Shown: one piece after another, positions 1 through 64,000 of the stretch
How positions within the stretch are numbered: position 1 is the stretch's first letter
How the letters are laid out: the number at the start of each line of letters is the position of its first letter
DNA from: Schmidtea polychroa
Lineage: Eukaryota
Direction: 5' to 3'
DNA length: 64,000 nucleotides
Assembly: GCA_044892525.1 (NCBI GenBank)
Contig: CM097886.1
Location: 187,352,312 to 187,416,311 of the forward strand
Translations under genes and position numbers: made by a program
The notes under the pieces: model-generated
Database searches by the model: none
What the model was told of the DNA's origin: nothing
The model's input: the letters and a program-made list of their open reading frames with translations, nothing else

Positions 1-180
1 AAAGATTTATAAATAAAGATTAATAAATAATTCTCGATTTCATTCGATCCAATTTAAAATCCTTTTTAATTCTTTTTCAAAGGGAAACCACAGTTTTTTT
101 AATTATATTGTTTTAAAATACGCATTAAAAATATGAATTTGAAATTAGTTTTAATAATATTTGATAAGTTTTTGCAAATA

Positions 181-242
181 GGGTTCCGTCAAAAATTTGA
201 AATCAAAAAGGGTTCCCGGTGAAAAAGCTTTGGGAAACGCTG
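181..242. mobile_element. Terminus of a hAT-Charlie/Buster-type DNA transposon (rest of element off-window or decayed)
   Basis: GGGTTCC...GAAAAAGCTTTGGGAAACGCTG ends in CTG and is followed by ACCTAGAT, which fits the NTCTAGAN-like Charlie target. Other end not seen. Confidence 0.55.
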
Positions 243-850
243 ACCTAGATAATTCATTATTGGTTGACCTAAATTAGTCCCTATTGATTGGCTTAGATAA
301 TTTCCTATTTACTGATCTAGATAATCCCATATTGGCTGATCTAAAAAATTCCCTATTGGCTGACCTAGATAGGCCCATATTGGTTGACCTAAATAATTCC
401 CTATTGATTGGCCTAATTAATTCACTATTGGCTGACCCATATAATTCCCTATTGATTGGCCTAATTAATTCACTATTGGCTGACCCATATAATTCACTAT
501 TGATTGGCCTAATTAATTCACTATTGGCTGACCCATATAATTCACTATTGATTGGCCTAATTAATTCACTATTGGCTGACCCATATAATTCACTATTGAT
601 TGGCCTAATTAATTCACTATTGGCTGACCCATATAATTCACTATTGATTGGCCTAATTAATTCACTATTGGCTGACCCATATAATTCCCTATTGATTGGC
701 CTAATTAATTCACTATTGGCTGACCTAGGTAATTCCCTATTGGCTGACCTAGATAGGCCCATATTGGTTGACCTAAATAATTCCCTATTGATTGGCCTAA
801 TTAATTCACTATTGGCTGACCCATATAATTCACTATTGATTGGCCTAGAT
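243..850. repeat. 48-bp minisatellite (CTATTGGCTGACCCATATAATTCACTATTGATTGGCCTAATTAATTCA), built of two related half-units; intronic in MPP5
   Basis: Direct tandem repetition, seen as 16-aa periodicity in ORFs 274..762 and 284..865. Confidence 0.95.
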
Positions 851-1155
851 AATTCTCTGTTGTAGAATTATGAATAAAAACAATGCTGAAATGGAAAATG
901 AAAATGGTGAATCAAATTGAAACCATATCAAAAAGCGATATGAATTATTCCCCCATCGAAATCTCCTTCATAATAACCGCTGGCAAAAGCATCGAGATGG
1001 GAAAAGAATTCAGCAGGTGTCAAAGATCAAAGGTGTCGCAATGGGTAAGCAGGAATATGACAATGAATTAATTGAGATTGTTTACCAATTGTCAACAGAA
1101 TCTCTCCCATTTATCATGGATTGGGATTAGAATAAATATGGAAATAAATGTTTAC

Positions 1156-1245
1156 CGTGACACCATTTTGTGGCCGGTTCATTGAGCCTGAGTAGCTGTC
1201 ATTCACCGAGGCAACGGTAAATCGGACTGTGCCCGTGATTCTGGC
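1156..1245 (-). CDS. MPP5: MPP5-like exon 7 (end of PDZ, ARITGTVRFTVAS...GVT)
   Basis: AATAG acceptor, GTAAAC donor, 90 nt, phase 0/0. Confidence 0.8.
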
Positions 1246-2556
1246 CTATTATTCCATTTACTTACTGTCATTAAGCAATGAATTAACTTACTAGAATGTC
1301 TGACACTTCATTGACATCTTTCCCTGTCAGTTCCAAATCATTGACAGATAGCAATTCGTCTCCTTCCTTCAGGAGGCCTAAATTGAATGATGGGAAATTG
1401 AAGCAAATAAGCTAAGGACATTAATGGCCCTTGTAATGAAATAATATTATATGTATTACAGTAAACCCTCCAACTGCGCGGTAGATACGTTCCACAAAAA
1501 CAACGCGCAAACCGAAACCGCGCACTGTGAACCCGATTTTATATGTAATTATGGGGTTAGGTTCCAGATATTACAAAAATATTAAAAAATATAATAATTT
1601 TATATTATGTAAGCTTTGGCGATGTTTAAACTTTTCAAACCATCCTTTACTCGCTTCGAATTTAATTTCGCCTAAATTAGATGACCCAGGTTCTTCCTTT
1701 TGTAACCGATTAAATACTAGTAACGCTTTAGTTCGAATAACAGCAGCACTAAGTGGCATTCTCTTTTGATTTTGATCTTCAATCCAAAAGCTTAACACTT
1801 TTTCTGTTTTCTCTATTATTGGATTTCGTGGTTTTTTTAATGTTTTTGCAGCTAGCGATGTAGAACAAACTACTGAACTTTTAATTTTTTCGGCATTCAA
1901 TTTAATCCTCCTTATGCTGGATTCGTTCATATTGTGTCTCTTAGCTAAAACAGACATTTTTTCGCCATTTTCTAATTGCTTCACAATTTCAAGTTTTGCC
2001 TCTAACGTCAATATTTTTCTTTTGCCAGCTTTTTCCATTATTATATATAAGGTGTAGAAATTATTAAAAACCTATTAAATCAAAATGAGTATTAAATCAA
2101 AAATCAAAAATTTTATTTATACTTACTTTATAACACTCTTTAATTGATGTAATAATTTTTATTACGGTTATATCTAATGCACACGAATAAGATTTTTTTG
2201 AATTTAATACTAATATATTTTTGATTAAATAAACACTTGTATAAATATCTATTAATTAAAACTATGTAATTTTACATCCTAATCCTAACCACATCACTAG
2301 AAAAATGAAACTGCCTTTATTATTTTTATATAAAAAATACAGTGCATCGAAATACGATGAATCACTATTTTCACTACCATATGTATTCGTAGTTTTACGG
2401 GATTCGCCATAAAAAATTAAATTGACATGATTTTTCTTGTTAAAATAGACAAAAACAAAAAAACCGCGCAGCTACGAAATTTTTAGCGCGCAGATCGAAA
2501 TTTTGTATTAAAGGTTTGGCCGCGCAATGAAAAACCGCGCAGTTGGAGGGTTTACT

Positions 2557-2615
<59 letters not shown>

Positions 2616-5600
2616 GTTATGGTGGAATTTTATTTGTTCTGACACTCGGCAACCAGAAAATGTCTTAAGGAATGGCCTAACAGAGGATTTGATCTGTGAG
2701 TGTTCCCTTTATTGGGTCAAGGCAAGGGCTATGTAGGAGACAGCGATTCATGCTGATAAAATGCACAATGATTGCAGCGCTTGTATGTGGTGGTAAGTGT
2801 TGTTGGAAGGTATGGTTGGAGGAGGGGCTGGGGAGGGGGGTATGTGAGGGGCATTGTGATGATCATTTATTGATGTACTGAAGTGACAAGCTGTGAACTT
2901 CGATATCAATTAGTTTCATGAGCTTCGGTGGTTTTGTCATGCCTCTTTGATAATTTATCTTAATTTCTCAATCCTCTTTAGAATGGTTGGCGGTTACCAA
3001 TCAGATGTCATCAAATTCTCCTCAATTATATTCCATGGCAAATTCACCCAATTTAATTCTAGGACAGGAGAGCAAGTGCAAGGTGGATATGGTTAATGGC
3101 CAACATTTCATTAATATTTCATGCGGGTGGACACGAGGATGAACAAATATGGACACCGTCATGGCAGGTAGCTCAGAAATATATGAACAGCATTGGCAAG
3201 CAGTATCTCACCAAGTAATTAATNNNNNNNNNNNNNNNNNNNNNNNNNNNNNNNNNNNNNNNNNNNNNNNNNNNNNNNNNNNNNNNNNNNNNNNNNNNNN
3301 NNNNNNNNNNNNNNNNNNNNNNNNNNNNNNNNNNNNNNNNNNNNNNNNNNNNNNNNNNNNNNNNNNNNNNNNNNNNNNNNNNNNNNNNNNNNNNNNNNNN
3401 NNNNNNNNNNNNNNNNNNNNNNNNNNNNNNNNNNNNNNNNNNNNNNNNNNNNNNNNNNNNTGAAAATGTCCATGAGAAACGTAATCCATAAGTAATATCG
3501 AGAGAGAGAGAGAGAGGAATTATTGTTGATGGCACAATATTGATGCTCGCCCCCCCTTCCTCATCCTCTCACACCCCCCTATCCCAACACCACTTCATAT
3601 AGAACAACTCATGCATATCTGTATCAGATCAGATGATTAGAGGCTGATAAGAATACATGAGAAAGAATGATAAAATCTCCTAGGACATCATTGACAATCA
3701 GATAGTAATATATTCATTCAATATGGCAAATCATGCAGATGAGGGGATAAGAATACTATTCAACTCATGCCGTTCATATCTGGTTGCCCAGTTGACATGA
3801 AATTAGGATATTTATTCTCACATATCAAGGAAATGATCATATGGTGTGAGGAATATGGATAAATAATGCCAAAGGTGGACACAGGCCTTGAGATGGAGCG
3901 GGCAATGAATATCACTAACCTGATTTATGAGCAATGCCTCCCATGACAATTCTCCCAACTATGACAGCCTCCTTCTCATTGCGTACAGTCGCGCCCTAAA
4001 TTATCATTCAAATTATTATTAATTCTATATCATGAAGAATAATAGAGCAACCAGAGGATGTTTGCCCTTTTCTAGCACAACAAATTTTATAGGAATGTCT
4101 CTGTCAGAGAGATGGATCTGTGTATAGCAGCCTTCTAATGGGGACTTGATAATGCGCACCGTATTTTCTGATTTCCTAGCCATTGATTTTGATCGCTCCT
4201 CTGAAACTGGACTCTTTAGTTCTGATTTTGTAGGAGAGCTTGGAGTGACATCTTGTTGAGTGAACTCGTTAATTTCTGAAATCCTCCGTTCCTCAATGCT
4301 AAAGGAAATGTTGGCACATTGGTCATTGGCGTAGCATAGAGCCTGAAAGGTACAGAAATGTATCACAGCGGATATGTCATTATATTGTGAATTGCACATA
4401 TCAAATTGACCAATAAAAATTTCAGAATATGAAGGCCAAAGGTTGAGGACAAATTTGATTGTTGATGTATGTGTAGAATCAATGAACTGTGCAAGGGATC
4501 ATTAATTATATATACTTCATAAAGATGGACAAATGAGAATGGTAAAGGAAAATAATGGAGAACCAAAATGAGCTATATACAGCCTACCCTGTCAATGGTG
4601 GCCATAGGCAATAGGGGACATTAGAATTGATTTCATAGGATTGATTTCATTGTTATTATTTATTAAAAGGCTTGATGATGATGAATCAGTAATATATCGA
4701 TGTGTTTTTGATATTCACGGATTTTCGGCACTGCCTTCTCAGGTGATTCTGATGAAATATTTGATCAATATATTTATTGATTTATTGTTTTCAAGCTTTT
4801 TAATAAATACTACGCAAAATATGTCAGTGGTGATATTTGAAAAAAACATTTTTATTATTGTTTATATTCATTAAATTTTAAAATTTGCCCATATATATAA
4901 TGAATCGAGAATTTGAAAATAAGAAAGATCAAACGAACAAAAAGAAAAGATTAACTATTCAACAAATGAGAGCCCTGTGGGAGCATATGGGAATCAGATC
5001 CAGATAAAAGGCATTTGGAACTTGCATTAAGCAGTATAAACTTGATGATGTTACAACAAAATCCAATAAAGAATAATGAAGAGAGAAATAAGAACAAAAC
5101 GGTCAGGACCAAATTCAAAATGATGGTGAATGGCTTCATTATAATCCAGGATATAAATCCTTTCACGAGATGGCATTAGAACTTTCCAAGCCTTTCGACG
5201 CCAATAATTGTAAAGCTTCAAATGGTTGGATCCAAAGATTTAAACAACGTCACAATATGACTAGTAAATTAATATCTGGCGAGGCTGGATCAGTAAATGA
5301 TAATGACATTGATCAATTCACAACGACCTATGGAAGTAAACTAAAGCAATATAACCCTAGCGATATTTACACCTTGGTTATCCTTTATATGTACTCCGTT
5401 GAGAACATTGGTGATGCAAGGAGGAGATCATGGGAGCAGGAAATGCTCAAAAGAGCGAATAACATAATGATTTGGGGTTAATTTAACTGGAGATAAACGA
5501 ACCCCATTGATGATAGGCAAGGCAAGAAATATAAATCGAATTGATGAGGATGGATGTCATGGGAGGTTTATTTAATGGCTAAGGAAATGGGCGGATAGGG

Positions 5601-8600
5601 AAATGTTATTAGCACTTGATGATGCTCCAGTTCATCCTCCCGTTCTCTTCTTCCCCCTTAATTGCACTTGCAATCATTCAGCCCCTTGACCAAGCAATGA
5701 GATGAAATTGAAGGATGATTGAATGATAATTGTTGATGCTTGGGAGGAGGTAAGAACGGAATCAGTGGCCAATTGCTTTCATAGCGCCATAAATAATTCT
5801 ACACTCGATACCAATGGCCTGCCGGAGCTTCTAGCTGGCATTGATGCAAATGTTCAACCATTGATATATGAAATATTGATCAAATAATAATAATGATTTC
5901 AGCTCTATCAATGAATAATATTTCACATTTTATCGATTGAATTGATCAGATCACATTTGATAGTGCAGTGCAATTGTGCAATTGACATACCAACTCAAGC
6001 CGTGATACATGATGTGATCGGTAGTAATATTGTTGATGCCGCTCATGCTCAGTGTTCCATTCATTCATTCGCTCATTCGCTCAGCGCGATATATTCGCCA
6101 ATTAACTCACACCCTCCACCACCCCCCCTCCATCCTTCTTATCTAGTAGCGATTGATTCATCTCAATCCGGAATTCGTTCAGAACTAGATGAATTAATAG
6201 ATTAGCAAATGTGTATACGACAGCAGTTGGATGACGATTGGGATGTTCATGATGGATTCCTATGGTAGCAGGTTGCATTGATTGTTCACTCGAGGTAATG
6301 GGGGAGGGGGAATTCCTTCTCTATCCCTAGATGATTGGATGGGTTACCAATATATCTATTTATGGTGCTCTCGCTTCCATTTCCATTTCCTTCACATGCT
6401 CACCATTATCACCGTGTTAAGCATTTGCATACCTGAATGCCTGGACCTCTGCTGCCAGTAATATAAAGGTGTAATGAACCACAATTAAGGTCACTAATCT
6501 GGACCCACCTTGTACCCTCCTGCCCAAGCTTTATTTGCCCAATGTTTCACCATCATTGATACATGATTAACAAATGAATGCAATCATTGCAATTATTCCA
6601 GCCGCTCTAGGAATGGCATTCCACAATAAATGCCACCATATCAGCATTCCCTATGGCAATAAATGCAGTGCCAGGCCAGATGTGCTGCACCCAGTTTATC
6701 ATAGGCTTTCATCAATTAATACCAAGAGGAGAGAAATGAGAATAAAAACTTCACTAATAAATTATTTGATGCTGTCAGTAGTATAATTAATTCTATTTCA
6801 GGTCACACATGTTTTCTCCCCCCCCCTTATTAGCACAATTCTATCAAATATATATTNNNNNNNNNNNNNNNNNNNNNNNNNNNNNNNNNNNNNNNNNNNN
6901 NNNNNNNNNNNNNNNNNNNNNNNNNNNNNNNNNNNNNNNNNNNNNNNNNNNNNNNNNNNNNNNNNNNNNNNNNNNNNNNNNNNNNNNNNNNNNNNNNNNN
7001 NNNNNNNNNNNNNNNNNNNNNNNNNNNNNNNNNNNNNNNNNNNNNNNNNNNNNNNNNNNNNNNNNNNNNNNNNNNNNNNNNNNNNNNNNNNNNNNNNNNN
7101 NNNNNNNNNNNNNNNNNNNNNNATGATATAAAACTAAATTATACAATGAGATATATAAATTGAGATAAATAAAAGAATGCTATGCTTCTATTTTCTACTT
7201 TCAACCAAATCCGAGCATATAATTATTATGTTGACTGATGGCGTGCAATAATAATATTATCATCATTATCTCAAGGGGTCTGAGACCTTCATTTCATAAC
7301 CAGCAGCAAGCTCCTAGTTTTATTCATATCATAAACATCGAGACTTCAGAATTTATATATTTTATAGGTTTAATTTACTTGACTTTCTTTTTTATAATAT
7401 TCANNNNNNNNNNNNNNNNNNNNNNNNNNNNNNNNNNNNNNNNNNNNNNNNNNNNNNNNNNNNNNNNNNNNNNNNNNNNNNNNNNNNNNNNNNNNNNNNN
7501 NNNNNNNNNNNNNNNNNNNNNNNNNNNNNNNNNNNNNNNNNNNNNNNNNNNNNNNNNNNNNNNNGTCCTATTTATTCCAAAACAAGATTTATTTGATCTT
7601 TCTGGTTGAATTTAACTTCTTCTCCTCTTGGTGTACAAATCCTATAAAGCATTTCCCATCAAATAAAAGGTGCTGTAATGCTCTAATGTATCCCAAAGGG
7701 ATGTCTAGGCCATGTTCCACATGTTAATGATGAATTGGATTAAATTATGATCTCAGGGTTAGATATGAGGGGCAATTTCATATATTCATGAAACGAATTG
7801 AATAGTTTCGTCAGATCCAAATAATTGTTGATCTCGTTCACTTATGGATTTCTGTAGCTCGCGCATAATATCATTTGTCATGCATGACCAGACACGGTCA
7901 GGAGAACCAATCGGAATGTTGTACGCATTTATACACATACACACACGCACACATACACGCAAATACTTAGTTCTCAATGTGCTCATGAACATATGGCTCA
8001 CATTTCAGCACCCCATGATCAATGCAGCCGTGAAAATCAACCGCCATAGCTAAGTATATGCACAAGTCCATAGAAAACCAATCAAAACAAAATTGAGAAA
8101 TAACAACAGAAACAATAATAAAAATTCCAAATCCAAATAATTTGATTGATAAAGGAAAAGATTAAGGGAAAATAAGGGGGGGGGGGGGGGGGTACTTGCT
8201 CAATTATCAAATAAAAGCTTACTTCCAAATCAGGATTTGACAACAGTTGGAGCAGCTCTTGCATTTGATATTTATAATGTGACTCTTTTGACTGTAAGTG
8301 ACCAGCGGACAGCGACGCGTTGACCTTCTTCAATTTCCGTTGTGCTGAAGATTTCCCTGACAATGGCGGATGGCCATAATTGGTCAAAATTTCATGAACC
8401 GCTATGCTCATCCGGTAGGAATCTTGGAATCCGTCGCTTTGCACATATTTCTGTAACCAGTCTAGGTCTGACTTGGAGAGAATGTTCCGATTGGGTTTGC
8501 GTTTGCAAAGAGCTTCCGTGAATCTGACAATATCTGCAAGGGATAACACACATTCAACTCTATTAGATAAATTAGATAATTATCAGGCTCATACTGTACA

Positions 8601-11600
8601 CCTTTCTCATTCGATATTATTGTTATAGGGAGGAAGGAGAGGATTGAAGGAGAGCGGTGAAGTGTCAGGCCAGATCTTACTCAGGAGGGAAATTAAGTGA
8701 TGTCTGGTAGTTGCTACAATGTATCAAATCTATGTACCTAGACATATACATACACCTAGACATATACGTAGACATAGACATACACCTAGACATATACGTA
8801 GACATAGACCTAGACCTAGACATATACGTAGACATAGACAAATATAACAAAAGACATCAAACAACAGAAATTGTACAGAAATTATAACCAAAATTGAGCA
8901 GGCAAAACCAGCTCGGTCAGATATATAAATGTGAAATCAAATTTATGCGTAAAATTCAATTATCCGCATGCTATCCGTAATTTATACGTATAATCAACGC
9001 ATGTGAATTGTTTGCTTTCTTTGCATTGAATTCGAACCGAATGGCATCAATGCGTTTCGGTTGTTGGATGCTTTTAATATGTGATTTGATAGAGGCAATG
9101 TAAGATTTACATGTTTGTATAGAGGGGTTTGGGGAGAGGGGGGATTAACACAGATTTATATCATTTCCTATCCCATTCACGGGCAGCTTTATGGCACTGC
9201 CCAGATTTATTGATGCTAACAAATGAGGAAATGTGAGAACTATGATCACAGATGAGGATGGGGCTCATGAATGGGTCTGTATGATCAATCTTGCTAATAA
9301 ATAATCCCTCAATAGCAGATGAAATGATCCTCATTGCCATGGGAGAATCTAATAATTCATTCATTCTATGGGACAAACTGAGCAATCATGCCTCATTTAG
9401 GTACCGGTGAGAATTCATGCGGTAATTAACGGCGGGATTGATGGCGAGTTATGCTCGCTCATTATTTCTGTCAGTAATGATCAGTTTCATGTTTGTTATT
9501 TACTGATGGCTCGTCACGGTTGCTGATGATGCGATTCATTGGTTATGCTGGGCTCTCAGTTCATATGGAGCATTTAATTATGATTGGGCTCTGTGCATAT
9601 CTGTACATATCTGTGTCTCTGTGTGTGTGCGTGCGTGTGCGCGTGCGTGCGTGTGCGTGTGCGCGTGCGCGCTGTACTATATCAATTACATTGGCCAATA
9701 AGAGCGCTGGAATCATGATTGCATATTTCAATGACAAAACTTACGCATTTAGATCTATGGAGACAATTTCTAGCTGTCTAGTAATAATTGGTCACTAATC
9801 TGTTGTAATGTCTCAGTGAGACTTTTGTGTCAATTTGCATATTAGCACAATTGCTATAATTGCTATTTTACAGTGGATAATGAATAATACTTGACATGCA
9901 TATAGGAGCAGAGTGGAGTAGAGAGGAGCAGAGAGCAGCAGAGAGGATCACAGTGGAGCATATAGGAGCAGAGTGGAGTAGAGAGGAGCAGAGAGCAGCA
10001 GAGAGGATCACAGTGGAGCATATAGGAGCAGAGTGGAGTAGAGAGGAGCAGAGAGCAGCAGAGAGGATCACAGTGGAGCATATAGGAGCAGAGAGCAGCA
10101 CAGTGGAGCATATAGGAGCAGAGAGGAGCATATAGGAGTAGAGAGGAGTATATAGGAGTAGAGAGGAGTATATAGGAGCACAGTGGAGCATATAGGAACA
10201 GAGTGGAGCAGAGAGGAGCACAGTGGAGCAGAGAGGATCACAGTGGAGAATATAGGAGCAGAGAGCAGCACAGTGGAGCATATAGGAGCAGAGAGGAGCA
10301 TATAGGAGTAGAGAGGAGTATATAGGAGCACAGTGGAGCATATAGGAACAGAGTGGAGCAGAGAGGAGCACAGTGGAGCAGAGAGGATCACAGTGGAGAA
10401 TATAGGAGCAGAGAGCAGCACAGTGGAGCATATAGGAGCAGAGAGCAGCACAGTGGAGCATATAGGAGCAGAGAGGAGCATATAGGAGTAGAGAGGAGTA
10501 TATAGGAGCACAGTGGAGCATATAGGAACAGAGTGGAGCAGAGAGGAGCATATAGGAGCAGAGAGGAGCATATAGGAGTAGAGAGGAGTATATAGGAGCA
10601 CAGTGGAGCATATAGGAACAGAGTGGAGCAGAGAGGAGCATATAGGAGCACAGTGGAGCAGAGAGGAACAGTAGTACAGGGAACATAAATAAACACAGGA
10701 GCAACACGGAACCCCCTCAGTGGGGCACAAAGGGGCCAGCAGTGTGCATATGAATGAACCAATCAAACTGCACCAATCAAATAAGCCACAAATGTGAATA
10801 TCCCAAAGGTATAAATCAGAATTGATGAGAAAACGATAATTTTCACAAATATAAATCCCTTTCAACGATTAATTGATTAATTAATTAATATATAATTTAT
10901 TGAATAATCAATAATTGAGCGAATTATAAAAATGAAATTGATTGGAAAATATTTCAGACGAGAAATTCGTCGATTTGAAACAAATAATAAACTCGATAAT
11001 TCTATTGCGATGTAATCGTAATTCAGTTAATTATTATCTCAGTTATCATTGATGCGAGTGTTTGGTGGCGAGTGTTTAGTGCGAGCGCGTTGTCGAGTGA
11101 AATACGAGCTCGATTGAATAATAGATGAGTGCAAGAGAGAGAGAGAGAGAGAGAGTAATGGTGATGACACACAAACACGCATCAACAATGCGCACACGAG
11201 CAACTCTCAGCTCGCACACCAACACGAATACATGCATGCATATGTGTAGCTGTGTGTGTGTGCGTGAGATAATTGTAATTGGTGCCAGCAATGCTAGGGT
11301 TCCTGTCAGCCTATCCTATGCATCCAATCCTCTGCATCCAATCCTCTGCATCCAACCCTTAATGCCAGTGAATAAGCTGCCCCCTCACCATCAGCAGCAA
11401 TTGGTGCTAGCTATGCTAGGGTTCCTGTCAGCCTATCCTCTGCATCCGATCCCCATTAACAATGCCTTAATCTGCCACCCCCCACCATCGGCAGTAATTA
11501 TCACAATGCATACCAATATCCAGCCTTGCCATATCATTGTCTGTATTCTCCAGCACGAAGGCTGGATTCATTTTGTAGTTGAGTTTCTTCGATTTCTCCA

Positions 11601-11831
11601 AAGCTCGCAACCTATCTGATGATCGCAACGAGCTGTGGAGGAATTGATTCATCTTTTCTTCCTCTTTTGATTTCTCTTTGCGTTTGCTCAATCTCTCTTC
11701 ATAGTACTGAATTTTGTTGAGATTGTCTGTGAATGACAGAATGGTGAGAATTCTAATGTCAAATCTAATCATTTACCAGCATTTTGATAGGTTTCCTCAT
11801 GCATATTATTCGGTTGGAGAACTCCTGTCAT
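1156..11831 (-). CDS. MPP5: MAGUK p55 family PALS1/MPP5/Stardust-like protein, 5' part (N-terminus, L27N, L27C, PDZ); SH3-HOOK-GuK expected beyond the left edge
   Basis: Phase-compatible GT-AG exons 11831-11777, 11726-11514, 8533-8223, 4342-4052, 3995-3920, 1377-1292, 1245-1156. The spliced PDZ reads IKFVVLEKGKHPL-GATVRNEKEAVIVGRIVMGGIAHKS-GLLKEGDELLSVNDLELTGKDVNEVSDIL-ARITGTVRFTV, matching the PALS1 PDZ (PLGATVRNE..VI..RIV.GG.A.KSGLL.EGDE.L..N.....GKDVNEV..LL). L27C reads ELLQLLSNPDLE-ALCYANDQCA. Confidence 0.9.
1292..1377 (-). CDS. MPP5: MPP5-like exon 6 (PDZ, GLLKEGDELLSVNDLELTGKDVNEVSDIL)
   Basis: TTTAG acceptor, GTAAGT donor, 86 nt; absent from the ORF track because it is short. Confidence 0.92.
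1459..2557 (-). mobile_element. Internally deleted pogo/Tigger DNA transposon in MPP5 intron 5
   Basis: Perfect 24-bp TIRs CAGTAAACCCTCCAACTGCGCGGT (1459-1482 and 2534-2557), TA on both flanks, internal CENP-B-type ORF. Confidence 0.95.
1571..2038 (-). CDS. Truncated Tigger/pogo transposase: HTH_psq plus HTH_Tnp_Tc5 (CENP-B-like) DNA-binding domains only
   Basis: KRKILTLEAKLEIVKQLENG...NESSIRRI and LSFWIEDQNQKRMPLS..VIRTKA...FEASKGWFEKFKHR motifs; no DDE domain follows. Confidence 0.9.
   Translation of the reverse strand: MEKAGKRKILTLEAKLEIVKQLENGEKMSVLAKRHNMNESSIRRIKLNAEKIKSSVVCSTSLAAKTLKKPRNPIIEKTEKVLSFWIEDQNQKRMPLSAAVIRTKALLVFNRLQKEEPGSSNLGEIKFEASKGWFEKFKHRQSLHNIKLLYFLIFL
2558..2620. repeat. 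(TTA)n microsatellite abutting the Tigger TIR
   Basis: About 20 TTA units. Confidence 0.95.
3920..3995 (-). CDS. MPP5: MPP5-like exon 5 (PDZ, GATVRNEKEAVIVGRIVMGGIAHKS)
   Basis: TTTAG acceptor, GTTAGT donor, 76 nt, phase 0/1; joins exon 6 as GGC (Gly). Confidence 0.92.
4052..4342 (-). CDS. MPP5: MPP5-like exon 4 (end of L27C, linker, start of PDZ)
   Basis: TTTCAG acceptor; 291 nt inside ORF 4025..4399; weak GTTGCT donor. Confidence 0.85.
5170..5800 (+). mobile_element. Degenerate Tigger/pogo transposase remnant in MPP5 intron 3
   Basis: KASNGWIQRFKQRHN...GEAGSV...Y.PSDIY in ORF 5170..5481. Broken-frame DDE_1 motifs follow: NLTGDKRTPLMIGKA, LDDAPVHP, IQPLDQ, AWEEV...VANCF. Confidence 0.8.
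8223..8533 (-). CDS. MPP5: MPP5-like exon 3 (L27N and most of L27C)
   Basis: TTGCAG acceptor, GTAAGC donor, 311 nt inside ORF 8082..8549; DLDWLQKYVQSDGFQDSY resembles L27N. Confidence 0.85.
8735..8840. repeat. Short tandem repeat (CCTAGACATATACGTAGACATAGA-like)
   Basis: Direct repetition. Confidence 0.8.
9896..10670. repeat. 10-bp-unit satellite (NNNNGGAGCA variants: TATA-, GAGA-, CAGT-, GAGT-) with 60-bp and longer higher-order blocks
   Basis: Direct repetition; explains ORFs 9863..10111, 9868..10707, 9896..10135, 10068..10865, 10388..10762. Confidence 0.95.
11514..11726 (-). CDS. MPP5: MPP5-like exon 2 (EEEKMNQFLHSSLRSSDRLRALE...NPAF)
   Basis: TCACAG acceptor, GTATGC donor, 213 nt, phase 1/1; resembles the PALS1/Stardust N-terminal EEE..FL.SSLR.S..L.ALE...NP.F segment. 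Confidence 0.75.
11777..11831 (-). CDS. MPP5: MPP5-like first coding exon (MTGVLQPNNMHEETYQNA)
   Basis: ATG with in-frame TGA immediately upstream, GTAAAT donor, 50-nt intron, phase matches exon 2. An upstream TTTTAG suggests a further non-coding exon. Confidence 0.6.
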
Positions 11832-14800
11832 TCAGTTAGCACCTAAAATTGGAAAATTTATTCATTAGTTGAAAATGTTCAAAATTTAAAATCAAATTTA
11901 TTAAATAATTTTTGGTTAATTTCAGATATTTACAATTTTTGAAAATTTATGAAAACATTTCAAGTAAAATTTATTATTATTATTTTTATGCTTAAAGAAT
12001 TAAAAATTTATCAAACAAAAAATTTAGGCGGTAATATTATTTTGAAATTTACGACGCATTAGTTGACTTTAAATTAGCTTGAAGAAACAACTTTTTAAAT
12101 TGAAATATTTGATTATATAAATTTATGCATGACAGTGATTTATATTTTAATTATATTTTTACAATTTGTATTTATTTTAACAACGGCAAAATTTTTTATG
12201 TTTTTAAGTTTCTATTTTTACAAATATTTCAATCAAATATTAATATAAACATAAAATAAAACTAAAATTATATCAGAACATAAAATAAACCAGAATCCCT
12301 TTGTTAATATTGTTGTTCGTGTATTATTTTTATCTTTTTGCTCTGTTGGGTTATTGATCAATAAGTCGGTTAATTTCTGACTACTCGTGTCCCTTTTATA
12401 AATCAACTATAACTATAACCCAACAAAAAACAAATTTATTTTTGAATATGCAATATACAACTCATCAAACTATTTGCACTTTTCTTTCAGATATTTATTT
12501 TCATTTAACGTTAAACTCAATGGGTGGTCACCATTAAACTGATTTGAAATTATATTCAAGAAAGAAAATTCAAAAAAGTTATATTGATATGGCTTCTTTT
12601 GATGTATATTACTTTTTGTACGCATATATGTTTACGCGGTACATATTAAGACCCGCTCAATAAAATCTTGTTAGTTCGAGGTTTTCGATGACCCATTCTG
12701 TGTCATTTAACAACTAGAACCAAGAAAGGAGGAAACAACTAAAGAAGAAAAAACTCAAGCGACTACTCATTTTAATATTAACTAGATCGAAAGTAAGCTT
12801 CTAGTTATGAATGTATATTTTCACATTTCTGTAAATTTAATAACTTTGTAACCAATTTGAATGCAATAAATTTTTATTTTTGGTTTATAAAATTAATATT
12901 TTTATTTTGATGCCGAAGAAAAAGACAAATAGATCCTGAAATGAATTTATGCCAATAACTTCAAAGTCTATAAAAAAACTTATGGTGTGAAGTAACAATT
13001 TTTATTTTAGACCGACATTAGATGACGATGTGAAGTTAAAGGTTTAACATGAAGTTGAGTAGAGTTGCGTAAAAGAACAAATCTCTTTGAAAGAATTGAT
13101 TGACGATTTGGGGATGATGATATTTTGATGCAATTATGATGACACTTATCCAGAGCCAGGAGAGTTTTTACTTGATTTCTCTTTTTCAATTTTCTATTTA
13201 TCTTGATATTAAAAGTTTATTGATATGCACAAATTTTATTTGATTAATGCGATTAGAAAGATTTGACGCTTTAAAACCACCATCATTCATGCATTACACA
13301 ATCAAAGTAGAAATTAATAGTCAGATGCCCAGATGTAGTTTGATTTACTTCTGGTGATCATGCGAAAGATGCTCTAGTGAGGCCAGTAGGTGAGACTCTA
13401 AACTTCATTTTGCTACGGAATCTCTCACTTTGGAAGATGAATTAAGGCCGGAGATTGTACAATTAAAATTACAGGACTACATATAACTTAGAGTTGATTA
13501 CTTTAATTTTTGTTGCTATTAAATCAAACTTTCATAACTTTATATATATTATATATAATTAAAACAAAATAATTGTGAACAATTTTAATGCATAATCTTT
13601 TCATATCGCTATTATAAATTGTAGTAGTATTGTTATTTGCGCTTTAATCTAAATTTTAACAATTTATTTACAGTGGGCCTGATGGAGAAATTTCACCAGT
13701 ATTTAAAGCATTATACTTCAGAATCGGCTCACCAGGCCAAAAGAGCCGAATCGCAGGTGAAAAAATGTAGAAGAATTGAAGCAACTTGGTTCCAACCGGA
13801 ACATGTGCTTGAGTTTTATCAAAAGATCGAAGCCTTGAAGAAAGCTTGGGGAAGTTCATTGAATCGCGAGCTGGAATTCATAACGACGTCAGAGTTGGAT
13901 AAATATCGACATAATCCCAGTTTTTTCCAGCAATAGCAGTTCTGATTTAAGAATTCCTGCACCCGTTCCAGCGCCCAAGAAGAACTGCAAGCACCGAGCC
14001 GGGAAGTTCGAGCGAAGACGAATGAGAGAGATAAAGGCAGTTCAGAAAGAGGGCCTAGTAATTATATTATGCTGTTGATTACATTATTATACTAATAAAA
14101 TATTTTATTTTAACAATGTGTTTGACTTTAATCATCATAAGTTAATATAAGCTATTAGTTAAATTGGAAAGATTGTTTCCTTAAGAATCAGTCATATTAA
14201 AGTTAGTAATTTTAAAAATATAGGTTGAGTAAATTGTTATGCCATTATTGTTTAGCGCCAAAGAAAGTTAACTTCTTAGTAAAAAATTTAAACACTACAA
14301 CAAATTTTTGCGAACTCTTTGAAATTCGTCTAAGTGAAAGTTTTTATCATTGAATTTTGTGGTAGACGGCAACGACTAGGAGATGGAGTAAATAACAAAA
14401 CGATGAAGGGACAAGTGAAAATGAGGCACAACACCTTCTACTATAGCCTATGAACCCAGCGGCTTGACCGGTCATCATCAGTCTTTATGATAGGGCTCAA
14501 TTTTGCCAGTAGCCACGCGCGAAATCGCTGTACCAACGTCTCTTGCGACCTATTGCAGAGAGAAATGGCATATAAAGAAAGTGTTGATAGGATATGAATT
14601 AAGAGGTGAAAGATCTTCCCCACGCTTAAGCTACTTCTTTTGTGTGTATACTCGTTATACTTTGTTTAAATTAATAATAAATTTTCAAAAAACTAAAAGC
14701 ATTTTACAATATTTGCTTATGAATAAAAGAAATTACGACACTTATACAATAAAAACATTTTATGATTCTTTTTAAATCAGTTTTTAATATTTTATTTTGC

Positions 14801-15189
14801 AAATGAATTATGCAGATATTCTAATTAATTAATTTTTATATCAATGTTATATGTAAAAAAAAATCGTAAATTATGTTTAACGATATTTTTATTATTTTAG
14901 AATTTTATTATTAGTAATTTAAAATATTTAAAGTAAAATATATAATTAAAATTTCTTTAAGATTTTGTTTTAAAGAGATAAATGATGCATTATTACTATA
15001 ACGGTTTCAAAATATTTATGACTTTTCTTTATTTATTTTAACTTTGTTTAATTAATATTTTCTAGAGATAATATTTAATAACATGATATTTCATTTGATA
15101 TTTTTTCTATTTTACATAAATAATTTTTATTAAACTTTTCAATTTATTTTTGTTTATTCATTTTAGATTAGACGTAATTTCTATAGATT

Positions 15190-17239
15190 ATGAGCTCTAA
15201 ATTTTTAAATTCACACCTTCCAAATACTCAAATAGTAAATGGATTTCAAATGCACACAAATCAATCAGTTACATTAAATGTCAACACATTTCAAGTAATT
15301 GGCCAAGGCACTTTTGGATATATAGAAAAAGCTAACGTAAAAACAACGAAATCTGATAGTAACGACAATGAAAGTGCCAAATCTATGAAATTTGTTGGAG
15401 CAATAAAAAAAGTTCATCAAGACCCAAGATATAAAAATCGAGAATTGAATATTATTCAGCGCATTAAATCTCATCCAAATATTGTGGACTTCAAATATTA
15501 TTTCTATAGTATGATTAACAATGAAAACTCAAACAGCAGTAATCAGATATCTAAAAAACAGTCTACAGGAGATATTTATCTTCATCTTGTTATGGAATGT
15601 TTCCCTGAAAGTTTATCTGATTTGATTGTTCGTTATCATCACAATGGAATGATATTATCAATGCTGCATGTTAAAATTTATACTTATCAGATGTTGCGGG
15701 CGCTTGGCTACTTGCATTCCTTCAATATTTGCCACAGGGATATTAAATCATCAAACCTTCTTGTCAATGAGTCTTCCTTAATGTTGAAATTATGTGATTT
15801 CGGAAGTGCAAAAGAATTAATTGCTGGCACGACGAGTGTCAGTTATATCAGTTCCAGGTAAATATTTTTCTTTTTCAATTTCACTTTTGTAATAATAATT
15901 GATATAATGAATATTCATTGGATGATTTAATTAATATAATTGTATTGGATATACAGTGAGCAATCAATGGATGACAGGTGACATCTGTGCATGTGTGCAG
16001 GGGGTGGTATTGACGTCACAGGTCAATGTCGACACACAAATGAATAAATCACGTGAAATATACACACAAACATGCACAGATTCACACTCAGCCGATCGTG
16101 TTTGTGTGTTTTATCAAATGACCGTTTTTACTCATTTGTTGTCATGGTGATCTGTGAGCATTCTCGATTTCTATTGGTGGTTGCGACGGCAGCGGTTGTG
16201 ATCGATGATTGATTGTTGCAGTTTATTGCAGTTGTAGATTACATTAATTTACCAATCAATCAATAATCATCATCATCGACATCTCCACCAATGCCACCGC
16301 CACTGCCAGTCATTTTCTCGGTGGCATTTATTGATTTATTAGCGTTTGTTTCTATTATTGATTATTTTCGGTTAATTGGGAATATTATATATTATATTAT
16401 ATGTTGATAATTTCTGTCGCATACAGCCCAGTCCACCAATCACAGCTGCAGCATTGGGGATTGGCTGACTGGGGGGGGGAGGGGCAGTACAATGCTCCTA
16501 GCACTATGGCAATAATTATTGTTGTATATATCTGTCGGGTCGGATTCCGTAACGCGGATGGCCCCGCGCATTTATATCGGGTGCATATCGGGCCCATTAT
16601 TAGATCAATCAATGCACGCCCCCCCCCCCCGCATATACAGGCCAATCTACACCAAGGGTTGCCATGGTAACGACCAATTGCCACTAGCCATCCCTCTCAC
16701 CCCCCCCCCCCCCCATCAATAACAACAACAACAATAATTACTGATTGCATCGATCCACCCCATTCAGGTATTACCGAGCCCCGGAGCTGCTATTTGGTGC
16801 CCAGCATTACACAACTGCCATTGACGTGTGGAGTGCCGGTTGCGTGCTGGGGGAAATGCTGCGGATGGGCTGCCTGTTCACTGGTAGTGATGCTGTCGAC
16901 CAATTGGTCAAGGTCATCCGAGTGCTTGGCAGCCCATCTGCCGATGACGTCATAGCAATGAATCCCAGCTGCCCCCCCATGAGCCTTCCTCACGTGCTTC
17001 CTTGCCCAATCAAGCTGTTCTTCCCTCACAACTCCCAGCCGGAGCTGCTGGAATTGCTCACATCGATGCTCATTTACAATCCCATCAAGCGCATGCATCC
17101 CACTCGGCTGCTTCTCCATCGCTGCTTTGACGAGTTGCGCAACTTGCGTGACATTCCCAGCCTGTTCTCATTTTTGCCCGAGGAATTGAGCGTACTCGAC
17201 AGCATTGAGCAGAAACGGTTAATCGAGATGGTCATGTAG
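15190..17239 (+). CDS. GSK3: Glycogen synthase kinase-3-like CMGC kinase, two exons (15190-15857, 16768-17239)
   Basis: GQGTFG, AIKKVHQDPRYKNREL, CHRDIK, LKLCDFGSAK, VSYISSR|YYRAPELLFGA, IDVWSAGC, DQLVKVIRVLG. The phase-2 GT-AG intron 15858-16767 restores AGG (Arg). Confidence 0.92.
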
Positions 17240-17430
17240 TGGTGGCTGCCTACCTACCTCCTTGACTGCTCTCCCAGGTGGCGTGGCGTGGCGTGGCGCT
17301 TTGTACAGGGAGCAATGTTGTTATTATTATTATTATCTTCTTCATCATCATCATTATCTGCCATTTGTATTCATTAATAAACTGTTTCTCTATCTTCATG
17401 CTCTGATTGGTTGTTTGCTTGCTAATCACC

Positions 17431-19300
17431 CATGCGTGTATGTGTGTGCTTGATGGGTTGCTGATTGTGTGTGCGTGTGTGTTTGATGGGTTGCTGATTG
17501 TGTGTATGCGCATGATGGGTTGGTGATTGTGTGTGTGTATTTGTTGGGTTGCTGATTGTGTGGGTATGCGCTTGATGGGTTGCTGATTGTGTGTATGCGC
17601 TTGATGGGTTGCTGATTGTGTGTGCGTGTGTGTTTGATGGGTTGGTGATTGTGTGTATGCGTGTGCTTGATGGGTTGCTGATTGTGCGTGTGTTTGATGG
17701 GTTGCTGATTGTGTGTATGCGCATGATGGGTTGGTGATTGTGTGTGCGTGTGCTTGATGGGTTGCTGATTGTGTGTGCGTGTGTGTTTGATGGGTTGCTG
17801 ATTGTGTGTGTGTTTGATGGGTTGCTGATTGCGTGTGTGTGTTCGATGGGTTGGTGTTTGTGTGTATGTGTGTGCTTGATGGGTTGCTGATTGTGTGTGC
17901 ATGTGTGTTTGATGGGTTGCTGATTGTGTGTATGCGCATGATGGGTTGGTGATTGTGTGTGTGTATTTGTTGGGTTGCTGATTGTGTGGGTATGCGCTTG
18001 ATGGGTTGCTGATTGTGTGTATGCGCTTGATGGGTTGCTGATTGTGTGTGCGTGTGTGTTTGATGGGTTGGTGATTGTGTGTATGCGTGTGCTTGATGGG
18101 TTGCTGATTGTGCGTGTGTTTGATGGGTTGCTGATTGTGTGTATGCGCATGATGGGTTGGTGATTGTGTGTGTGTATGCTTGATGGGTTGCTGATTGTGT
18201 GTGCGTGTGCTTGATGGGTTGCTGATTGTGTGTGCGTGTGTGTTTGATGGGTTGCTGATTGTGTGTGTGTTTGATGGGTTGCTGATTGCGTGTGTGTGTT
18301 CGATGGGTTGGTGTTTGTGTGTATGCGTGTGCTTGATGGGTTGCTGATTGTGCGTGTGTGTGCTTGATGGGTTGCTGATTGTGTGTGCGTGTGTGTTTGA
18401 TGGGTTGCTGATTGTGTGTGGTTGATGGGTTGCTGATTGTGCGTGTGTTTGATGGGTTGCTGATTGTGTGTATGCGCATGATGGGTTGGTGATTGTGTGT
18501 GTGTATTTGTTGGGTTGCTGATTGTGTGTGCGTGTGTGTTTGATGGGTTGGTGATTGTGTGTATGCGTGTGCTTGATGGGTTGCTGATTGTGTGTATGCG
18601 CATGATGGGTTGGTGATTGTGTGTGTGTATGCTTGAAGGGTTGCTGATTGTGTGTGCGTGTGTGTTTGATGGGTTGGTGATTGTGTGTATGTGTGTGCTT
18701 GATGGGTTGCTGATTGTGCGTGTGTGTGCTTGATGGGTTGCTGATTGTGTGTATGCGCATGATGGGTTGGTGATTGTGTGTGTGTATTTGTTGGGTTGCT
18801 GATTGTGTGTGTGTATTCTTGATGGGTTGCTGATTGTGTGTGCGTGTGTGTTTGATGGGTTGGTGATTGTGTGTGTGTGTGTATTAGATGGGTTGGTGAT
18901 TATGTGTGTATTTTTGGGTTGGTGATTGTGTGTGTGTGTGATTGAGGGGTTGCTGATTGTGTGTGTGTGATTGAGGGGTTGCTGATTGTGTGTGTGTGTG
19001 CTTGATGGGTTGCTGATTGTGTGCGTGTGCTTGATGGGTTGCTGATTCTGTGCGTGTGTGCTTGATGGGTTGCTGATTGTGTGCGTGTGCTTGATGGGTT
19101 GCTGATTGTGTGCGTGTGCTTGATGGGTTGCTGATTCTGTGCGTGTGTGCTTGATGGGTTGCTGATTGTGTGTGTGTGATTGAGGGGTTGCTGATTGTGT
19201 GTGTGTGTGCTTGATGGGTTGCTGATTGTGTGCGTGTGCTTGATGGGTTGCTGATTCTGTGCGTGTGTGTATTTATTGAGTTGGCGATTGTGTGTGTGTG
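17431..19300. repeat. ~30-bp compound satellite: TTGATGGGTTGCTGATT core plus variable (TG/CG)n
   Basis: Direct repetition starting ~190 bp after the GSK3 stop; explains ORFs 17250..18479, 17422..18603, 17426..18760, 18884..19342. Confidence 0.95.
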
Positions 19301-19599
19301 TGCTTTCATAAAGATTTCATATACAAATTTTAATGAAAACAAGAAAAGAACAATAAAACGAATTTACTTGAATTTTTTTAATTTTTATATTTATTTGACA
19401 CTTTTTTTCGATATGAGCAGGAATTGATGAGGTAGCTACAACGTAGGCAGCTTTCTAATCCTATATCAGTCAATCTTGATCGGTGGTCATTTGTGATTAA
19501 TTTCATAACTAAGACTAATACGTACGTCCGATCAGAGGCGTCATTTGCTTGGCAATTTGGGTGAGAAAGCGGACATTTCTCAGGGCTCACATACGATAT

Positions 19600-21230
19600 A
19601 TAAAATTTTTGTCGATGTTTAGTGAGAAAAATACAATTTTTAAATCGTTATTATTCTGCATGTCAATCACTTCTATTGGAAAGTCTCAGTGAACCGTATC
19701 CACATCGATATTAAATGGCGAGGAAAACATTTCCATGGAAACCGCTGTCTTCTCAGCTGTGAACATTTGGAATCGTAATTGAAATTCGCTGATTAGAATG
19801 TCTATATATTGTGCTGATTAGTGAGTAGTAGTAACGCTTTCTTCTTCTAAACGTGGAGAGTAAGATTCTGATTCCACAATTTTCATTTGCCCTCAAAGCC
19901 CTGACTTTTATCATACTAATTGTGAATAAACTTTCCTTGGTCTTGAAGTTCCACATTAAGATCATTGAGATGCTGAGTAATGCCGATAAGAAACCCACAA
20001 TCGCATTCTTTATTACCAAAATGAGTTTTTAAATCTTTCAGGAATTCTTTAAATTCATGGCGATTTAACGCGCTGCTTGATAAAATTGATTAGTTAATTA
20101 TTGGTACTGTGACATTTGGCAATATATATATATATATTTCCTCTCCTCTGACCTTCCTAATGTCTTGATATAGCCTTCCCGATACTCCTACATCGATGCT
20201 TGACATTGCTCGTGCTCCACCTGTCAATATACCAATAATCTTCATCGTACAGGTCTTTGCCGATTGCAGTCCGTTGCATTGGAATCAGTGAATGCAATTC
20301 TTCTTCGGTAATAATAAATTTGGTGTGAGTACCAGGTAAAAATTGTGCTGTATCGCTAATATCGCAACTCTCATCAAGTGCCAAACGATTGTATTCGTAT
20401 TTTGCTAAGCGTTGTTGCTATGTTCTCGGACAAATCTTCAATGCTCCTTGCAATGGTGAATCTTGATAAACTAATGTTGAAATTATATTTAATTTATCAG
20501 GAAATGCTATTTCTGCAACAGCAGTCAGACATCCTGTTATCATTTCTCCATCCGCAAAGGGTTTCATTTATTTGCCAGTATTTGACTGACAACAAAACTT
20601 GCCTTTATTGCCGTATTTGATAAAATAGCCTGCTTTCCCAAGTTTTCTCCATTTCATTAAACCTATCTATCCGGAGTTGTCCTGTTAAGTTTTTATATTG
20701 TTGTTCATGTTTTGTATCGTAATGCCCTTTAATGTTATATACTTTTAATGTCGACACATCCCTGAGCATATAGCTTTATCTTTGCAATAATCCCTTTTCT
20801 GGGAAATGCCGGTCCTCATCCGCAACATTCGTTTTTTGTTTGCTTTTTTGACATGCTATTTTGAAATTAACATTTGAAAGTTAAAAAAATTTGTAGGGAA
20901 ACTTAATTTTGAATAAAAAAACTCTAATATTACCCTTTTGACTAAAATTATGCACTAACGCCTTTCCAAATACACAAGAATTGCTAGTTAAGCAGTCTGA
21001 CTGATTGTGTGACTGGAGGAAACACAAACAAGCACAAACGCGGCGAGTTTGTATAGTATGTTTGAACAAACCGCCTATAAGTGAGTAACTCGTCACAAAA
21101 AATTGTTTCGGATTAGTATGTACTACCATTTTATTATAATTAATTTTATAACAATATATTCATGGGAGAAAATCGATAAATTTAATTTAATTTTAGAAAT
21201 GTTTAACAGGCAGTGTGTTGCTCATCCCTG
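19600..21230 (-). mobile_element. Degenerate hAT (GTF2IRD2/EPM2AIP1/Charlie-like) transposon
   Basis: ALDESCDISDTAQ...EELHSLIPM..T..GKDLY (20157..20384) and HYDTKH near 20720. Terminus TTGCTCATCCCTG at 21218-21230 is followed by CTCTAGTG. Left end not found. Confidence 0.75.
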
Positions 21231-21244
21231 CTCTAGTGCATGCT

Positions 21245-21385
21245 GCTAATTGTGTGTGTATGTGTGTGTGCTTGATGAATTGCATTCACTCTTGTGTCTG
21301 TTGCTAATTGTGTGTGCGTGTGTGTGCGCGCGTGTGCTTGATGAATTGTATTCACTCTTGTGTCTGTTGCTAATCACACGCGCAA
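21245..21385. repeat. Short TG-rich repeat related to the 17.4-19.3 kb satellite
   Basis: TGCTAATTGTGTG...GCTTGATGAATTG..TTCACTCTTGTGTCTG present twice. Confidence 0.75.
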
Positions 21386-22908
21386 TCAAGCAAGTATAAA
21401 AAGGAAAAAAGCCATCAAAATGTAAAATTAGAGCCGTAACAAGGCATATTGCAAAGCCGTCAAAGGGCACAATATAAAGCTATTACAAGACACAATCAAA
21501 AGCCACTACAAGGCATAATAAAAAGCCATAACAAGGCACACAATATGGTTATCGGTTCAAATCCTTTAAGGGTATTTTTGAAGTACATATTTTGTCTAAA
21601 TTTTCCCTTTTGACGTTCAAATATTTCAAAGTCACTTAAAGGTTTACTAGGTGTAGGCATCTGGGTTTGGTTACAGAGTGGAGGTGGTTCACTGAATGAT
21701 GCGGCTTGGGTAATAGGTGCAATCATTGGTTGAGTATCATTGAGATTTATACTCTTTGGTCAATTTGAAAAACTGGAGGTGATATATTGTTAATTAATGG
21801 TTTGGTAATTGGTAGTAGTAATCTAGATAGATTGATTGTCACTAGGTGATTTATAAGTTACAATAAGTGGAGATGGTTTAGAGTAGTGGGGTCTAGATGA
21901 GTTATCTATGTTAAAAATTGGGGTAGTAGGGCTTCTAGGTTTAATGTTTTAGGTAATTTTGTATAGGGAGTGAAGATTGAGATTCGCTCATGGTTATCTG
22001 AATAGGTTTGGAATAGTGTAGTCTTGGTGAGCGATTGACGTTTAAAATAGGTGAAAGTTTAATCTTATGAAACAGGAGTTACTTATGTTGTTATAATTTA
22101 AAATAAAAAAGTAGTCAATAATAATATTAGGGTTGTCTTTTAATTGTTTGCGGATATCAAAAAAACTGTTTGCTTAATAGTTAGTAAAGTTATTAAGGTT
22201 GGACGAGATTGGTTTTACGTTAGATAAAAAGGGCCGTGCATGGTATGGTTTTACTGGATCTAGTACTTTGACAAGTTTAGCAAGTATTTATGGTTAATGT
22301 CATCGAAAAAAATTTCAAAAATATCACGTTTTGTATAATTTGTATTAAATTGATATTCAATATCTAAGAAAAATGTATTACCTATTAGCTGGGATACCTG
22401 GCGTTGCATGATTTAAAAAATAGTAAACAGATTCAAAATAAAGAAATTTTTTTCAATTCATTCATTTAAAAAAAATTTAAAAAATACATAAAAGTTTATT
22501 AAAAAAAAGTACGTTATTTATATATCACTTATGATAAAGCTTGACGATAGATTATAATTTCGGTTTTTTCTTCTGGTGCAAAAGAAACATAGTGTTTAAT
22601 GCGCGTCTGTGTGCGCTTTTCTTTTCTTTGTTTTGGTTGTGTGCACACACAGACGCGTAAGAATGTGGATGGCAATAAAAAAATAACAATCATAGGATAC
22701 CTTTAAAGTTGATGCAACCGAATGTTTAAGTTAGCTCAATCCGCGTCTGTGTGCGCATGCCTTTTGTTTTGAGTTATTTGGCATTGTTCGAATGGATTTA
22801 TTTTGAATTGAGGTTTTGTCGAATGATTTGGAATTTTTGAATTTTACTGAACATATTCTTTGAATTTAACGATTTCTCTTCGATTTTGTTTGGAATTTTT
22901 TGTTTGGA

Positions 22909-23532
22909 ATGGCAACATCTAAATATAACGGGGGATTGATGGATCTCGATGATTTAGTGGCAAGGTTGAATAGAACCCGCAGCAAACTGGCAATAGAAAC
23001 TATTTGTAAAGACGATGTTATCAGATCTAGCAAATCTCTTAAAATTCTGAGTAATGGATTCTCTCTAATCACATTACCTCGAGACCGACAATTAGTTCAA
23101 TCTGTACCTGGTGAATTGAATATGGATCAAACAAATTTGTTGAAATGTGCTCAAGATCAAAATGGCCGAATCGATATTGTTTTGTGCTCAGAAAGGAATA
23201 ATATGAGATCAAATTTATGTGTAGCTACACGAAGACAGGTTCCAGATAAAATGATTGAGAAGAGTTCAGCTACAAGATTGTTTAATATTACTGAAAGTAC
23301 TGAAAATGATATGACTGGTATGATCCCTGATTATCGAGCTCAAGTATGTCGTGCACAAATGGAAGCAGCTCGATTTAGATATAAACATGGATATGAAATG
23401 CCTTGCGACATTATGACGTTATCTTATGATCTGGACATTGACAAATGGTTATTAGATGGAAATAAAATGATTATGTGTTATTATGAATTTAAAAATGAAC
23501 ACATAGCATATGACCTTTCCCGAGTCACATGA
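22909..23532 (+). CDS. Chimeric ORF: SNF8/VPS22 internal fragment (22909-23172) + proteasome alpha-6/PSMA6 internal fragment (23218-23415) + unidentified tail
   Basis: MATSKYNGGL..LDDL...DDVIRS.K.LK.L.NGF......LVQSVPGELNMD matches SNF8. TRRQVPDK.IE.SS.T.LF.ITE....MTGM.PD.RAQV.RAQ.EAA.FRYK.GYEMP.D.M matches PSMA6. No stop between them. Confidence 0.8.
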   Translation: MATSKYNGGLMDLDDLVARLNRTRSKLAIETICKDDVIRSSKSLKILSNGFSLITLPRDRQLVQSVPGELNMDQTNLLKCAQDQNGRIDIVLCSERNNMRSNLCVATRRQVPDKMIEKSSATRLFNITESTENDMTGMIPDYRAQVCRAQMEAARFRYKHGYEMPCDIMTLSYDLDIDKWLLDGNKMIMCYYEFKNEHIAYDLSRVT

Positions 23533-23694
23533 GCATACTACAACGCCCTAGGTTCAACGCTGGGGAATTCTATGGATAACAAACAAACAAACCTTCATCT
23601 TTATATATTAGAATTTTAGATATTTTATCTTTATGAATATTAGTGAAATTAATAGGTACATAAAGTACCACGCATGGGGATCAGTAATTCTTTA

Positions 23695-24090
23695 TCAACT
23701 GCACCTAAATATTGCGGTAATAGCTTTGATTTTCTGATTGCTCAGATCTTTATATCTAGCGCCGTGTTTGAAGATTTCGAGTGTCTCATTTAACTTAAGG
23801 AATGTTCGCAAATGAGATTCTTCGCTGTTTCTAGGCAGGAAAATCATAATTGTTTTCGGTTTGAACAATCTGGCACAACTCAACAACTTTCCCTTATCGA
23901 TTGAGAAATCTAGTACAGATTTTGACTTTTCTGTTAGATAATTCTGGCCTCCCCAAGGAAGAGAGAGTAAAATGACATTAATAACCGGTATTGTCACAAG
24001 ACTGTTGAGGTTGCCAGGAGAGTTGTAGAGATTAGCAAACGAATAGAAATCATCTTTCATAATTGTTAATTTAGTCTTATCAACGCCGTA
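23695..24090 (-). pseudogene. TGS1: Trimethylguanosine synthase (TGS1)-like methyltransferase C-terminal fragment
   Basis: YGVDK....DDF, VILLSLPWGGQNY (canonical VFLSPPWGGP.Y), IFLPRN and KIKAITAIF. In-frame TAA just upstream of YGV, no acceptor visible. Confidence 0.7.
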
Positions 24091-24899
24091 TTATATTTAT
24101 TTATTAGTATTATATTTAAATCTATTATTATTTTTAAAATTTTCTTTATCATTTTTTGAAAATTTAAAATTTTTAACGAAGAGTATTTATTGTTAAAGCA
24201 ATTTTGATTATTATTAACTTTTGTTTGCCATATCTTAACAGCTTCTGCAAATGCATTTAGGAAATCGGAATGCTGTTCTTTAGCCAAATCTTTCTCAATA
24301 AATTAACCCGAAATAATTTTGTCCACATATGCATAAGTGTGGCCAACATATTTCCAACATGCGATTTGGAGATCCTTGGACATTTCAGCGATTCCTGCAA
24401 AATAATTTATGAGTTGATTAATAATTTCAAAACTCATTGAACTCATAAAACTCATTGCTCGTAAAGGTTGTTTCTTTACATGCCTGTATATGTTATGTCA
24501 TCTGCTGCCTCCTTGTGTTCTGCAGCTGCTGGTTACAATTTATTGATGATTATTATTTATTTCACGAGTTAAAATTTTGTCACAAATTATTCAATAGAAT
24601 ACAACTCCATTAGATTGCCTGAAACAAATTTGCAAAGATTATATATATTAGGATTCTCATCCGTAAAAATATTAACATCGGTTTGTAAATTACTAGATAA
24701 CTCCATAAATTTTATTTAATAAATTATGCATTCAAAACTTTTGTTTTCTCTGTTTGTTATTTAAACAAATATCAATCTTTCTTTTAAAATATTTTTCAAT
24801 GAAAATATTTTTAAAATTTAACAAAATTTTTAATTAAAACTTCTAGAATCTTTCACCTTCCTCATAATATAGACGAAGTATATTCCAATACATAATTAG

Positions 24900-25270
24900 A
24901 ATTAATAATTATGCTTACAACGCCTTTTTCAGTAGTTTCCGCCAAACACAGTTTTTCGAATTAAAGTTGATTAAAAATTATCTAAGATCAACTAAGCAAC
25001 AAAATAGGTTCGAGAGGGTGGCTATGTTGTCAATAGAGTAAGAGGTAACAAAACAAATAAATTTGGTGATAAGTTCGAGGAATTAGCGGTAAATAAAGTT
25101 TATACGAAATAAGAATAAATACAATATTATGTTTATGCATGCATATCATTGAATATATTGATGAGATAAATATTTTAATAAATAAATTGATAAAATTATG
25201 TTCATGTATCATTTCTTATTTTTTGGGAAGGAGCCCGTGTATAATAATTTCCAGAGCAATAATTTCCCGC
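24900..25270 (+). mobile_element. Decayed 3' end of a ZMYM1-like hAT (dimerisation domain remnant and 3' UTR)
   Basis: Clearly homologous to 46157-46360; part of it also recurs at 51720-51815. Confidence 0.65.
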
Positions 25271-27399
25271 CTTGCCCATAAGAAATAACATATTATTATT
25301 TACTATTCAGAAAGTATCACTTAAAAATTTCATTCGAATCAACTTAAATATATTAATTATAAATATTAAACTTAAAACAGATTTAGATTTTAAAGTTAAG
25401 TTTAAATATTTAGAAAATATTACAAGAGTAAAGGTCAGTACTCTTATCAGTTTATAAATCAAATTATATCATTTTTTTTTCTCATAATATTTTAAATATT
25501 TTACAAATTAATTGAAATTTATTTTTCAATCATAAATAATTAGATTTTTTATATCAATTTTTAATAATAATTTATTAACTGTAATTAAGATGATAATAAT
25601 ATTCTCAAATATAACTCTCAGATACACTAAAGTAATATAAATAATAAATATATTTGGTTAAAGTTTGAAAATATATTGTATATACCAGATCATCCTATTT
25701 GATCCAAATCAATCATGATAAAAATAGCAATGCTACTTATACTTCTAATGAAGGTCAAACAATTCTTTCACTCTTGTGGAGATCTTTGTGTTCATCAATT
25801 TAGATTTATATTTGAAAAAAGATTTCACTGTGAATTACAAAGATACATTTTGCTATGAATATCACGGTAATTTAACACACGGCGTGATAATGTCAATAAT
25901 CACGAAGTAAGAAGGGTTAGAAAATATAAATTGCTTTCACGTAGATTAAGGATTTATTATTAAATATTAATTTTTTAATTTATAATATCATTTTTTAATA
26001 GATTTCTATTATTGAAAATAAATAAATTATAAAATTTTATTAACTAAAATTGTTTTAATTTATTATTATTCATAAGACCATTTTAAAAACTTTTATTAAT
26101 AATATTATTTTTCGCATAATTTTTTTTACTTAAATAAAGTAATTAATTATCATAATTTTTTATTTAAAGTCACAATTTAATGAATGATATTTGATTTATT
26201 TATTATACACTAATTTACAGTTAATGAGTAATTGCAAAATGGAGATGGCATTCAAGTTTCATCTGCTTAATGAACAGAAAGCATAATATACATTGAATTA
26301 GGTTTGCAAGATATGGTTTATCTCATAAATGCTTCTTTTCAGAGAAATGAAATCAAAGTGGGAAAATTTTTATTTGAAAGTTATTTGTTAGGTAATTTAT
26401 TAAATCCATTTTAAATATTTTATAAATATTCATTTGAAATTCAATTTGTAAATAGTGTTGCAGTAATATTGTCAAAAGCTATCCAATTACAATATCTCAT
26501 TTATAGTAATTTTCGATCATTTCCCAATTCCTTGATAATCACGATAATCTCAATTGAATGATTGCTGATTCAGCTTTATTCCATACTTTCCCCGTTAAGC
26601 TGACTATCACATCACTTGCTCATTAGCTTGGTCACAGAAACTCTTTACAAGTGCATCCGATCGCCTTTAGCATTTTTAACTTATTAAGTAATTGTGTAAA
26701 ATTTGTAGGGGCTGAGATTGTGATTGAGCGCTTGGTATAGGATTTGTAATTGCTGGGATTGTTGTAGGGGCTGTAGGACGCGTGAGGTCAGTTAGGCGGG
26801 CTTGCATTACAGGTAGACGTGAATACCTTTAGTATGCTCTGTCTGCAAACGGCTATGTCGACTTTCCAGCTCACTTTGAGTGCAAATGCCTCTTCATGAC
26901 ATTTATTTGGGGCAGACTTCCTTTTTTATCCTTGAGATTTTTCGGTAGAGCTCTGGGCCTGTGCTAGCTGGGTGCAAGCGGCCTCCATTTGATATATGTG
27001 CCTCTGGTGTCCAGATAGGTCATCCCAGGATTCCTCAGCACAGCTAGGGCAATATAAAATAGCTTTCTCTAAGCCGTGAGGATATTGCCAACTAATTCAC
27101 GCCTCCCAATATACAGGCAAGTAACCAAGGAGACACCAGAGCTATGAGTGATATGAGTGATGTGAGTGACTTGTGTTGAATTGTTGACCAATCTTGCCCC
27201 GCTGGATGAAATGGATCAATAAAATGTATTATTACAGTTACAAAGCACAATTTTGATTAAAATCTCGATGTTAACAAGTCATATGTAGTGCAAGCATAAC
27301 TAAATATGTAACTAAACTCTCCAGGATGCCCCATCTCTCATTTAATGCAGAATTTAGTTCAATCAATAACCTTTATAAATAAAATCATTATAAATAAAA

Positions 27400-27621
27400 T
27401 TGATGGCGTAATCAACGATTTAAACAAAAAATAAATATTACGCAATCAACATTTATACCAAAATGTTACATAATTAATATTAAAACCAACATGTTACGTA
27501 ATCAGCATCTAAACCACAACATTATGTAATTAATGACTAAATCAAAATATTACACAATTAACATCTAAATCGAAATATTACGTAATTAACATATATATCA
27601 AAATATTACGTAATTAACATC
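27400..27621. repeat. Left portion of the 28-bp satellite, interrupted by element A
   Basis: Degenerate AAATCAAAATATTACGTAATTAACATCT units. Confidence 0.85.
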
Positions 27622-28161
27622 TGTTGGCGTATGTGGAGAAGAAAGAAAAATATGCATGCCTTTCCATCACACCTATCAAGCATCATCGCTCCGTTATACA
27701 TTTTCTACACATACTCCAAATGATTGATTGCATATTCCCACATATGAGCCCATGGTGACGTTCCATGTTGGTGCTGCTCACACGGGTCGGAAAAAGGTTA
27801 GCAGGTGAGCCCCTGCCTTAGGACTACTCCTAACCCTTTCTCGGTTCGGGTCCTACGGTGCCTTAGAAGGACTTACCCACATACATGCGTATCACTCGGT
27901 CTGATCCTGGTCCAAAGGAACAACCTTCAACCCTAATTACCTTCATTCCGCAGCATTATCTCATCTACTCTAATTGCACAAACAAATATATGAAAGCTCG
28001 ACAAAACTGAAAACAAACAGAAAATTTTATTGACACTGAAACGATAAAAATATCATTACCACTAACAGATCAACAGCAGTCAAAAATATATAACATTAGC
28101 AGAATTCACAAGGTAATTTACAACTCGATGAAGAGAGAATCAAGCTCAATTGTACGTCGCA

Positions 28162-28886
28162 TTAGACAAAGTCATCCCCACCGGCAAGCATCTCATCTAT
28201 GTCGACCGGTAGTCGGCTATCTACCATATATTTGATGCCCTCGGCCGGAACAATGCGGAAGACTTCTTTCGAGGGGATTGAATGGGTGGACGATATTTCT
28301 TGGATTTTCGATTTCGCCGCCGATAAGGACGCCTCGAGTGCCGTCATCGCATCTCGGCGTTTTTGATTCTTCTCGGCTCGAGTTGGCCGTTTCCGTTTGC
28401 GGGTAGTCGGGGGGTTTTCTGTGTTCGTGGTGCCGATTGGTGCTACCAAGCTTGGAGCTAAGATGGGATCGGTAGGTCCACCTGTCTTTGGCTGGTGACT
28501 TGACAACACCGGGGCTGGAATGGGCGGCAGTTGTGAGCCGTGCCCCTGACAGTTCGAGCTGGAAGATGTAGAAGACTGGTGGTGAAGGGGAAAGACATTC
28601 ATCCCATCCAGAACGGGAAATTCTCGCACCCGCTTAGCCAATTCTGCCTCCGTATATACCTTATGGAGGGCTTCTGATTGTGCTTTGATAGTGAGCCGCT
28701 GGCAACGGCTTTCCTCTAGCAGGCTGTCCCTGCAATGCTCTAATCGGAGAATTTTCTTGCGTTCCTCTTTCATTTGTGGCGGGGAGAACCACGTTCCTTC
28801 ATAGAGATCAATTCTCTATCCGCGTTCTTGTCCGCACAAGAAAAACACGGGCGAAGTTCTTTGGCGTTGTTGGACGATGTAGCCAT
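28162..28886 (-). CDS. Unknown element-encoded protein (RPCFSCxDKN, coiled coil, basic RKRKRPTRAEK, FRIVP...DEMLAG); one frameshift near 28800
   Basis: ATG at 28886 after TTTTCTAG. Aligns by eye with the element B protein (EGTWFSPPQMKE vs EGTYFSPTQMKE; IKAQSEALHKV vs IKEQSEALHKV). Confidence 0.75.
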
Positions 28887-31283
28887 CTAGAAAATCAATC
28901 ATTGTTTATGTTTACTCGAAAAAACCTCTATCAGTGCGATAAAATCAAATTTTTGGGGCATGGTTTTGGGGTTTTATCAAACATACCACCCAACGATGAC
29001 CCACACACCTCTTCATCCCTCTCTATTCGCAGTCATTCAGTTGCAAGCATTCAAATCTCTTCACCTGATTCGTGTAAATTAAGAAAAGGAAACGGGGATT
29101 TCATACACAAAATTCTCTCTACATAAACCTCGCCCTTTGGATTTGCTTTCGGATGGGACAATTCCCAGGTAAAACTCGTCTTTTACTTTATTCCCTTCAA
29201 CCTTGTTCCCCTTAGTGTATTTTTATTTAAAAATTTGCTGATATCATTATAGTAATCCGTCGACGTAGGCGGGCGTAAAGATTACCGAAAGTTAATTCAT
29301 GGCGACTGATAATTATTACTAATTTTGGCTCGCTCAAAATTATAGAATTAATCATGTAATCAGGTAAAGATTTAGTTCTAAATTTAAATCTAATTGATTT
29401 GAATAACGCGTCGAAAGCGTCACCATGGAGACATCTACTTGTAATTATGCAATACCATTAAATGTTTAGGTGTGTCGATACTCTTAGTGGCATCTGTGCC
29501 TGTGTGTTGGCTATCATCGCTAATGAGTGTTTTATGCTGTTATGAGAGGGTATTAGATGTTGAGTGCGTGGGGAAAATCCCTTCCTATACACCAGCCTAC
29601 TGTCTCGCTGCTCTAGAAAAATTCATATTATCATGCCGCTATTACATCACCAAAAATCGTGGATTTACTTTTACACTGCCCTATGTAGACTTGACTGTGG
29701 TGTGCGTGTGTATGTGCATTCTCAAGTCGGAATAATAGGGGTTGTGTAATAGATACCTCAAACAAGCAGCCGTAGACGAATCGGAAAGTCAGATTAATCA
29801 ATCTGAGTAGGCGACAAATTAGTAGATTATTGAGTAAGCTCGATGTTGTTATCTAATTCTCTTTCACGATATTAATTCAGGCCTATGACTATCAGCTTAT
29901 CCATTTGACATTTCCCCAGAAAATCGACACGTTATCTCCTTCTCTAGGACATTATCAGCTATTTCCTGTCGACTAACCCTACGCTGGCTAATGTAAATCA
30001 ACTGATTTGGTTATCGTTGGCAACTATTGCCTGCGAGCTCGAAGTGAGGATTTTGATAATTTCACTGCAAGATGTTTACTTCCCTGTCAGCGAGAGATTT
30101 TTTATCACTGGCATTGGCGATTCAAAGGACGACAATTCAATCGTAAGAGTACATCGACAATGGATGTAGCCGCTAACGTCCTGACGGCACAAATCAGACA
30201 GAGCCTTGCAAATGCAGTACGTTACCGAAAAATCGTTGGATTTACTCGCAATCTATGGTCAACACTGTTCTTTCCTAACTACGTCGATCGACAGGCTGAA
30301 TATCACGAAAAATTTTCTCCTAGCTATGTGGATTATTATCGAATCAGTACGAACGGCACTGCCTATCTCGATCTGAATTGCCTGCATTCGGAATTTAAAT
30401 CATCTCTACAACTATTGGAAATCTCGGTGTGACTAAATGAACCGATGGTACGCTCTATGGACGATCGCGCTTGATGAAGGAACTTTCACTTCTCAACTGG
30501 ATTTTCCACCTACTGAGTTTCTTCACCCCTCATGACACACCCAAGAAGGCGTTCATTGCTGCCACCTCGCACCGTCATGAGGGACCAATCAACTCGTTTC
30601 CATTCAATTAAATCAACAATAAAATAATCAAACTGAATGATAGGTAAATGCATAAATAAAATTTACCCGGCGACCATATCATTTGGACTCCAAGTATGAT
30701 GTTGCTCATCCTACGTAATCGAAACCTCATCGTCTCCTTGGTGGATCTCTAATATGACAAATATCACTCTCTACAAATATCACATTCTCCTTTCAGCATG
30801 TTCGTGATTTCTTATGCATACCAACCTTTCCACGGTGGTGTCCTCGACTGCAGTACAATTCCAACTCGTCCACATCATACTGGGAGCTCTCAGATGGTAC
30901 AGTCGCCGGTACCATGAAGAAAGGCAGCTTTTCATTTAAATAAATTTATTGTATGAAATTGTTTTATTATATTTATAACAATTAACGAAATTAAACTAAC
31001 AACCATAAATAAAGCAACTGTCGAGGCATACCTTGAGTTTCGAAAACTGGAGTTAAATCGGTTGAATTTACAATTTTTCCTGAATGGATTTGTGGTTTGG
31101 CCTCTATATATTCCTTCCTCGGTTTGGTTTGGTAATCTCTGAACTAGTTCGCTGTAGGATAATTTAGTTAAAGGTTCCGAAATCTGTAATGTCTGTAGAA
31201 TATTTTTTAAAAGTGGTCATAACGAACCAAAGTTTACCTGTAGAATATTTTTTAAAAGTGGTACTCTACAGATATTTTCCGTT

Positions 31284-31311
31284 CCTTATATATTATTTTT
31301 CGTCCAATCAG
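31284..31311 (-). promoter_or_regulatory. Candidate TATA box (TATATAAGG) with upstream CCAAT box in element A
   Basis: CCTTATATA at 31284-31292 and CCAATCAG at 31304-31311; same pair at equivalent positions in B and C. Confidence 0.55.
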
Positions 31312-31810
31312 GACACGACTTGTTTGTATTTTTACTATTTATTATTATTTTTATGTTTTTTATTATAATATATTAGATTTTAATGACTTAACTTATTTCT
31401 TATTATTATTTTATTTATTTTCTTATTTTTATTATTTTCCTCCTATTTTTCCTGTGGATTTATTGCTACTTTATTGTAATATAATTTTTTGTTTTAATTA
31501 GACTTAAAGATAGTTTTATTTTTATTTATTTCTTAAATTTCTCGTTTATTTGTTGTCACTTTTTTACTTATTCTATTCTATTTCATCTGCTGGGTCCTAA
31601 ATCGCTTTATTTCTAAATCTTAAGGGGTTTATTGGGTTTTATTTAGTTTGTTTTACTTATTCTTATTCTCTTATTGATATTTTATTGTTCCTTTTTGATT
31701 TATTAGTGAGAATTTGATGGTACTTTATATTTTTATTTTATTTCGTTTATTTTTCAAGGATTACTTTTCTATTCGCTCCAGTTTTCGAAACTCCGCGTTT
31801 TAGCCCAACA

Positions 31811-33650
31811 CATCTAAATCAAAATATTACGCAATTAACATATAAATCAAAATATTACATAATTAACATATAAATCAAAATATTACATAATTAACATCTA
31901 AATCAAAATATTACGCAATTAACATATAAATCAAAATATTACGTAATTAGTGTCTAAATCAAAATATTACATAATTAACATATAAATCAAAATATTACAT
32001 AATTAACATCCAAATCAAAATATTGCGTAATTAGCATCTAAATCAAAATATTGCACAATCAACATCCAAATCAAAATATTGCGTAATTAACACCCAAATC
32101 AAAATATTACGCAATTAACATATAAATCAAAATATTACGTAATTAACATCTAAATCAAAATATTACATAATTAGTGTCTAAATCAAAATATTACGCAATT
32201 AACGTATAAATCAAAATATTACGTAATTAGTGTCTAAATCAAAATATTACATAATTAACATATAAATCAAAATATTACGTAATTAGTGTCTAAATCAAAA
32301 TATTACATAATTAACATATAAATTAAATTATTACACAATCAACATCCAAATCAAAATATTGCGTAATTAACATCTAAATCAAAATATTGCGTAATTAACA
32401 TCTAAATCAAAATATTACGCAATTAACATCTAAATCAAAATATTGCGCAATTAACATCTAAATCAAAATATTGCGTAATTAACATCCAAATCAAAATATT
32501 GCGTAATTAGCATCTAAATCAAAATATTGCACAATCAACATACAAATCAAAATATTGCGTAATTAACACCCAAATCAAAATATTGTGTAATCAACATCTA
32601 AATCAAAATATTACGTAATTAACATCTAAATCAAAATATTACGTAATTAACATTTAAATCGAAATGTTACGTAATTAACATATAAATCAAAATATTACGT
32701 AATTAACATATAAATCAAAATATTACGTAATTAACATATAAATCAAACTATTACGTAATTAACATATAAATCAAAATATTACGTAATTAACATCTAAATC
32801 AAAATATTGCGTAATTAACATCTAAATCAAAATATTGCGTAATTAACATCCAAATCAAAATATTACATAATTAACATCTAAATCAAAATATTGCGTAATT
32901 AACATCTAAATCAAAATATTGCGTAATTAACATCCAAATCAAAATATTACGTAATTAGCATCTAAATCAAAATATTGCGTAATTAACACCCAAATCAAAA
33001 TATCGCGTAATTAACACCCAAATCAAAATATTGCGTAATCAACATCTAAATCAAAATATTGCGTAATTAACATCCAAATCAAAATATTGCGTAATTAGCA
33101 TCTAAATCAAAATATTGCGTAATTAACATCCAAATCAAAATATTGCGTAATTAGCATCTAAATCAAAATATTGCGTAATTAACATATAATTCAAATTATT
33201 ACGCAATCAACACCTAAATCAAAATATTATACAATTGACACCCAAATCAAAATATTGCGCAATCAACATCCAAACCAAAATATTGCGTAATTAACATCTA
33301 AATCAAATTATTGCGTAATTAACATCTAAATCAAAATATTACATAATTAACATCTAAATCAAAATATTACATAATTAACATATAAATCAAAATATTACAT
33401 AATTAACATCTAAATCAAAATATTACATAATTAACATCCAAATCAAAATATTGCGTAATTAACATATAAAGCAAAACATTGCGTAATTAACATATTAATC
33501 AAAATATTACGCAATCAACACCTAAATCAAAATATTGCGCAATCAACATCTAAATCAAAATATTACATAATTAACACCTAAATCAAAATATTACGCAATC
33601 AACACCTAAATCAAAATATTATACAATTAACATTTATACCAAAATATTAC
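31811..33650. repeat. 28-bp satellite AAATCAAAATATT(A/G)C(G/A)(T/C)AATTAACAT(C/A)T, roughly 65 units
   Basis: Direct repetition. Confidence 0.97.
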
Positions 33651-33804
33651 ATAATAAAATCTGTTTATAAATTAATGTCTAAAATCAGATAAAACATCAC
33701 ACAATTCAATATTTATTGTCACATGAAATTGGTTTGTGTGAGTTGGGATTTAATCTTCCTAATATGTAAACGCGATATTTTCCTGGCTCAGTCCTGCAGT
33801 ATTT

Positions 33805-33959
33805 ATTGAGTGCCCATCAAAAACAGCAACCCACCGCCATATACAATTACTTACTGAGTGGTAGAACCGCTGTTCATAGGCACCCACAGGAATTTTTCCA
33901 TGGGGAATACAAAATGAAATTGATACCGAAAAATGTCCTTACTAGCGGCAGCACTTCGA
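33805..33959 (-). repeat. 155-bp duplicate of 35701-35855 (R2-like ORF piece)
   Basis: Identical by eye to 35701-35855. Confidence 0.9.
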
Positions 33960-33966
33960 GTCTGGA

Positions 33967-34077
33967 ATAAGTACAAAACAATAAATACATCACAAAAAAA
34001 AAAAAAAAATTAAAAAAATTTTTTAAAAAAAAGTAAAATTCGGATGGAGGGGACCCTTAGCTTTTTTATATATAGAA
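33967..34077 (+). mobile_element. 3' part of a non-autonomous Helitron/Helentron-like element
   Basis: ATAAGTACAAAACAATAAATACATC...GGAGGGGACCCTTAGCTTTTTTATATATAGA shared with 35573-35663. Confidence 0.55.
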
Positions 34078-34299
34078 AGATCTGTTGAATATTTTTTGAT
34101 TAATTTACTACTAATTAGGTATTTGGATAAGATTTTAATTCTTCTGTTGTTAGGATTATAGTTGGAGTTTTCTAATTTTAAAGATATTTTGATTTTTTAT
34201 TGATTTTTTGTATTTGTAATTCTCTATAGTAATTGTTTACTATATGGAATAATATAAAACGCAATAATATAAAAAGTGACGTTACTTTGTCATTCCTAT

Positions 34300-35000
34300 A
34301 CAAATTCCCTGTGTACCACAATGAAAAAATATATTATAACAGTCCACTACTTGTTTCATCCTCTTCTGGCTTATTTTCATTTAAATATATTGCAACTTCC
34401 TTGTTAGGATTTTCACTTTCGATAGCCAGTGGACTTATGTAAACTTCCATTCTCGTTCGTAGAGATTTTGAAATGCACTTAATGGTTTGCTCTTGGTAAA
34501 ATTTGAGTATTATATAAGTGGTCAAAACAGTATTGAGACTAATGCAATGAGTTTATATTGCATTTGGACGGCACCGCTAGTTTACCACATATTGCTTGTA
34601 GTTTGTCCAATCCAGTTATATAAGTGCCAATCGTCTCGAACATTATATTATCAGTTCCCCGTCGAAATCAGTTGATTCTTTTAGTTGCAACGCAACAGTT
34701 CACTAACCTTAATGTTTTGGCAAATGACATATAGTAGACGTGGATCGCGCCTTCATTACTATTCCTTATAAATTCAGATTTGAGATATTCAGAATAATAT
34801 TAATGATTAGATAGCTATTGAAGGATTCTCATCATATTTTCTCTCTTTTTCTCTTTCCTTTTCCTTTTCATTTTCAGTTGCTTGTTTTTGGACAGGAGCA
34901 ATTTTCAATTATAGCAGCAATGATGCAGCCGATGCCGAAACAAACTCTTTATAATTTCCTTCTGTATCTTTCAGTAAAGATTCTTTATTTTCTTTTGATT
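34300..35000 (-). mobile_element. Highly decayed hAT Buster/Charlie-like transposase remnant
   Basis: Broken-frame NFTKSKPL...VHWLSKVKILTR and THCI resemble NFIK.RPL, VRWLSRG.VL.R and THC.IH. Confidence 0.4.
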
Positions 35001-35410
35001 TGCTTTCATTTTAACTTAATTTATTTGTATAGTATGAAGGTGTGACTATGTAGGCGTTTAGTGGGTAAACGGTATATGTGGAATATGACCTCTGATTAGG
35101 CTATCGACCTAACACATCTGAATTTGTCCTTTTCTTTCACAAATCGTCAGAATTATTATTATTTGTTATTATACGTGGTTGCGAATGGTTAGTTGTGAAT
35201 GCCTTGAAATGGTTCCTAATTCTTTGTTATGACGAGAATAATTTGCAGCTGGTTTGTGAGTTCTATATCATCAGCAATGTAATCGATATCTTGTGCCCAG
35301 TAAGTTGTGAGACTCTTATAGAAGTAAATAAATAAAATAAAACAAATTGTAAATATATACTAGGATAAATATACTGGGATTTGTTTAAATCAGTTAGGGA
35401 ATTTAAAGAA

Positions 35411-35663
35411 ACTAGGGGTTCTGCCCCTGTTCGCTTCGCTTCAACAACCCCGTTAGAACGTTGGGTTAATGTTAAGGTATTCTTGGACAGGAGTAAGATT
35501 CAGTTTAATAATATGTTTACATAACTATGATAAAAGATAATAGCATAAACCGTTTCAAAGTAATATAGAATGATAAGTACAAAACAATAAATACATCATA
35601 TAAAAAAAACAAAAAAAAAATAAAATTCGAATGGAGGGGACCCTTAGCTTTTTTATATATAGA
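35411..35663 (+). mobile_element. Short non-autonomous Helitron/Helentron-like element
   Basis: 5' ACTAGGGG.TCTGCCCCTG.TCGCTTCGCT..ACAACCCC and 3' TTTTTATATATAGA; termini of this style are typical of animal non-autonomous rolling-circle elements (from memory). Confidence 0.6.
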
Positions 35664-35669
35664 GGGATC

Positions 35670-36750
35670 CATACAGGTCTATCTCAGTGTTGTTTATGGC
35701 ATTGAGTGCCCATCAAAAACAGCAACCCACCGCCATATACAATTACTTACTGAGTGGTAGAACCGCTGTTCATAGGCACCCACAGGAATTTTTCCATGGG
35801 GAATACAAAATGAAATTGATACCGAAAAATGTCCTTACTAGCGGCAGCACTTCGATCCTCCTGGAATAGTCTCTGTATAGCCCCATAAATAGCCCTCTTT
35901 CTAGCTACCTTTATGTGCTTTTTAACCTTAGTACCATCCACGGGGCCTGGTACGTTCTTTTACGCTTACTTGTTCTCTTTTTGAGTTTCACTTGAAACTG
36001 CTTAGTTACTGATAAGCAATATTCATCAAGTAAAACTCTTTGAGAATCTTTATCTTCAGTGAGGATTATCCTGTCCAGTTGGTCCTCGTGCCAAATGCTA
36101 TGACCCTCGCTTCGAGGGAATTTCCTTAATATAGTCATGATGTCTGGAGATGGGCGTGGGGCTTGCGGGTTCTCCATCGCCTGCTCCAAGCCCATCCCCT
36201 TCATCCTGTCTTCTAACTCTTTAAAAACTGCTTTATATTTTTACTATCTAAATCCTTGCGAATGGATTCCTTTGAACGTTTGAAGGCTGAACATCCAAGG
36301 TGAAATATTTCTAGAAGGTGAGATTGAGGTCTATAACGATTTTTAAGGTGAAGTTGAGCCATGAGGAGCTCTTCTTCATAACTCCAGTAGTAAGCAGGTT
36401 TATTGGATAGTTTCCTCAAGATAGCCTCACCACGTAAGGTGCGATGGGCTCTAGATATATGGACTCCAGTCCCCTCAGCATTAAGAAAGGTAAAAAGCAA
36501 TATTTACAGACAAACGACTGTTCCACATCCCTCTCCCGTTTTGTAGCGTTGTTATTTCCTGTAATTTATCTTTAATTTTGTTTTGTGGGAGTTCTTTCCT
36601 GTTGGATATCCAACTTACCAAAAGGTAAAAAATAGTGAAAGGGGACCTCACCGAGGAAGTGGTGTTGGGAGGAAGGAAAGGTTTATATGAAAAAATTCTT
36701 AACAAAATTGCCCTCATCACAAAACGTGACGAGGAATAATATATCAATAG
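35670..36750 (-). mobile_element. 5' remnant of an R2-like (RLE) non-LTR retrotransposon ORF: C2H2 zinc finger, Myb-like domain, pre-RT region; RT and endonuclease missing
   Basis: FVCKYC/frameshift/FLNAEGTGVHISRAH, then YWSYEEELLMAQ...RSKESIR, then RKRAIYGAIQRLFQEDRSAAA. Several frameshifts and stops. Confidence 0.7.
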
Positions 36751-39624
36751 TAGACTTTACTAGTTAAATAAAAACTTTAATCAAAAATAAAATTTAAACT
36801 TTAAGTTAATAAACTTTAATGCAAACTTAACTAAAACTTAAAAAAAAAGAAAAGAAAAAAACATTAAAAACTTTAAAAAGAAAAAAATAAAACTTTAATG
36901 AAACTACAAAAAAAAAACAAAAAAAATTTTAAAAACAAAACTTTTAAAAGAAACAAAAACAAAAAACAAAAACAAAAACATATGATTAACTTACAGTAAA
37001 ATAGTATTACCTTCCTCAACTAAATTAAATCCCTAACATTATTAAATTGTTATAAAAAAAGCATGTTTAAAATAAAAAAAAATAAAATAAATCAATATAA
37101 AGTGTAACCTGCCTCAATTGACATAATTCCCTAACACTATATGATACCTGAATAAAATGAGTAGGTTAACGACTTTGGCAGACTAGTATTATTAATAGTA
37201 ATATCGTCATAGTTACTCAGCCTTTTACCAAAGTATAGAGGAATTACTTCTTTAAAGCATCCCGTCATTAAGAATAAAATAAATTATTAAAATTATATAA
37301 AATAACAATAAAAAGATGAAAATAAAAAAGATCGTGGAGGTGGCCCTTGTGTGTGCCTAGAATGTTAGATCAGTCATTCTAGGACTTATTACCCTTTATA
37401 CCGATTTAACTAGAAGTAGCGAACAACCTTGTAAAATCACCAGGGTACCCAACATTCAAATCGGCGTGGGAAACCATCTGGATGTGCCCCACCTTGGCGA
37501 AGGAATCGGATTCCCCGGCATTTTTGGCACATACAGATATCGACGCTTCGTGCTTTTAAGGGCACAGGCCGTACGAATTACCCACCCAAAACACAATAAA
37601 GGCTTTTCAGTTCTGATTTCAAAACTTTCCAGTCACTTTGATATTTTGGGTCGCCCTCGTTTCCAAGCACTTGTCATTACCTGACCAATGGGCATCAATT
37701 TCTTATAGAAGGTTGTTGATTGCGACACCTTGTCCCACCATCCTAAGACGGTGGGTTGTGCTCCGTAAGGAGACAGGTCTTTTCGGAACCCATAAACAGT
37801 TAAAGGGCGTATATCCCCTTCCCAATCACCCGAAGGTAGTTAGGTGTACTTCGTAAACGAAGCCAAGTCTTTGTAGACTTAAGTATCAAAGCCGTTATCA
37901 GCCAATACTTTGTAACAACCGGTGTAAGCGTCTCTAGCAGGTGGATCCCCCATGCCAGATCTTCTTACGTCCTGTTAAGTTTCTATCCTTGCGTTAGCTA
38001 TTCGCAATTCTGATACTTAGGACTACATACAATTCCAGACATAATTTCAACCTTATCATCTCCTGGGAAGCTCTCTTTTAGCAGGGACTCTAACCCCCGA
38101 ACGTTCTTAGCCAGCAAGTTTCAAAACTTTAACTTTCCAGAGGTATCTATTTAAAGGGCGGAAAATCCCCGAACGATTTGCCCCAGATAGTTGTCTCCAT
38201 TATTCTTGAATATTTACGTTTTAGGAGTAGGATACTCTTTTTTTTGGAAATGTAAATTACTGCAGTACGTGCCACAGCTGTCTTAAACCATTTAACGAGT
38301 TTAGTTTTGTTGCATTAATTACTAATTACTAATTAATTACTAAGTATGCCACCACCAGGAATCGTGATAATCAGCTGTATTTTTCCCCAACCAACTACAT
38401 GTGGATTCCTGTTTTTGTTTTTGTTAGAGTTGTTTGCTGTCGTAGAACACGACATTACCGGCTGGCCCACGGAGAGGGCACACTAATCAAACGACTTGAG
38501 CCTATTCGTCCAGCTTAAGTTTAGTCTCGTTATATGCACCAACCAACTACTGTAGTCAATTAAAGACACATTACTGACGTAATATAATTAGCCTGCCCTC
38601 AAGACAAGCTTGAGGTCAGTATAAAGTCGGTCAACCCAACCTCCGAGGAGGGTTACATGCAACTAGTACTGTGCAGACAAATTACTCTTAAGATAGTCCT
38701 AGATATTATGATTTTTCTCTTTTTTTATCTCATTGAACGCTTTTCTCAAATGAGGTGAAACTCCCTCAAGACAGCTCACTTTAAGGTACGATATACTAGT
38801 ACCCTAGCTTGATAAACTATCCTCACTTTTGTTTTAGTAGATTATCGCATGATAATTCTATCAATTTTTCTCTTTCGATTGTTGACAGCTCAAATTCCTC
38901 TTCTTCATTGTCGATAAATGGATTCTGTACGCACAAAACTTTGAGAAATCGAGATCTTTGAAATAATTTGTATAATGCAACACCAAACCATCCAAGTGTT
39001 CAATAAAAAGATTTCTGTATTTTAGTTTGTCTTATCTTATTCCAGACATCCTCCTGGCTAATTTCATCACCACATCTTTTATTTCCAAATTAAATTAAAG
39101 TAAGCATAAATAATACATGGCATAGAATTCATAATTATCATTTTTGATTAACTGAACCAATTTCTCCTACTCAAGTCTCTCATCACATTTCATTTCAGTC
39201 CTACTGCTACCTCACGACAGATACACTATTTCCAGCTACTCCCATTAGAACTGTTGTTATAAAGTTTGGACTTTCCTAACTGGCTGCGCCCTACATGACT
39301 TGATTTCCCAATTTCATACATCTGAATTTCAAAAATCTCCTGCTGGATAATTATTTTCTCCTCAACATCGAAACTATTCCTGCATCCATCCTTTCATCTC
39401 CGTTTCAAATCTATCTCTAATTTATCCGAACTACTCGATCTGTCAATTCACTGAATATTTCTTCAATTTTTCTCGATTCGGAATCTAGCCAAGTCAAGCG
39501 ACTAGTTTCTCTTAGTCTAACCTCATGGATTTTTCTGGATGCCTCTTTTCATAATTCTACAACTCATCATATTTATATAGTTATCATACTATCATTAAAT
39601 AATTGATTCAATACTGTTATCATC

Positions 39625-40373
39625 AAATCCATAATTCGATCTATCATATTATCATTAAATCCATAATTCGATCTATCATATTATCATTAAATCCATAATT
39701 CGATCTATCATATTATCATTAAATCCATAATTCGATCTATCATATTATCATTAAATCCATAATTCGATCTATCATATTATCATTAAATCCATAATTCGTT
39801 CTATCATATTATCATTAAATCCATAATTCGATCTATCATATTATCATTAAATCCATAATTCGATCTATCATAATATCATTAAATCCATAATTCGATCTAT
39901 CATATTATCATTAAATCCATAATTCGATCCATCATATTATCATTAAATACATAATTCGATCTATCATATTATCATTAAATATATAATTCGATCTATCATA
40001 TTATCATTAAATATATAATTCGATCTATCATATTATCATTAAATATATAATTCGATCTATCATATTATCATTAAATCCATAATTCGATCTATCATATTAT
40101 CATTAAATATATAATTCGATCTATCATATTATCATTAAATATATAATTCGATCTATCATATTATCATTAAATATATAATTCGATCTATCATATTATCATT
40201 AAATATATAATTCGATCTATCATATTATCATTAAATATATAATTCGATCTATCATATTATCATTAAATCCATAATTCGATCTATCATATTATCATTAAAT
40301 CCATAATTCGATCTATCATATTATCATTAAATATATAATTCGATCTATCATATTATCATTAAATATATAATTC
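39625..40373. repeat. 32-bp satellite TCCATAATTCGATCTATCATATTATCATTAAA, ~23 units; final unit continues at 44501-44527
   Basis: Direct repetition with a 32-bp offset (39661 to 39693). Confidence 0.97.
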
Positions 40374-40978
40374 TGCTGGGTCTTGGGTCGGATCAGAAAA
40401 ATACCACTTTCACATTAGGGGTTGATAGTCCTAACTGCACAAGCAACACATCATCATTCTACAGGACCCTTAACCAAAACCCACACGATCATACTCCGAA
40501 CATGACACCCATGATTCACATCATGTTGGTGCTGTGTCATGTCGGCGAGCTACGATGGAGCAGGTGAGCCCCTGCCTTAGGACTACTCCCCCATCGCAAC
40601 TCGACTTAACCATCACTCGACTGCCGATAGAAGGACTTACGTCATCATCATCATTCTACGATCTCTTGTATCACTCTGATTTGCATTCAAACTCTGTTAC
40701 AACACTCAACTCGCTAGTTTGGTCTTTATTTAGCGTTCAACAGTAAATTTTTCCACATTACCATCATTTTTATCCTTTCTAAATTAAGCTTTATCATATC
40801 TCTTCCACATTTTAATTCCATCACTCGTTATCCAATCCCCTAATCAACCATTCATCATACTCAAGCATTCAACATCATTTAATTTGACAAGTCACAATGA
40901 AGAAAAATGTATTAACGCATTATTACATTAAAAGTACATTGATAGGTGCTACAATTTTGTAGAACAACGTAGATATAA

Positions 40979-41775
40979 TCACAGAGTGCTTGGAGAAGCT
41001 CCAGCAAAGATCTCATCGAGATCGAAAAAATCTTTGGCGTTTTCTTTCCATGAGGAATCGACGGGCGGGACTACCCGGAAGATAGGAAGAGAATGCAGGG
41101 TGGATTCTACCGGAGGTACTGGAGTTGGCTGTTGAACAGAGGCGATCAGAGCCGCTTCTCTTTCGGCCTGGAGGGCCCTTCTTCTTTTAGTACGCTCAGC
41201 CCTGGATGGCTGGCGACGCTTCTTGATCTTCTTCACCTCCGGAAGAGTGACCGGGGCTGTTAAGTCCACTATTCTGGGTTCAGCGCGACTTGTGCCGGTA
41301 CAGACGACCTCGGCTGGGAAATGCTCGAGTGGCTTAAGCTGGCCTGGTTTAATGGTTTCACCAACGAGATACCTGAGAGGTGGTGGGACGGGAATAAATT
41401 GTCTTCTTCCGCGAGTGGAATATTGACTATCTTCCTTGTGACCGACGCTTGGACGAACACTTTGTGTAACGCCTCGGATTGCTCTTTAATGAGGGCACGC
41501 AGAGCGCGATTTTCCTCTAGTACATCATCGCGACATTTTTCCACTCGTGTGAGTCTCGTCCTCACCTCTTTCATTTGAGTGGGGGAAAAATACGTCCCTT
41601 CTAGGTGATCTGACTTCTTCTTAAGGAGGCCAATTTGTGCTTGTAACGTTTGAATCATCTGATTTTTATCAGAGCAAGAAAAGCATGGGCGCAAGATCGT
41701 AGCATTGGTTGAAGCTTTTGACATTTTAGCAATGTAAATGTTTTCATTAACCCTATCCTCCCTCTTTTCATCCAA
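40979..41775 (-). CDS. Element B copy of the unknown CxxC/coiled-coil/basic protein; frameshift near 41270
   Basis: ORFs 41269..41775 and 40979..41269 together align with the element A protein. Confidence 0.75.
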
Positions 41776-41839
41776 ACGTCATCCATCATAACTCGTTACA
41801 TCATTTCTCAATCATGCCAAGCTTTCATCAATCCTGATG

Positions 41840-42007
41840 GCCACAACAATAATAATAATGATGACACTCATATCGACCATAACGACCACATTAGTAACAA
41901 TATTAAGACTAATGGTAATAATAATGACAAGAACAACAATCGTAACAATCACCACAATAACGACAACAATAACAACCCCAACAATCATAATAACTAATGA
42001 TAATGAT
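41840..42007. repeat. (AAT/AAC/GAC)n microsatellite running into a gap
   Basis: Trinucleotide low complexity; explains ORF 41837..42502. Confidence 0.85.
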
Positions 42008-44699
42008 NNNNNNNNNNNNNNNNNNNNNNNNNNNNNNNNNNNNNNNNNNNNNNNNNNNNNNNNNNNNNNNNNNNNNNNNNNNNNNNNNNNNNNNNNNNNN
42101 NNNNNNNNNNNNNNNNNNNNNNNNNNNNNNNNNNNNNNNNNNNNNNNNNNNNNNNNNNNNNNNNNNNNNNNNNNNNNNNNNNNNNNNNNNNNNNNNNNNN
42201 NNNNNNNNNNNNNNNNNNNNNNNNNNNNNNNNNNNNNNNNNNNNNNNNNNNNNNNNNNNNNNNNNNNNNNNNNNNNNNNNNNNNNNNNNNNNNNNNNNNN
42301 NNNNNNNNNNNNNNNNNNNNNNNNNNNNNNNNNNNNNNNNNNNNNNNNNNNNNNNNNNNNNNNNNNNNNNNNNNNNNNNNNNNNNNNNNNNNNNNNNNNN
42401 NNNNNNNNNNNNNNNNNNNNNNNNNNNNNNNTAGCAATAGTTCATGGGAATCCTCCATCTACCCCTAATACACTGAGAAAAAGAAATGTCAGAGTTCATT
42501 GACTTTACATGAAAATGGTACCTCCCCCCTCAAGAATTGCTTTAATTACTTCGAGTTTACTATATCAATCAAATTAATTTTAATATCAAATAAGAGAGAA
42601 TTGTAAATTTTTGGTATTCTAGATATTATCAGCTTAGGTGTTAACTTTATTTGGAGATTAAATTTTTGCATTCGCCATCTACTAAGTTTGGTGTTCGTGT
42701 AATCTTATTAGTGTCAGATAGTTATCGGCGATTGATGCCTTACGTGTACGGTGGGAATGGGTCTTGTGTGGATACATATGTGGCGATTAACTAATTTCCT
42801 CGTCGGCTCATGCGTGTGTGGTTATCCATGATGCTATTTTTCATATAGGTGGATTTTAGTACCAGAGTATCTCGTGCGAATGATCGCCTGTGTCGGTGTT
42901 ACTTCTTAATCACTGTAATCTACCAGTTGTGAATGAGCAGCTAAAGTGGCTTGTAATTATTGTGGCAGTTCTATCGCCAACATCGTACTGGAGTAAATGT
43001 GGAATTTTATGGAATGATTTGACTTCAATCATCTAGAATTCGGTTTACGATAAAATGAGGGCAAGTGGGATTTCTTGAAGTAGTTATACCTAACGCAATA
43101 CGGTTGTGAAATGCGAAACGATTTATGTTAGATGGAAATTCATGGTTTATCTGTGAAAATTTAAATTCACTACGACTTGCTTATTTCACAATTTTGGTCA
43201 ATTTGACTATCAATGGCGGAGGCCGTTTTGTTTGTTAATAATATACATAGATATACTGGATCTCACGCCACGTACCAGAGTCATAAGTCGCGAATTCTGA
43301 GAATAATTACTGTATATCAACTAAGTCTAAGGCTTTGTTAGTAGAAATTCATCGTATCGCTGATTTAACTAATGTGACATGATCGTGCCTCTACTTCTCA
43401 TTACTACTCTGAGTGTTCCGAAAGAGCGCCGATTCCACTGGATCAACGATCGAATTTACGATGAAAGGTCTAGATTAACACGATATATGAATTTTGTATA
43501 AGTTGCGATAACGACGATGAAAATCAAGAGATAATGACTTTCCGACAACATCCGATGAACGAGGATTGGATCACCCTAGTCATTGCGAAGGTTCTCCCAC
43601 ACTACTTTCACGAAATTTTCTATTGTTTCAATACATTATTCTTCTCTATTACTTTTTAGCTCCACTTTTCCTGTGGCGACGGATCAGTGAGGAAGCCCCC
43701 ACGATGACCCGCTCAACCACCACGTCGCTGATGTTGTACCTGACCTTCTGGCGAGAGGAACCACCCGTGTCCCTCAAGCTGTGGCCAGTTGAGCCTCAGT
43801 GTCGCTTGACATCAAAATTAAATAGCCTATTGCACAATTTATAATAGTTAAATTCCATAATATTCAATAAAATCTAAATAAGAATGAATTACAAAAATTT
43901 AAGATTTATTGGTGAACAGGAAAAACTGTTAACAATTTACCTAAGTAAAGTTATTATTATCATTACTAGCTTAATAAAAGGTTTACAATGAATAACAAAT
44001 TTTACTTCGTACAAATTGAATGGTTCTCCGAATGATTTGTCTAGCTGATTATCCTTGAGTTAGTCCGGTATAGTAGTTGCGAAGTACCTTAATGGATTTT
44101 TTGATTAACACTGAAAATTCTAATTCAGTGTTTTCCTTATATACTAATTTTTGTGTTTATGCGAGCCAATCAGAATTGAGTGCGGCGTAATTTTTTAATT
44201 TAATTCGTTTTCTTAGTTTTCCTAGTGTTTTCCTTACTGTTTTCTTTTATTTTTTATTTATTTTCTTATTTATTATTTAATTTCTATTATTTTACTATTT
44301 TTTCCGGTTTCTATATCTTAATTTTTAATTTTTTATTTTTTGTTTTAATTCTTTTTGGTTAATTTTTTTTTATTATTTATTCCTATTGTTTATTTGTCTA
44401 TGTTTTTAATTTGTTTTCGCTTTGTTTCCTAATTTTATTTTATTTCTTATTGTTTTCTTCTTAGGTTTTTTAAATTATTATTTTACTTTCTAGCGCAACA
44501 ATTCGATCTATCATATTATCATTAAATAAAATAATTTATCTGAAAAGAAAAGAGAACAGTAGATCAAAATTTTCAATTGTTATTTCATTACTAATAAAAA
44601 TAGCTTATAAAAATGAATATAAATTACTACATTAAACTAAAAGCAAATAAAATTTTACATGTTCTACTGTTGGAGTCTGAAAAATTAGTGGAGTCCGCA

Positions 44700-45387
44700 A
44701 TAAGTTGAATATCGACTGGTTGTTCTCTGTCCTGATTGGTGATTACTAGGTGAAATTTGATTGAGTAGTGGTAGTCCTAGATTGAAAATTCTAAAACTGA
44801 GGGAATTAACCGCTCTATTTTCTTATATTCTGGATTCTATCCAATCAGAATCCAGTAAGGTTGTATTATTGTGTTTTCTCGTTTTTTTTCTTTTTTATTC
44901 TTTTCTTATGTTTTCTTTATTATTTTTTGTGATTTTGTTAATAAATATTTTTTAATATTCTTATTTTCTTTTTTTGGTTTTTGGGGTATTTTATGCTCGT
45001 GATTTTATGCTTTACTTATTTTATCTTTAATTCTTATTTCTATTTTTTGGTTTTGTTATTATCATTTTAATTTTCTCGTTATTTCTTTTATGGCTATTAT
45101 TTTTCTATTATTTTTCTTTCTTAGGGGAATTTACTTAAGGTTTTTTATTGATTTTTCTGTTATTTTTATTTCTGATTATCAGTTTTTTCATCTCACTCTT
45201 TATTCTTCCTCTCTACTTCGCTAATTCCCCACTTAACTTAATTCCTATTTAGTTATTTAATATGGCGGTTTGGACTCACTAAGTTATCAGCCCAACACCG
45301 TGAATTTTAATTCAACTTGGTGCGATTTTTATGTTATGTATTTCCGATTCATTCAAACAACTCTCAATCCTCGCTTCTAGCCCAACA
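44700..45387 (-). mobile_element. Element C: truncated promoter-end fragment of the A/B family
   Basis: CTTATA (44822) plus CCAATCAG (44841), T-rich tract, and terminus TTCTAGCCCAACA at 45387, with a second AGCCCAACA at 45297. Confidence 0.6.
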
Positions 45388-45589
45388 ATTTTATAAGTCA
45401 TATATATATTTTTCTTACCATATTTTCTATATCTATAATATTATAATAATAAATATAGAATTTTGTGAATTTAATATTTAATTTTTTCTTTTTCTTTTTT
45501 TCGAAATAAAAAAAAACTTTTATAATTAAATTTTGTACAATGTTTTCAGTTTTCCCAAATAAATAATAACAAAATTCTACTAGGTTAAT

Positions 45590-45627
45590 GCCGGGATTGA
45601 AAAAGGGCTCCGGGATTGCGATCCATA
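45590..45627. mobile_element. hATm-like terminus fragment (CGGGATTG...CGGGATTGCGATCCATA)
   Basis: Resembles TAGGGATTGCAATCCCG-type TIRs; single end only. Confidence 0.4.
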
Positions 45628-45784
45628 GTCATAAACAAATTGCCAATGGCGCTCATGCTGACTGTTTTTTTGATGTCAATAGCATTATTCAGGATGATTT
45701 TGTAAAAAGCGGTTTTCGAATTAACTACTACTCCAAACTTGTGCAAGAAATAAAAGGCTCCTAAGGAAAACAATGTGGCTCTAT

Positions 45785-45922
45785 TTATTACACGATTACG
45801 CCTTCATTCACACAAATGTAGCTTCAATTCACACAATAGAGACCTCTTTACTTGACATGCTTTTTTATCCCCAATACTGTCCATATTTGGCTCCAATGGG
45901 CTTTTACTTGTTTAAGTCTCTA
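45785..45922 (+). mobile_element. Mariner (DD34D) transposase fragment
   Basis: LLHDYAFIHT...FYPQYCPYLAPMGFYLFKSL vs mariner LLHDNA.PHT...HPPYSPDLAPSD..LF.SL. Confidence 0.7.
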
Positions 45923-46077
45923 CGCAGAGACGGCTCAGAGGTCGGAACTTTTGTTATTTTTCCCGAGGCACGCGCTTTCATATTCCTAACAATTATTAGT
46001 AGCTAAAGCAAGTTTTTGACACCAAATGCAACGTTTTTTTACAAGTCGGATATTAACGTAGGTATTTCCCTGCATCT

Positions 46078-46360
46078 CGCTCGTTAAGGTTGTTTCTTTA
46101 CATGTCTGTACATCTCATGGGATCCCAATGATGTATATCTCAATACATATATTGCATTGAGAATTATGCTAGCAACGCCTGTTTCAGTAGCTTCCACCGA
46201 ACGCAGTTTTTCCAAATTAATGTTAATAAAAAATTACCTAAGATCAACCATGCAACAAAATAGGTTAGAGTGGGTGGCTATGTTGTCAATAGAGCAGGAG
46301 GTAACAAAATAAATAAATTAGCAGTAAAAAAAGTTTGTACAAAATAAGAATAAATACAAT
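46078..46360 (+). mobile_element. ZMYM1-like hAT C-terminal dimerisation-domain fragment
   Basis: 46157-46312 translates LRIMLATPVSVASTERSFSKLMLIKNYLRSTMQQNRLEWVAMLSIEQE. Confidence 0.8.
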
Positions 46361-47283
46361 ATTATTGCTGAGGTCCCAATATTTGAAATACTCAACTTTG
46401 CTGGTTCTTATATGAATAAAATCAAGTCTCAGTATAAATATTTATTAATAATAAAAATTACCTAAAATAAAATTGTATTATCAATTCAAACAATTATTTC
46501 TTTTATTCAACTTCTTTTGAGCTACTTTAAAATGACTGCAAATGTGTATTTTGTTAATATGCTATGTAATGCGTGCTTATGTCAAAAATTACTGCTTTTT
46601 AGAAATCTGAGACAATTTTGTGCTCCGGATTAACCTTCGAAATCGCTGTAACGCTAATTTTTGTCAATTATACTAAATATATTTGGGGTATTTATACTAG
46701 ATTTTTAAACCAGCTGTTCTTGTAAAATAAATTATATTAATTTATAATATTAAGAATGTTATTTATTTCGAGTGTGATCTTAAGAATAGATTATATTATT
46801 TTTCCTACAGATCTAACGAAAAGCACCAAATCCTATATATATATTTTACTACAATATATTTCGACAGAATCACTGACATCTTCGGGTAGAATTGAAATCA
46901 AACTAAATCAATATAAATTGCTTTTTTTAAACAAACTAATTAACTAATTCATTAATTTTTTTAAATTAATTTCGCTAAAAATTTACAAAATTCTGATTTT
47001 TATATTCAAACTTTAAAAATTATAAAAGAATTAGTTAATTAGTTTTTTTAAAAAAAAAGCAATTTATATTGATTTAGTTTGATTTCAACTCTACCCGAAG
47101 ATGACAGTGATTCTGTCNNNNNNNNNNNNNNNNNNNNNNNNNNNNNNNNNNNNNNNNNNNNNNNNNNNNNNNNNNNNNNNNNNNNNNNNNNNNNNNNNNN
47201 NNNNNNNNNNNNNNNNNNNNNNNNNNNNNNNNNNNNNNNNNNNNNNNNNNNNNNNNNNNNNNNNNNNNNNNNNNNNNNNNNNN

Positions 47284-50200
47284 TCGTAGGCCCTAGGCAC
47301 TTTTAGCTTGGGAGACCCTCTCGCATAATTTTTTGTCAGTACAGTATCCCTAATGAAGTCAGCTATATCGCTAATTTTTAAAATGCGTTAATAATTCCAT
47401 AGTGCTTTATTTTAACAACATTTTATTTTATGAATGTTATTTTAAGAACTTTATTTTTTTCTTTATGTTGTGTTATAACACAACCGAGCGTTTTTCTACT
47501 ACGCCCGAAATTGCGTATTTCGTATGTATGTATAACGTTGATGAGTATACTATTTATTATACTTTAAATGTTTTTTTCTAAGTTTAAATCCCACGTATTA
47601 AAAAAATAATCCTCCTGCAAAAATATTCAACCCGCCTGCTATGATTGCTATGGTTAATTATCAATAGCGATTTTTTACATATAGGAGTGAATTTAAATTT
47701 GCGTATTTAGTAGCTGTGGATTTATGGTTGCAATTGTTTTTTTGTAGTACTTTTTTTACAATTAGTTTTCAGAAAAATTTAAGAATTATAATAGTGTTTA
47801 TTCTTTGTTAAAGTTATCTATAGTTATGTTATTTATAAACGATAATATTTCTGTAAACTGTAAATATTAATTGTTTAAAAGTAAGTCTTCTTTTTTAAAT
47901 ATATAATAATTTAATAAAAATATTAATATATATGTAATTCCAAATATAAATTATTTAATAGTAAATCAAAAAACAAGTGATTTGTATCAAAAGGAATTCT
48001 AATTGAAGTACATATATTAAAAAGTTCCAGTTGTATTAACAATAATAAAAACAAGCATCTCTATATAAAATCTATAAAAGTGTAGATTAAGTATATTGTT
48101 CATAGAACTGAAATTCTTGAAGTAAGTATACATAATATTAAATATTTTCCTCTAACTATAAAAATTATATTTAGTTTTGCCAGTTTAAAATTTAAAGAAA
48201 TGTCTGACGGATATAAGAGAAAACATGAGTCAGGCTCAGAAAAGCGTAAAAAGAAAATTGTCAAAGAAGAAGCATTGAAAAACATGAAAGGTTCACTACT
48301 CAAATATATAACAGCAACAAGAGGAAATAATGAAAGCTGTTCTACAAATGTAAACGAATTTATTGGACCAGAAAACCAAAATCAAAATAAAACTTCAGAA
48401 CAATTATCATGTGGTAGTAGTGGTACAGAAGATATTGGTACTGATAAACAGGGCACGTATACAGGTGAGACAGAGGTAGTAGAAGGTCAAACTTCTGCCG
48501 AAATAATTATATCTTTAGAGGATAATATAATAGAAATATCTAATGAAATATCAAAAGTTAATTTAAACTTAAAATATAATAATGATCCAGCTAATTGGGA
48601 TATTACTGCTGATCTCATAAATTATTTTTCTGAAAATAAGCCTTCGCGAAATATAGATTTCAATTTTCTCTTGAAGGGTAGAAAATATGGAGACAAAACC
48701 AGATATCCACGTAAAGAATATTTTATCAGGAAATTAACAAATGGGGAAACAATCGAAAGAGACTGGCTTATATATTCTCCGTCAACTGGAACAGTACATT
48801 GTTATATCTGCAAGCTTTTCCCTAGAGTGAACGTGAACGTAATTCTCAATCAATTTAAAATTGGATTTGATGATTGGAAAAATGCAATGTCCAGGATTAC
48901 ATCACATGAAAAATCAAAAGATCATCTTGACGCAGTATCAGCTATGTTTCAATTACAGAAGAACAGTAAAATTGATGTAGAACTACAGAAAGAGAAAGAT
49001 AAATTATGTAAATACTGGATTGAAGTTTTAAAGAGAATAGTTGCCGTAATAAAATTTCTATCTGAAAGAGGTTTGCCATTCCGTGGGAATAATGAAATTC
49101 ATAATTGTTCTAATAATGGAAATTATCTTGGTTGTATCGATCTTATAGCCGAATTTGATCCTTTTTTAAAGGAGCATATTCGAAGACATGGAAATCCTGG
49201 AAGAGGAAATGTTTCCTATTTATCTAATATTATATGTGAAGAATTTATTGGTATACTAGAATCCAAGGTAACAACGCAGATAATATCTGAAATTAAAGAA
49301 GCGAAATATTATGGAATCAGCATTGATTCAACTCCTGATATCAGTCATATGGACCAGATTACCGTGATAATTCGGTACGTACTTAAATGTGGAAATGTGG
49401 TTGAACGATTTTTAAAATTTATTGCAATTGAACAACACGATGGAAAATATTTATTCGACATTATACGACATACTTTGGAACATCATAACATAAGTATTGG
49501 AAATTGCAGGTCCCAATCATATGATAACGCCAGTAATATGAGCGGCATATATACAGGTGTACAAGCTAGATTTAGAGAAATAAATAAACTGGCGTAATGG
49601 GTTCCATGTGCTGCACATAGTCTTAATTTGGTGGGTTCAACTGCTGTGGAGTGTTGCCTGGAAGCAGTAAAGCTTTTTGGAATTTTAGAAGCAATATATA
49701 CTTTTTTTTCCGCTTCACCACAGAGATGGTCCAAATTTAAAGACAATATGAAAGAAAATACTTGTGTTGTAAAAAATTTATCAGAAACCAGATGGTCTGT
49801 ACGACATGATGCTACTAAAGCTCTATTCATGAATTATTCAGAAATTCAAAAAGCATTGTTTGAAATAACTGAAAGCGAACGTCAGCCTGCAGTGGCTGTG
49901 CAGGAAGCTAAATCTTTAATAAAAAACCTGAACAATTTTGAAACAGCATTGATGTGTGTTATTTGGAATGATTTATTGCAAAATATTAATATTTTCAATA
50001 AAGCTCTGCAGGAGACTGGCATAGAATTATGTACCATTGTCAAATTATTTAAAACTCTCATAGCTTACTTTCATGGTATTCGTATAGAGTTTGATAAATT
50101 TGAAACCATGGCAAAAAAACTTACAACTTCCGAATATAAACAACATACACAACGTAAACGAATAAGAAATAGATTTTTTGACGAAGTTTTAGACAACACC

Positions 50201-50977
50201 GATCCTAGTTTGAGCCTGAGTGCAAGTAACAAATTTCGTATTGAATCTTTTTATATAATAGTAGATAAACTTATTATTGAGATGCGTAAACGTCTTGAAG
50301 CATACGGAATGTTATATGAAAGGTTTAATTTTTTAGTGGACAGAACTTTGACAAATGATGAAATAGTTTCGAAAGCAAACAAGTTAGTGCAAATATATTC
50401 TTCAGATGTTGAAGATGCATTTTGTGACGAGTTTTTATTATTTTCACGAATGTATGGAGATAAAAAATCAGTGAACGAAATGTTAGTTGCACAAATAAAT
50501 GATAAATTAGTTACCAGTTTTCCCAATGTAAATATTGTGTTACGAATTTATTTATCAATATTTGGTACGAATGCGGAAGGGGAACGTAGTTTTTCAAAGC
50601 TTAAAAGAATTAAAAATTGTCTCCGATCAACTATGGGGCAGGAACGATTGTCAGCACTAACACTTTTATCTATTGAAAGTGATTTAATGCGAGAGATTAG
50701 TTTCGATGAGGTTATTGTCGAATTCGCAAATAAAAAATGCAGAAAAGTTATTTTAGAAAATAATTGAATAAATTGTTTACTAAATTAATGTTATTTTTTT
50801 ATATTTTTTTGAAAATAAATTTTTAATTATTATGAATTAAATCAATTTTTTTTTCATGCTCTGGTTAAATATTTATAATATACATTTTTCGTAAGTATAA
50901 ATACATATTTTCGTAGGCCATTTAATATTCGTAGGCCCTAGGCAATGTGCCTACTGTGCCTATGGGATAATGCGCGC

Positions 50978-50980
<3 letters not shown>
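47284..50980 (+). mobile_element. Near-complete hAT transposon (ZMYM1-like/Tip100-type); left TIR falls in the N gap
   Basis: Sub-terminal TCGTAGGCCCTAGGCA at both ends; right end ...GGATAATGCGCGCCTG at 50980; large transposase inside. Confidence 0.9.
48200..50767 (+). pseudogene. hAT transposase, 855 codons, with a single in-frame TAA at 49595-49597
   Basis: TTF-type zinc finger (CYICKLF...HEKSKDH), DSTPD, SYDNASNM, CAAHSLNL, TRW, ERSFSKL.R.K..LRSTM.QERLS.L. ORFs 48200..49597 and 49628..50767 are in the same frame. Confidence 0.92.

Positions 50981-51037
<57 letters not shown>
50981..51037. repeat. (TA)n microsatellite
   Basis: Direct repetition at the hAT right flank. Confidence 0.95.
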
Positions 51038-51045
<8 letters not shown>

Positions 51046-51941
51046 GTGTTTTTCGTTAGATTTAAATCGATGCCATTATTTAGCGATTGTTTCCTACGGA
51101 TGTTATTTTATTTTTATTTTCAATAAATTCAATAATACTTGAATTATTCTGACTAAATCTTTCCAGTTGTTTTTTAATGATTTTATTTCTGCTTATTGAA
51201 AAGGGAATTTTACGTTTAATTAAAAATTTGTTTTTCATATTATTATTAATTTATTTAAAATATTTTTCCCTTGTATAGATAAAAATTATATTGAAATCAT
51301 TTATTTATACCGATTAAAAGAGTAATGAAAAATAAAATACTCAAGCTATCAAATATATACACCCGATACCATAAAAATATACATAACTGATCATACGTAA
51401 TTGTCAAACAATTAAGGAATAAAATGATCGTAATTAATTGTCAAAATAAAATTATACATAAATAATATCCACATAGATGATAAAGAATATATAAAATATG
51501 CATAAATTGCGAAATAGTTCAAGGATAGTCAATTTTCATGTTTTCAGATTGTTTTGAATTGACTTGGATTGATTGAATTGTTTTTGAATTGAATTGAGTT
51601 GCATGGTCTCATCTCGATCTATCGCCTTTCTTCGGCACATATATTGACCCTATATTTCCTGAGCCCCGTCTTATAGTATTTGTTGAGGGTGAATGTGGTG
51701 ATGGGCCTATCTTCATCATTCAACATTATGTTTATGTATGCATATTATTGAATATATTGATGAAATAAATATTTCAATAAATAAATTGATAAAATTATTT
51801 TCATGTATTATTCCTGCATAAAATAACCTTCTCGAACCTTTGTTCTCTTTTTATTTCTTTACACTATTGGCCCTTTCCCTGAACAGACCTTCGCATCTCT
51901 CCTTCCGTTTATTCTAAATATAATTAAATATAATCAACACA

Positions 51942-52000
51942 CATGAACGAGGAATTCCTAGTAAGCGCAAGTCACTAGCTTTCTCTGATTACGTACCTGC
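51942..52000 (+). pseudogene. Isolated ~60-bp fragment of 18S rRNA (3' region)
   Basis: CATGAACGAGGAATTCCTAGTAAGCGCAAGTCA..AGCTT....TGATTACGT.CCTGC closely matches the conserved eukaryotic SSU segment preceding CCTTTGTACACACCGCCC; no flanking rDNA. Confidence 0.85.
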
Positions 52001-52459
52001 AATTTCTGCTATTAATCCGAAGTGGTTGTCCTAGCGTTTTTCTGTTTAATTTCTAATACCTATTGATTTGCACCACTGATTTTTGCTTATCAACAATTTA
52101 AGTTTTGTTTCTCCCTTAAATATAACCTATTTATATTATTTTTTAATACAGCTATCTAAAAATTACTATTTATAAATGTTTAATATATATTTATATTTAT
52201 ATTCTAAATATAGTAATATTCAATTTCTAATAATAATTTATCCGATTATACCGATTTTTTTTCATTTGTATTAAATATATTATTCGCAGCAAAAGGCTTA
52301 AATCATCATTTAATTGTTTATAATAATTATTATAATTTATTTTTCATTTGAAATGTAAATTGTGTTGATCTGACATTAGATAACTAAGTTGGGGGGGGGG
52401 GCAATGTTAATAGGGAAAATTTGGGGAATTGTAAAAGAGAATGATTTGATATTCAAGGA

Positions 52460-52539
52460 AAGTGATGGTGAAAATATTGGTCCTCAAAAGGTCCAGCTGA
52501 GCTTACACCATTTGAGGACCAATATTTTCACCATCACTT
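52460..52539. repeat. Perfect 29-bp inverted repeat with a 22-nt spacer
   Basis: AAGTGATGGTGAAAATATTGGTCCTCAAA (52460-52488) is the exact reverse complement of 52511-52539. Confidence 0.95.
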
Positions 52540-53474
52540 AATCAATTAAATAACAATTAAATAATAATTAAATAATCAAGTAAATAACAAGAATTACTCA
52601 AACAATCAAAATGTTAATTTATATGCAATAAATTATTGCGGCCATATTTGTGTAATAAATTTGACAAAGTTATTCAATTTTTAGTTCTACTCAATGTTTT
52701 ATTTCTTGTAGAATTTAGATATTTCATTTCTCCATTTAGCCTATCAAAACTGTTAGGATTAAGCCAACAGAGATTGAAGGAAAACTTTTGAACCGAAGAA
52801 CTATTGAGGAACTTTTGAACCCCAACCAACAGAGATTGGATTCGTGATAGATTGTTTACTGGACTCAACGTAATTTTCGTGACCAGAGAGAAATCCATAG
52901 TTTTGTTAAACTTCTCAAAGTGAGAATCTAGTTATCAATTCGATAATTGGAACAGTTATTGTACAAGAGTGGAAAAAGATATTTTTGATCCTACCGGCAT
53001 TAGATTTGATTAGAAGTGTAAATCTTTACAGAATTTCAGACAACAGAAAACGATTAGAAATTGATCTGGGGGAATTAAGACAACAGTTCTATTAGTGTAA
53101 ATGCTTTGTGGAGGTTTGTTTACATATTTAATATTTGATAGGGTAAATTATTAGGAAACTTTGTAACCGATTCCTAATAGCAAGCGATAGCGTAAATTTT
53201 GGGAATCCCTCGTTTTACTTGTCACTTTTGAGCGAAGCTGTAGATTAATTACAAACCAGCTCTCGCCATCTTATAAATATCTTAAGACGATTAGACATTT
53301 TAACCGATGTCTTTGCTTCAGAATTTATTTGTGGCATTTATAGCTATTTGTGCTTGCGAGTATTTTATTATAAATTCTATAAACCATTCTAGTCTAATAT
53401 ATAATTACGCTCATCACTGATTCACTGACTGATTCTATAACGCTCGCTGATTCGTTGATTTAATTGTAAATATT

Positions 53475-53830
53475 TTATGTTACTTATTATTATAAGTAGT
53501 TAATAATAGCTCATTATCAATAATATTTCATTTGTCTATTCTGTTTGGATATATTATAGAATATTTTATACTACTTATTATTATAAGTAGCTAAAAGTAC
53601 CTCAATATTTATAATAATATAATTCCTTTAGATCTATATATTGTGGAATATTTTATACTACTTACTATTATAAGTAAGTAATAGTAATTCAATTCTAATA
53701 TAATAATTCCTTTTTATGCATGTCCATCTGATGGAATATATTATAGAATATTTTATACTACTCATTATTATAAGTAGCTAACAGTCGCTCAATTCTAATA
53801 TATAATTATTATTTATTATTATTATATTAT
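53475..53830. repeat. Degenerate ~95-bp tandem repeat (GAATATTTTATACTACTTATTATTATAAGTAG core)
   Basis: Three to four copies. Confidence 0.75.
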
Positions 53831-53866
53831 TATCAAACTGTTCATTTATTTTATGATTTGTCAACG

Positions 53867-53895
53867 GGCGCCTTAGGCGCCTTGCAATTAACTAG
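53867..53895 (+). mobile_element. Helitron 3' terminus (hairpin + CTAG|T)
   Basis: GGCGCC-TTA-GGCGCC hairpin, 10-nt spacer, CTAG at 53892-53895 followed by T. 5' end not located. Confidence 0.65.
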
Positions 53896-55544
53896 TTTAA
53901 ATATATTTTATTATCGAAAGCGAGTTATTTTATTTACTTAAACACGCATTATCTTTTGAAGGCAGGTAGGCGAACGTTTGATCGTTATCTAGCCAACGAA
54001 TCTAACAAAACTCTTTCGGTAGGAATGAAGGGTCTTATCTCAACCAATAACTCTTTAATAGGACAATCGTTCAAAAAGCTTTCTTTCTAGACCACCTTTC
54101 AAAACTTTCAATATCAACAATCCCTTTTTTTTTTTTTTTACTTTTGCCATTTTGGCCAAATTAGATCGACCTGTCCAGAAGGGTCATCACTTTTATACCA
54201 CTACATTTCCGTGTATCATGATTTTATGATATTGCATTAATGATTAGATACAATTTTACTTTCAAAGTGATTTGATAAAAAAAATCCTCGCGGAGATACA
54301 AAATGGGACACAAGCTTCATAGTCACATAAATACAACATTATATATGGTTATCAAACCCTCAAGGAAGTCAATTATTCAAGATAATGTTATTGAATAGGA
54401 TCATCTCCATGGAACATTGTACTTGTTGTGACAGGAGTCTTGCAAAACTTTGATCGTACTCTCACATCATTGGTTGCTTCAGGCAATGTTGATTGGAGAT
54501 TCATATGTTTTCTAGTTGTTTTGCAAGCATGGCTAGTCATTCAAAGCTGCAGATAGTTCATCAAAATCTTCAGCGTGGAACAATTGACTACTTAACCAAT
54601 GTTCCGACCATAAGAATGAAATGAATGAACAGGTTTCAATAGCCGTCTGTATATAGAATATAAAAAGAAGATGAAGCTAACCACAAAGATCAATATGAAA
54701 AGTTAACAGATAAAAACAGACATGAAAAGCTGGAATCACTAAAAATACTCTTGGGATAGAAAAGGTTTTTTAAAACGTGATAACGAAATTGAGAATGTAA
54801 TGAAAGCTAATTATTTAATAACAAATAAAATTGCATAAATTTCCAAAGCATTTAGCTAGAGAGAATTTATGAAATGTTTAATTCAAGATTTATCATTGTT
54901 GGGTGTTTATTACAAGTCGGCATCAGTTTCTGACTCATCGGTGTCATTATCCAAATCAATAGAACAACCAAACGCAATAACGCTTTTAATCTTTTGCGCT
55001 GGGATAAGTCTTCCAATTGGAGATTTCCCTTCTGGTAGGCTATGCATCGATTGGATATGGACTAGCTCTAAGATAGTATTTCATTTATTATTTAATATTT
55101 CCCTTTAAACTTCTTTAGAATTATCTTCGACAAACTGGCGATTTTACTGACTTGCCTCCTCTTTTTACATTGTTCCCTTAATTGAATTCTGTGTAGTGTA
55201 ATGGTAGGGCGATCCTTTAGGTCATCCATTTGCTTACATCTCGTAGGGGTTTCTTTATTATTGTCAATTCAGAGATCTCAGAGCTTTCACATAATTCATT
55301 TACCTGGGAGTAATTTTATTAATTTTTAATCTCGGGTTTAGATAATGAAGTTATGGGCGTCACAGTTGCAAGAATAAAGTCTAGAGTATTTTCGGTGTTT
55401 TATAAATGGGTTGGTATGATAAGAAGTGAGAGTTTCCAAATCTTTTGTTTATTCTTTTTGTTGAATTTCTTAAACGTTTTTCATTTGTATGATTTTCCTT
55501 TTTTTGATGATCCATTCATGTTTGATTTTAATAAATCCTCCGCT

Positions 55545-58500
55545 ATATTTATCAACCATATTTATCAACCATATTTATCAACCATATTTATCCACAATAT
55601 TTATCCACAATATTTATCCACAATATTTATCCACAATATTTATCAACAATATTTATCCACAATATTTATCCACAATATTTATCAACCATATTTATCAACA
55701 ATATTTATCCACAATATTTATCAACCATATTTATCAACAATATTTATCAACAATATTTATCCACAATATTTATCAACAACATTTATCAACAACATTTATC
55801 AACCATATTTATCCACAATATTTATCCACAATATTTATCAACCATATTTATCAACAATATTTATCCACAATATTTATCAACAATATTTATCAACAATATT
55901 TATCCACAATATTTATCAACCATATTTATCAACAATATTTATCCACAATATTTATCAACCATATTTATCAACAATATTTATCAACAATATTTATCCACAA
56001 TATTTATCAACAACATTTATCAACAACATTTATCAACCATATTTATCCACAATATTTATCCACAATATTTATCAACCATATTTATCAACAATATTTATCC
56101 ACAATATTTATCAACCATATTTATCAACAATATTTATCAACAATATTTATCCACAATATTTATCAACAACATTTATCAACAACATTTATCAACCATATTT
56201 ATCCACAATATTTATCCACAATATTTATCAACAATATTTATCAACAATATTTATCCACAATATTTATCAACCATATTTATCAACAATATTTATCCACAAT
56301 ATTTATCAACCATATTTATCCACAATATTTATCCACAATATTTATCCACAATATTTATCCACAATATTTATCAACCATATTTATCCACAATATTTATCCA
56401 CAATATTTATCCACAATATTTATCAACAACATTTATCCACAATATTTATCCACAATATTTATCCACAACATTTATCCACAATATTTATCCACAATATTTA
56501 TCAACCATATTTATCCACAATATTTATCCACAATATTTATCAACAATATTTATCCACAATATTTATCCACAATATTTATCAACAACATTTATCAACAATA
56601 TTTATCCACAATATTTATCCACAATATTTATCAACAACATTTATCCTCAATATTTATCAACCATATTTATCAACCATATTTATCCACAATATTTATCCAC
56701 AATATTTATCAACCATATTTATCCACAATATTTATCCACAATATTTATCCACAATATTTATCAACCATATTTATCCACAATATTTATCCACAATATTTAT
56801 CAACAACATTTATCCACAATATTTATCAACAACATTTATCAACAATATTTATCCACAATATTTATCAACAATATTTATCCACAATATTTATCAACAACAT
56901 TTATCCACAATATTTATCCACAATATTTATCAACAACATTTATCCACAATATTTATCCACAATATTTATCCACAATATTTATCCACAATATTTATCCACA
57001 ATATTTATCAACAATATTTATCCACAATATTTATCCACAATATTTATCAACAATATTTATCAACAATATTTATCAACAATATTTATCCACAATATTTATC
57101 CACAATATTTATCCACAATATTTATCCACAATATTTATCCACAATATTTATCCACAATATTTATCCACAATATTTATCCACAATATTTATCCACAATATT
57201 TATCAACAATATTTATCCACAATATTTATCCACAATATTTATCAACAATATTTATCAACAATATTTATCAACAATATTTATCAACAACATTTATCAACAA
57301 TATTTATCCACAATATTTATCCACAATATTTATCCACAATATTTATCCACAATATTTATCCACAATATTTATCAACAATATTTATCAACAATATTTATCA
57401 ACAATATTTATCAACAATATTTATCAACAACATTTATCCACAATATTTATCCACAATATTTATCCACAATATTTATCAACAATATTTATCAACAATATTT
57501 ATCAACAATATTTATCAACAATATTTATCCACAATATTTATCCACAATATTTATCAACAATATTTATCCACAATATTTATCAACAATATTTATCAACAAT
57601 ATTTATCAACAACATTTATCCACAACATTTATCAACAATATTTATCCACAATATTTATCAACAACATTTATCCACAATATTTATCCACAATATTTATCAA
57701 CAATATTTATCCACAATATTTATCAACAATATTTATCAACAATATTTATCAACAATATTTATCCACAATATTTATCCACAATATTTATCCACAATATTTA
57801 TCCACAATATTTATCAACAATATTTATCAACAACATTTATCCACAACATTTATCAACAACATTTATCCACAATATTTATCCACAATATTTATCCACAATA
57901 TTTATCCACAATATTTATCAACAATATTTATCAACAATATTTATCAACAATATTTATCAACCATATTTATCCACAATATTTATCCACAATATTTATCCAC
58001 AATATTTATCCACAATATTTATCAACAATATTTATCAACAATATTTATCAACAATATTTATCAACAACATTTATCAACAACATTTATCCACAATATTTAT
58101 CCACAATATTTATCCACAATATTTATCAACAATATTTATCAACAACATTTATCCACAATATTTATCCACAATATTTATCCACAATATTTATCAACAATAT
58201 TTATCAACAATATTTATCAACAATATTTATCCACAATATTTATCAACAATATTTATCAACAACATTTATCCACAATATTTATCCACAATATTTATCCACA
58301 ATATTTATCAACAATATTTATCAACAACATTTATCCACAATATTTATCCACAACATTTATCCACAATATTTATCCACAATATTTATCCACAATATTTATC
58401 AACAATATTTATCAACAATATTTATCAACAACATTTATCAACAACATTTATCCACAATATTTATCCACAATATTTATCCACAATATTTATCAACAATATT

Positions 58501-61500
58501 TATCAACAACATTTATCCACAATATTTATCCACAATATTTATCCACAATATTTATCAACAATATTTATCAACAATATTTATCAACAATATTTATCAACAA
58601 TATTTATCAACAACATTTATCCACAACATTTATCCACTATATTTATCAACAATATTTATCCACAATATTTATCCACAATATTTATCCACAATATTTATCC
58701 ACAATATTTATCAACAATATTTATCAACAACATTTATCCACAACATTTATCAACAACATTTATCCACAATATTTATCCACAATATTTATCCACAATATTT
58801 ATCAACAATATTTATCAACAACATTTATCCACAATATTTATCCACAATATTTATCAACCATATTTATCCACAATATTTATCCACAATATTTATCAACAAT
58901 ATTTATCCACAATATTTATCCACAATATTTATCAACAACATTTATCAACAATATTTATCCACAATATTTATCCACAATATTTATCAACAACATTTATCCT
59001 CAATATTTATCAACCATATTTATCAACCATATTTATCCACAATATTTATCCACAATATTTATCAACCATATTTATCCACAATATTTATCCACAATATTTA
59101 TCCACAATATTTATCAACCATATTTATCCACAATATTTATCCACAATATTTATCAACAACATTTATCCACAATATTTATCAACAACATTTATCAACAATA
59201 TTTATCCACAATATTTATCAACAATATTTATCCACAATATTTATCAACAACATTTATCCACAATATTTATCCACAATATTTATCAACAACATTTATCCAC
59301 AATATTTATCCACAATATTTATCCACAATATTTATCCACAATATTTATCCACAATATTTATCAACAATATTTATCCACAATATTTATCCACAATATTTAT
59401 CAACAATATTTATCAACAATATTTATCAACAATATTTATCCACAATATTTATCCACAATATTTATCCACAATATTTATCCACAATATTTATCCACAATAT
59501 TTATCCACAATATTTATCCACAATATTTATCCACAATATTTATCCACAATATTTATCAACAATATTTATCCACAATATTTATCCACAATATTTATCAACA
59601 ATATTTATCAACAATATTTATCAACAATATTTATCAACAACATTTATCAACAATATTTATCCACAATATTTATCCACAATATTTATCCACAATATTTATC
59701 CACAATATTTATCCACAATATTTATCAACAATATTTATCAACAATATTTATCAACAATATTTATCAACAATATTTATCAACAACATTTATCCACAATATT
59801 TATCCACAATATTTATCCACAATATTTATCAACAATATTTATCAACAATATTTATCAACAATATTTATCAACAATATTTATCCACAATATTTATCCACAA
59901 TATTTATCAACAATATTTATCCACAATATTTATCAACAATATTTATCAACAATATTTATCAACAACATTTATCCACAACATTTATCAACAATATTTATCC
60001 ACAATATTTATCAACAACATTTATCCACAATATTTATCCACAATATTTATCAACAATATTTATCCACAATATTTATCAACAATATTTATCAACAATATTT
60101 ATCAACAATATTTATCCACAATATTTATCCACAATATTTATCCACAATATTTATCCACAATATTTATCAACAATATTTATCAACAACATTTATCCACAAC
60201 ATTTATCAACAACATTTATCCACAATATTTATCCACAATATTTATCCACAATATTTATCCACAATATTTATCAACAATATTTATCAACAATATTTATCAA
60301 CAATATTTATCAACCATATTTATCCACAATATTTATCCACAATATTTATCCACAATATTTATCCACAATATTTATCAACAATATTTATCAACAATATTTA
60401 TCAACAATATTTATCCACAATATTTATCCACAATATTTATAAACAATATTTATCAACAACATTTATCAACAACATTTATCCACAATATTTATCCACAATA
60501 TTTATAAACAATATTTATCAACAATATTTATCAACAACATTTATCCACAATATTTATCCACAATATTTATCCACAATATTTATCAACAATATTTATCAAC
60601 AATATTTATCAACAATATTTATCCACAATATTTATCAACAATATTTATCAACAACATTTATCCACAATATTTATCCACAATATTTATCCACAATATTTAT
60701 CAACAATATTTATCAACAACATTTATCCACAATATTTATCCACAACATTTATCCACAATATTTATCCACAATATTTATCCACAATATTTATCAACAATAT
60801 TTATCAACAATATTTATCAACAACATTTATCAACAACATTTATCCACAATATTTATCCACAATATTTATCCACAATATTTATCAACAATATTTATCAACA
60901 ACATTTATCCACAATATTTATCCACAATATTTATCCACAATATTTATCAACAATATTTATCAACAATATTTATCAACAATATTTATCAACAATATTTATC
61001 AACAACATTTATCCACAACATTTATCCACTATATTTATCAACAATATTTATCCACAATATTTATCCACAATATTTATCCACAATATTTATCCACAATATT
61101 TATCAACAATATTTATCAACAACATTTATCCACAACATTTATCAACAACATTTATCCACAATATTTATCCACAATATTTATCCACAATATTTATCAACAA
61201 TATTTATCAACAATATTTATCAACCATATTTATCCACAATATTTATCCACAATATTTATCCACAATATTTATCCACAATATTTATCAACAATATTTATCA
61301 ACAATATTTATCAACAATATTTATCAACAACATTTATCAACAATATTTATCCACAATATTTATCCACAATATTTATCCACAATATTTATCAACAATATTT
61401 ATCAACAACATTTATCCACAATATTTATCCACAATATTTATCCACAATATTTATCAACAATATTTATCCACAATATTTATCCACAATATTTATCCACAAT

Positions 61501-64000
61501 ATTTATCCACAATATTTATCAACAATATTTATCCACAATATTTATCCACAATATTTATCCACAACATTTATCCACAATATTTATCCACAATATTTATCCA
61601 CAATATTTATCAACAATATTTATCAACAATATTTATCAACAACATTTATCAACAACATTTATCCACAATATTTATCCACAATATTTATCCACAATATTTA
61701 TCAACAATATTTATCAACAACATTTATCCACAATATTTATCCACAATATTTATCCACAATATTTATCCACAATATTTATCAACAATATTTATCAACAATA
61801 TTTATCAACAATATTTATCAACAATATTTATCCACAATATTTATCCACAATATTTATCCACAATATTTATCCACAATATTTATCCACAATATTTATCCAC
61901 AATATTTATCCACAATATTTATCAACCATATTTATCCACAATATTTATCCACAATATTTATCAACCATATTTATCAACAATATTTATCAACAATATTTAT
62001 CAACAATATTTATCAACAACATTTATCAACAACATTTATCCACAATATTTATCCACAATATTTATCCACAATATTTATCCACAATATTTATCAACAATAT
62101 TTATCCACAACATTTATCCACAATATTTATCCACAATATTTATCCACAATATTTATCAACAATATTTATCCACAATATTTATCCACAACATTTATCAACA
62201 ACATTTATCCACAATATTTATCCACAATATTTATCCACAATATTTATCAACAATATTTATCCACAATATTTATCCACAATATTTATCAACAATATTTATC
62301 CACAACATTTATCCACAATATTTATCCACAATATTTATCCACAATATTTATCAACAATATTTATCCACAACATTTATCAACAATATTTATCAACAATATT
62401 TATCAACATTATTTATCAACAATATTTATCCACAATATTTATCCACAATATTTATCCACAATATTTATCCACAATATTTATCCACAATATTTATCCACAA
62501 TATTTATCCACAACATTTATCCACAATATTTATCAACAACATTTATCAACAACATTTATCCACAATATTTATCCACAATATTTATCCACAATATTTATCC
62601 ACAACATTTATCAACAACATTTATCCACAATATTTATCCACAATATTTATCCACAATATTTATCAACAATATTTATCCACAATATTTATCCACAATATTT
62701 ATCAACAATATTTATCCACAACATTTATCCACAATATTTATCCACAATATTTATCCACAATATTTATCAACTATATTTATCAACAATATTTATCCACAAT
62801 ATTTATCCACAATATTTATCCACAATATTTATCCACAATATTTATCCACAATATTTATCCACAATATTTATCCACAATATTTATCCACAATATTTATCAA
62901 CAATATTTATCCACAATATTTATCCACAATATTTATCCACAATATTTATCAACAATATTTATCAACAATATTTATCCACAATATTTATCCACAATATTTA
63001 TCCACAATATTTATCAACAATATTTATCCACAATATTTATCCACAATATTTATCCACAATATTTATCAACAATATTTATCCACAATATTTATCCACAATA
63101 TTTATCAACAATATTTATCCACAATATTTATCAACAATATTTATCCACAATATTTATCCACAATATTTATCCACAATATTTATCCACAATATTTATCCAC
63201 AATATTTATCCACAATATTTATCCACAATATTTATCAACAATATTTATCCACAATATTTTATCAACAATATTTATCAACAACATTTATCCACAATATTTA
63301 TCCACAATATTTATCCACAATATTTATCCACAATATTTATCAACAACATTTATCCACAATATTTATCCACAATATTTATCCACAATATTTATCCACAATA
63401 TTTATCCACAATATTTATCCACAATATTTATCCACAATATTTATCCACAATATTTATCCACAATATTTATCAACAATATTTATCCACAATATTTATCAAC
63501 AATATTTATCAACAATATTTATCAACAATATTTATCCACAATATTTATCCACAATATTTATCCACAATATTTATCCACAATATTTATCCACAATATTTAT
63601 CCACAATATTTATCCACAATATTTATCAACAATATTTATCACAATATTTATCAACAATATTTATCCACAATATTTATCCACAATATTTATCCACAATATT
63701 TATCAACAATATTTATCCACAATATTTATCCACAATATTTATCCACAATATTTATCCACAATATTTATCCACAATATTTATCCACAATATTTATCCACAA
63801 TATTTATCAACAATATTTATCCACAATATTTATCCACAATATTTATCAACAATATTTATCCACAATATTTATCCACAATATTTATCAACAATATTTATCA
63901 ACAATATTTATCCACAATATTTATCCACAATATTTATCAACAATATTTATCCACAATATTTATCCACAATATTTATCCACAATATTTATCCACAATATTT
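55545..64000. repeat. 13-bp satellite A(T/C)ATTTATC(C/A)AC(A/C), more than 600 units, running off the window
   Basis: Direct repetition; higher-order duplication of ~181-184 units. Confidence 0.98.

What the first reader, a model, noticed from the sequence alone, without database searches (positions are those of the whole stretch)
22909..23532. Stop-free fusion ORF of SNF8 (ESCRT-II), proteasome alpha-6 and an unknown tail
About 88 codons of SNF8's winged-helix region run in frame through a ~15-codon linker into ~66 codons of PSMA6, then ~38 unidentified codons. An internal SNF8 Met serves as the start, and both pieces are internal and intron-free. Such mosaics are known products of Helitron or Pack-element capture and of template-switch retroposition. 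An uninterrupted 207-codon frame across the junctions in AT-rich DNA raises the possibility of a new chimeric gene. Some PSMA6 positions look degraded (ESTENDM for ENIGCVM).
Basis: partly seen in the sequence, partly recalled or inferred. Interest (0 to 1): 0.75.

Follow-up and report, generated by a model that had tools for sequence, protein, structure and literature searches.

The report
Solo retrotransposon LTR carrying captured gene fragments
The SNF8-proteasome "fusion gene" is real sequence, but it is one of well over a thousand copies of a planarian retrotransposon's long terminal repeat, here left behind as a lone repeat, so it is a mobile-element relic and not a new host gene.

Summary
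Window 22909-23532 (+) is an open 207-codon frame whose first half matches SNF8 and whose second half matches proteasome alpha-6 (PSMA6).

The "new chimeric gene" reading does not hold. The ORF lies in a 909-bp solo LTR (22593-23501, TG...CA) flanked by a 5-bp target-site duplication (CATAG). A paralogous uninterrupted copy of the surrounding repeat confirms the empty site. The last 10 codons are flanking DNA.

The genome holds at least 150 scored copies (1,500-2,300 first-look candidates). Full elements have two 862-bp LTRs that are 99.9-100% identical, an 18-nt primer-binding site matching the genome's own tRNA-Met(CAU), a polypurine tract, and one 1,146-1,153-aa ORF. That ORF runs SNF8 piece, PSMA6 piece, spacer, ubiquitin, then a BEL/Pao-type Gag. 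Longer copies with the same LTR carry an integrase.

Both fragments come from this genome's own genes. SNF8 copies are 94-98.6% identical to the parent. The PSMA6 piece lacks a 43-bp parental intron exactly, so it was copied from spliced mRNA.

The captured pieces evolve near neutrally (omega about 0.65, not significantly below 1). Ubiquitin-Gag is constrained (omega 0.31).

The capturing element is an LTR retrotransposon, not a Helitron or Pack element. This scan already noted the family on other DNA of this genome (s1-223883).

The parts
22588..22592 (.). Left copy of the 5-bp target-site duplication (CATAG)
   Evidence: Sequence read directly. In a paralogous uninterrupted copy of the host repeat, the left-flank and right-flank matches overlap by exactly these 5 bp (G000:C2:133831149-133831351 and 133831347-133831467).
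22593..23501 (+). Solo LTR, 909 bp, TG...CA, of a BEL/Pao-type LTR retrotransposon family
   Evidence: Aligns from its first TG to its last CA with both LTRs of full-length copies. No internal (gag) sequence occurs anywhere in the 64-kb window. Identical 5-bp repeats flank it.
22602..22657 (.). Inverted-repeat motif (CGCGTCTGTGTGCGC ... GCACACACAGACGCG) near the LTR's 5' end. A further arm lies at 22742-22757. Present, often duplicated, in all LTR subfamilies. Function unknown; it lies in the upstream part of the LTR where a promoter would be expected.
22909..23532 (+). The 207-codon ORF of the finding. It starts 317 bp into the LTR, leaves the LTR after codon 197 and ends in flanking DNA.
22907..23202 (+). 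Segment copied from the host SNF8 (ESCRT-II) gene, parental codons about 107-205 of 244. Firm homology runs to about 23194. Covers roughly one winged helix plus the start of the second.
   Evidence: 279 of 295 nt identical to the parental single-exon gene L044 1450..2184 (-) = G000:C2:132561686-132562357. Other copies are 94-98.6% identical and share the same 3' junction.
23203..23220 (+). 18-nt filler of unknown origin between the two captured pieces
   Evidence: Neither parent matches here. Loose ends of parental transcripts and contigs diverge at 23194 and 23221.
23221..23454 (+). Segment copied from spliced host PSMA6 mRNA. 23221-23393 comes from exon 2 (93% identical). The exon-exon joint lies at 23390-23393. 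23390-23420 comes from exon 3. 23419-23454 comes from distal exon 3, after an in-frame internal deletion.
   Evidence: Aligned to the true PSMA6 gene L074 (G000:C1:117274429-117277590, +). Its 43-bp GT..AG intron is precisely absent from the element copies.
23455..23501 (+). The LTR's own 3' terminal segment (encodes NKMIMCYYEFKNEH, ends ...TGAACA)
   Evidence: Shared with all LTR subfamilies. In 5' LTRs of full elements it is followed directly by the primer-binding site.
23502..23506 (.). Right copy of the 5-bp target-site duplication (CATAG)
23502..23532 (+). Last 10 codons plus the stop of the ORF, encoded by flanking DNA (another dispersed repeat), not by the element
   Evidence: the right flank has about 1,000 first-look candidates of its own in the genome.

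Best explanation
Window 22593-23501 is a solo LTR of a high-copy, recently active BEL/Pao-type LTR retrotransposon family. The genome is that of a planarian, almost certainly Schmidtea polychroa assembly schPol2.

Inferred history: during reverse transcription in this lineage, template switches onto co-packaged host mRNAs placed a piece of spliced PSMA6 mRNA into the part of the LTR that lies downstream of the promoter region. A piece of SNF8 mRNA followed later.

In intact elements, the frame that opens at SNF8's internal Met runs through the PSMA6 piece, the LTR end, the tRNA-Met primer-binding site and an AT-rich spacer. It then continues into a captured ubiquitin and the Gag protein. The two gene pieces therefore form the head of the element's long reading frame.

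Each piece is an incomplete domain and evolves almost neutrally. They are best read as passengers that mostly just stay in frame. Ubiquitin-Gag is under purifying selection.

At this locus an element inserted into another repeat and duplicated CATAG. Recombination between its two LTRs then presumably removed the interior and left one LTR. The 207-codon ORF is the decapitated head of the element's ORF, closed by the first stop in the flanking DNA.

Shown: LTR identity and boundaries, TSD and empty site, copy number, the parental genes, intron loss, and selection contrasts.
Inferred: template switching as the capture mechanism, LTR-LTR recombination as the origin of the solo LTR, translation starting inside the LTR, and lack of function of this copy.
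For: Structure:
- TG..CA ends, the 5-bp TSD and alignment to both LTRs of full copies.
- A paralogous empty site in which the two flank matches overlap by exactly 5 bp.
- No internal element sequence in the window.

Family:
- 154 protein-level matches from 1,495 candidates and 2,330 DNA candidates. Copies come in same-strand pairs about 3.9 kb apart, and the first of each pair opens frames of 1,148-1,421 aa.
- Full copies L041-L043 have 862-bp LTRs identical at 861-862 of 862 positions, with TSDs CATAC and ATTAT.
- The PBS TGGTAGCAGAGCGTGGTT is 18/18 complementary to the 3' end (with CCA) of tRNA-Met(CAU) genes of this genome.
- A polypurine tract sits directly before the 3' LTR.
- The long ORF carries ubiquitin (E 9e-23) and DUF1759 Gag (E 2e-12), plus a sub-threshold CCHC zinc-knuckle hit (E 0.069, 13.7 bits, under Pfam's 20.8-bit cut-off); two Cys-His motifs are visible in the translated ORF.
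- The same LTR flanks 6.6-7.2-kb-spaced copies with a 483-aa integrase (DUF5641, E 1e-23).

Origin of the pieces:
- SNF8 parent: 244 aa, single exon, 94.6% identical to this copy and up to 98.6% to others, with one shared 3' junction.
- PSMA6 parent: has introns, and the 43-bp intron is removed exactly in the element copies.

Selection:
- 28 stop-free LTR ORFs (of 30 distinct; the two with a stop were left out): omega 0.65, LRT against omega=1 gives 2dlnL 2.98 (chi-square, 1 df: p about 0.08).
- Long copies: leader 0.67 and spacer 0.85 (both not significant); ubiquitin-to-Gag 0.31 (2dlnL 27.5).
- Pairwise pN/pS: 0.59-0.94 for the leader regions against 0.34-0.41 for ubiquitin, linker and Gag.
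- L009 and L010, the two LTRs of one element, share the same frameshift. A copy with a broken leader was therefore still copied.

This copy:
- In the runs guessed to be RNA, the subfamily-specific tail 23422-23523 has depth 1-10, against hundreds to thousands over the shared part. The unique flanks have depth 0.

Genome identity:
- Contig C2 is 189,691,935 bp, equal to the N50 of schPol2. Totals are 781.27 Mb in 1,012 contigs against 781.29 Mb in 1,013.
Against: - The transcription start inside the LTR was not mapped. Whether the SNF8 ATG lies in the mRNA leader (R-U5) or in U3 is inferred only from the frame staying open into Gag in several subfamilies.
- The copies compared were the best-scoring 40-150 of at least 1,500. 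That biases them toward intact frames.
- Omega of 0.65 with p about 0.08 does not exclude weak constraint on the leader.
- All read evidence is from assembled contigs of runs whose RNA or DNA nature is a guess. 'Not expressed' is therefore weak.
- A solo LTR keeps its promoter region, so low-level transcription of this ORF remains possible.
Confidence: 0.85

Rival explanations
1. The SNF8 and PSMA6 pieces are working modules of the element. Translated at the head of the ubiquitin-Gag polyprotein, they would recruit or jam ESCRT-II and the proteasome to help particle assembly or protect Gag.
For: - In several LTR subfamilies the frame from the LTR ATG to Gag is open over 1,148-1,421 codons, despite different in-frame indels in the AT-rich spacer.
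- No frameshifting indels in 45 of 47 LTR ORFs examined.
- Omega point estimates lie below 1 (0.59-0.67 for SNF8 and the leader).
- ESCRT and ubiquitin are the host systems that retroviral Gag proteins use for budding (general knowledge).
Against: - Both pieces are partial domains: EAP30 profile positions 102-201 of 219 and Proteasome positions 17-82 of 189.
- Subfamilies have deleted different amounts of PSMA6, and one has replaced the SNF8 start.
- Omega is not significantly below 1, while ubiquitin-Gag in the same copies is clearly constrained.
- An element whose two LTRs share a frameshift in the leader was still copied (L009/L010).
- The copy sample is biased toward intact frames.
Confidence: 0.1
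2. The window copy has been co-opted as a new host gene. The solo LTR's promoter would drive a 207-aa SNF8-PSMA6 chimeric protein.
For: - The frame is intact, with an ATG inherited from SNF8.
- Solo LTRs generally keep promoter sequences (general knowledge).
- The family is abundant in runs guessed to be RNA.
Against: - It is one of at least 1,500 near-identical candidates.
- Among the copies compared it is one of the most diverged from the SNF8 parent (94.6%; only L022 is lower, at 93.9%).
- It carries clustered changes at conserved PSMA6 positions (ESTENDM against ESTGCVM in the parent).
- Its intactness is expected by chance with probability about 0.2-0.3.
- The copy-specific tail and unique flanks are nearly or wholly absent from the RNA-guessed runs.
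- The C-terminus is arbitrary flanking repeat DNA.
Confidence: 0.04
3. The mosaic was made by a Helitron or a Pack-type DNA transposon, or is an assembly chimera.
For: Such elements are known to capture gene fragments.
Against: - The termini are TG..CA direct LTRs with a 5-bp TSD, a PBS and a polypurine tract. There are no TC..CTRR ends, no A|T insertion site and no terminal inverted repeats.
- The captured PSMA6 lacks an intron, which shows an RNA intermediate.
- The junction is present in hundreds of copies and in independent runs and assemblies.
Confidence: 0.01

Closest known systems
Maize Bs1 LTR retroelement (host gene fragments transduced into a hybrid ORF with gag)
   Same: An LTR retroelement lacking pol that carries intron-free pieces of several host genes fused into one reading frame with its gag, acquired through RNA. 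Described in PMC13317346, which cites Jin & Bennetzen 1994 and Elrouby & Bureau 2001 and 2010.
   Different: - The host here is an animal (a planarian) and the backbone is BEL/Pao.
- The SNF8 and PSMA6 pieces lie inside the LTR itself and upstream of gag, so every solo LTR carries the chimeric ORF.
- Copy number is in the thousands, whereas Bs1 is, as I recall, a low-copy element.
- A complete ubiquitin is also fused to Gag.
LTRs remodelled by aberrant template switching (barley BARE-2, wheat Veju TRIM)
   Same: Foreign sequence was introduced into the LTR region during reverse transcription of co-packaged RNAs, founding a new LTR subfamily (PMC13317346).
   Different: In those cases the inserted sequence comes from another retroelement or is of unknown origin and non-coding. 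Here it consists of coding pieces of two identified host genes kept in frame.
BEL/Pao LTR retrotransposons of metazoans
   Same: - DUF1759-type Gag; its CCHC zinc-knuckle Pfam hit is below the curated threshold (E 0.069), though the Cys-His motifs are visible in the translation.
- DUF5641-bearing integrase.
- TG..CA LTRs with a 5-bp TSD.
- PMC3118150 reports only 21 BEL/Pao copies, in two families, in Schmidtea mediterranea.
   Different: - Canonical members carry no host gene fragments in their LTRs and have no ubiquitin-headed Gag.
- Most copies here are gag-only derivatives of about 4.8 kb.
- RT and protease membership was not tested here.
Host ubiquitin insertions in cytopathic pestivirus (BVDV) genomes
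   Same: Host ubiquitin mRNA is recombined into a polyprotein so that cellular ubiquitin hydrolases can cut after the C-terminal Gly-Gly. This is recalled from general knowledge and not checked in a paper here. The element's ubiquitin keeps ...RLCGG directly before the Gag part.
   Different: That is an RNA virus rather than a retrotransposon. Cleavage here is only a hypothesis, and the ubiquitin lies outside this window's solo LTR.

Membership tests
LTR retrotransposon (solo LTR) | Sequence collinear, end to end, with the long terminal direct repeats of full-length elements; TG...CA termini | tested here: met
   Window 22593-23501 aligns with both LTRs of L042 and with LTRs in L002-L043. It starts TG and ends CA. 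Full copies have 862-bp LTR pairs that are 99.9-100% identical.
LTR retrotransposon (solo LTR) | Short target-site duplication flanking the insertion, with an empty site elsewhere | tested here: met
   CATAG lies on both sides. Flank matches in the paralogous repeat copy G000:C2:133831149-133831467 overlap by exactly 5 bp. Full copies have 5-bp TSDs CATAC and ATTAT.
LTR retrotransposon (solo LTR) | No internal region (PBS, gag, pol, polypurine tract) next to the LTR | tested here: met
   A blastn of a full element against the whole window finds only the LTR part. 23502 onward is a different dispersed repeat.
LTR retrotransposon family (full elements) | Primer-binding site complementary to a tRNA 3' end directly after the 5' LTR, and a polypurine tract directly before the 3' LTR | tested here: met
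   An 18-nt PBS after the LTR's CA matches the 3' end plus CCA of tRNA-Met(CAU) genes found in this genome. AAGGGGGGAGGA precedes the 3' LTR.
BEL/Pao superfamily | Gag of DUF1759 type with zinc knuckles; pol with Peptidase_A17, RT, RNase H and an integrase followed by DUF5641 | tested here: inconclusive
   Gag DUF1759 (E 2e-12); the CCHC zinc-knuckle hit is below threshold (E 0.069, 13.7 bits against a 20.8-bit cut-off). Integrase with DUF5641 (E 1e-23) and a sub-threshold H2C2 hit lies just upstream of the 3' LTR in a long copy.
SNF8/VPS22 (ESCRT-II subunit) | Complete EAP30 domain (N-terminal helices plus two winged helices) | tested here: not met
   Only profile positions 102-201 of 219 are present, equal to parental codons about 107-205 of 244. 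The true gene lies elsewhere (L044).
Proteasome alpha subunit (PSMA6) | N-terminal alpha signature plus the full roughly 189-position proteasome fold | tested here: not met
   Only profile positions 17-82 of 189 are present, plus a short distal stretch after a deletion. The true four-exon gene is L074.
Helitron / Pack-type DNA transposon capture | Helitron: TC...CTRR ends with a 3' hairpin, inserted between A and T without a TSD. Pack-TIR: terminal inverted repeats | tested here: not met
   TG...CA direct repeats and a 5-bp TSD. No inverted terminal repeats were found in a full copy.
RNA-mediated (retro) capture of host genes | The captured copy lacks the parental introns exactly | tested here: met
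   For PSMA6, the 43-bp GT..AG intron of L074 is absent as one clean gap, and the longer PSMA6 family also lacks intron 1. SNF8 is uninformative because the parent is a single exon.
Functional protein-coding gene (this copy) | Purifying selection on the amino-acid sequence, and copy-specific expression | tested here: not met
   Omega is 0.65-0.67, not significantly below 1. The copy-specific tail and unique flanks are near zero in the RNA-guessed runs (weak, contigs only).

The most novel reading that the evidence does not exclude
The leader is really translated. The element would make an SNF8-PSMA6-spacer-ubiquitin-Gag polyprotein from an ATG inside its LTR, and host deubiquitinases would cut after the retained ...RLCGG. 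The captured ubiquitin would then act as a built-in processing site that frees Gag and tolerates (or exploits) an ESCRT-II/proteasome-derived head. The hundreds of solo LTRs, this one included, would then be ready-made promoter-plus-ORF cassettes able to express truncated SNF8-PSMA6 peptides from many loci.
Probability: 0.12. Interest if true: 0.6.

Novelty: new member of a known kind. Interest (0 to 1): 0.33.

Why it matters
For annotation: in this planarian genome, well over a thousand SNF8-like and proteasome-like ORFs are LTR copies, not genes. Gene predictors and orthology pipelines will mis-call them. There is a single SNF8 gene (C2:132.56 Mb) and a single intact PSMA6 gene (C1:117.27 Mb); a second, stop-containing PSMA6 C-terminal match lies on C3 (L075).

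For mobile-element biology: this is a clean, datable animal example of an LTR retrotransposon picking up spliced host mRNAs. That process is documented mainly in plants. Here the cargo sits inside the LTR, so it is propagated even by solo LTRs.

The contrast within one reading frame is useful. The captured pieces drift while ubiquitin-Gag is constrained, which shows which acquisitions the element uses.

The genome paper for this assembly leaves the identification of expanded transposon families as future work (PMC11410931).

Tried and rejected
- A new single-copy chimeric gene: rejected on copy number, solo-LTR structure and selection tests.
- Helitron or Pack capture: rejected on termini and TSD.
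- Mis-assembly: rejected because the junction recurs in many copies and in independent runs.
- Using SNF8 intron positions to prove retro-capture: uninformative, because the parental gene is intronless.
RT and protease and a full census were therefore not done.
- Public-protein search with the ORF: only one near-copy (an ENA contig) and a tapeworm SNF8. Planarian proteins are largely absent from that database.
- Read laying gave only short collapsed contigs. It could not show transcript starts, strand or level. A joint 22474>23582 in one X1 contig does not match the LTR edges and probably comes from another copy of the flanking repeat.
- The first attempt at look-up of sequencing runs failed because the machine was busy. 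One paper search was rejected for a slash in a term.
- An early script printed nothing.
Full report
**1. Observation**

Window 22900/22909-23532 (+) is an uninterrupted frame of 210 or 207 codons.
- Pfam places EAP30 (the SNF8/VPS22 family) on residues 2-103: E 2.3e-9, profile positions 102-201 of 219.
- Pfam places Proteasome on residues 104-167: E 2.9e-8, profile positions 17-82 of 189.
- Solved structures give PSMA6 residues 49-115 (E 5e-16) and human SNF8 residues 112-195 (E 8e-12).

The details differ: the linker is 18 nt, and about half of the 'unknown tail' can be identified (section 4).

**2. It is a repeat**

A DNA search of the window's own genome (781 Mb, four chromosome-size contigs) returned 69 matches from 2,330 first-look candidates. 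The protein search returned 154 matches from 1,495 candidates, almost all without stops.

Matches come in same-strand pairs about 3.9 kb apart. The upstream member of a pair opens a frame of 1,148-1,421 codons; the downstream member closes after about 200.

A full copy (L042) shows the anatomy:
- Two 862-bp direct repeats (2880-3741 and 6796-7657), TG...CA, identical at 861 of 862 positions.
- A 5-bp duplication (CATAC) on both sides.
- Directly after the 5' repeat, the 18-nt string TGGTAGCAGAGCGTGGTT.
- Directly before the 3' repeat, a purine run (AAGGGGGGAGGA).
- L043 has the same structure (TSD ATTAT). L041 is a tandem LTR-interior-LTR-interior array.

The 18-nt string is perfectly complementary to the 3' end (with CCA) of tRNA-Met(CAU) genes, which occur in tandem arrays in this genome. 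From its sequence features this looks like the initiator tRNA; that is my own reading.

The 1,146-aa ORF (3170-6610) contains, in order:
- the SNF8 piece and the PSMA6 piece;
- an AT-rich spacer that includes the primer-binding site;
- a complete ubiquitin (E 9e-23) ending ...RLCGG;
- a coiled linker;
- a DUF1759 Gag (E 2e-12), followed by two Cys-His motifs visible in the translation; the Pfam CCHC zinc-knuckle hit itself is below threshold (E 0.069).

There is no pol in these 4.8-kb copies. However, LTRs of the same type also bracket 6.6-7.2-kb intervals. In one of them, the DNA just upstream of the 3' LTR encodes a 483-aa integrase with DUF5641 (E 1e-23) and a sub-threshold H2C2 zinc-finger match (E 4.7e-4, below Pfam's cut-off).

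This is therefore a BEL/Pao-type LTR retrotransposon family with autonomous and gag-only members.

**3. The window copy is a solo LTR**

The window aligns with family LTRs from the TG at 22593 to the CA at 23501, a length of 909 bp. CATAG lies immediately outside both ends (22588-22592 and 23502-23506). Nothing else of the element occurs in the 64 kb.

Both flanks belong to another dispersed repeat (588 and 1,032 candidates). In one uninterrupted paralogue:
- the left-flank match ends at G000:C2:133831351;
- the right-flank match begins at 133831347.

That is a 5-bp overlap, exactly as expected for an empty site with a 5-bp target duplication.

A contig of run X1 crosses the left edge without a difference (22451-22622).

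The ORF starts 317 bp into the LTR, leaves it after codon 197, and takes its last 10 codons and its stop from the flank.

**4. Where the pieces came from**

*SNF8.* The parental SNF8 gene (L044 1450..2184, minus strand; G000:C2:132561686-132562357) is a single 244-codon exon.
- Window 22907-23202 matches its codons about 107-205, with 279 of 295 nt identical. The ORF's ATG is SNF8 Met107.
- Across 50 element copies, identity to the parent ranges from 93.9 to 98.6%.
- The 3' junction is the same in all copies. The 5' extent varies between codons 92 and 111. This indicates one capture followed by 5' erosion.
- The window copy is among the most diverged.

*PSMA6.* The true PSMA6 gene was found using the C-terminus of a tapeworm orthologue. 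It is L074 (G000:C1:117274429-117277590), with short introns.
- Its 43-bp GT..AG intron between the codons for ...KNGY and EMPCD... is missing from the element copies as one clean gap. The exon-exon joint falls at window 23390-23393. The cargo was therefore copied from spliced mRNA.
- Window 23221-23393 is 93% identical to exon 2.
- 23390-23420 and 23419-23454 derive from exon 3, on either side of an in-frame deletion. LTR subfamilies retain or have deleted different amounts of this region.

*A separate family.* A much larger LTR family (1,376 first-look candidates) carries a longer PSMA6 piece of about residues 1-190, also intron-free and about 98% identical to the parent. It shares the palindromic 5' motif and the terminal NKI.V...F.N motif. 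PSMA6 therefore entered this LTR lineage first, or more than once, and SNF8 later replaced its 5' part.

**5. Is the chimeric part under selection?**

| Data set | Region | omega or pN/pS | Test against omega=1 |
|---|---|---|---|
| 30 distinct LTR ORFs (159 codons) | SNF8+PSMA6 | pN/pS 0.70 | - |
| 28 stop-free of those 30 | SNF8+PSMA6 | omega 0.65 | 2dlnL 2.98 (p about 0.08) |
| Long copies, several subfamilies | leader | omega 0.67 | 2dlnL 0.86 |
| Long copies | spacer | omega 0.85 | 2dlnL 0.15 |
| Long copies | ubiquitin to Gag | omega 0.31 | 2dlnL 27.5 |

Pairwise counts agree: SNF8 0.59, PSMA6 0.94 and spacer 0.79, against ubiquitin 0.34, linker 0.34 and Gag 0.41.

Frames are rarely broken. 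Two of the 30 distinct ORFs have a stop, and indels are almost all multiples of three. The copies compared were the best-scoring ones, however.

One element (L009/L010) carries the same frameshift in both LTRs. A broken leader did not prevent its copying.

For the window copy alone, about 30-40 substitutions since capture, 4.3% of them stop-creating, leave the frame open with probability about 0.2-0.3. No selection is needed to explain it.

Both pieces are incomplete domains. I read them as passengers.

**6. Expression**

Only assembled contigs were available, and the RNA or DNA nature of the runs is a guess.
- The family, the parental SNF8 and the parental PSMA6 are all visible in the RNA-guessed runs. 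The parents show up as loose ends that continue into parental sequence at 22908, 23194 and 23221.
- The chimeric joint is bridged in X7 and, in a second organism label, in X14.
- The stretch specific to this copy's subfamily (23422-23523) has depth 1-10, against hundreds to thousands over the shared part.
- The unique flanks have depth 0 in those runs and about 22-65 in the probable DNA run X1.

There is no sign that this locus is expressed, but the test is weak.

**7. Identity of the genome**

- Closest public SNF8 and PSMA6 proteins are from flatworms.
- Contig C2 is 189,691,935 bp long. That equals the N50 given for the Schmidtea polychroa assembly schPol2 in PMC11410931.
- That assembly has 781,290,622 bp in 1,013 contigs; the genome here has 781,270,316 bp in 1,012 contigs.
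- The paper does not mention proteasome or gene-fragment-bearing LTRs and leaves the identification of expanded transposon families as future work.
- An older survey found only 21 BEL/Pao copies in S. mediterranea (PMC3118150).

**8. Comparison with known systems**

Capture of host gene fragments by LTR retroelements through transduction or aberrant template switching is established. Examples are maize Bs1, the rice and sorghum surveys, BARE-2 and Veju (PMC13317346). This family belongs to that kind.

Its particular features are:
- an animal host and a BEL/Pao backbone;
- cargo placed inside the LTR and in frame with Gag;
- very high copy number;
- a complete ubiquitin heading Gag.

I reached mine before seeing it and tested its claims here.

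**9. Verdict**

The mechanism is partly as proposed: RNA-mediated mosaic capture, but by an LTR retrotransposon. The 'new gene' reading is not supported. The locus is a solo LTR and is ordinary as a locus. The family behind it is moderately interesting.

Noticed in passing
L060-L073 (e.g. G000:C1:170162518-170162958, C2:148405017-148405475): A second, larger LTR family (1,376 first-look candidates for the Proteasome profile) carries a longer intron-free PSMA6 piece of about residues 1-190. It is about 98% identical to the parental gene and sits in ORFs of 160-300 aa. It shares only the palindromic 5' motif and the terminal motif with the SNF8-PSMA6 LTR. It is either the ancestor of that LTR or a separate, more recent capture.
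   Followed up: partly
L042:3170-6610 (and L005, L018, L031, L033): In full elements a complete ubiquitin (ending RLCGG, followed by NDEE...) sits between the leader and Gag and is under purifying selection. A Met lies 9-11 codons upstream of it. Cleavage by host deubiquitinases would free Gag with an N-terminal Asn.
   Followed up: partly
L076 (G000:C1:79395653-79398725); also C359:9289-11642: Tandem arrays of tRNA-Met(CAU) genes with a period of about 450 bp, seven in 3 kb. Some copies have single-base indels. Their 3' end is the element's primer-binding partner.
   Followed up: partly
L041 (G000:C2:5694000-5703999; LTR ORFs at C2:5698391, 5702308, 5706225): An LTR-interior-LTR-interior-LTR tandem array of the gag-only element, with a PBS after the second LTR as well. 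It suggests unequal recombination or concatemer integration.
   Followed up: no
L009/L010 (G000:C3:69038894-69043303): Both LTRs of one element share the same frameshift in the SNF8 part. The break therefore predates that insertion, which implies mobilisation in trans.
   Followed up: partly
window 55545-64000: A satellite of a 13-bp unit (ATATTTATCCACA), about 650 copies, 94% matching, with no G on the + strand. It runs off the end of the window.
   Followed up: no
window 17437-19305; 31810-33662; 39617-40373: Three minisatellite arrays with 29/60/89-bp, 28-bp and 32-bp units. The first is TG-rich and accounts for the strong GC/AT skew at 16-20 kb.
   Followed up: no
window 22380-22592 and 23502-23625: The solo LTR is nested in another dispersed repeat, with 588 and 1,032 first-look candidates at about 80-90% identity. 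That repeat was not classified.
   Followed up: no
L075 (G000:C3:79621453-79624617): A second PSMA6-like locus that includes the C-terminal part not carried by the LTRs, with in-frame stops. It is probably a decayed PSMA6 pseudogene or retrocopy.
   Followed up: no
window 23301-23309: Clustered changes, three of them G-to-A, turn the conserved ESTG(C/G)VM of PSMA6 and of other copies into ESTENDM in this copy only.
   Followed up: no
run X14 ('organism B'): A 525-nt contig from a run labelled as a different organism covers 22874-23302 across the SNF8|PSMA6 joint, with 22 differences and 11 gaps. The family probably also exists in a related species.
   Followed up: no

Follow-up and report, generated by a model that had tools for sequence, protein, structure and literature searches.

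Gene-carrying solo LTRs of Burro-type giant Gypsy retrotransposons in the planarian Schmidtea polychroa

Two elements in the window (the whole 64,000-nucleotide stretch of Schmidtea polychroa DNA analysed here) are very probably solo long terminal repeats (LTRs) of Burro-type giant Gypsy retrotransposons that carry a selected gene. This identity is established for element A and well supported for element B, and the neighbouring fragment C is a solo or truncated LTR of a sister family. The class of element is already known, and the notable part is the content of its LTRs, namely a gene and an RNA fold. LTR-encoded genes are familiar from a few retroviruses, such as MMTV with its sag gene, and protein-RNA export switches from complex retroviruses. 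A strongly selected intron-containing gene and a deeply conserved but unclassified RNA fold within a Gypsy LTR would, if true, explain LTR sizes of 4-5.5 kb and offer a handle on how an RNA of 25-30 kb is made and exported; hundreds of solo LTRs may then be expressed genes. The animal group concerned is one in which a Burro element has been reported, as cited in PMC13465017, to affect stem-cell survival.

Solo LTRs and their parent elements

The elements concerned are the following:
27622..31810, minus strand: element A, solo LTR of a Burro-type giant Gypsy retrotransposon (4,189 bp; identified by its ends, the target-site duplication CATC and its match to paired LTRs)
40374..44500, minus strand: element B, well-supported solo LTR of a sister Burro-type family (4,127 bp, 424 bases masked; target-site duplication ATTC)
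44520..45297, minus strand: fragment C, the first ~780 nt of a third family's LTR (44 matches)
45298..45387, minus strand: 90-nt stub whose start resembles that of another LTR (TGTTGGGC), matching loci of a distant Burro-type family at 79% over 86 nt

Element A runs from TGTTGG to CCAACA with CATC on both sides, within a 28-bp tandem array, and element B from TGCTGG to GCAACA with ATTC on both sides, where a 32-bp array ends. The original prediction had recognised A, B and fragment C, with the TG...CA ends and 4-bp duplications, and all of this was borne out; for fragment C, to which it gave no coordinates, we took 44520-45297. Relatives of this fragment contain a homologue of the ORF described below in all four copies fetched, and the RNA block within the stretch in two of the four. 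The duplications, on whose constant length the prediction had staked its case, are consistently 4 bp: in 8/8 A-type solos, in two of three full A-type elements (the third with one mismatch) and in 10 of the 12 B-type copies having both ends. A and B share a single exact DNA block in blastn, of 31 nt (27800-27830 and 40559-40589, respectively), versus identities of 50% (N-terminal part) and 29% (C-terminal part) between their minus-strand proteins (E 4e-28), in agreement with the earlier remark that the DNA is highly diverged while protein motifs are kept.

Elsewhere in the genome, A-type copies occur as paired LTRs. About 25 same-strand pairs lie 26-27 kb apart among the 150 matches listed (counted by eye), and the three that we fetched have LTRs 99.1-99.9% identical and form elements of 30.8, 25.3 and 30.3 kb, the 25.3-kb one being internally shorter than the other two. 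Element A is 97.6% identical over its full length to both LTRs of the 25.3-kb element and 90-91% identical to those of the 30.8-kb element. One of the fetched elements has an open frame of 4,744 aa, in which Pfam recognises in order Retrotrans_gag, CCHC, Bcl-2 (weak, E 0.035), a viral fusion glycoprotein (E 6e-72), protease, RT, RNase H, integrase and ankyrin. Accessory ORFs of the parent element encode RING upstream and RING+MATH downstream, and no BIR motif gave a Pfam match at E up to 0.05 in the parent-element ORFs scanned. The primer site (18 nt, 3' of the 5' LTR and ~7 nt from the LTR end) is the complement of the tRNA-Pro 3' end in this genome and follows 64 A-type LTR ends, while immediately 5' of the 3' LTR there is no canonical polypurine tract but a conserved GC-rich junction in place of a plain purine run. 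The paired direct TG...CA LTRs around gag-pol and the protease-RT-RNase H-integrase order are Gypsy (Ty3) features. Of the two options left by the original prediction, giant gene-carrying solo LTRs are therefore the one upheld, since A copies serve as the LTR pairs of gag-pol elements 25-31 kb long; the check that it proposed, for pairs flanking gag-pol, gave such pairs with a primer-binding site, the polypurine tract lacking in canonical form. It saw no gag, RT or integrase, which is correct for the window but not for the rest of the genome, where these genes lie between paired copies.

The description of the family as unclassified was wrong, as the parent elements match the Burro type known in planarians, of which one published account, in its text and legend, gives a total size about or above 30 kb, an internal region of up to 25 kb and a single polyprotein near 4,900 aa with an env-like region between a Bcl-2-like region and the protease, ankyrin repeats, and accessory RING, MATH/TRAF and BIR motifs (PMC6431247). 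Our elements resemble Burro and GYPSM1 in total (~30 kb) and internal (~22 kb) length, in their one polyprotein of ~4,700 aa, in the succession of gag, CCHC knuckles, Bcl-2-like region, env-like fusion protein, protease, RT, RNase H, integrase and ankyrin, and in the RING and MATH accessory modules. They differ in the position of MATH, here in a separate downstream RING+MATH ORF but in ORF1 of Burro1 and in an upstream ORF of a Dugesia element (PMC6431247). The text and legend of this account mention no ORF or RNA structure in the LTR (PMC6431247), nor does the literature on Burro LTRs covered here describe one; the LTR ORF may have been annotated in the primary Burro accounts.

What ties element B to Burro is a single relative attached to 3' accessory genes of Burro, together with the ORF, promoter and RNA structure that they have in common. 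This relative, ~80% identical to B in DNA, is a 3' LTR behind Burro accessory genes and has the same junction sequence as other 3' LTRs; the 30 kb upstream of one B-type 3' LTR contain accessory genes and no gag-pol. B's own subfamily yielded no full-length element, the primer site follows none of its 70 exact LTR ends, and two nearby LTR pairs have no Burro gag-pol in between, each LTR of one pair having its own duplication. That B-type copies are almost only free-standing units with duplications would suit the alternative that A and B were moved around as units of 4 kb, either as Ginger-like DNA transposons or as a non-autonomous class that is new, but old LTR families commonly persist as solos only, the hallmarks of Ginger (long terminal inverted repeats, an integrase-like transposase inside the unit) are absent from A and B, which have 6-bp inverted ends only and an ORF without integrase match, and the pairing around gag-pol refutes it for A, so that this second option of the original prediction is extremely improbable. 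Recombination between an element's two LTRs leaves a solo LTR, and from this established LTR biology we infer that A and B arose in this way from Burro-type elements inserted in satellite arrays with 4-bp target-site duplication.

The gene within the LTR

The gene-related features in A and B are:
31285..31310, minus strand: putative promoter of A, an inverted CCAAT box and TATATAAG
44136..44173, minus strand: inverted CCAAT box and TATATAAG in B (motif match)
31234..31239, minus strand: candidate splice donor AG/GTAA of A, ~55 nt after the TATA box
28887..28900, minus strand: candidate splice acceptor of A, an acceptor-like site directly 5' of the ATG of the ORF
28162..28886, minus strand: LTR-encoded ORF of A (253 aa in intact sisters; frame broken near 28817)
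40979..41724, minus strand: LTR-encoded ORF of B (252 aa in intact sisters; frame broken near 41270)
28026..28031, minus strand: AATAAA of A, ~130 nt 3' of the stop codon, not present in all families

The LTR ORF is under purifying selection. In a sample of open-frame copies only, whose pairs are not independent, dS is measurable in 15 of 22 pairs and dN/dS in these is 0.06-0.20, with changes concentrated at third codon positions; in the N-terminal domain the ratio falls to 0.02-0.07. Selection on the ORF in the active element had been proposed from A and B themselves, together with frames broken at different sites, which is the case (in A as a 37-nt gap against a sister copy); the proposed length of ~260 aa needs correction to 252-253 aa, the ORF being present in both.

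The predicted A-rich tract, CCAAT and TATA are likewise all found in both A and B, the CCAAT box being inverted on the coding strand, and the pair of inverted CCAAT and TATATAAG recurs in 18 of the 21 LTRs examined. Of the 18 LTRs having the promoter match, 14 show AG/GTA at TATA+52-54. By a rule fixed after the sequences were inspected, an acceptor-like site lies within 14 nt of the ORF's ATG in 19/21 LTRs, versus 103 of 905 other ATGs; the element B copy lacks one. An AATAAA-type hexamer after the ORF is missing in four of the 16 LTRs listed. Promoter, donor and acceptor thus appear conserved, and from these motifs we infer that the LTR is transcribed and spliced. It would be large because it holds a whole gene, with a promoter near its 5' end, a short leader exon, an intron of ~2.3 kb, a single ~250-codon coding exon and then the conserved structured RNA near its 3' end; motif conservation, selection and covariation in this model are observed, whereas transcription and splicing are presumed.

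The LTR protein models as a CxxC-capped parallel coiled-coil dimer followed by a variable linker, an Arg/Lys-rich helix, which is conserved, and an acidic-hydrophobic tail. The predicted homodimer scores 0.60 (best control 0.00), with contacts 92% alike between runs and pLDDT of at least 83, a mark reached by 21/30 microbial and 17/29 eukaryotic solved homodimers (7/16 for animals) and by 0/23 and 0/30 single chains, although a coiled-coil dimer is a shape that passes easily. No Pfam family, integrase included, matched the protein, a search of 5.8 billion proteins among near lengths gave 407 candidates but none at E 0.001, the top Atlas matches (0.86 and below) are leads only, and Foldseek with the single-chain model (mean pLDDT 62) found nothing at E 0.001, and no DNA-binding fold, in viral and PDB libraries. 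A profile search retrieved 16 proteins, mostly single-member chimeras of the ORF with unrelated host or transposase domains (10 of the 16 looked up), which are probably gene models joined in error and not true fusions.

A conserved RNA structure near the LTR 3' end

Downstream of the ORF, the two elements share an RNA structure:
27738..27880, minus strand: conserved three-part RNA structure of A, including the 31-nt block, ~120-260 nt from the LTR 3' end
40495..40645, minus strand: the same RNA structure in B, with stems that differ yet still pair (folding, covariation)

The structure spans ~140 nt and shows many compensatory changes. Across 16 non-redundant copies, 440 of 464 cells are paired and 22 of 29 columns show two-sided change, counts inflated by related sequences and obtained from rows selected by motif and folding energy, with the register of the third domain set by best pairing; pairing reaches 92%, versus 35-56% in slid controls. 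The folding z-score is lower on the gag-pol strand in 20/20. A likeness to the loop words of twister or twister-sister was rejected, as those bases are paired and covarying in the LTR RNA.

Possible functions and comparison with known systems

As no Pfam, sequence, Atlas or fold match was found for the LTR protein, the role proposed for it relies on its motifs, which suggest that it most probably regulates the element from within the nucleus. The leading mechanism, which we put forward tentatively, is that of a Rev/Rex-like regulator acting with the LTR RNA element: a small spliced LTR mRNA would give rise to the protein, its basic helix would bind the LTR RNA structure, and this binding would enable the long, unspliced genomic RNA to read through, evade splicing or exit the nucleus. 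Broader, and in our opinion rather unlikely, is the proposal that each Burro-type LTR holds, entirely within its bounds, a regulatory gene with an intron together with the RNA element that responds to it, forming a Rev/Rex- or Tat-like protein-RNA switch that evolved independently in an invertebrate retrotransposon. If such a switch is real, each intact solo LTR would form an expression unit of its own, capable of regulating full-length elements in trans, and, given the 1,348 exact matches to the RNA core, the genome would hold over a thousand of them.

The protein could also be a DNA-level transactivator or anti-silencing factor, for which foamy-virus Tas and HTLV Tax are models, with the RNA structure acting separately in reverse transcription, packaging or 3'-end formation. 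This possibility, to be held with similar caution, would suit the predicted coiled-coil dimer, the basic helix, which serves equally well as a nuclear-localisation signal, the V[IV]DLT motifs of two of the three families, which we take to be SUMO-interaction-like, and the tail (F[FL]D[LI]DE[LI] or VDIDEML), conserved across families at 35% overall identity and presumably akin to acidic activation motifs; a separate RNA role is plausible as well, structured RNA being common near the LTR ends of retroelements. Against it stand the lack of a DNA-binding fold in the fold searches and the longer Arg-rich helix of distant homologues (RRRPNRNRRRRERRR), which to us looks more like RNA-binding helices and which in one of 16 homologues matches Pfam REV below threshold (E 0.0013), the only trace of Rev or Rex in Pfam.

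We consider it unlikely that the protein acts on the host and not on the element's RNA, the LTR being the mere location of an accessory gene. RING, MATH and Bcl-2-like modules do occur elsewhere in Burro, a Burro1 IAP is reported, as cited in PMC13465017, to protect stem cells, and in two elements with gag-pol DNA 88-96% identical the LTR and 3' accessory genes differ sharply, as for exchanged or fast-evolving cargo. However, the very strong constraint on the N-terminal domain (dN/dS 0.02-0.07) fits a core role, as does the fact that even a family with a polyprotein 33-67% identical keeps an ORF upstream of its RNA structure. It is improbable that the structure generates the 3' ends of LTR transcripts independently of the protein, as a self-cleaving ribozyme or processing signal of an unrecognised type: unpaired bases are nearly invariant in three domains and AATAAA is not conserved, but none of 4,227 Rfam families, known ribozymes included, matched the structure at E up to 1-2, and no pseudoknot covariation was established.

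Among known systems, the Ogre elements of plants also have very long LTRs (1.9-6.5 kb) and extra ORFs without known function, although these ORFs belong to the internal region and not to the LTR, according to the text and legend cited above (PMC6431247). A closer parallel in location is MMTV, whose LTR encodes Sag, a type II membrane superantigen, and thus likewise holds a protein-coding gene subject to recombination (PMC11998498); the planarian ORF, by contrast, has no membrane helix in its model and no homology to Sag, and sits downstream of the LTR's only conserved promoter. In HTLV-1 Rex/RxRE and HIV Rev/RRE, a small protein from a spliced mRNA has an Arg-rich motif and multimerises, and RxRE, a structured response element of 255 nt located in the LTR, has the further role of positioning the poly(A) signal (PMC3434621). 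Rex, unlike the planarian protein, is not LTR-encoded, and the latter has no sequence homology to Rev or Rex; the likeness lies in a predicted small protein from a spliced mRNA, a basic helix, a modelled homodimer and an RNA structure in the LTR.

Solo LTRs of giant Burro-type elements

The two minus-strand units A and B have the boundaries and target-site duplications (TSDs) originally predicted. A interrupts one short-period satellite and B another.

Features of the window
27622-31810, minus strand: element A, ends TGTTGG...CCAACA, TSD CATC
40374-44500, minus strand: element B, TSD ATTC
44520-45297: fragment C, the initial ~780 nt of an LTR from a third family
48086-50767: hAT-type transposase (DUF4371 and hAT dimerisation domain), split by one stop into 503- and 389-aa frames
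15187-17239: protein kinase exons, seen by eye, presumably GSK3-like from their motifs
1571-2071 and 5092-5481: Tigger/CENP-B-type transposase-like fragments, by eye
33810-33960 and 35700-35855: ~150-bp direct duplication
35911-36240: unclassified 109-aa frame without Pfam match
55545-64000: 13-bp satellite, >650 copies, extreme strand skew

Searching the S. polychroa genome (781 Mb) with the ORF of A returned 6,178 candidates; among the 150 scored, ~25 same-strand pairs, counted by eye, lay 26-27 kb apart. The three pairs fetched prove to be the paired LTRs of elements 30.8, 25.3 and 30.3 kb long; within a pair the LTRs are 99.1-99.9% identical, and A matches these LTRs end to end (90-97.6%), in agreement with the giant gene-carrying solo LTRs first proposed. 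In one parent, an open frame of 4,744 aa has Pfam hits to Retrotrans_gag, CCHC knuckles, Bcl-2 (weak), a viral fusion glycoprotein (E 6e-72), protease, RT, RNase H, integrase and ankyrin repeats; a RING ORF precedes it, and a RING+MATH ORF plus three further, unnamed ORFs follow. Such pairs flank gag-pol with a primer site, an 18-nt complement of the genome's tRNA-Pro 3' end ~7 bases beyond the 5' LTR; it follows 64 A-type LTR ends. This layout is that of Burro in PMC6431247, so that the family, initially called unclassified, belongs to a known element class.

TSDs, whose length the original prediction had proposed to tabulate, are of 4 bp in 8/8 A-type solos (a ninth locus is a 5' LTR), and in two of three full-length elements. 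Of 16 B-type loci fetched, 12 have both ends and 10 of these a 4-bp TSD; the remaining two are a TSD with a mismatch and a 3' LTR. No full-length copy of the B subfamily was found and the primer site follows 0/70 of its exact LTR ends, while one B relative serves as 3' LTR downstream of a pair of accessory genes that are 81% and 56% identical to those of Burro. Both units are therefore solo LTRs, that of B from an older family.

The primer site lies ~7-8 nt past the LTR end instead of 0-3 (L031:5304-5345, L038:5382-5420 and L116:5205-5235, in fetched loci), and a conserved GC-rich junction ending GTGATT, with no plain purine run, precedes the 3' LTR, which may point to atypical priming and end processing. 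The tRNA-Pro 3' pattern has 2,190 genome matches, and one locus (L102, G000:C1 near 130.9 Mb) carries tRNA-Pro(TGG) genes in a long tandem array with a 475-bp period. Two Burro-type elements (L038-L041 and L077-L080) are 88-96% identical in gag-pol DNA but just 71-78% in 3' accessory genes; their LTRs do not align and their LTR proteins are ~35% identical, as though LTR and 3' cassette had been swapped between elements as one module.

A conserved gene inside the LTR

A and B share a single 31-nt DNA block, whereas the proteins read from their minus strands show 50% and 29% identity in alignment, and their frames are broken at different sites (by a 37-nt gap near 28817 in A, near 41270 in B). 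In intact sister copies the product is 238-253 aa long, and its three main families are 35-42% identical to one another. The predicted selection on this ORF is borne out: of 22 pairs, which share ancestry and were drawn solely from 26 open-frame copies, 7 had saturated dS and the other 15 gave dN/dS values of 0.06-0.20; values fall to 0.02-0.07 in residues 10-115, and third codon positions hold most mismatches.

Promoter and splice motifs are also conserved. An inverted CCAAT box plus TATATAAG was matched in 18/21 LTRs, mostly at LTR position 330-520; the two matches placed further in probably reflect a mis-called LTR start. AG|GTA follows the TATA by 52-54 nt in 14 of these 18, and an acceptor-like site lies at most 14 nt from the ORF's ATG in 19/21 LTRs versus 103/905 other ATGs, by a rule fixed after inspection of the sequences. 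These motifs suggest an mRNA with a short leader, ~2.3 kb spliced out and a single coding exon. In A (window 31190-31260) and in several other families, the predicted leader exon of ~25 nt, bounded by the candidate donor, occurs as a tandem duplicate whose sequence differs from case to case.

Next to the 25-31 kb elements there is a second giant family, ~36 kb long (L116-L119), with LTRs near 5.6 kb and many identical recent copies; its LTR contains a short ORF of its own and a variant form of the RNA fold described below. At the corresponding LTR position, a distant family whose polyprotein is 33-67% identical and whose LTR measures ~5.6 kb has a frame of ~166 codons, one member aligning weakly with the LTR-protein profile (hhalign probability 65%, E 6e-5, 35 columns).

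Pfam, sequence, Atlas and fold searches gave no match for the LTR protein. Its monomer model (mean pLDDT 62) places helices at 15-42 and 48-100; beyond a disordered linker come a helix at 182-213, which starts within the basic patch, and a further short one at the C-terminus. Modelling of residues 8-116 gave a homodimer, parallel and in register, whose interface includes Cys14 and Cys17. Its score was 0.60 (best control 0.00), with 92% likeness between runs and a pLDDT of 83 or more, a mark reached by 21/30 microbial and 17/29 eukaryotic solved homodimers (animals 7/16) and by 0/23 and 0/30 single chains; the model lends support to a putative dimerisation. Sixteen distant homologues were found, mostly chimeric gene models, one with a sub-threshold Pfam REV match. 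Many contain RRRPNRNRRRRERRR-type stretches, which we take to resemble Rev or lambda N helices, a likeness that may be compositional. These public records (P0001-P0016) join the LTR ORF to unrelated host domains; they are probably gene models spliced into intronic solo LTRs, and some could be genuine exon captures via the strong acceptor.

A folded RNA near the LTR end

The terminal block whose conservation had been noticed forms the core of an RNA structure that lies ~120-260 nt inside the LTR end. Its stems covary: across 16 non-redundant copies of three families, 440/464 cells are paired and 22/29 columns have two-sided changes, counts inflated by kinship and from rows picked by motif and energy, two of them mis-anchored. 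Pairing is 92% against 35-56% in slid controls, and A and B have almost wholly different stem sequences that pair nonetheless. Adding four distant-family copies gives 537/580 paired cells, with the 8-nt bulge and opposed G retained. Folding z-scores (-1.8 to -5.6) are lower on the gag-pol strand in 20/20, which G-U pairs favour too. A 26-nt core pattern has 1,348 exact genome matches (reversed control, 0), and Rfam no match to the structure.

Possible roles and known systems

With the predicted promoter near the LTR 5' end, ORF and RNA would both lie downstream of transcript start, so that a solo LTR might make up an entire gene. Two products would then compete in the full element, a short LTR message after splicing and an unspliced RNA of 25-30 kb, and a small, predicted dimeric protein with a basic helix, together with the LTR RNA, might tentatively be fitted to a Rex/RxRE-type switch. 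It is just as conceivable that the protein is a transcriptional activator, and slightly less so that it is a host-directed factor. A ribozyme role for the RNA, compatible with the other readings, is improbable.

PMC8532177, PMC11410931 and PMC13238120 describe Burro elements as abundant, expressed and under PIWI control. The literature searched describes no ORF or RNA fold in their LTRs, though figures or supplements of Grohme 2018 and Lee 2026 may show the ORF. LTR-encoded genes have a precedent in MMTV sag (PMC11998498). For the possible Rex-like switch, we liken the LTR protein, here a predicted dimer, and its candidate RNA element to Rex and RxRE (PMC3434621).
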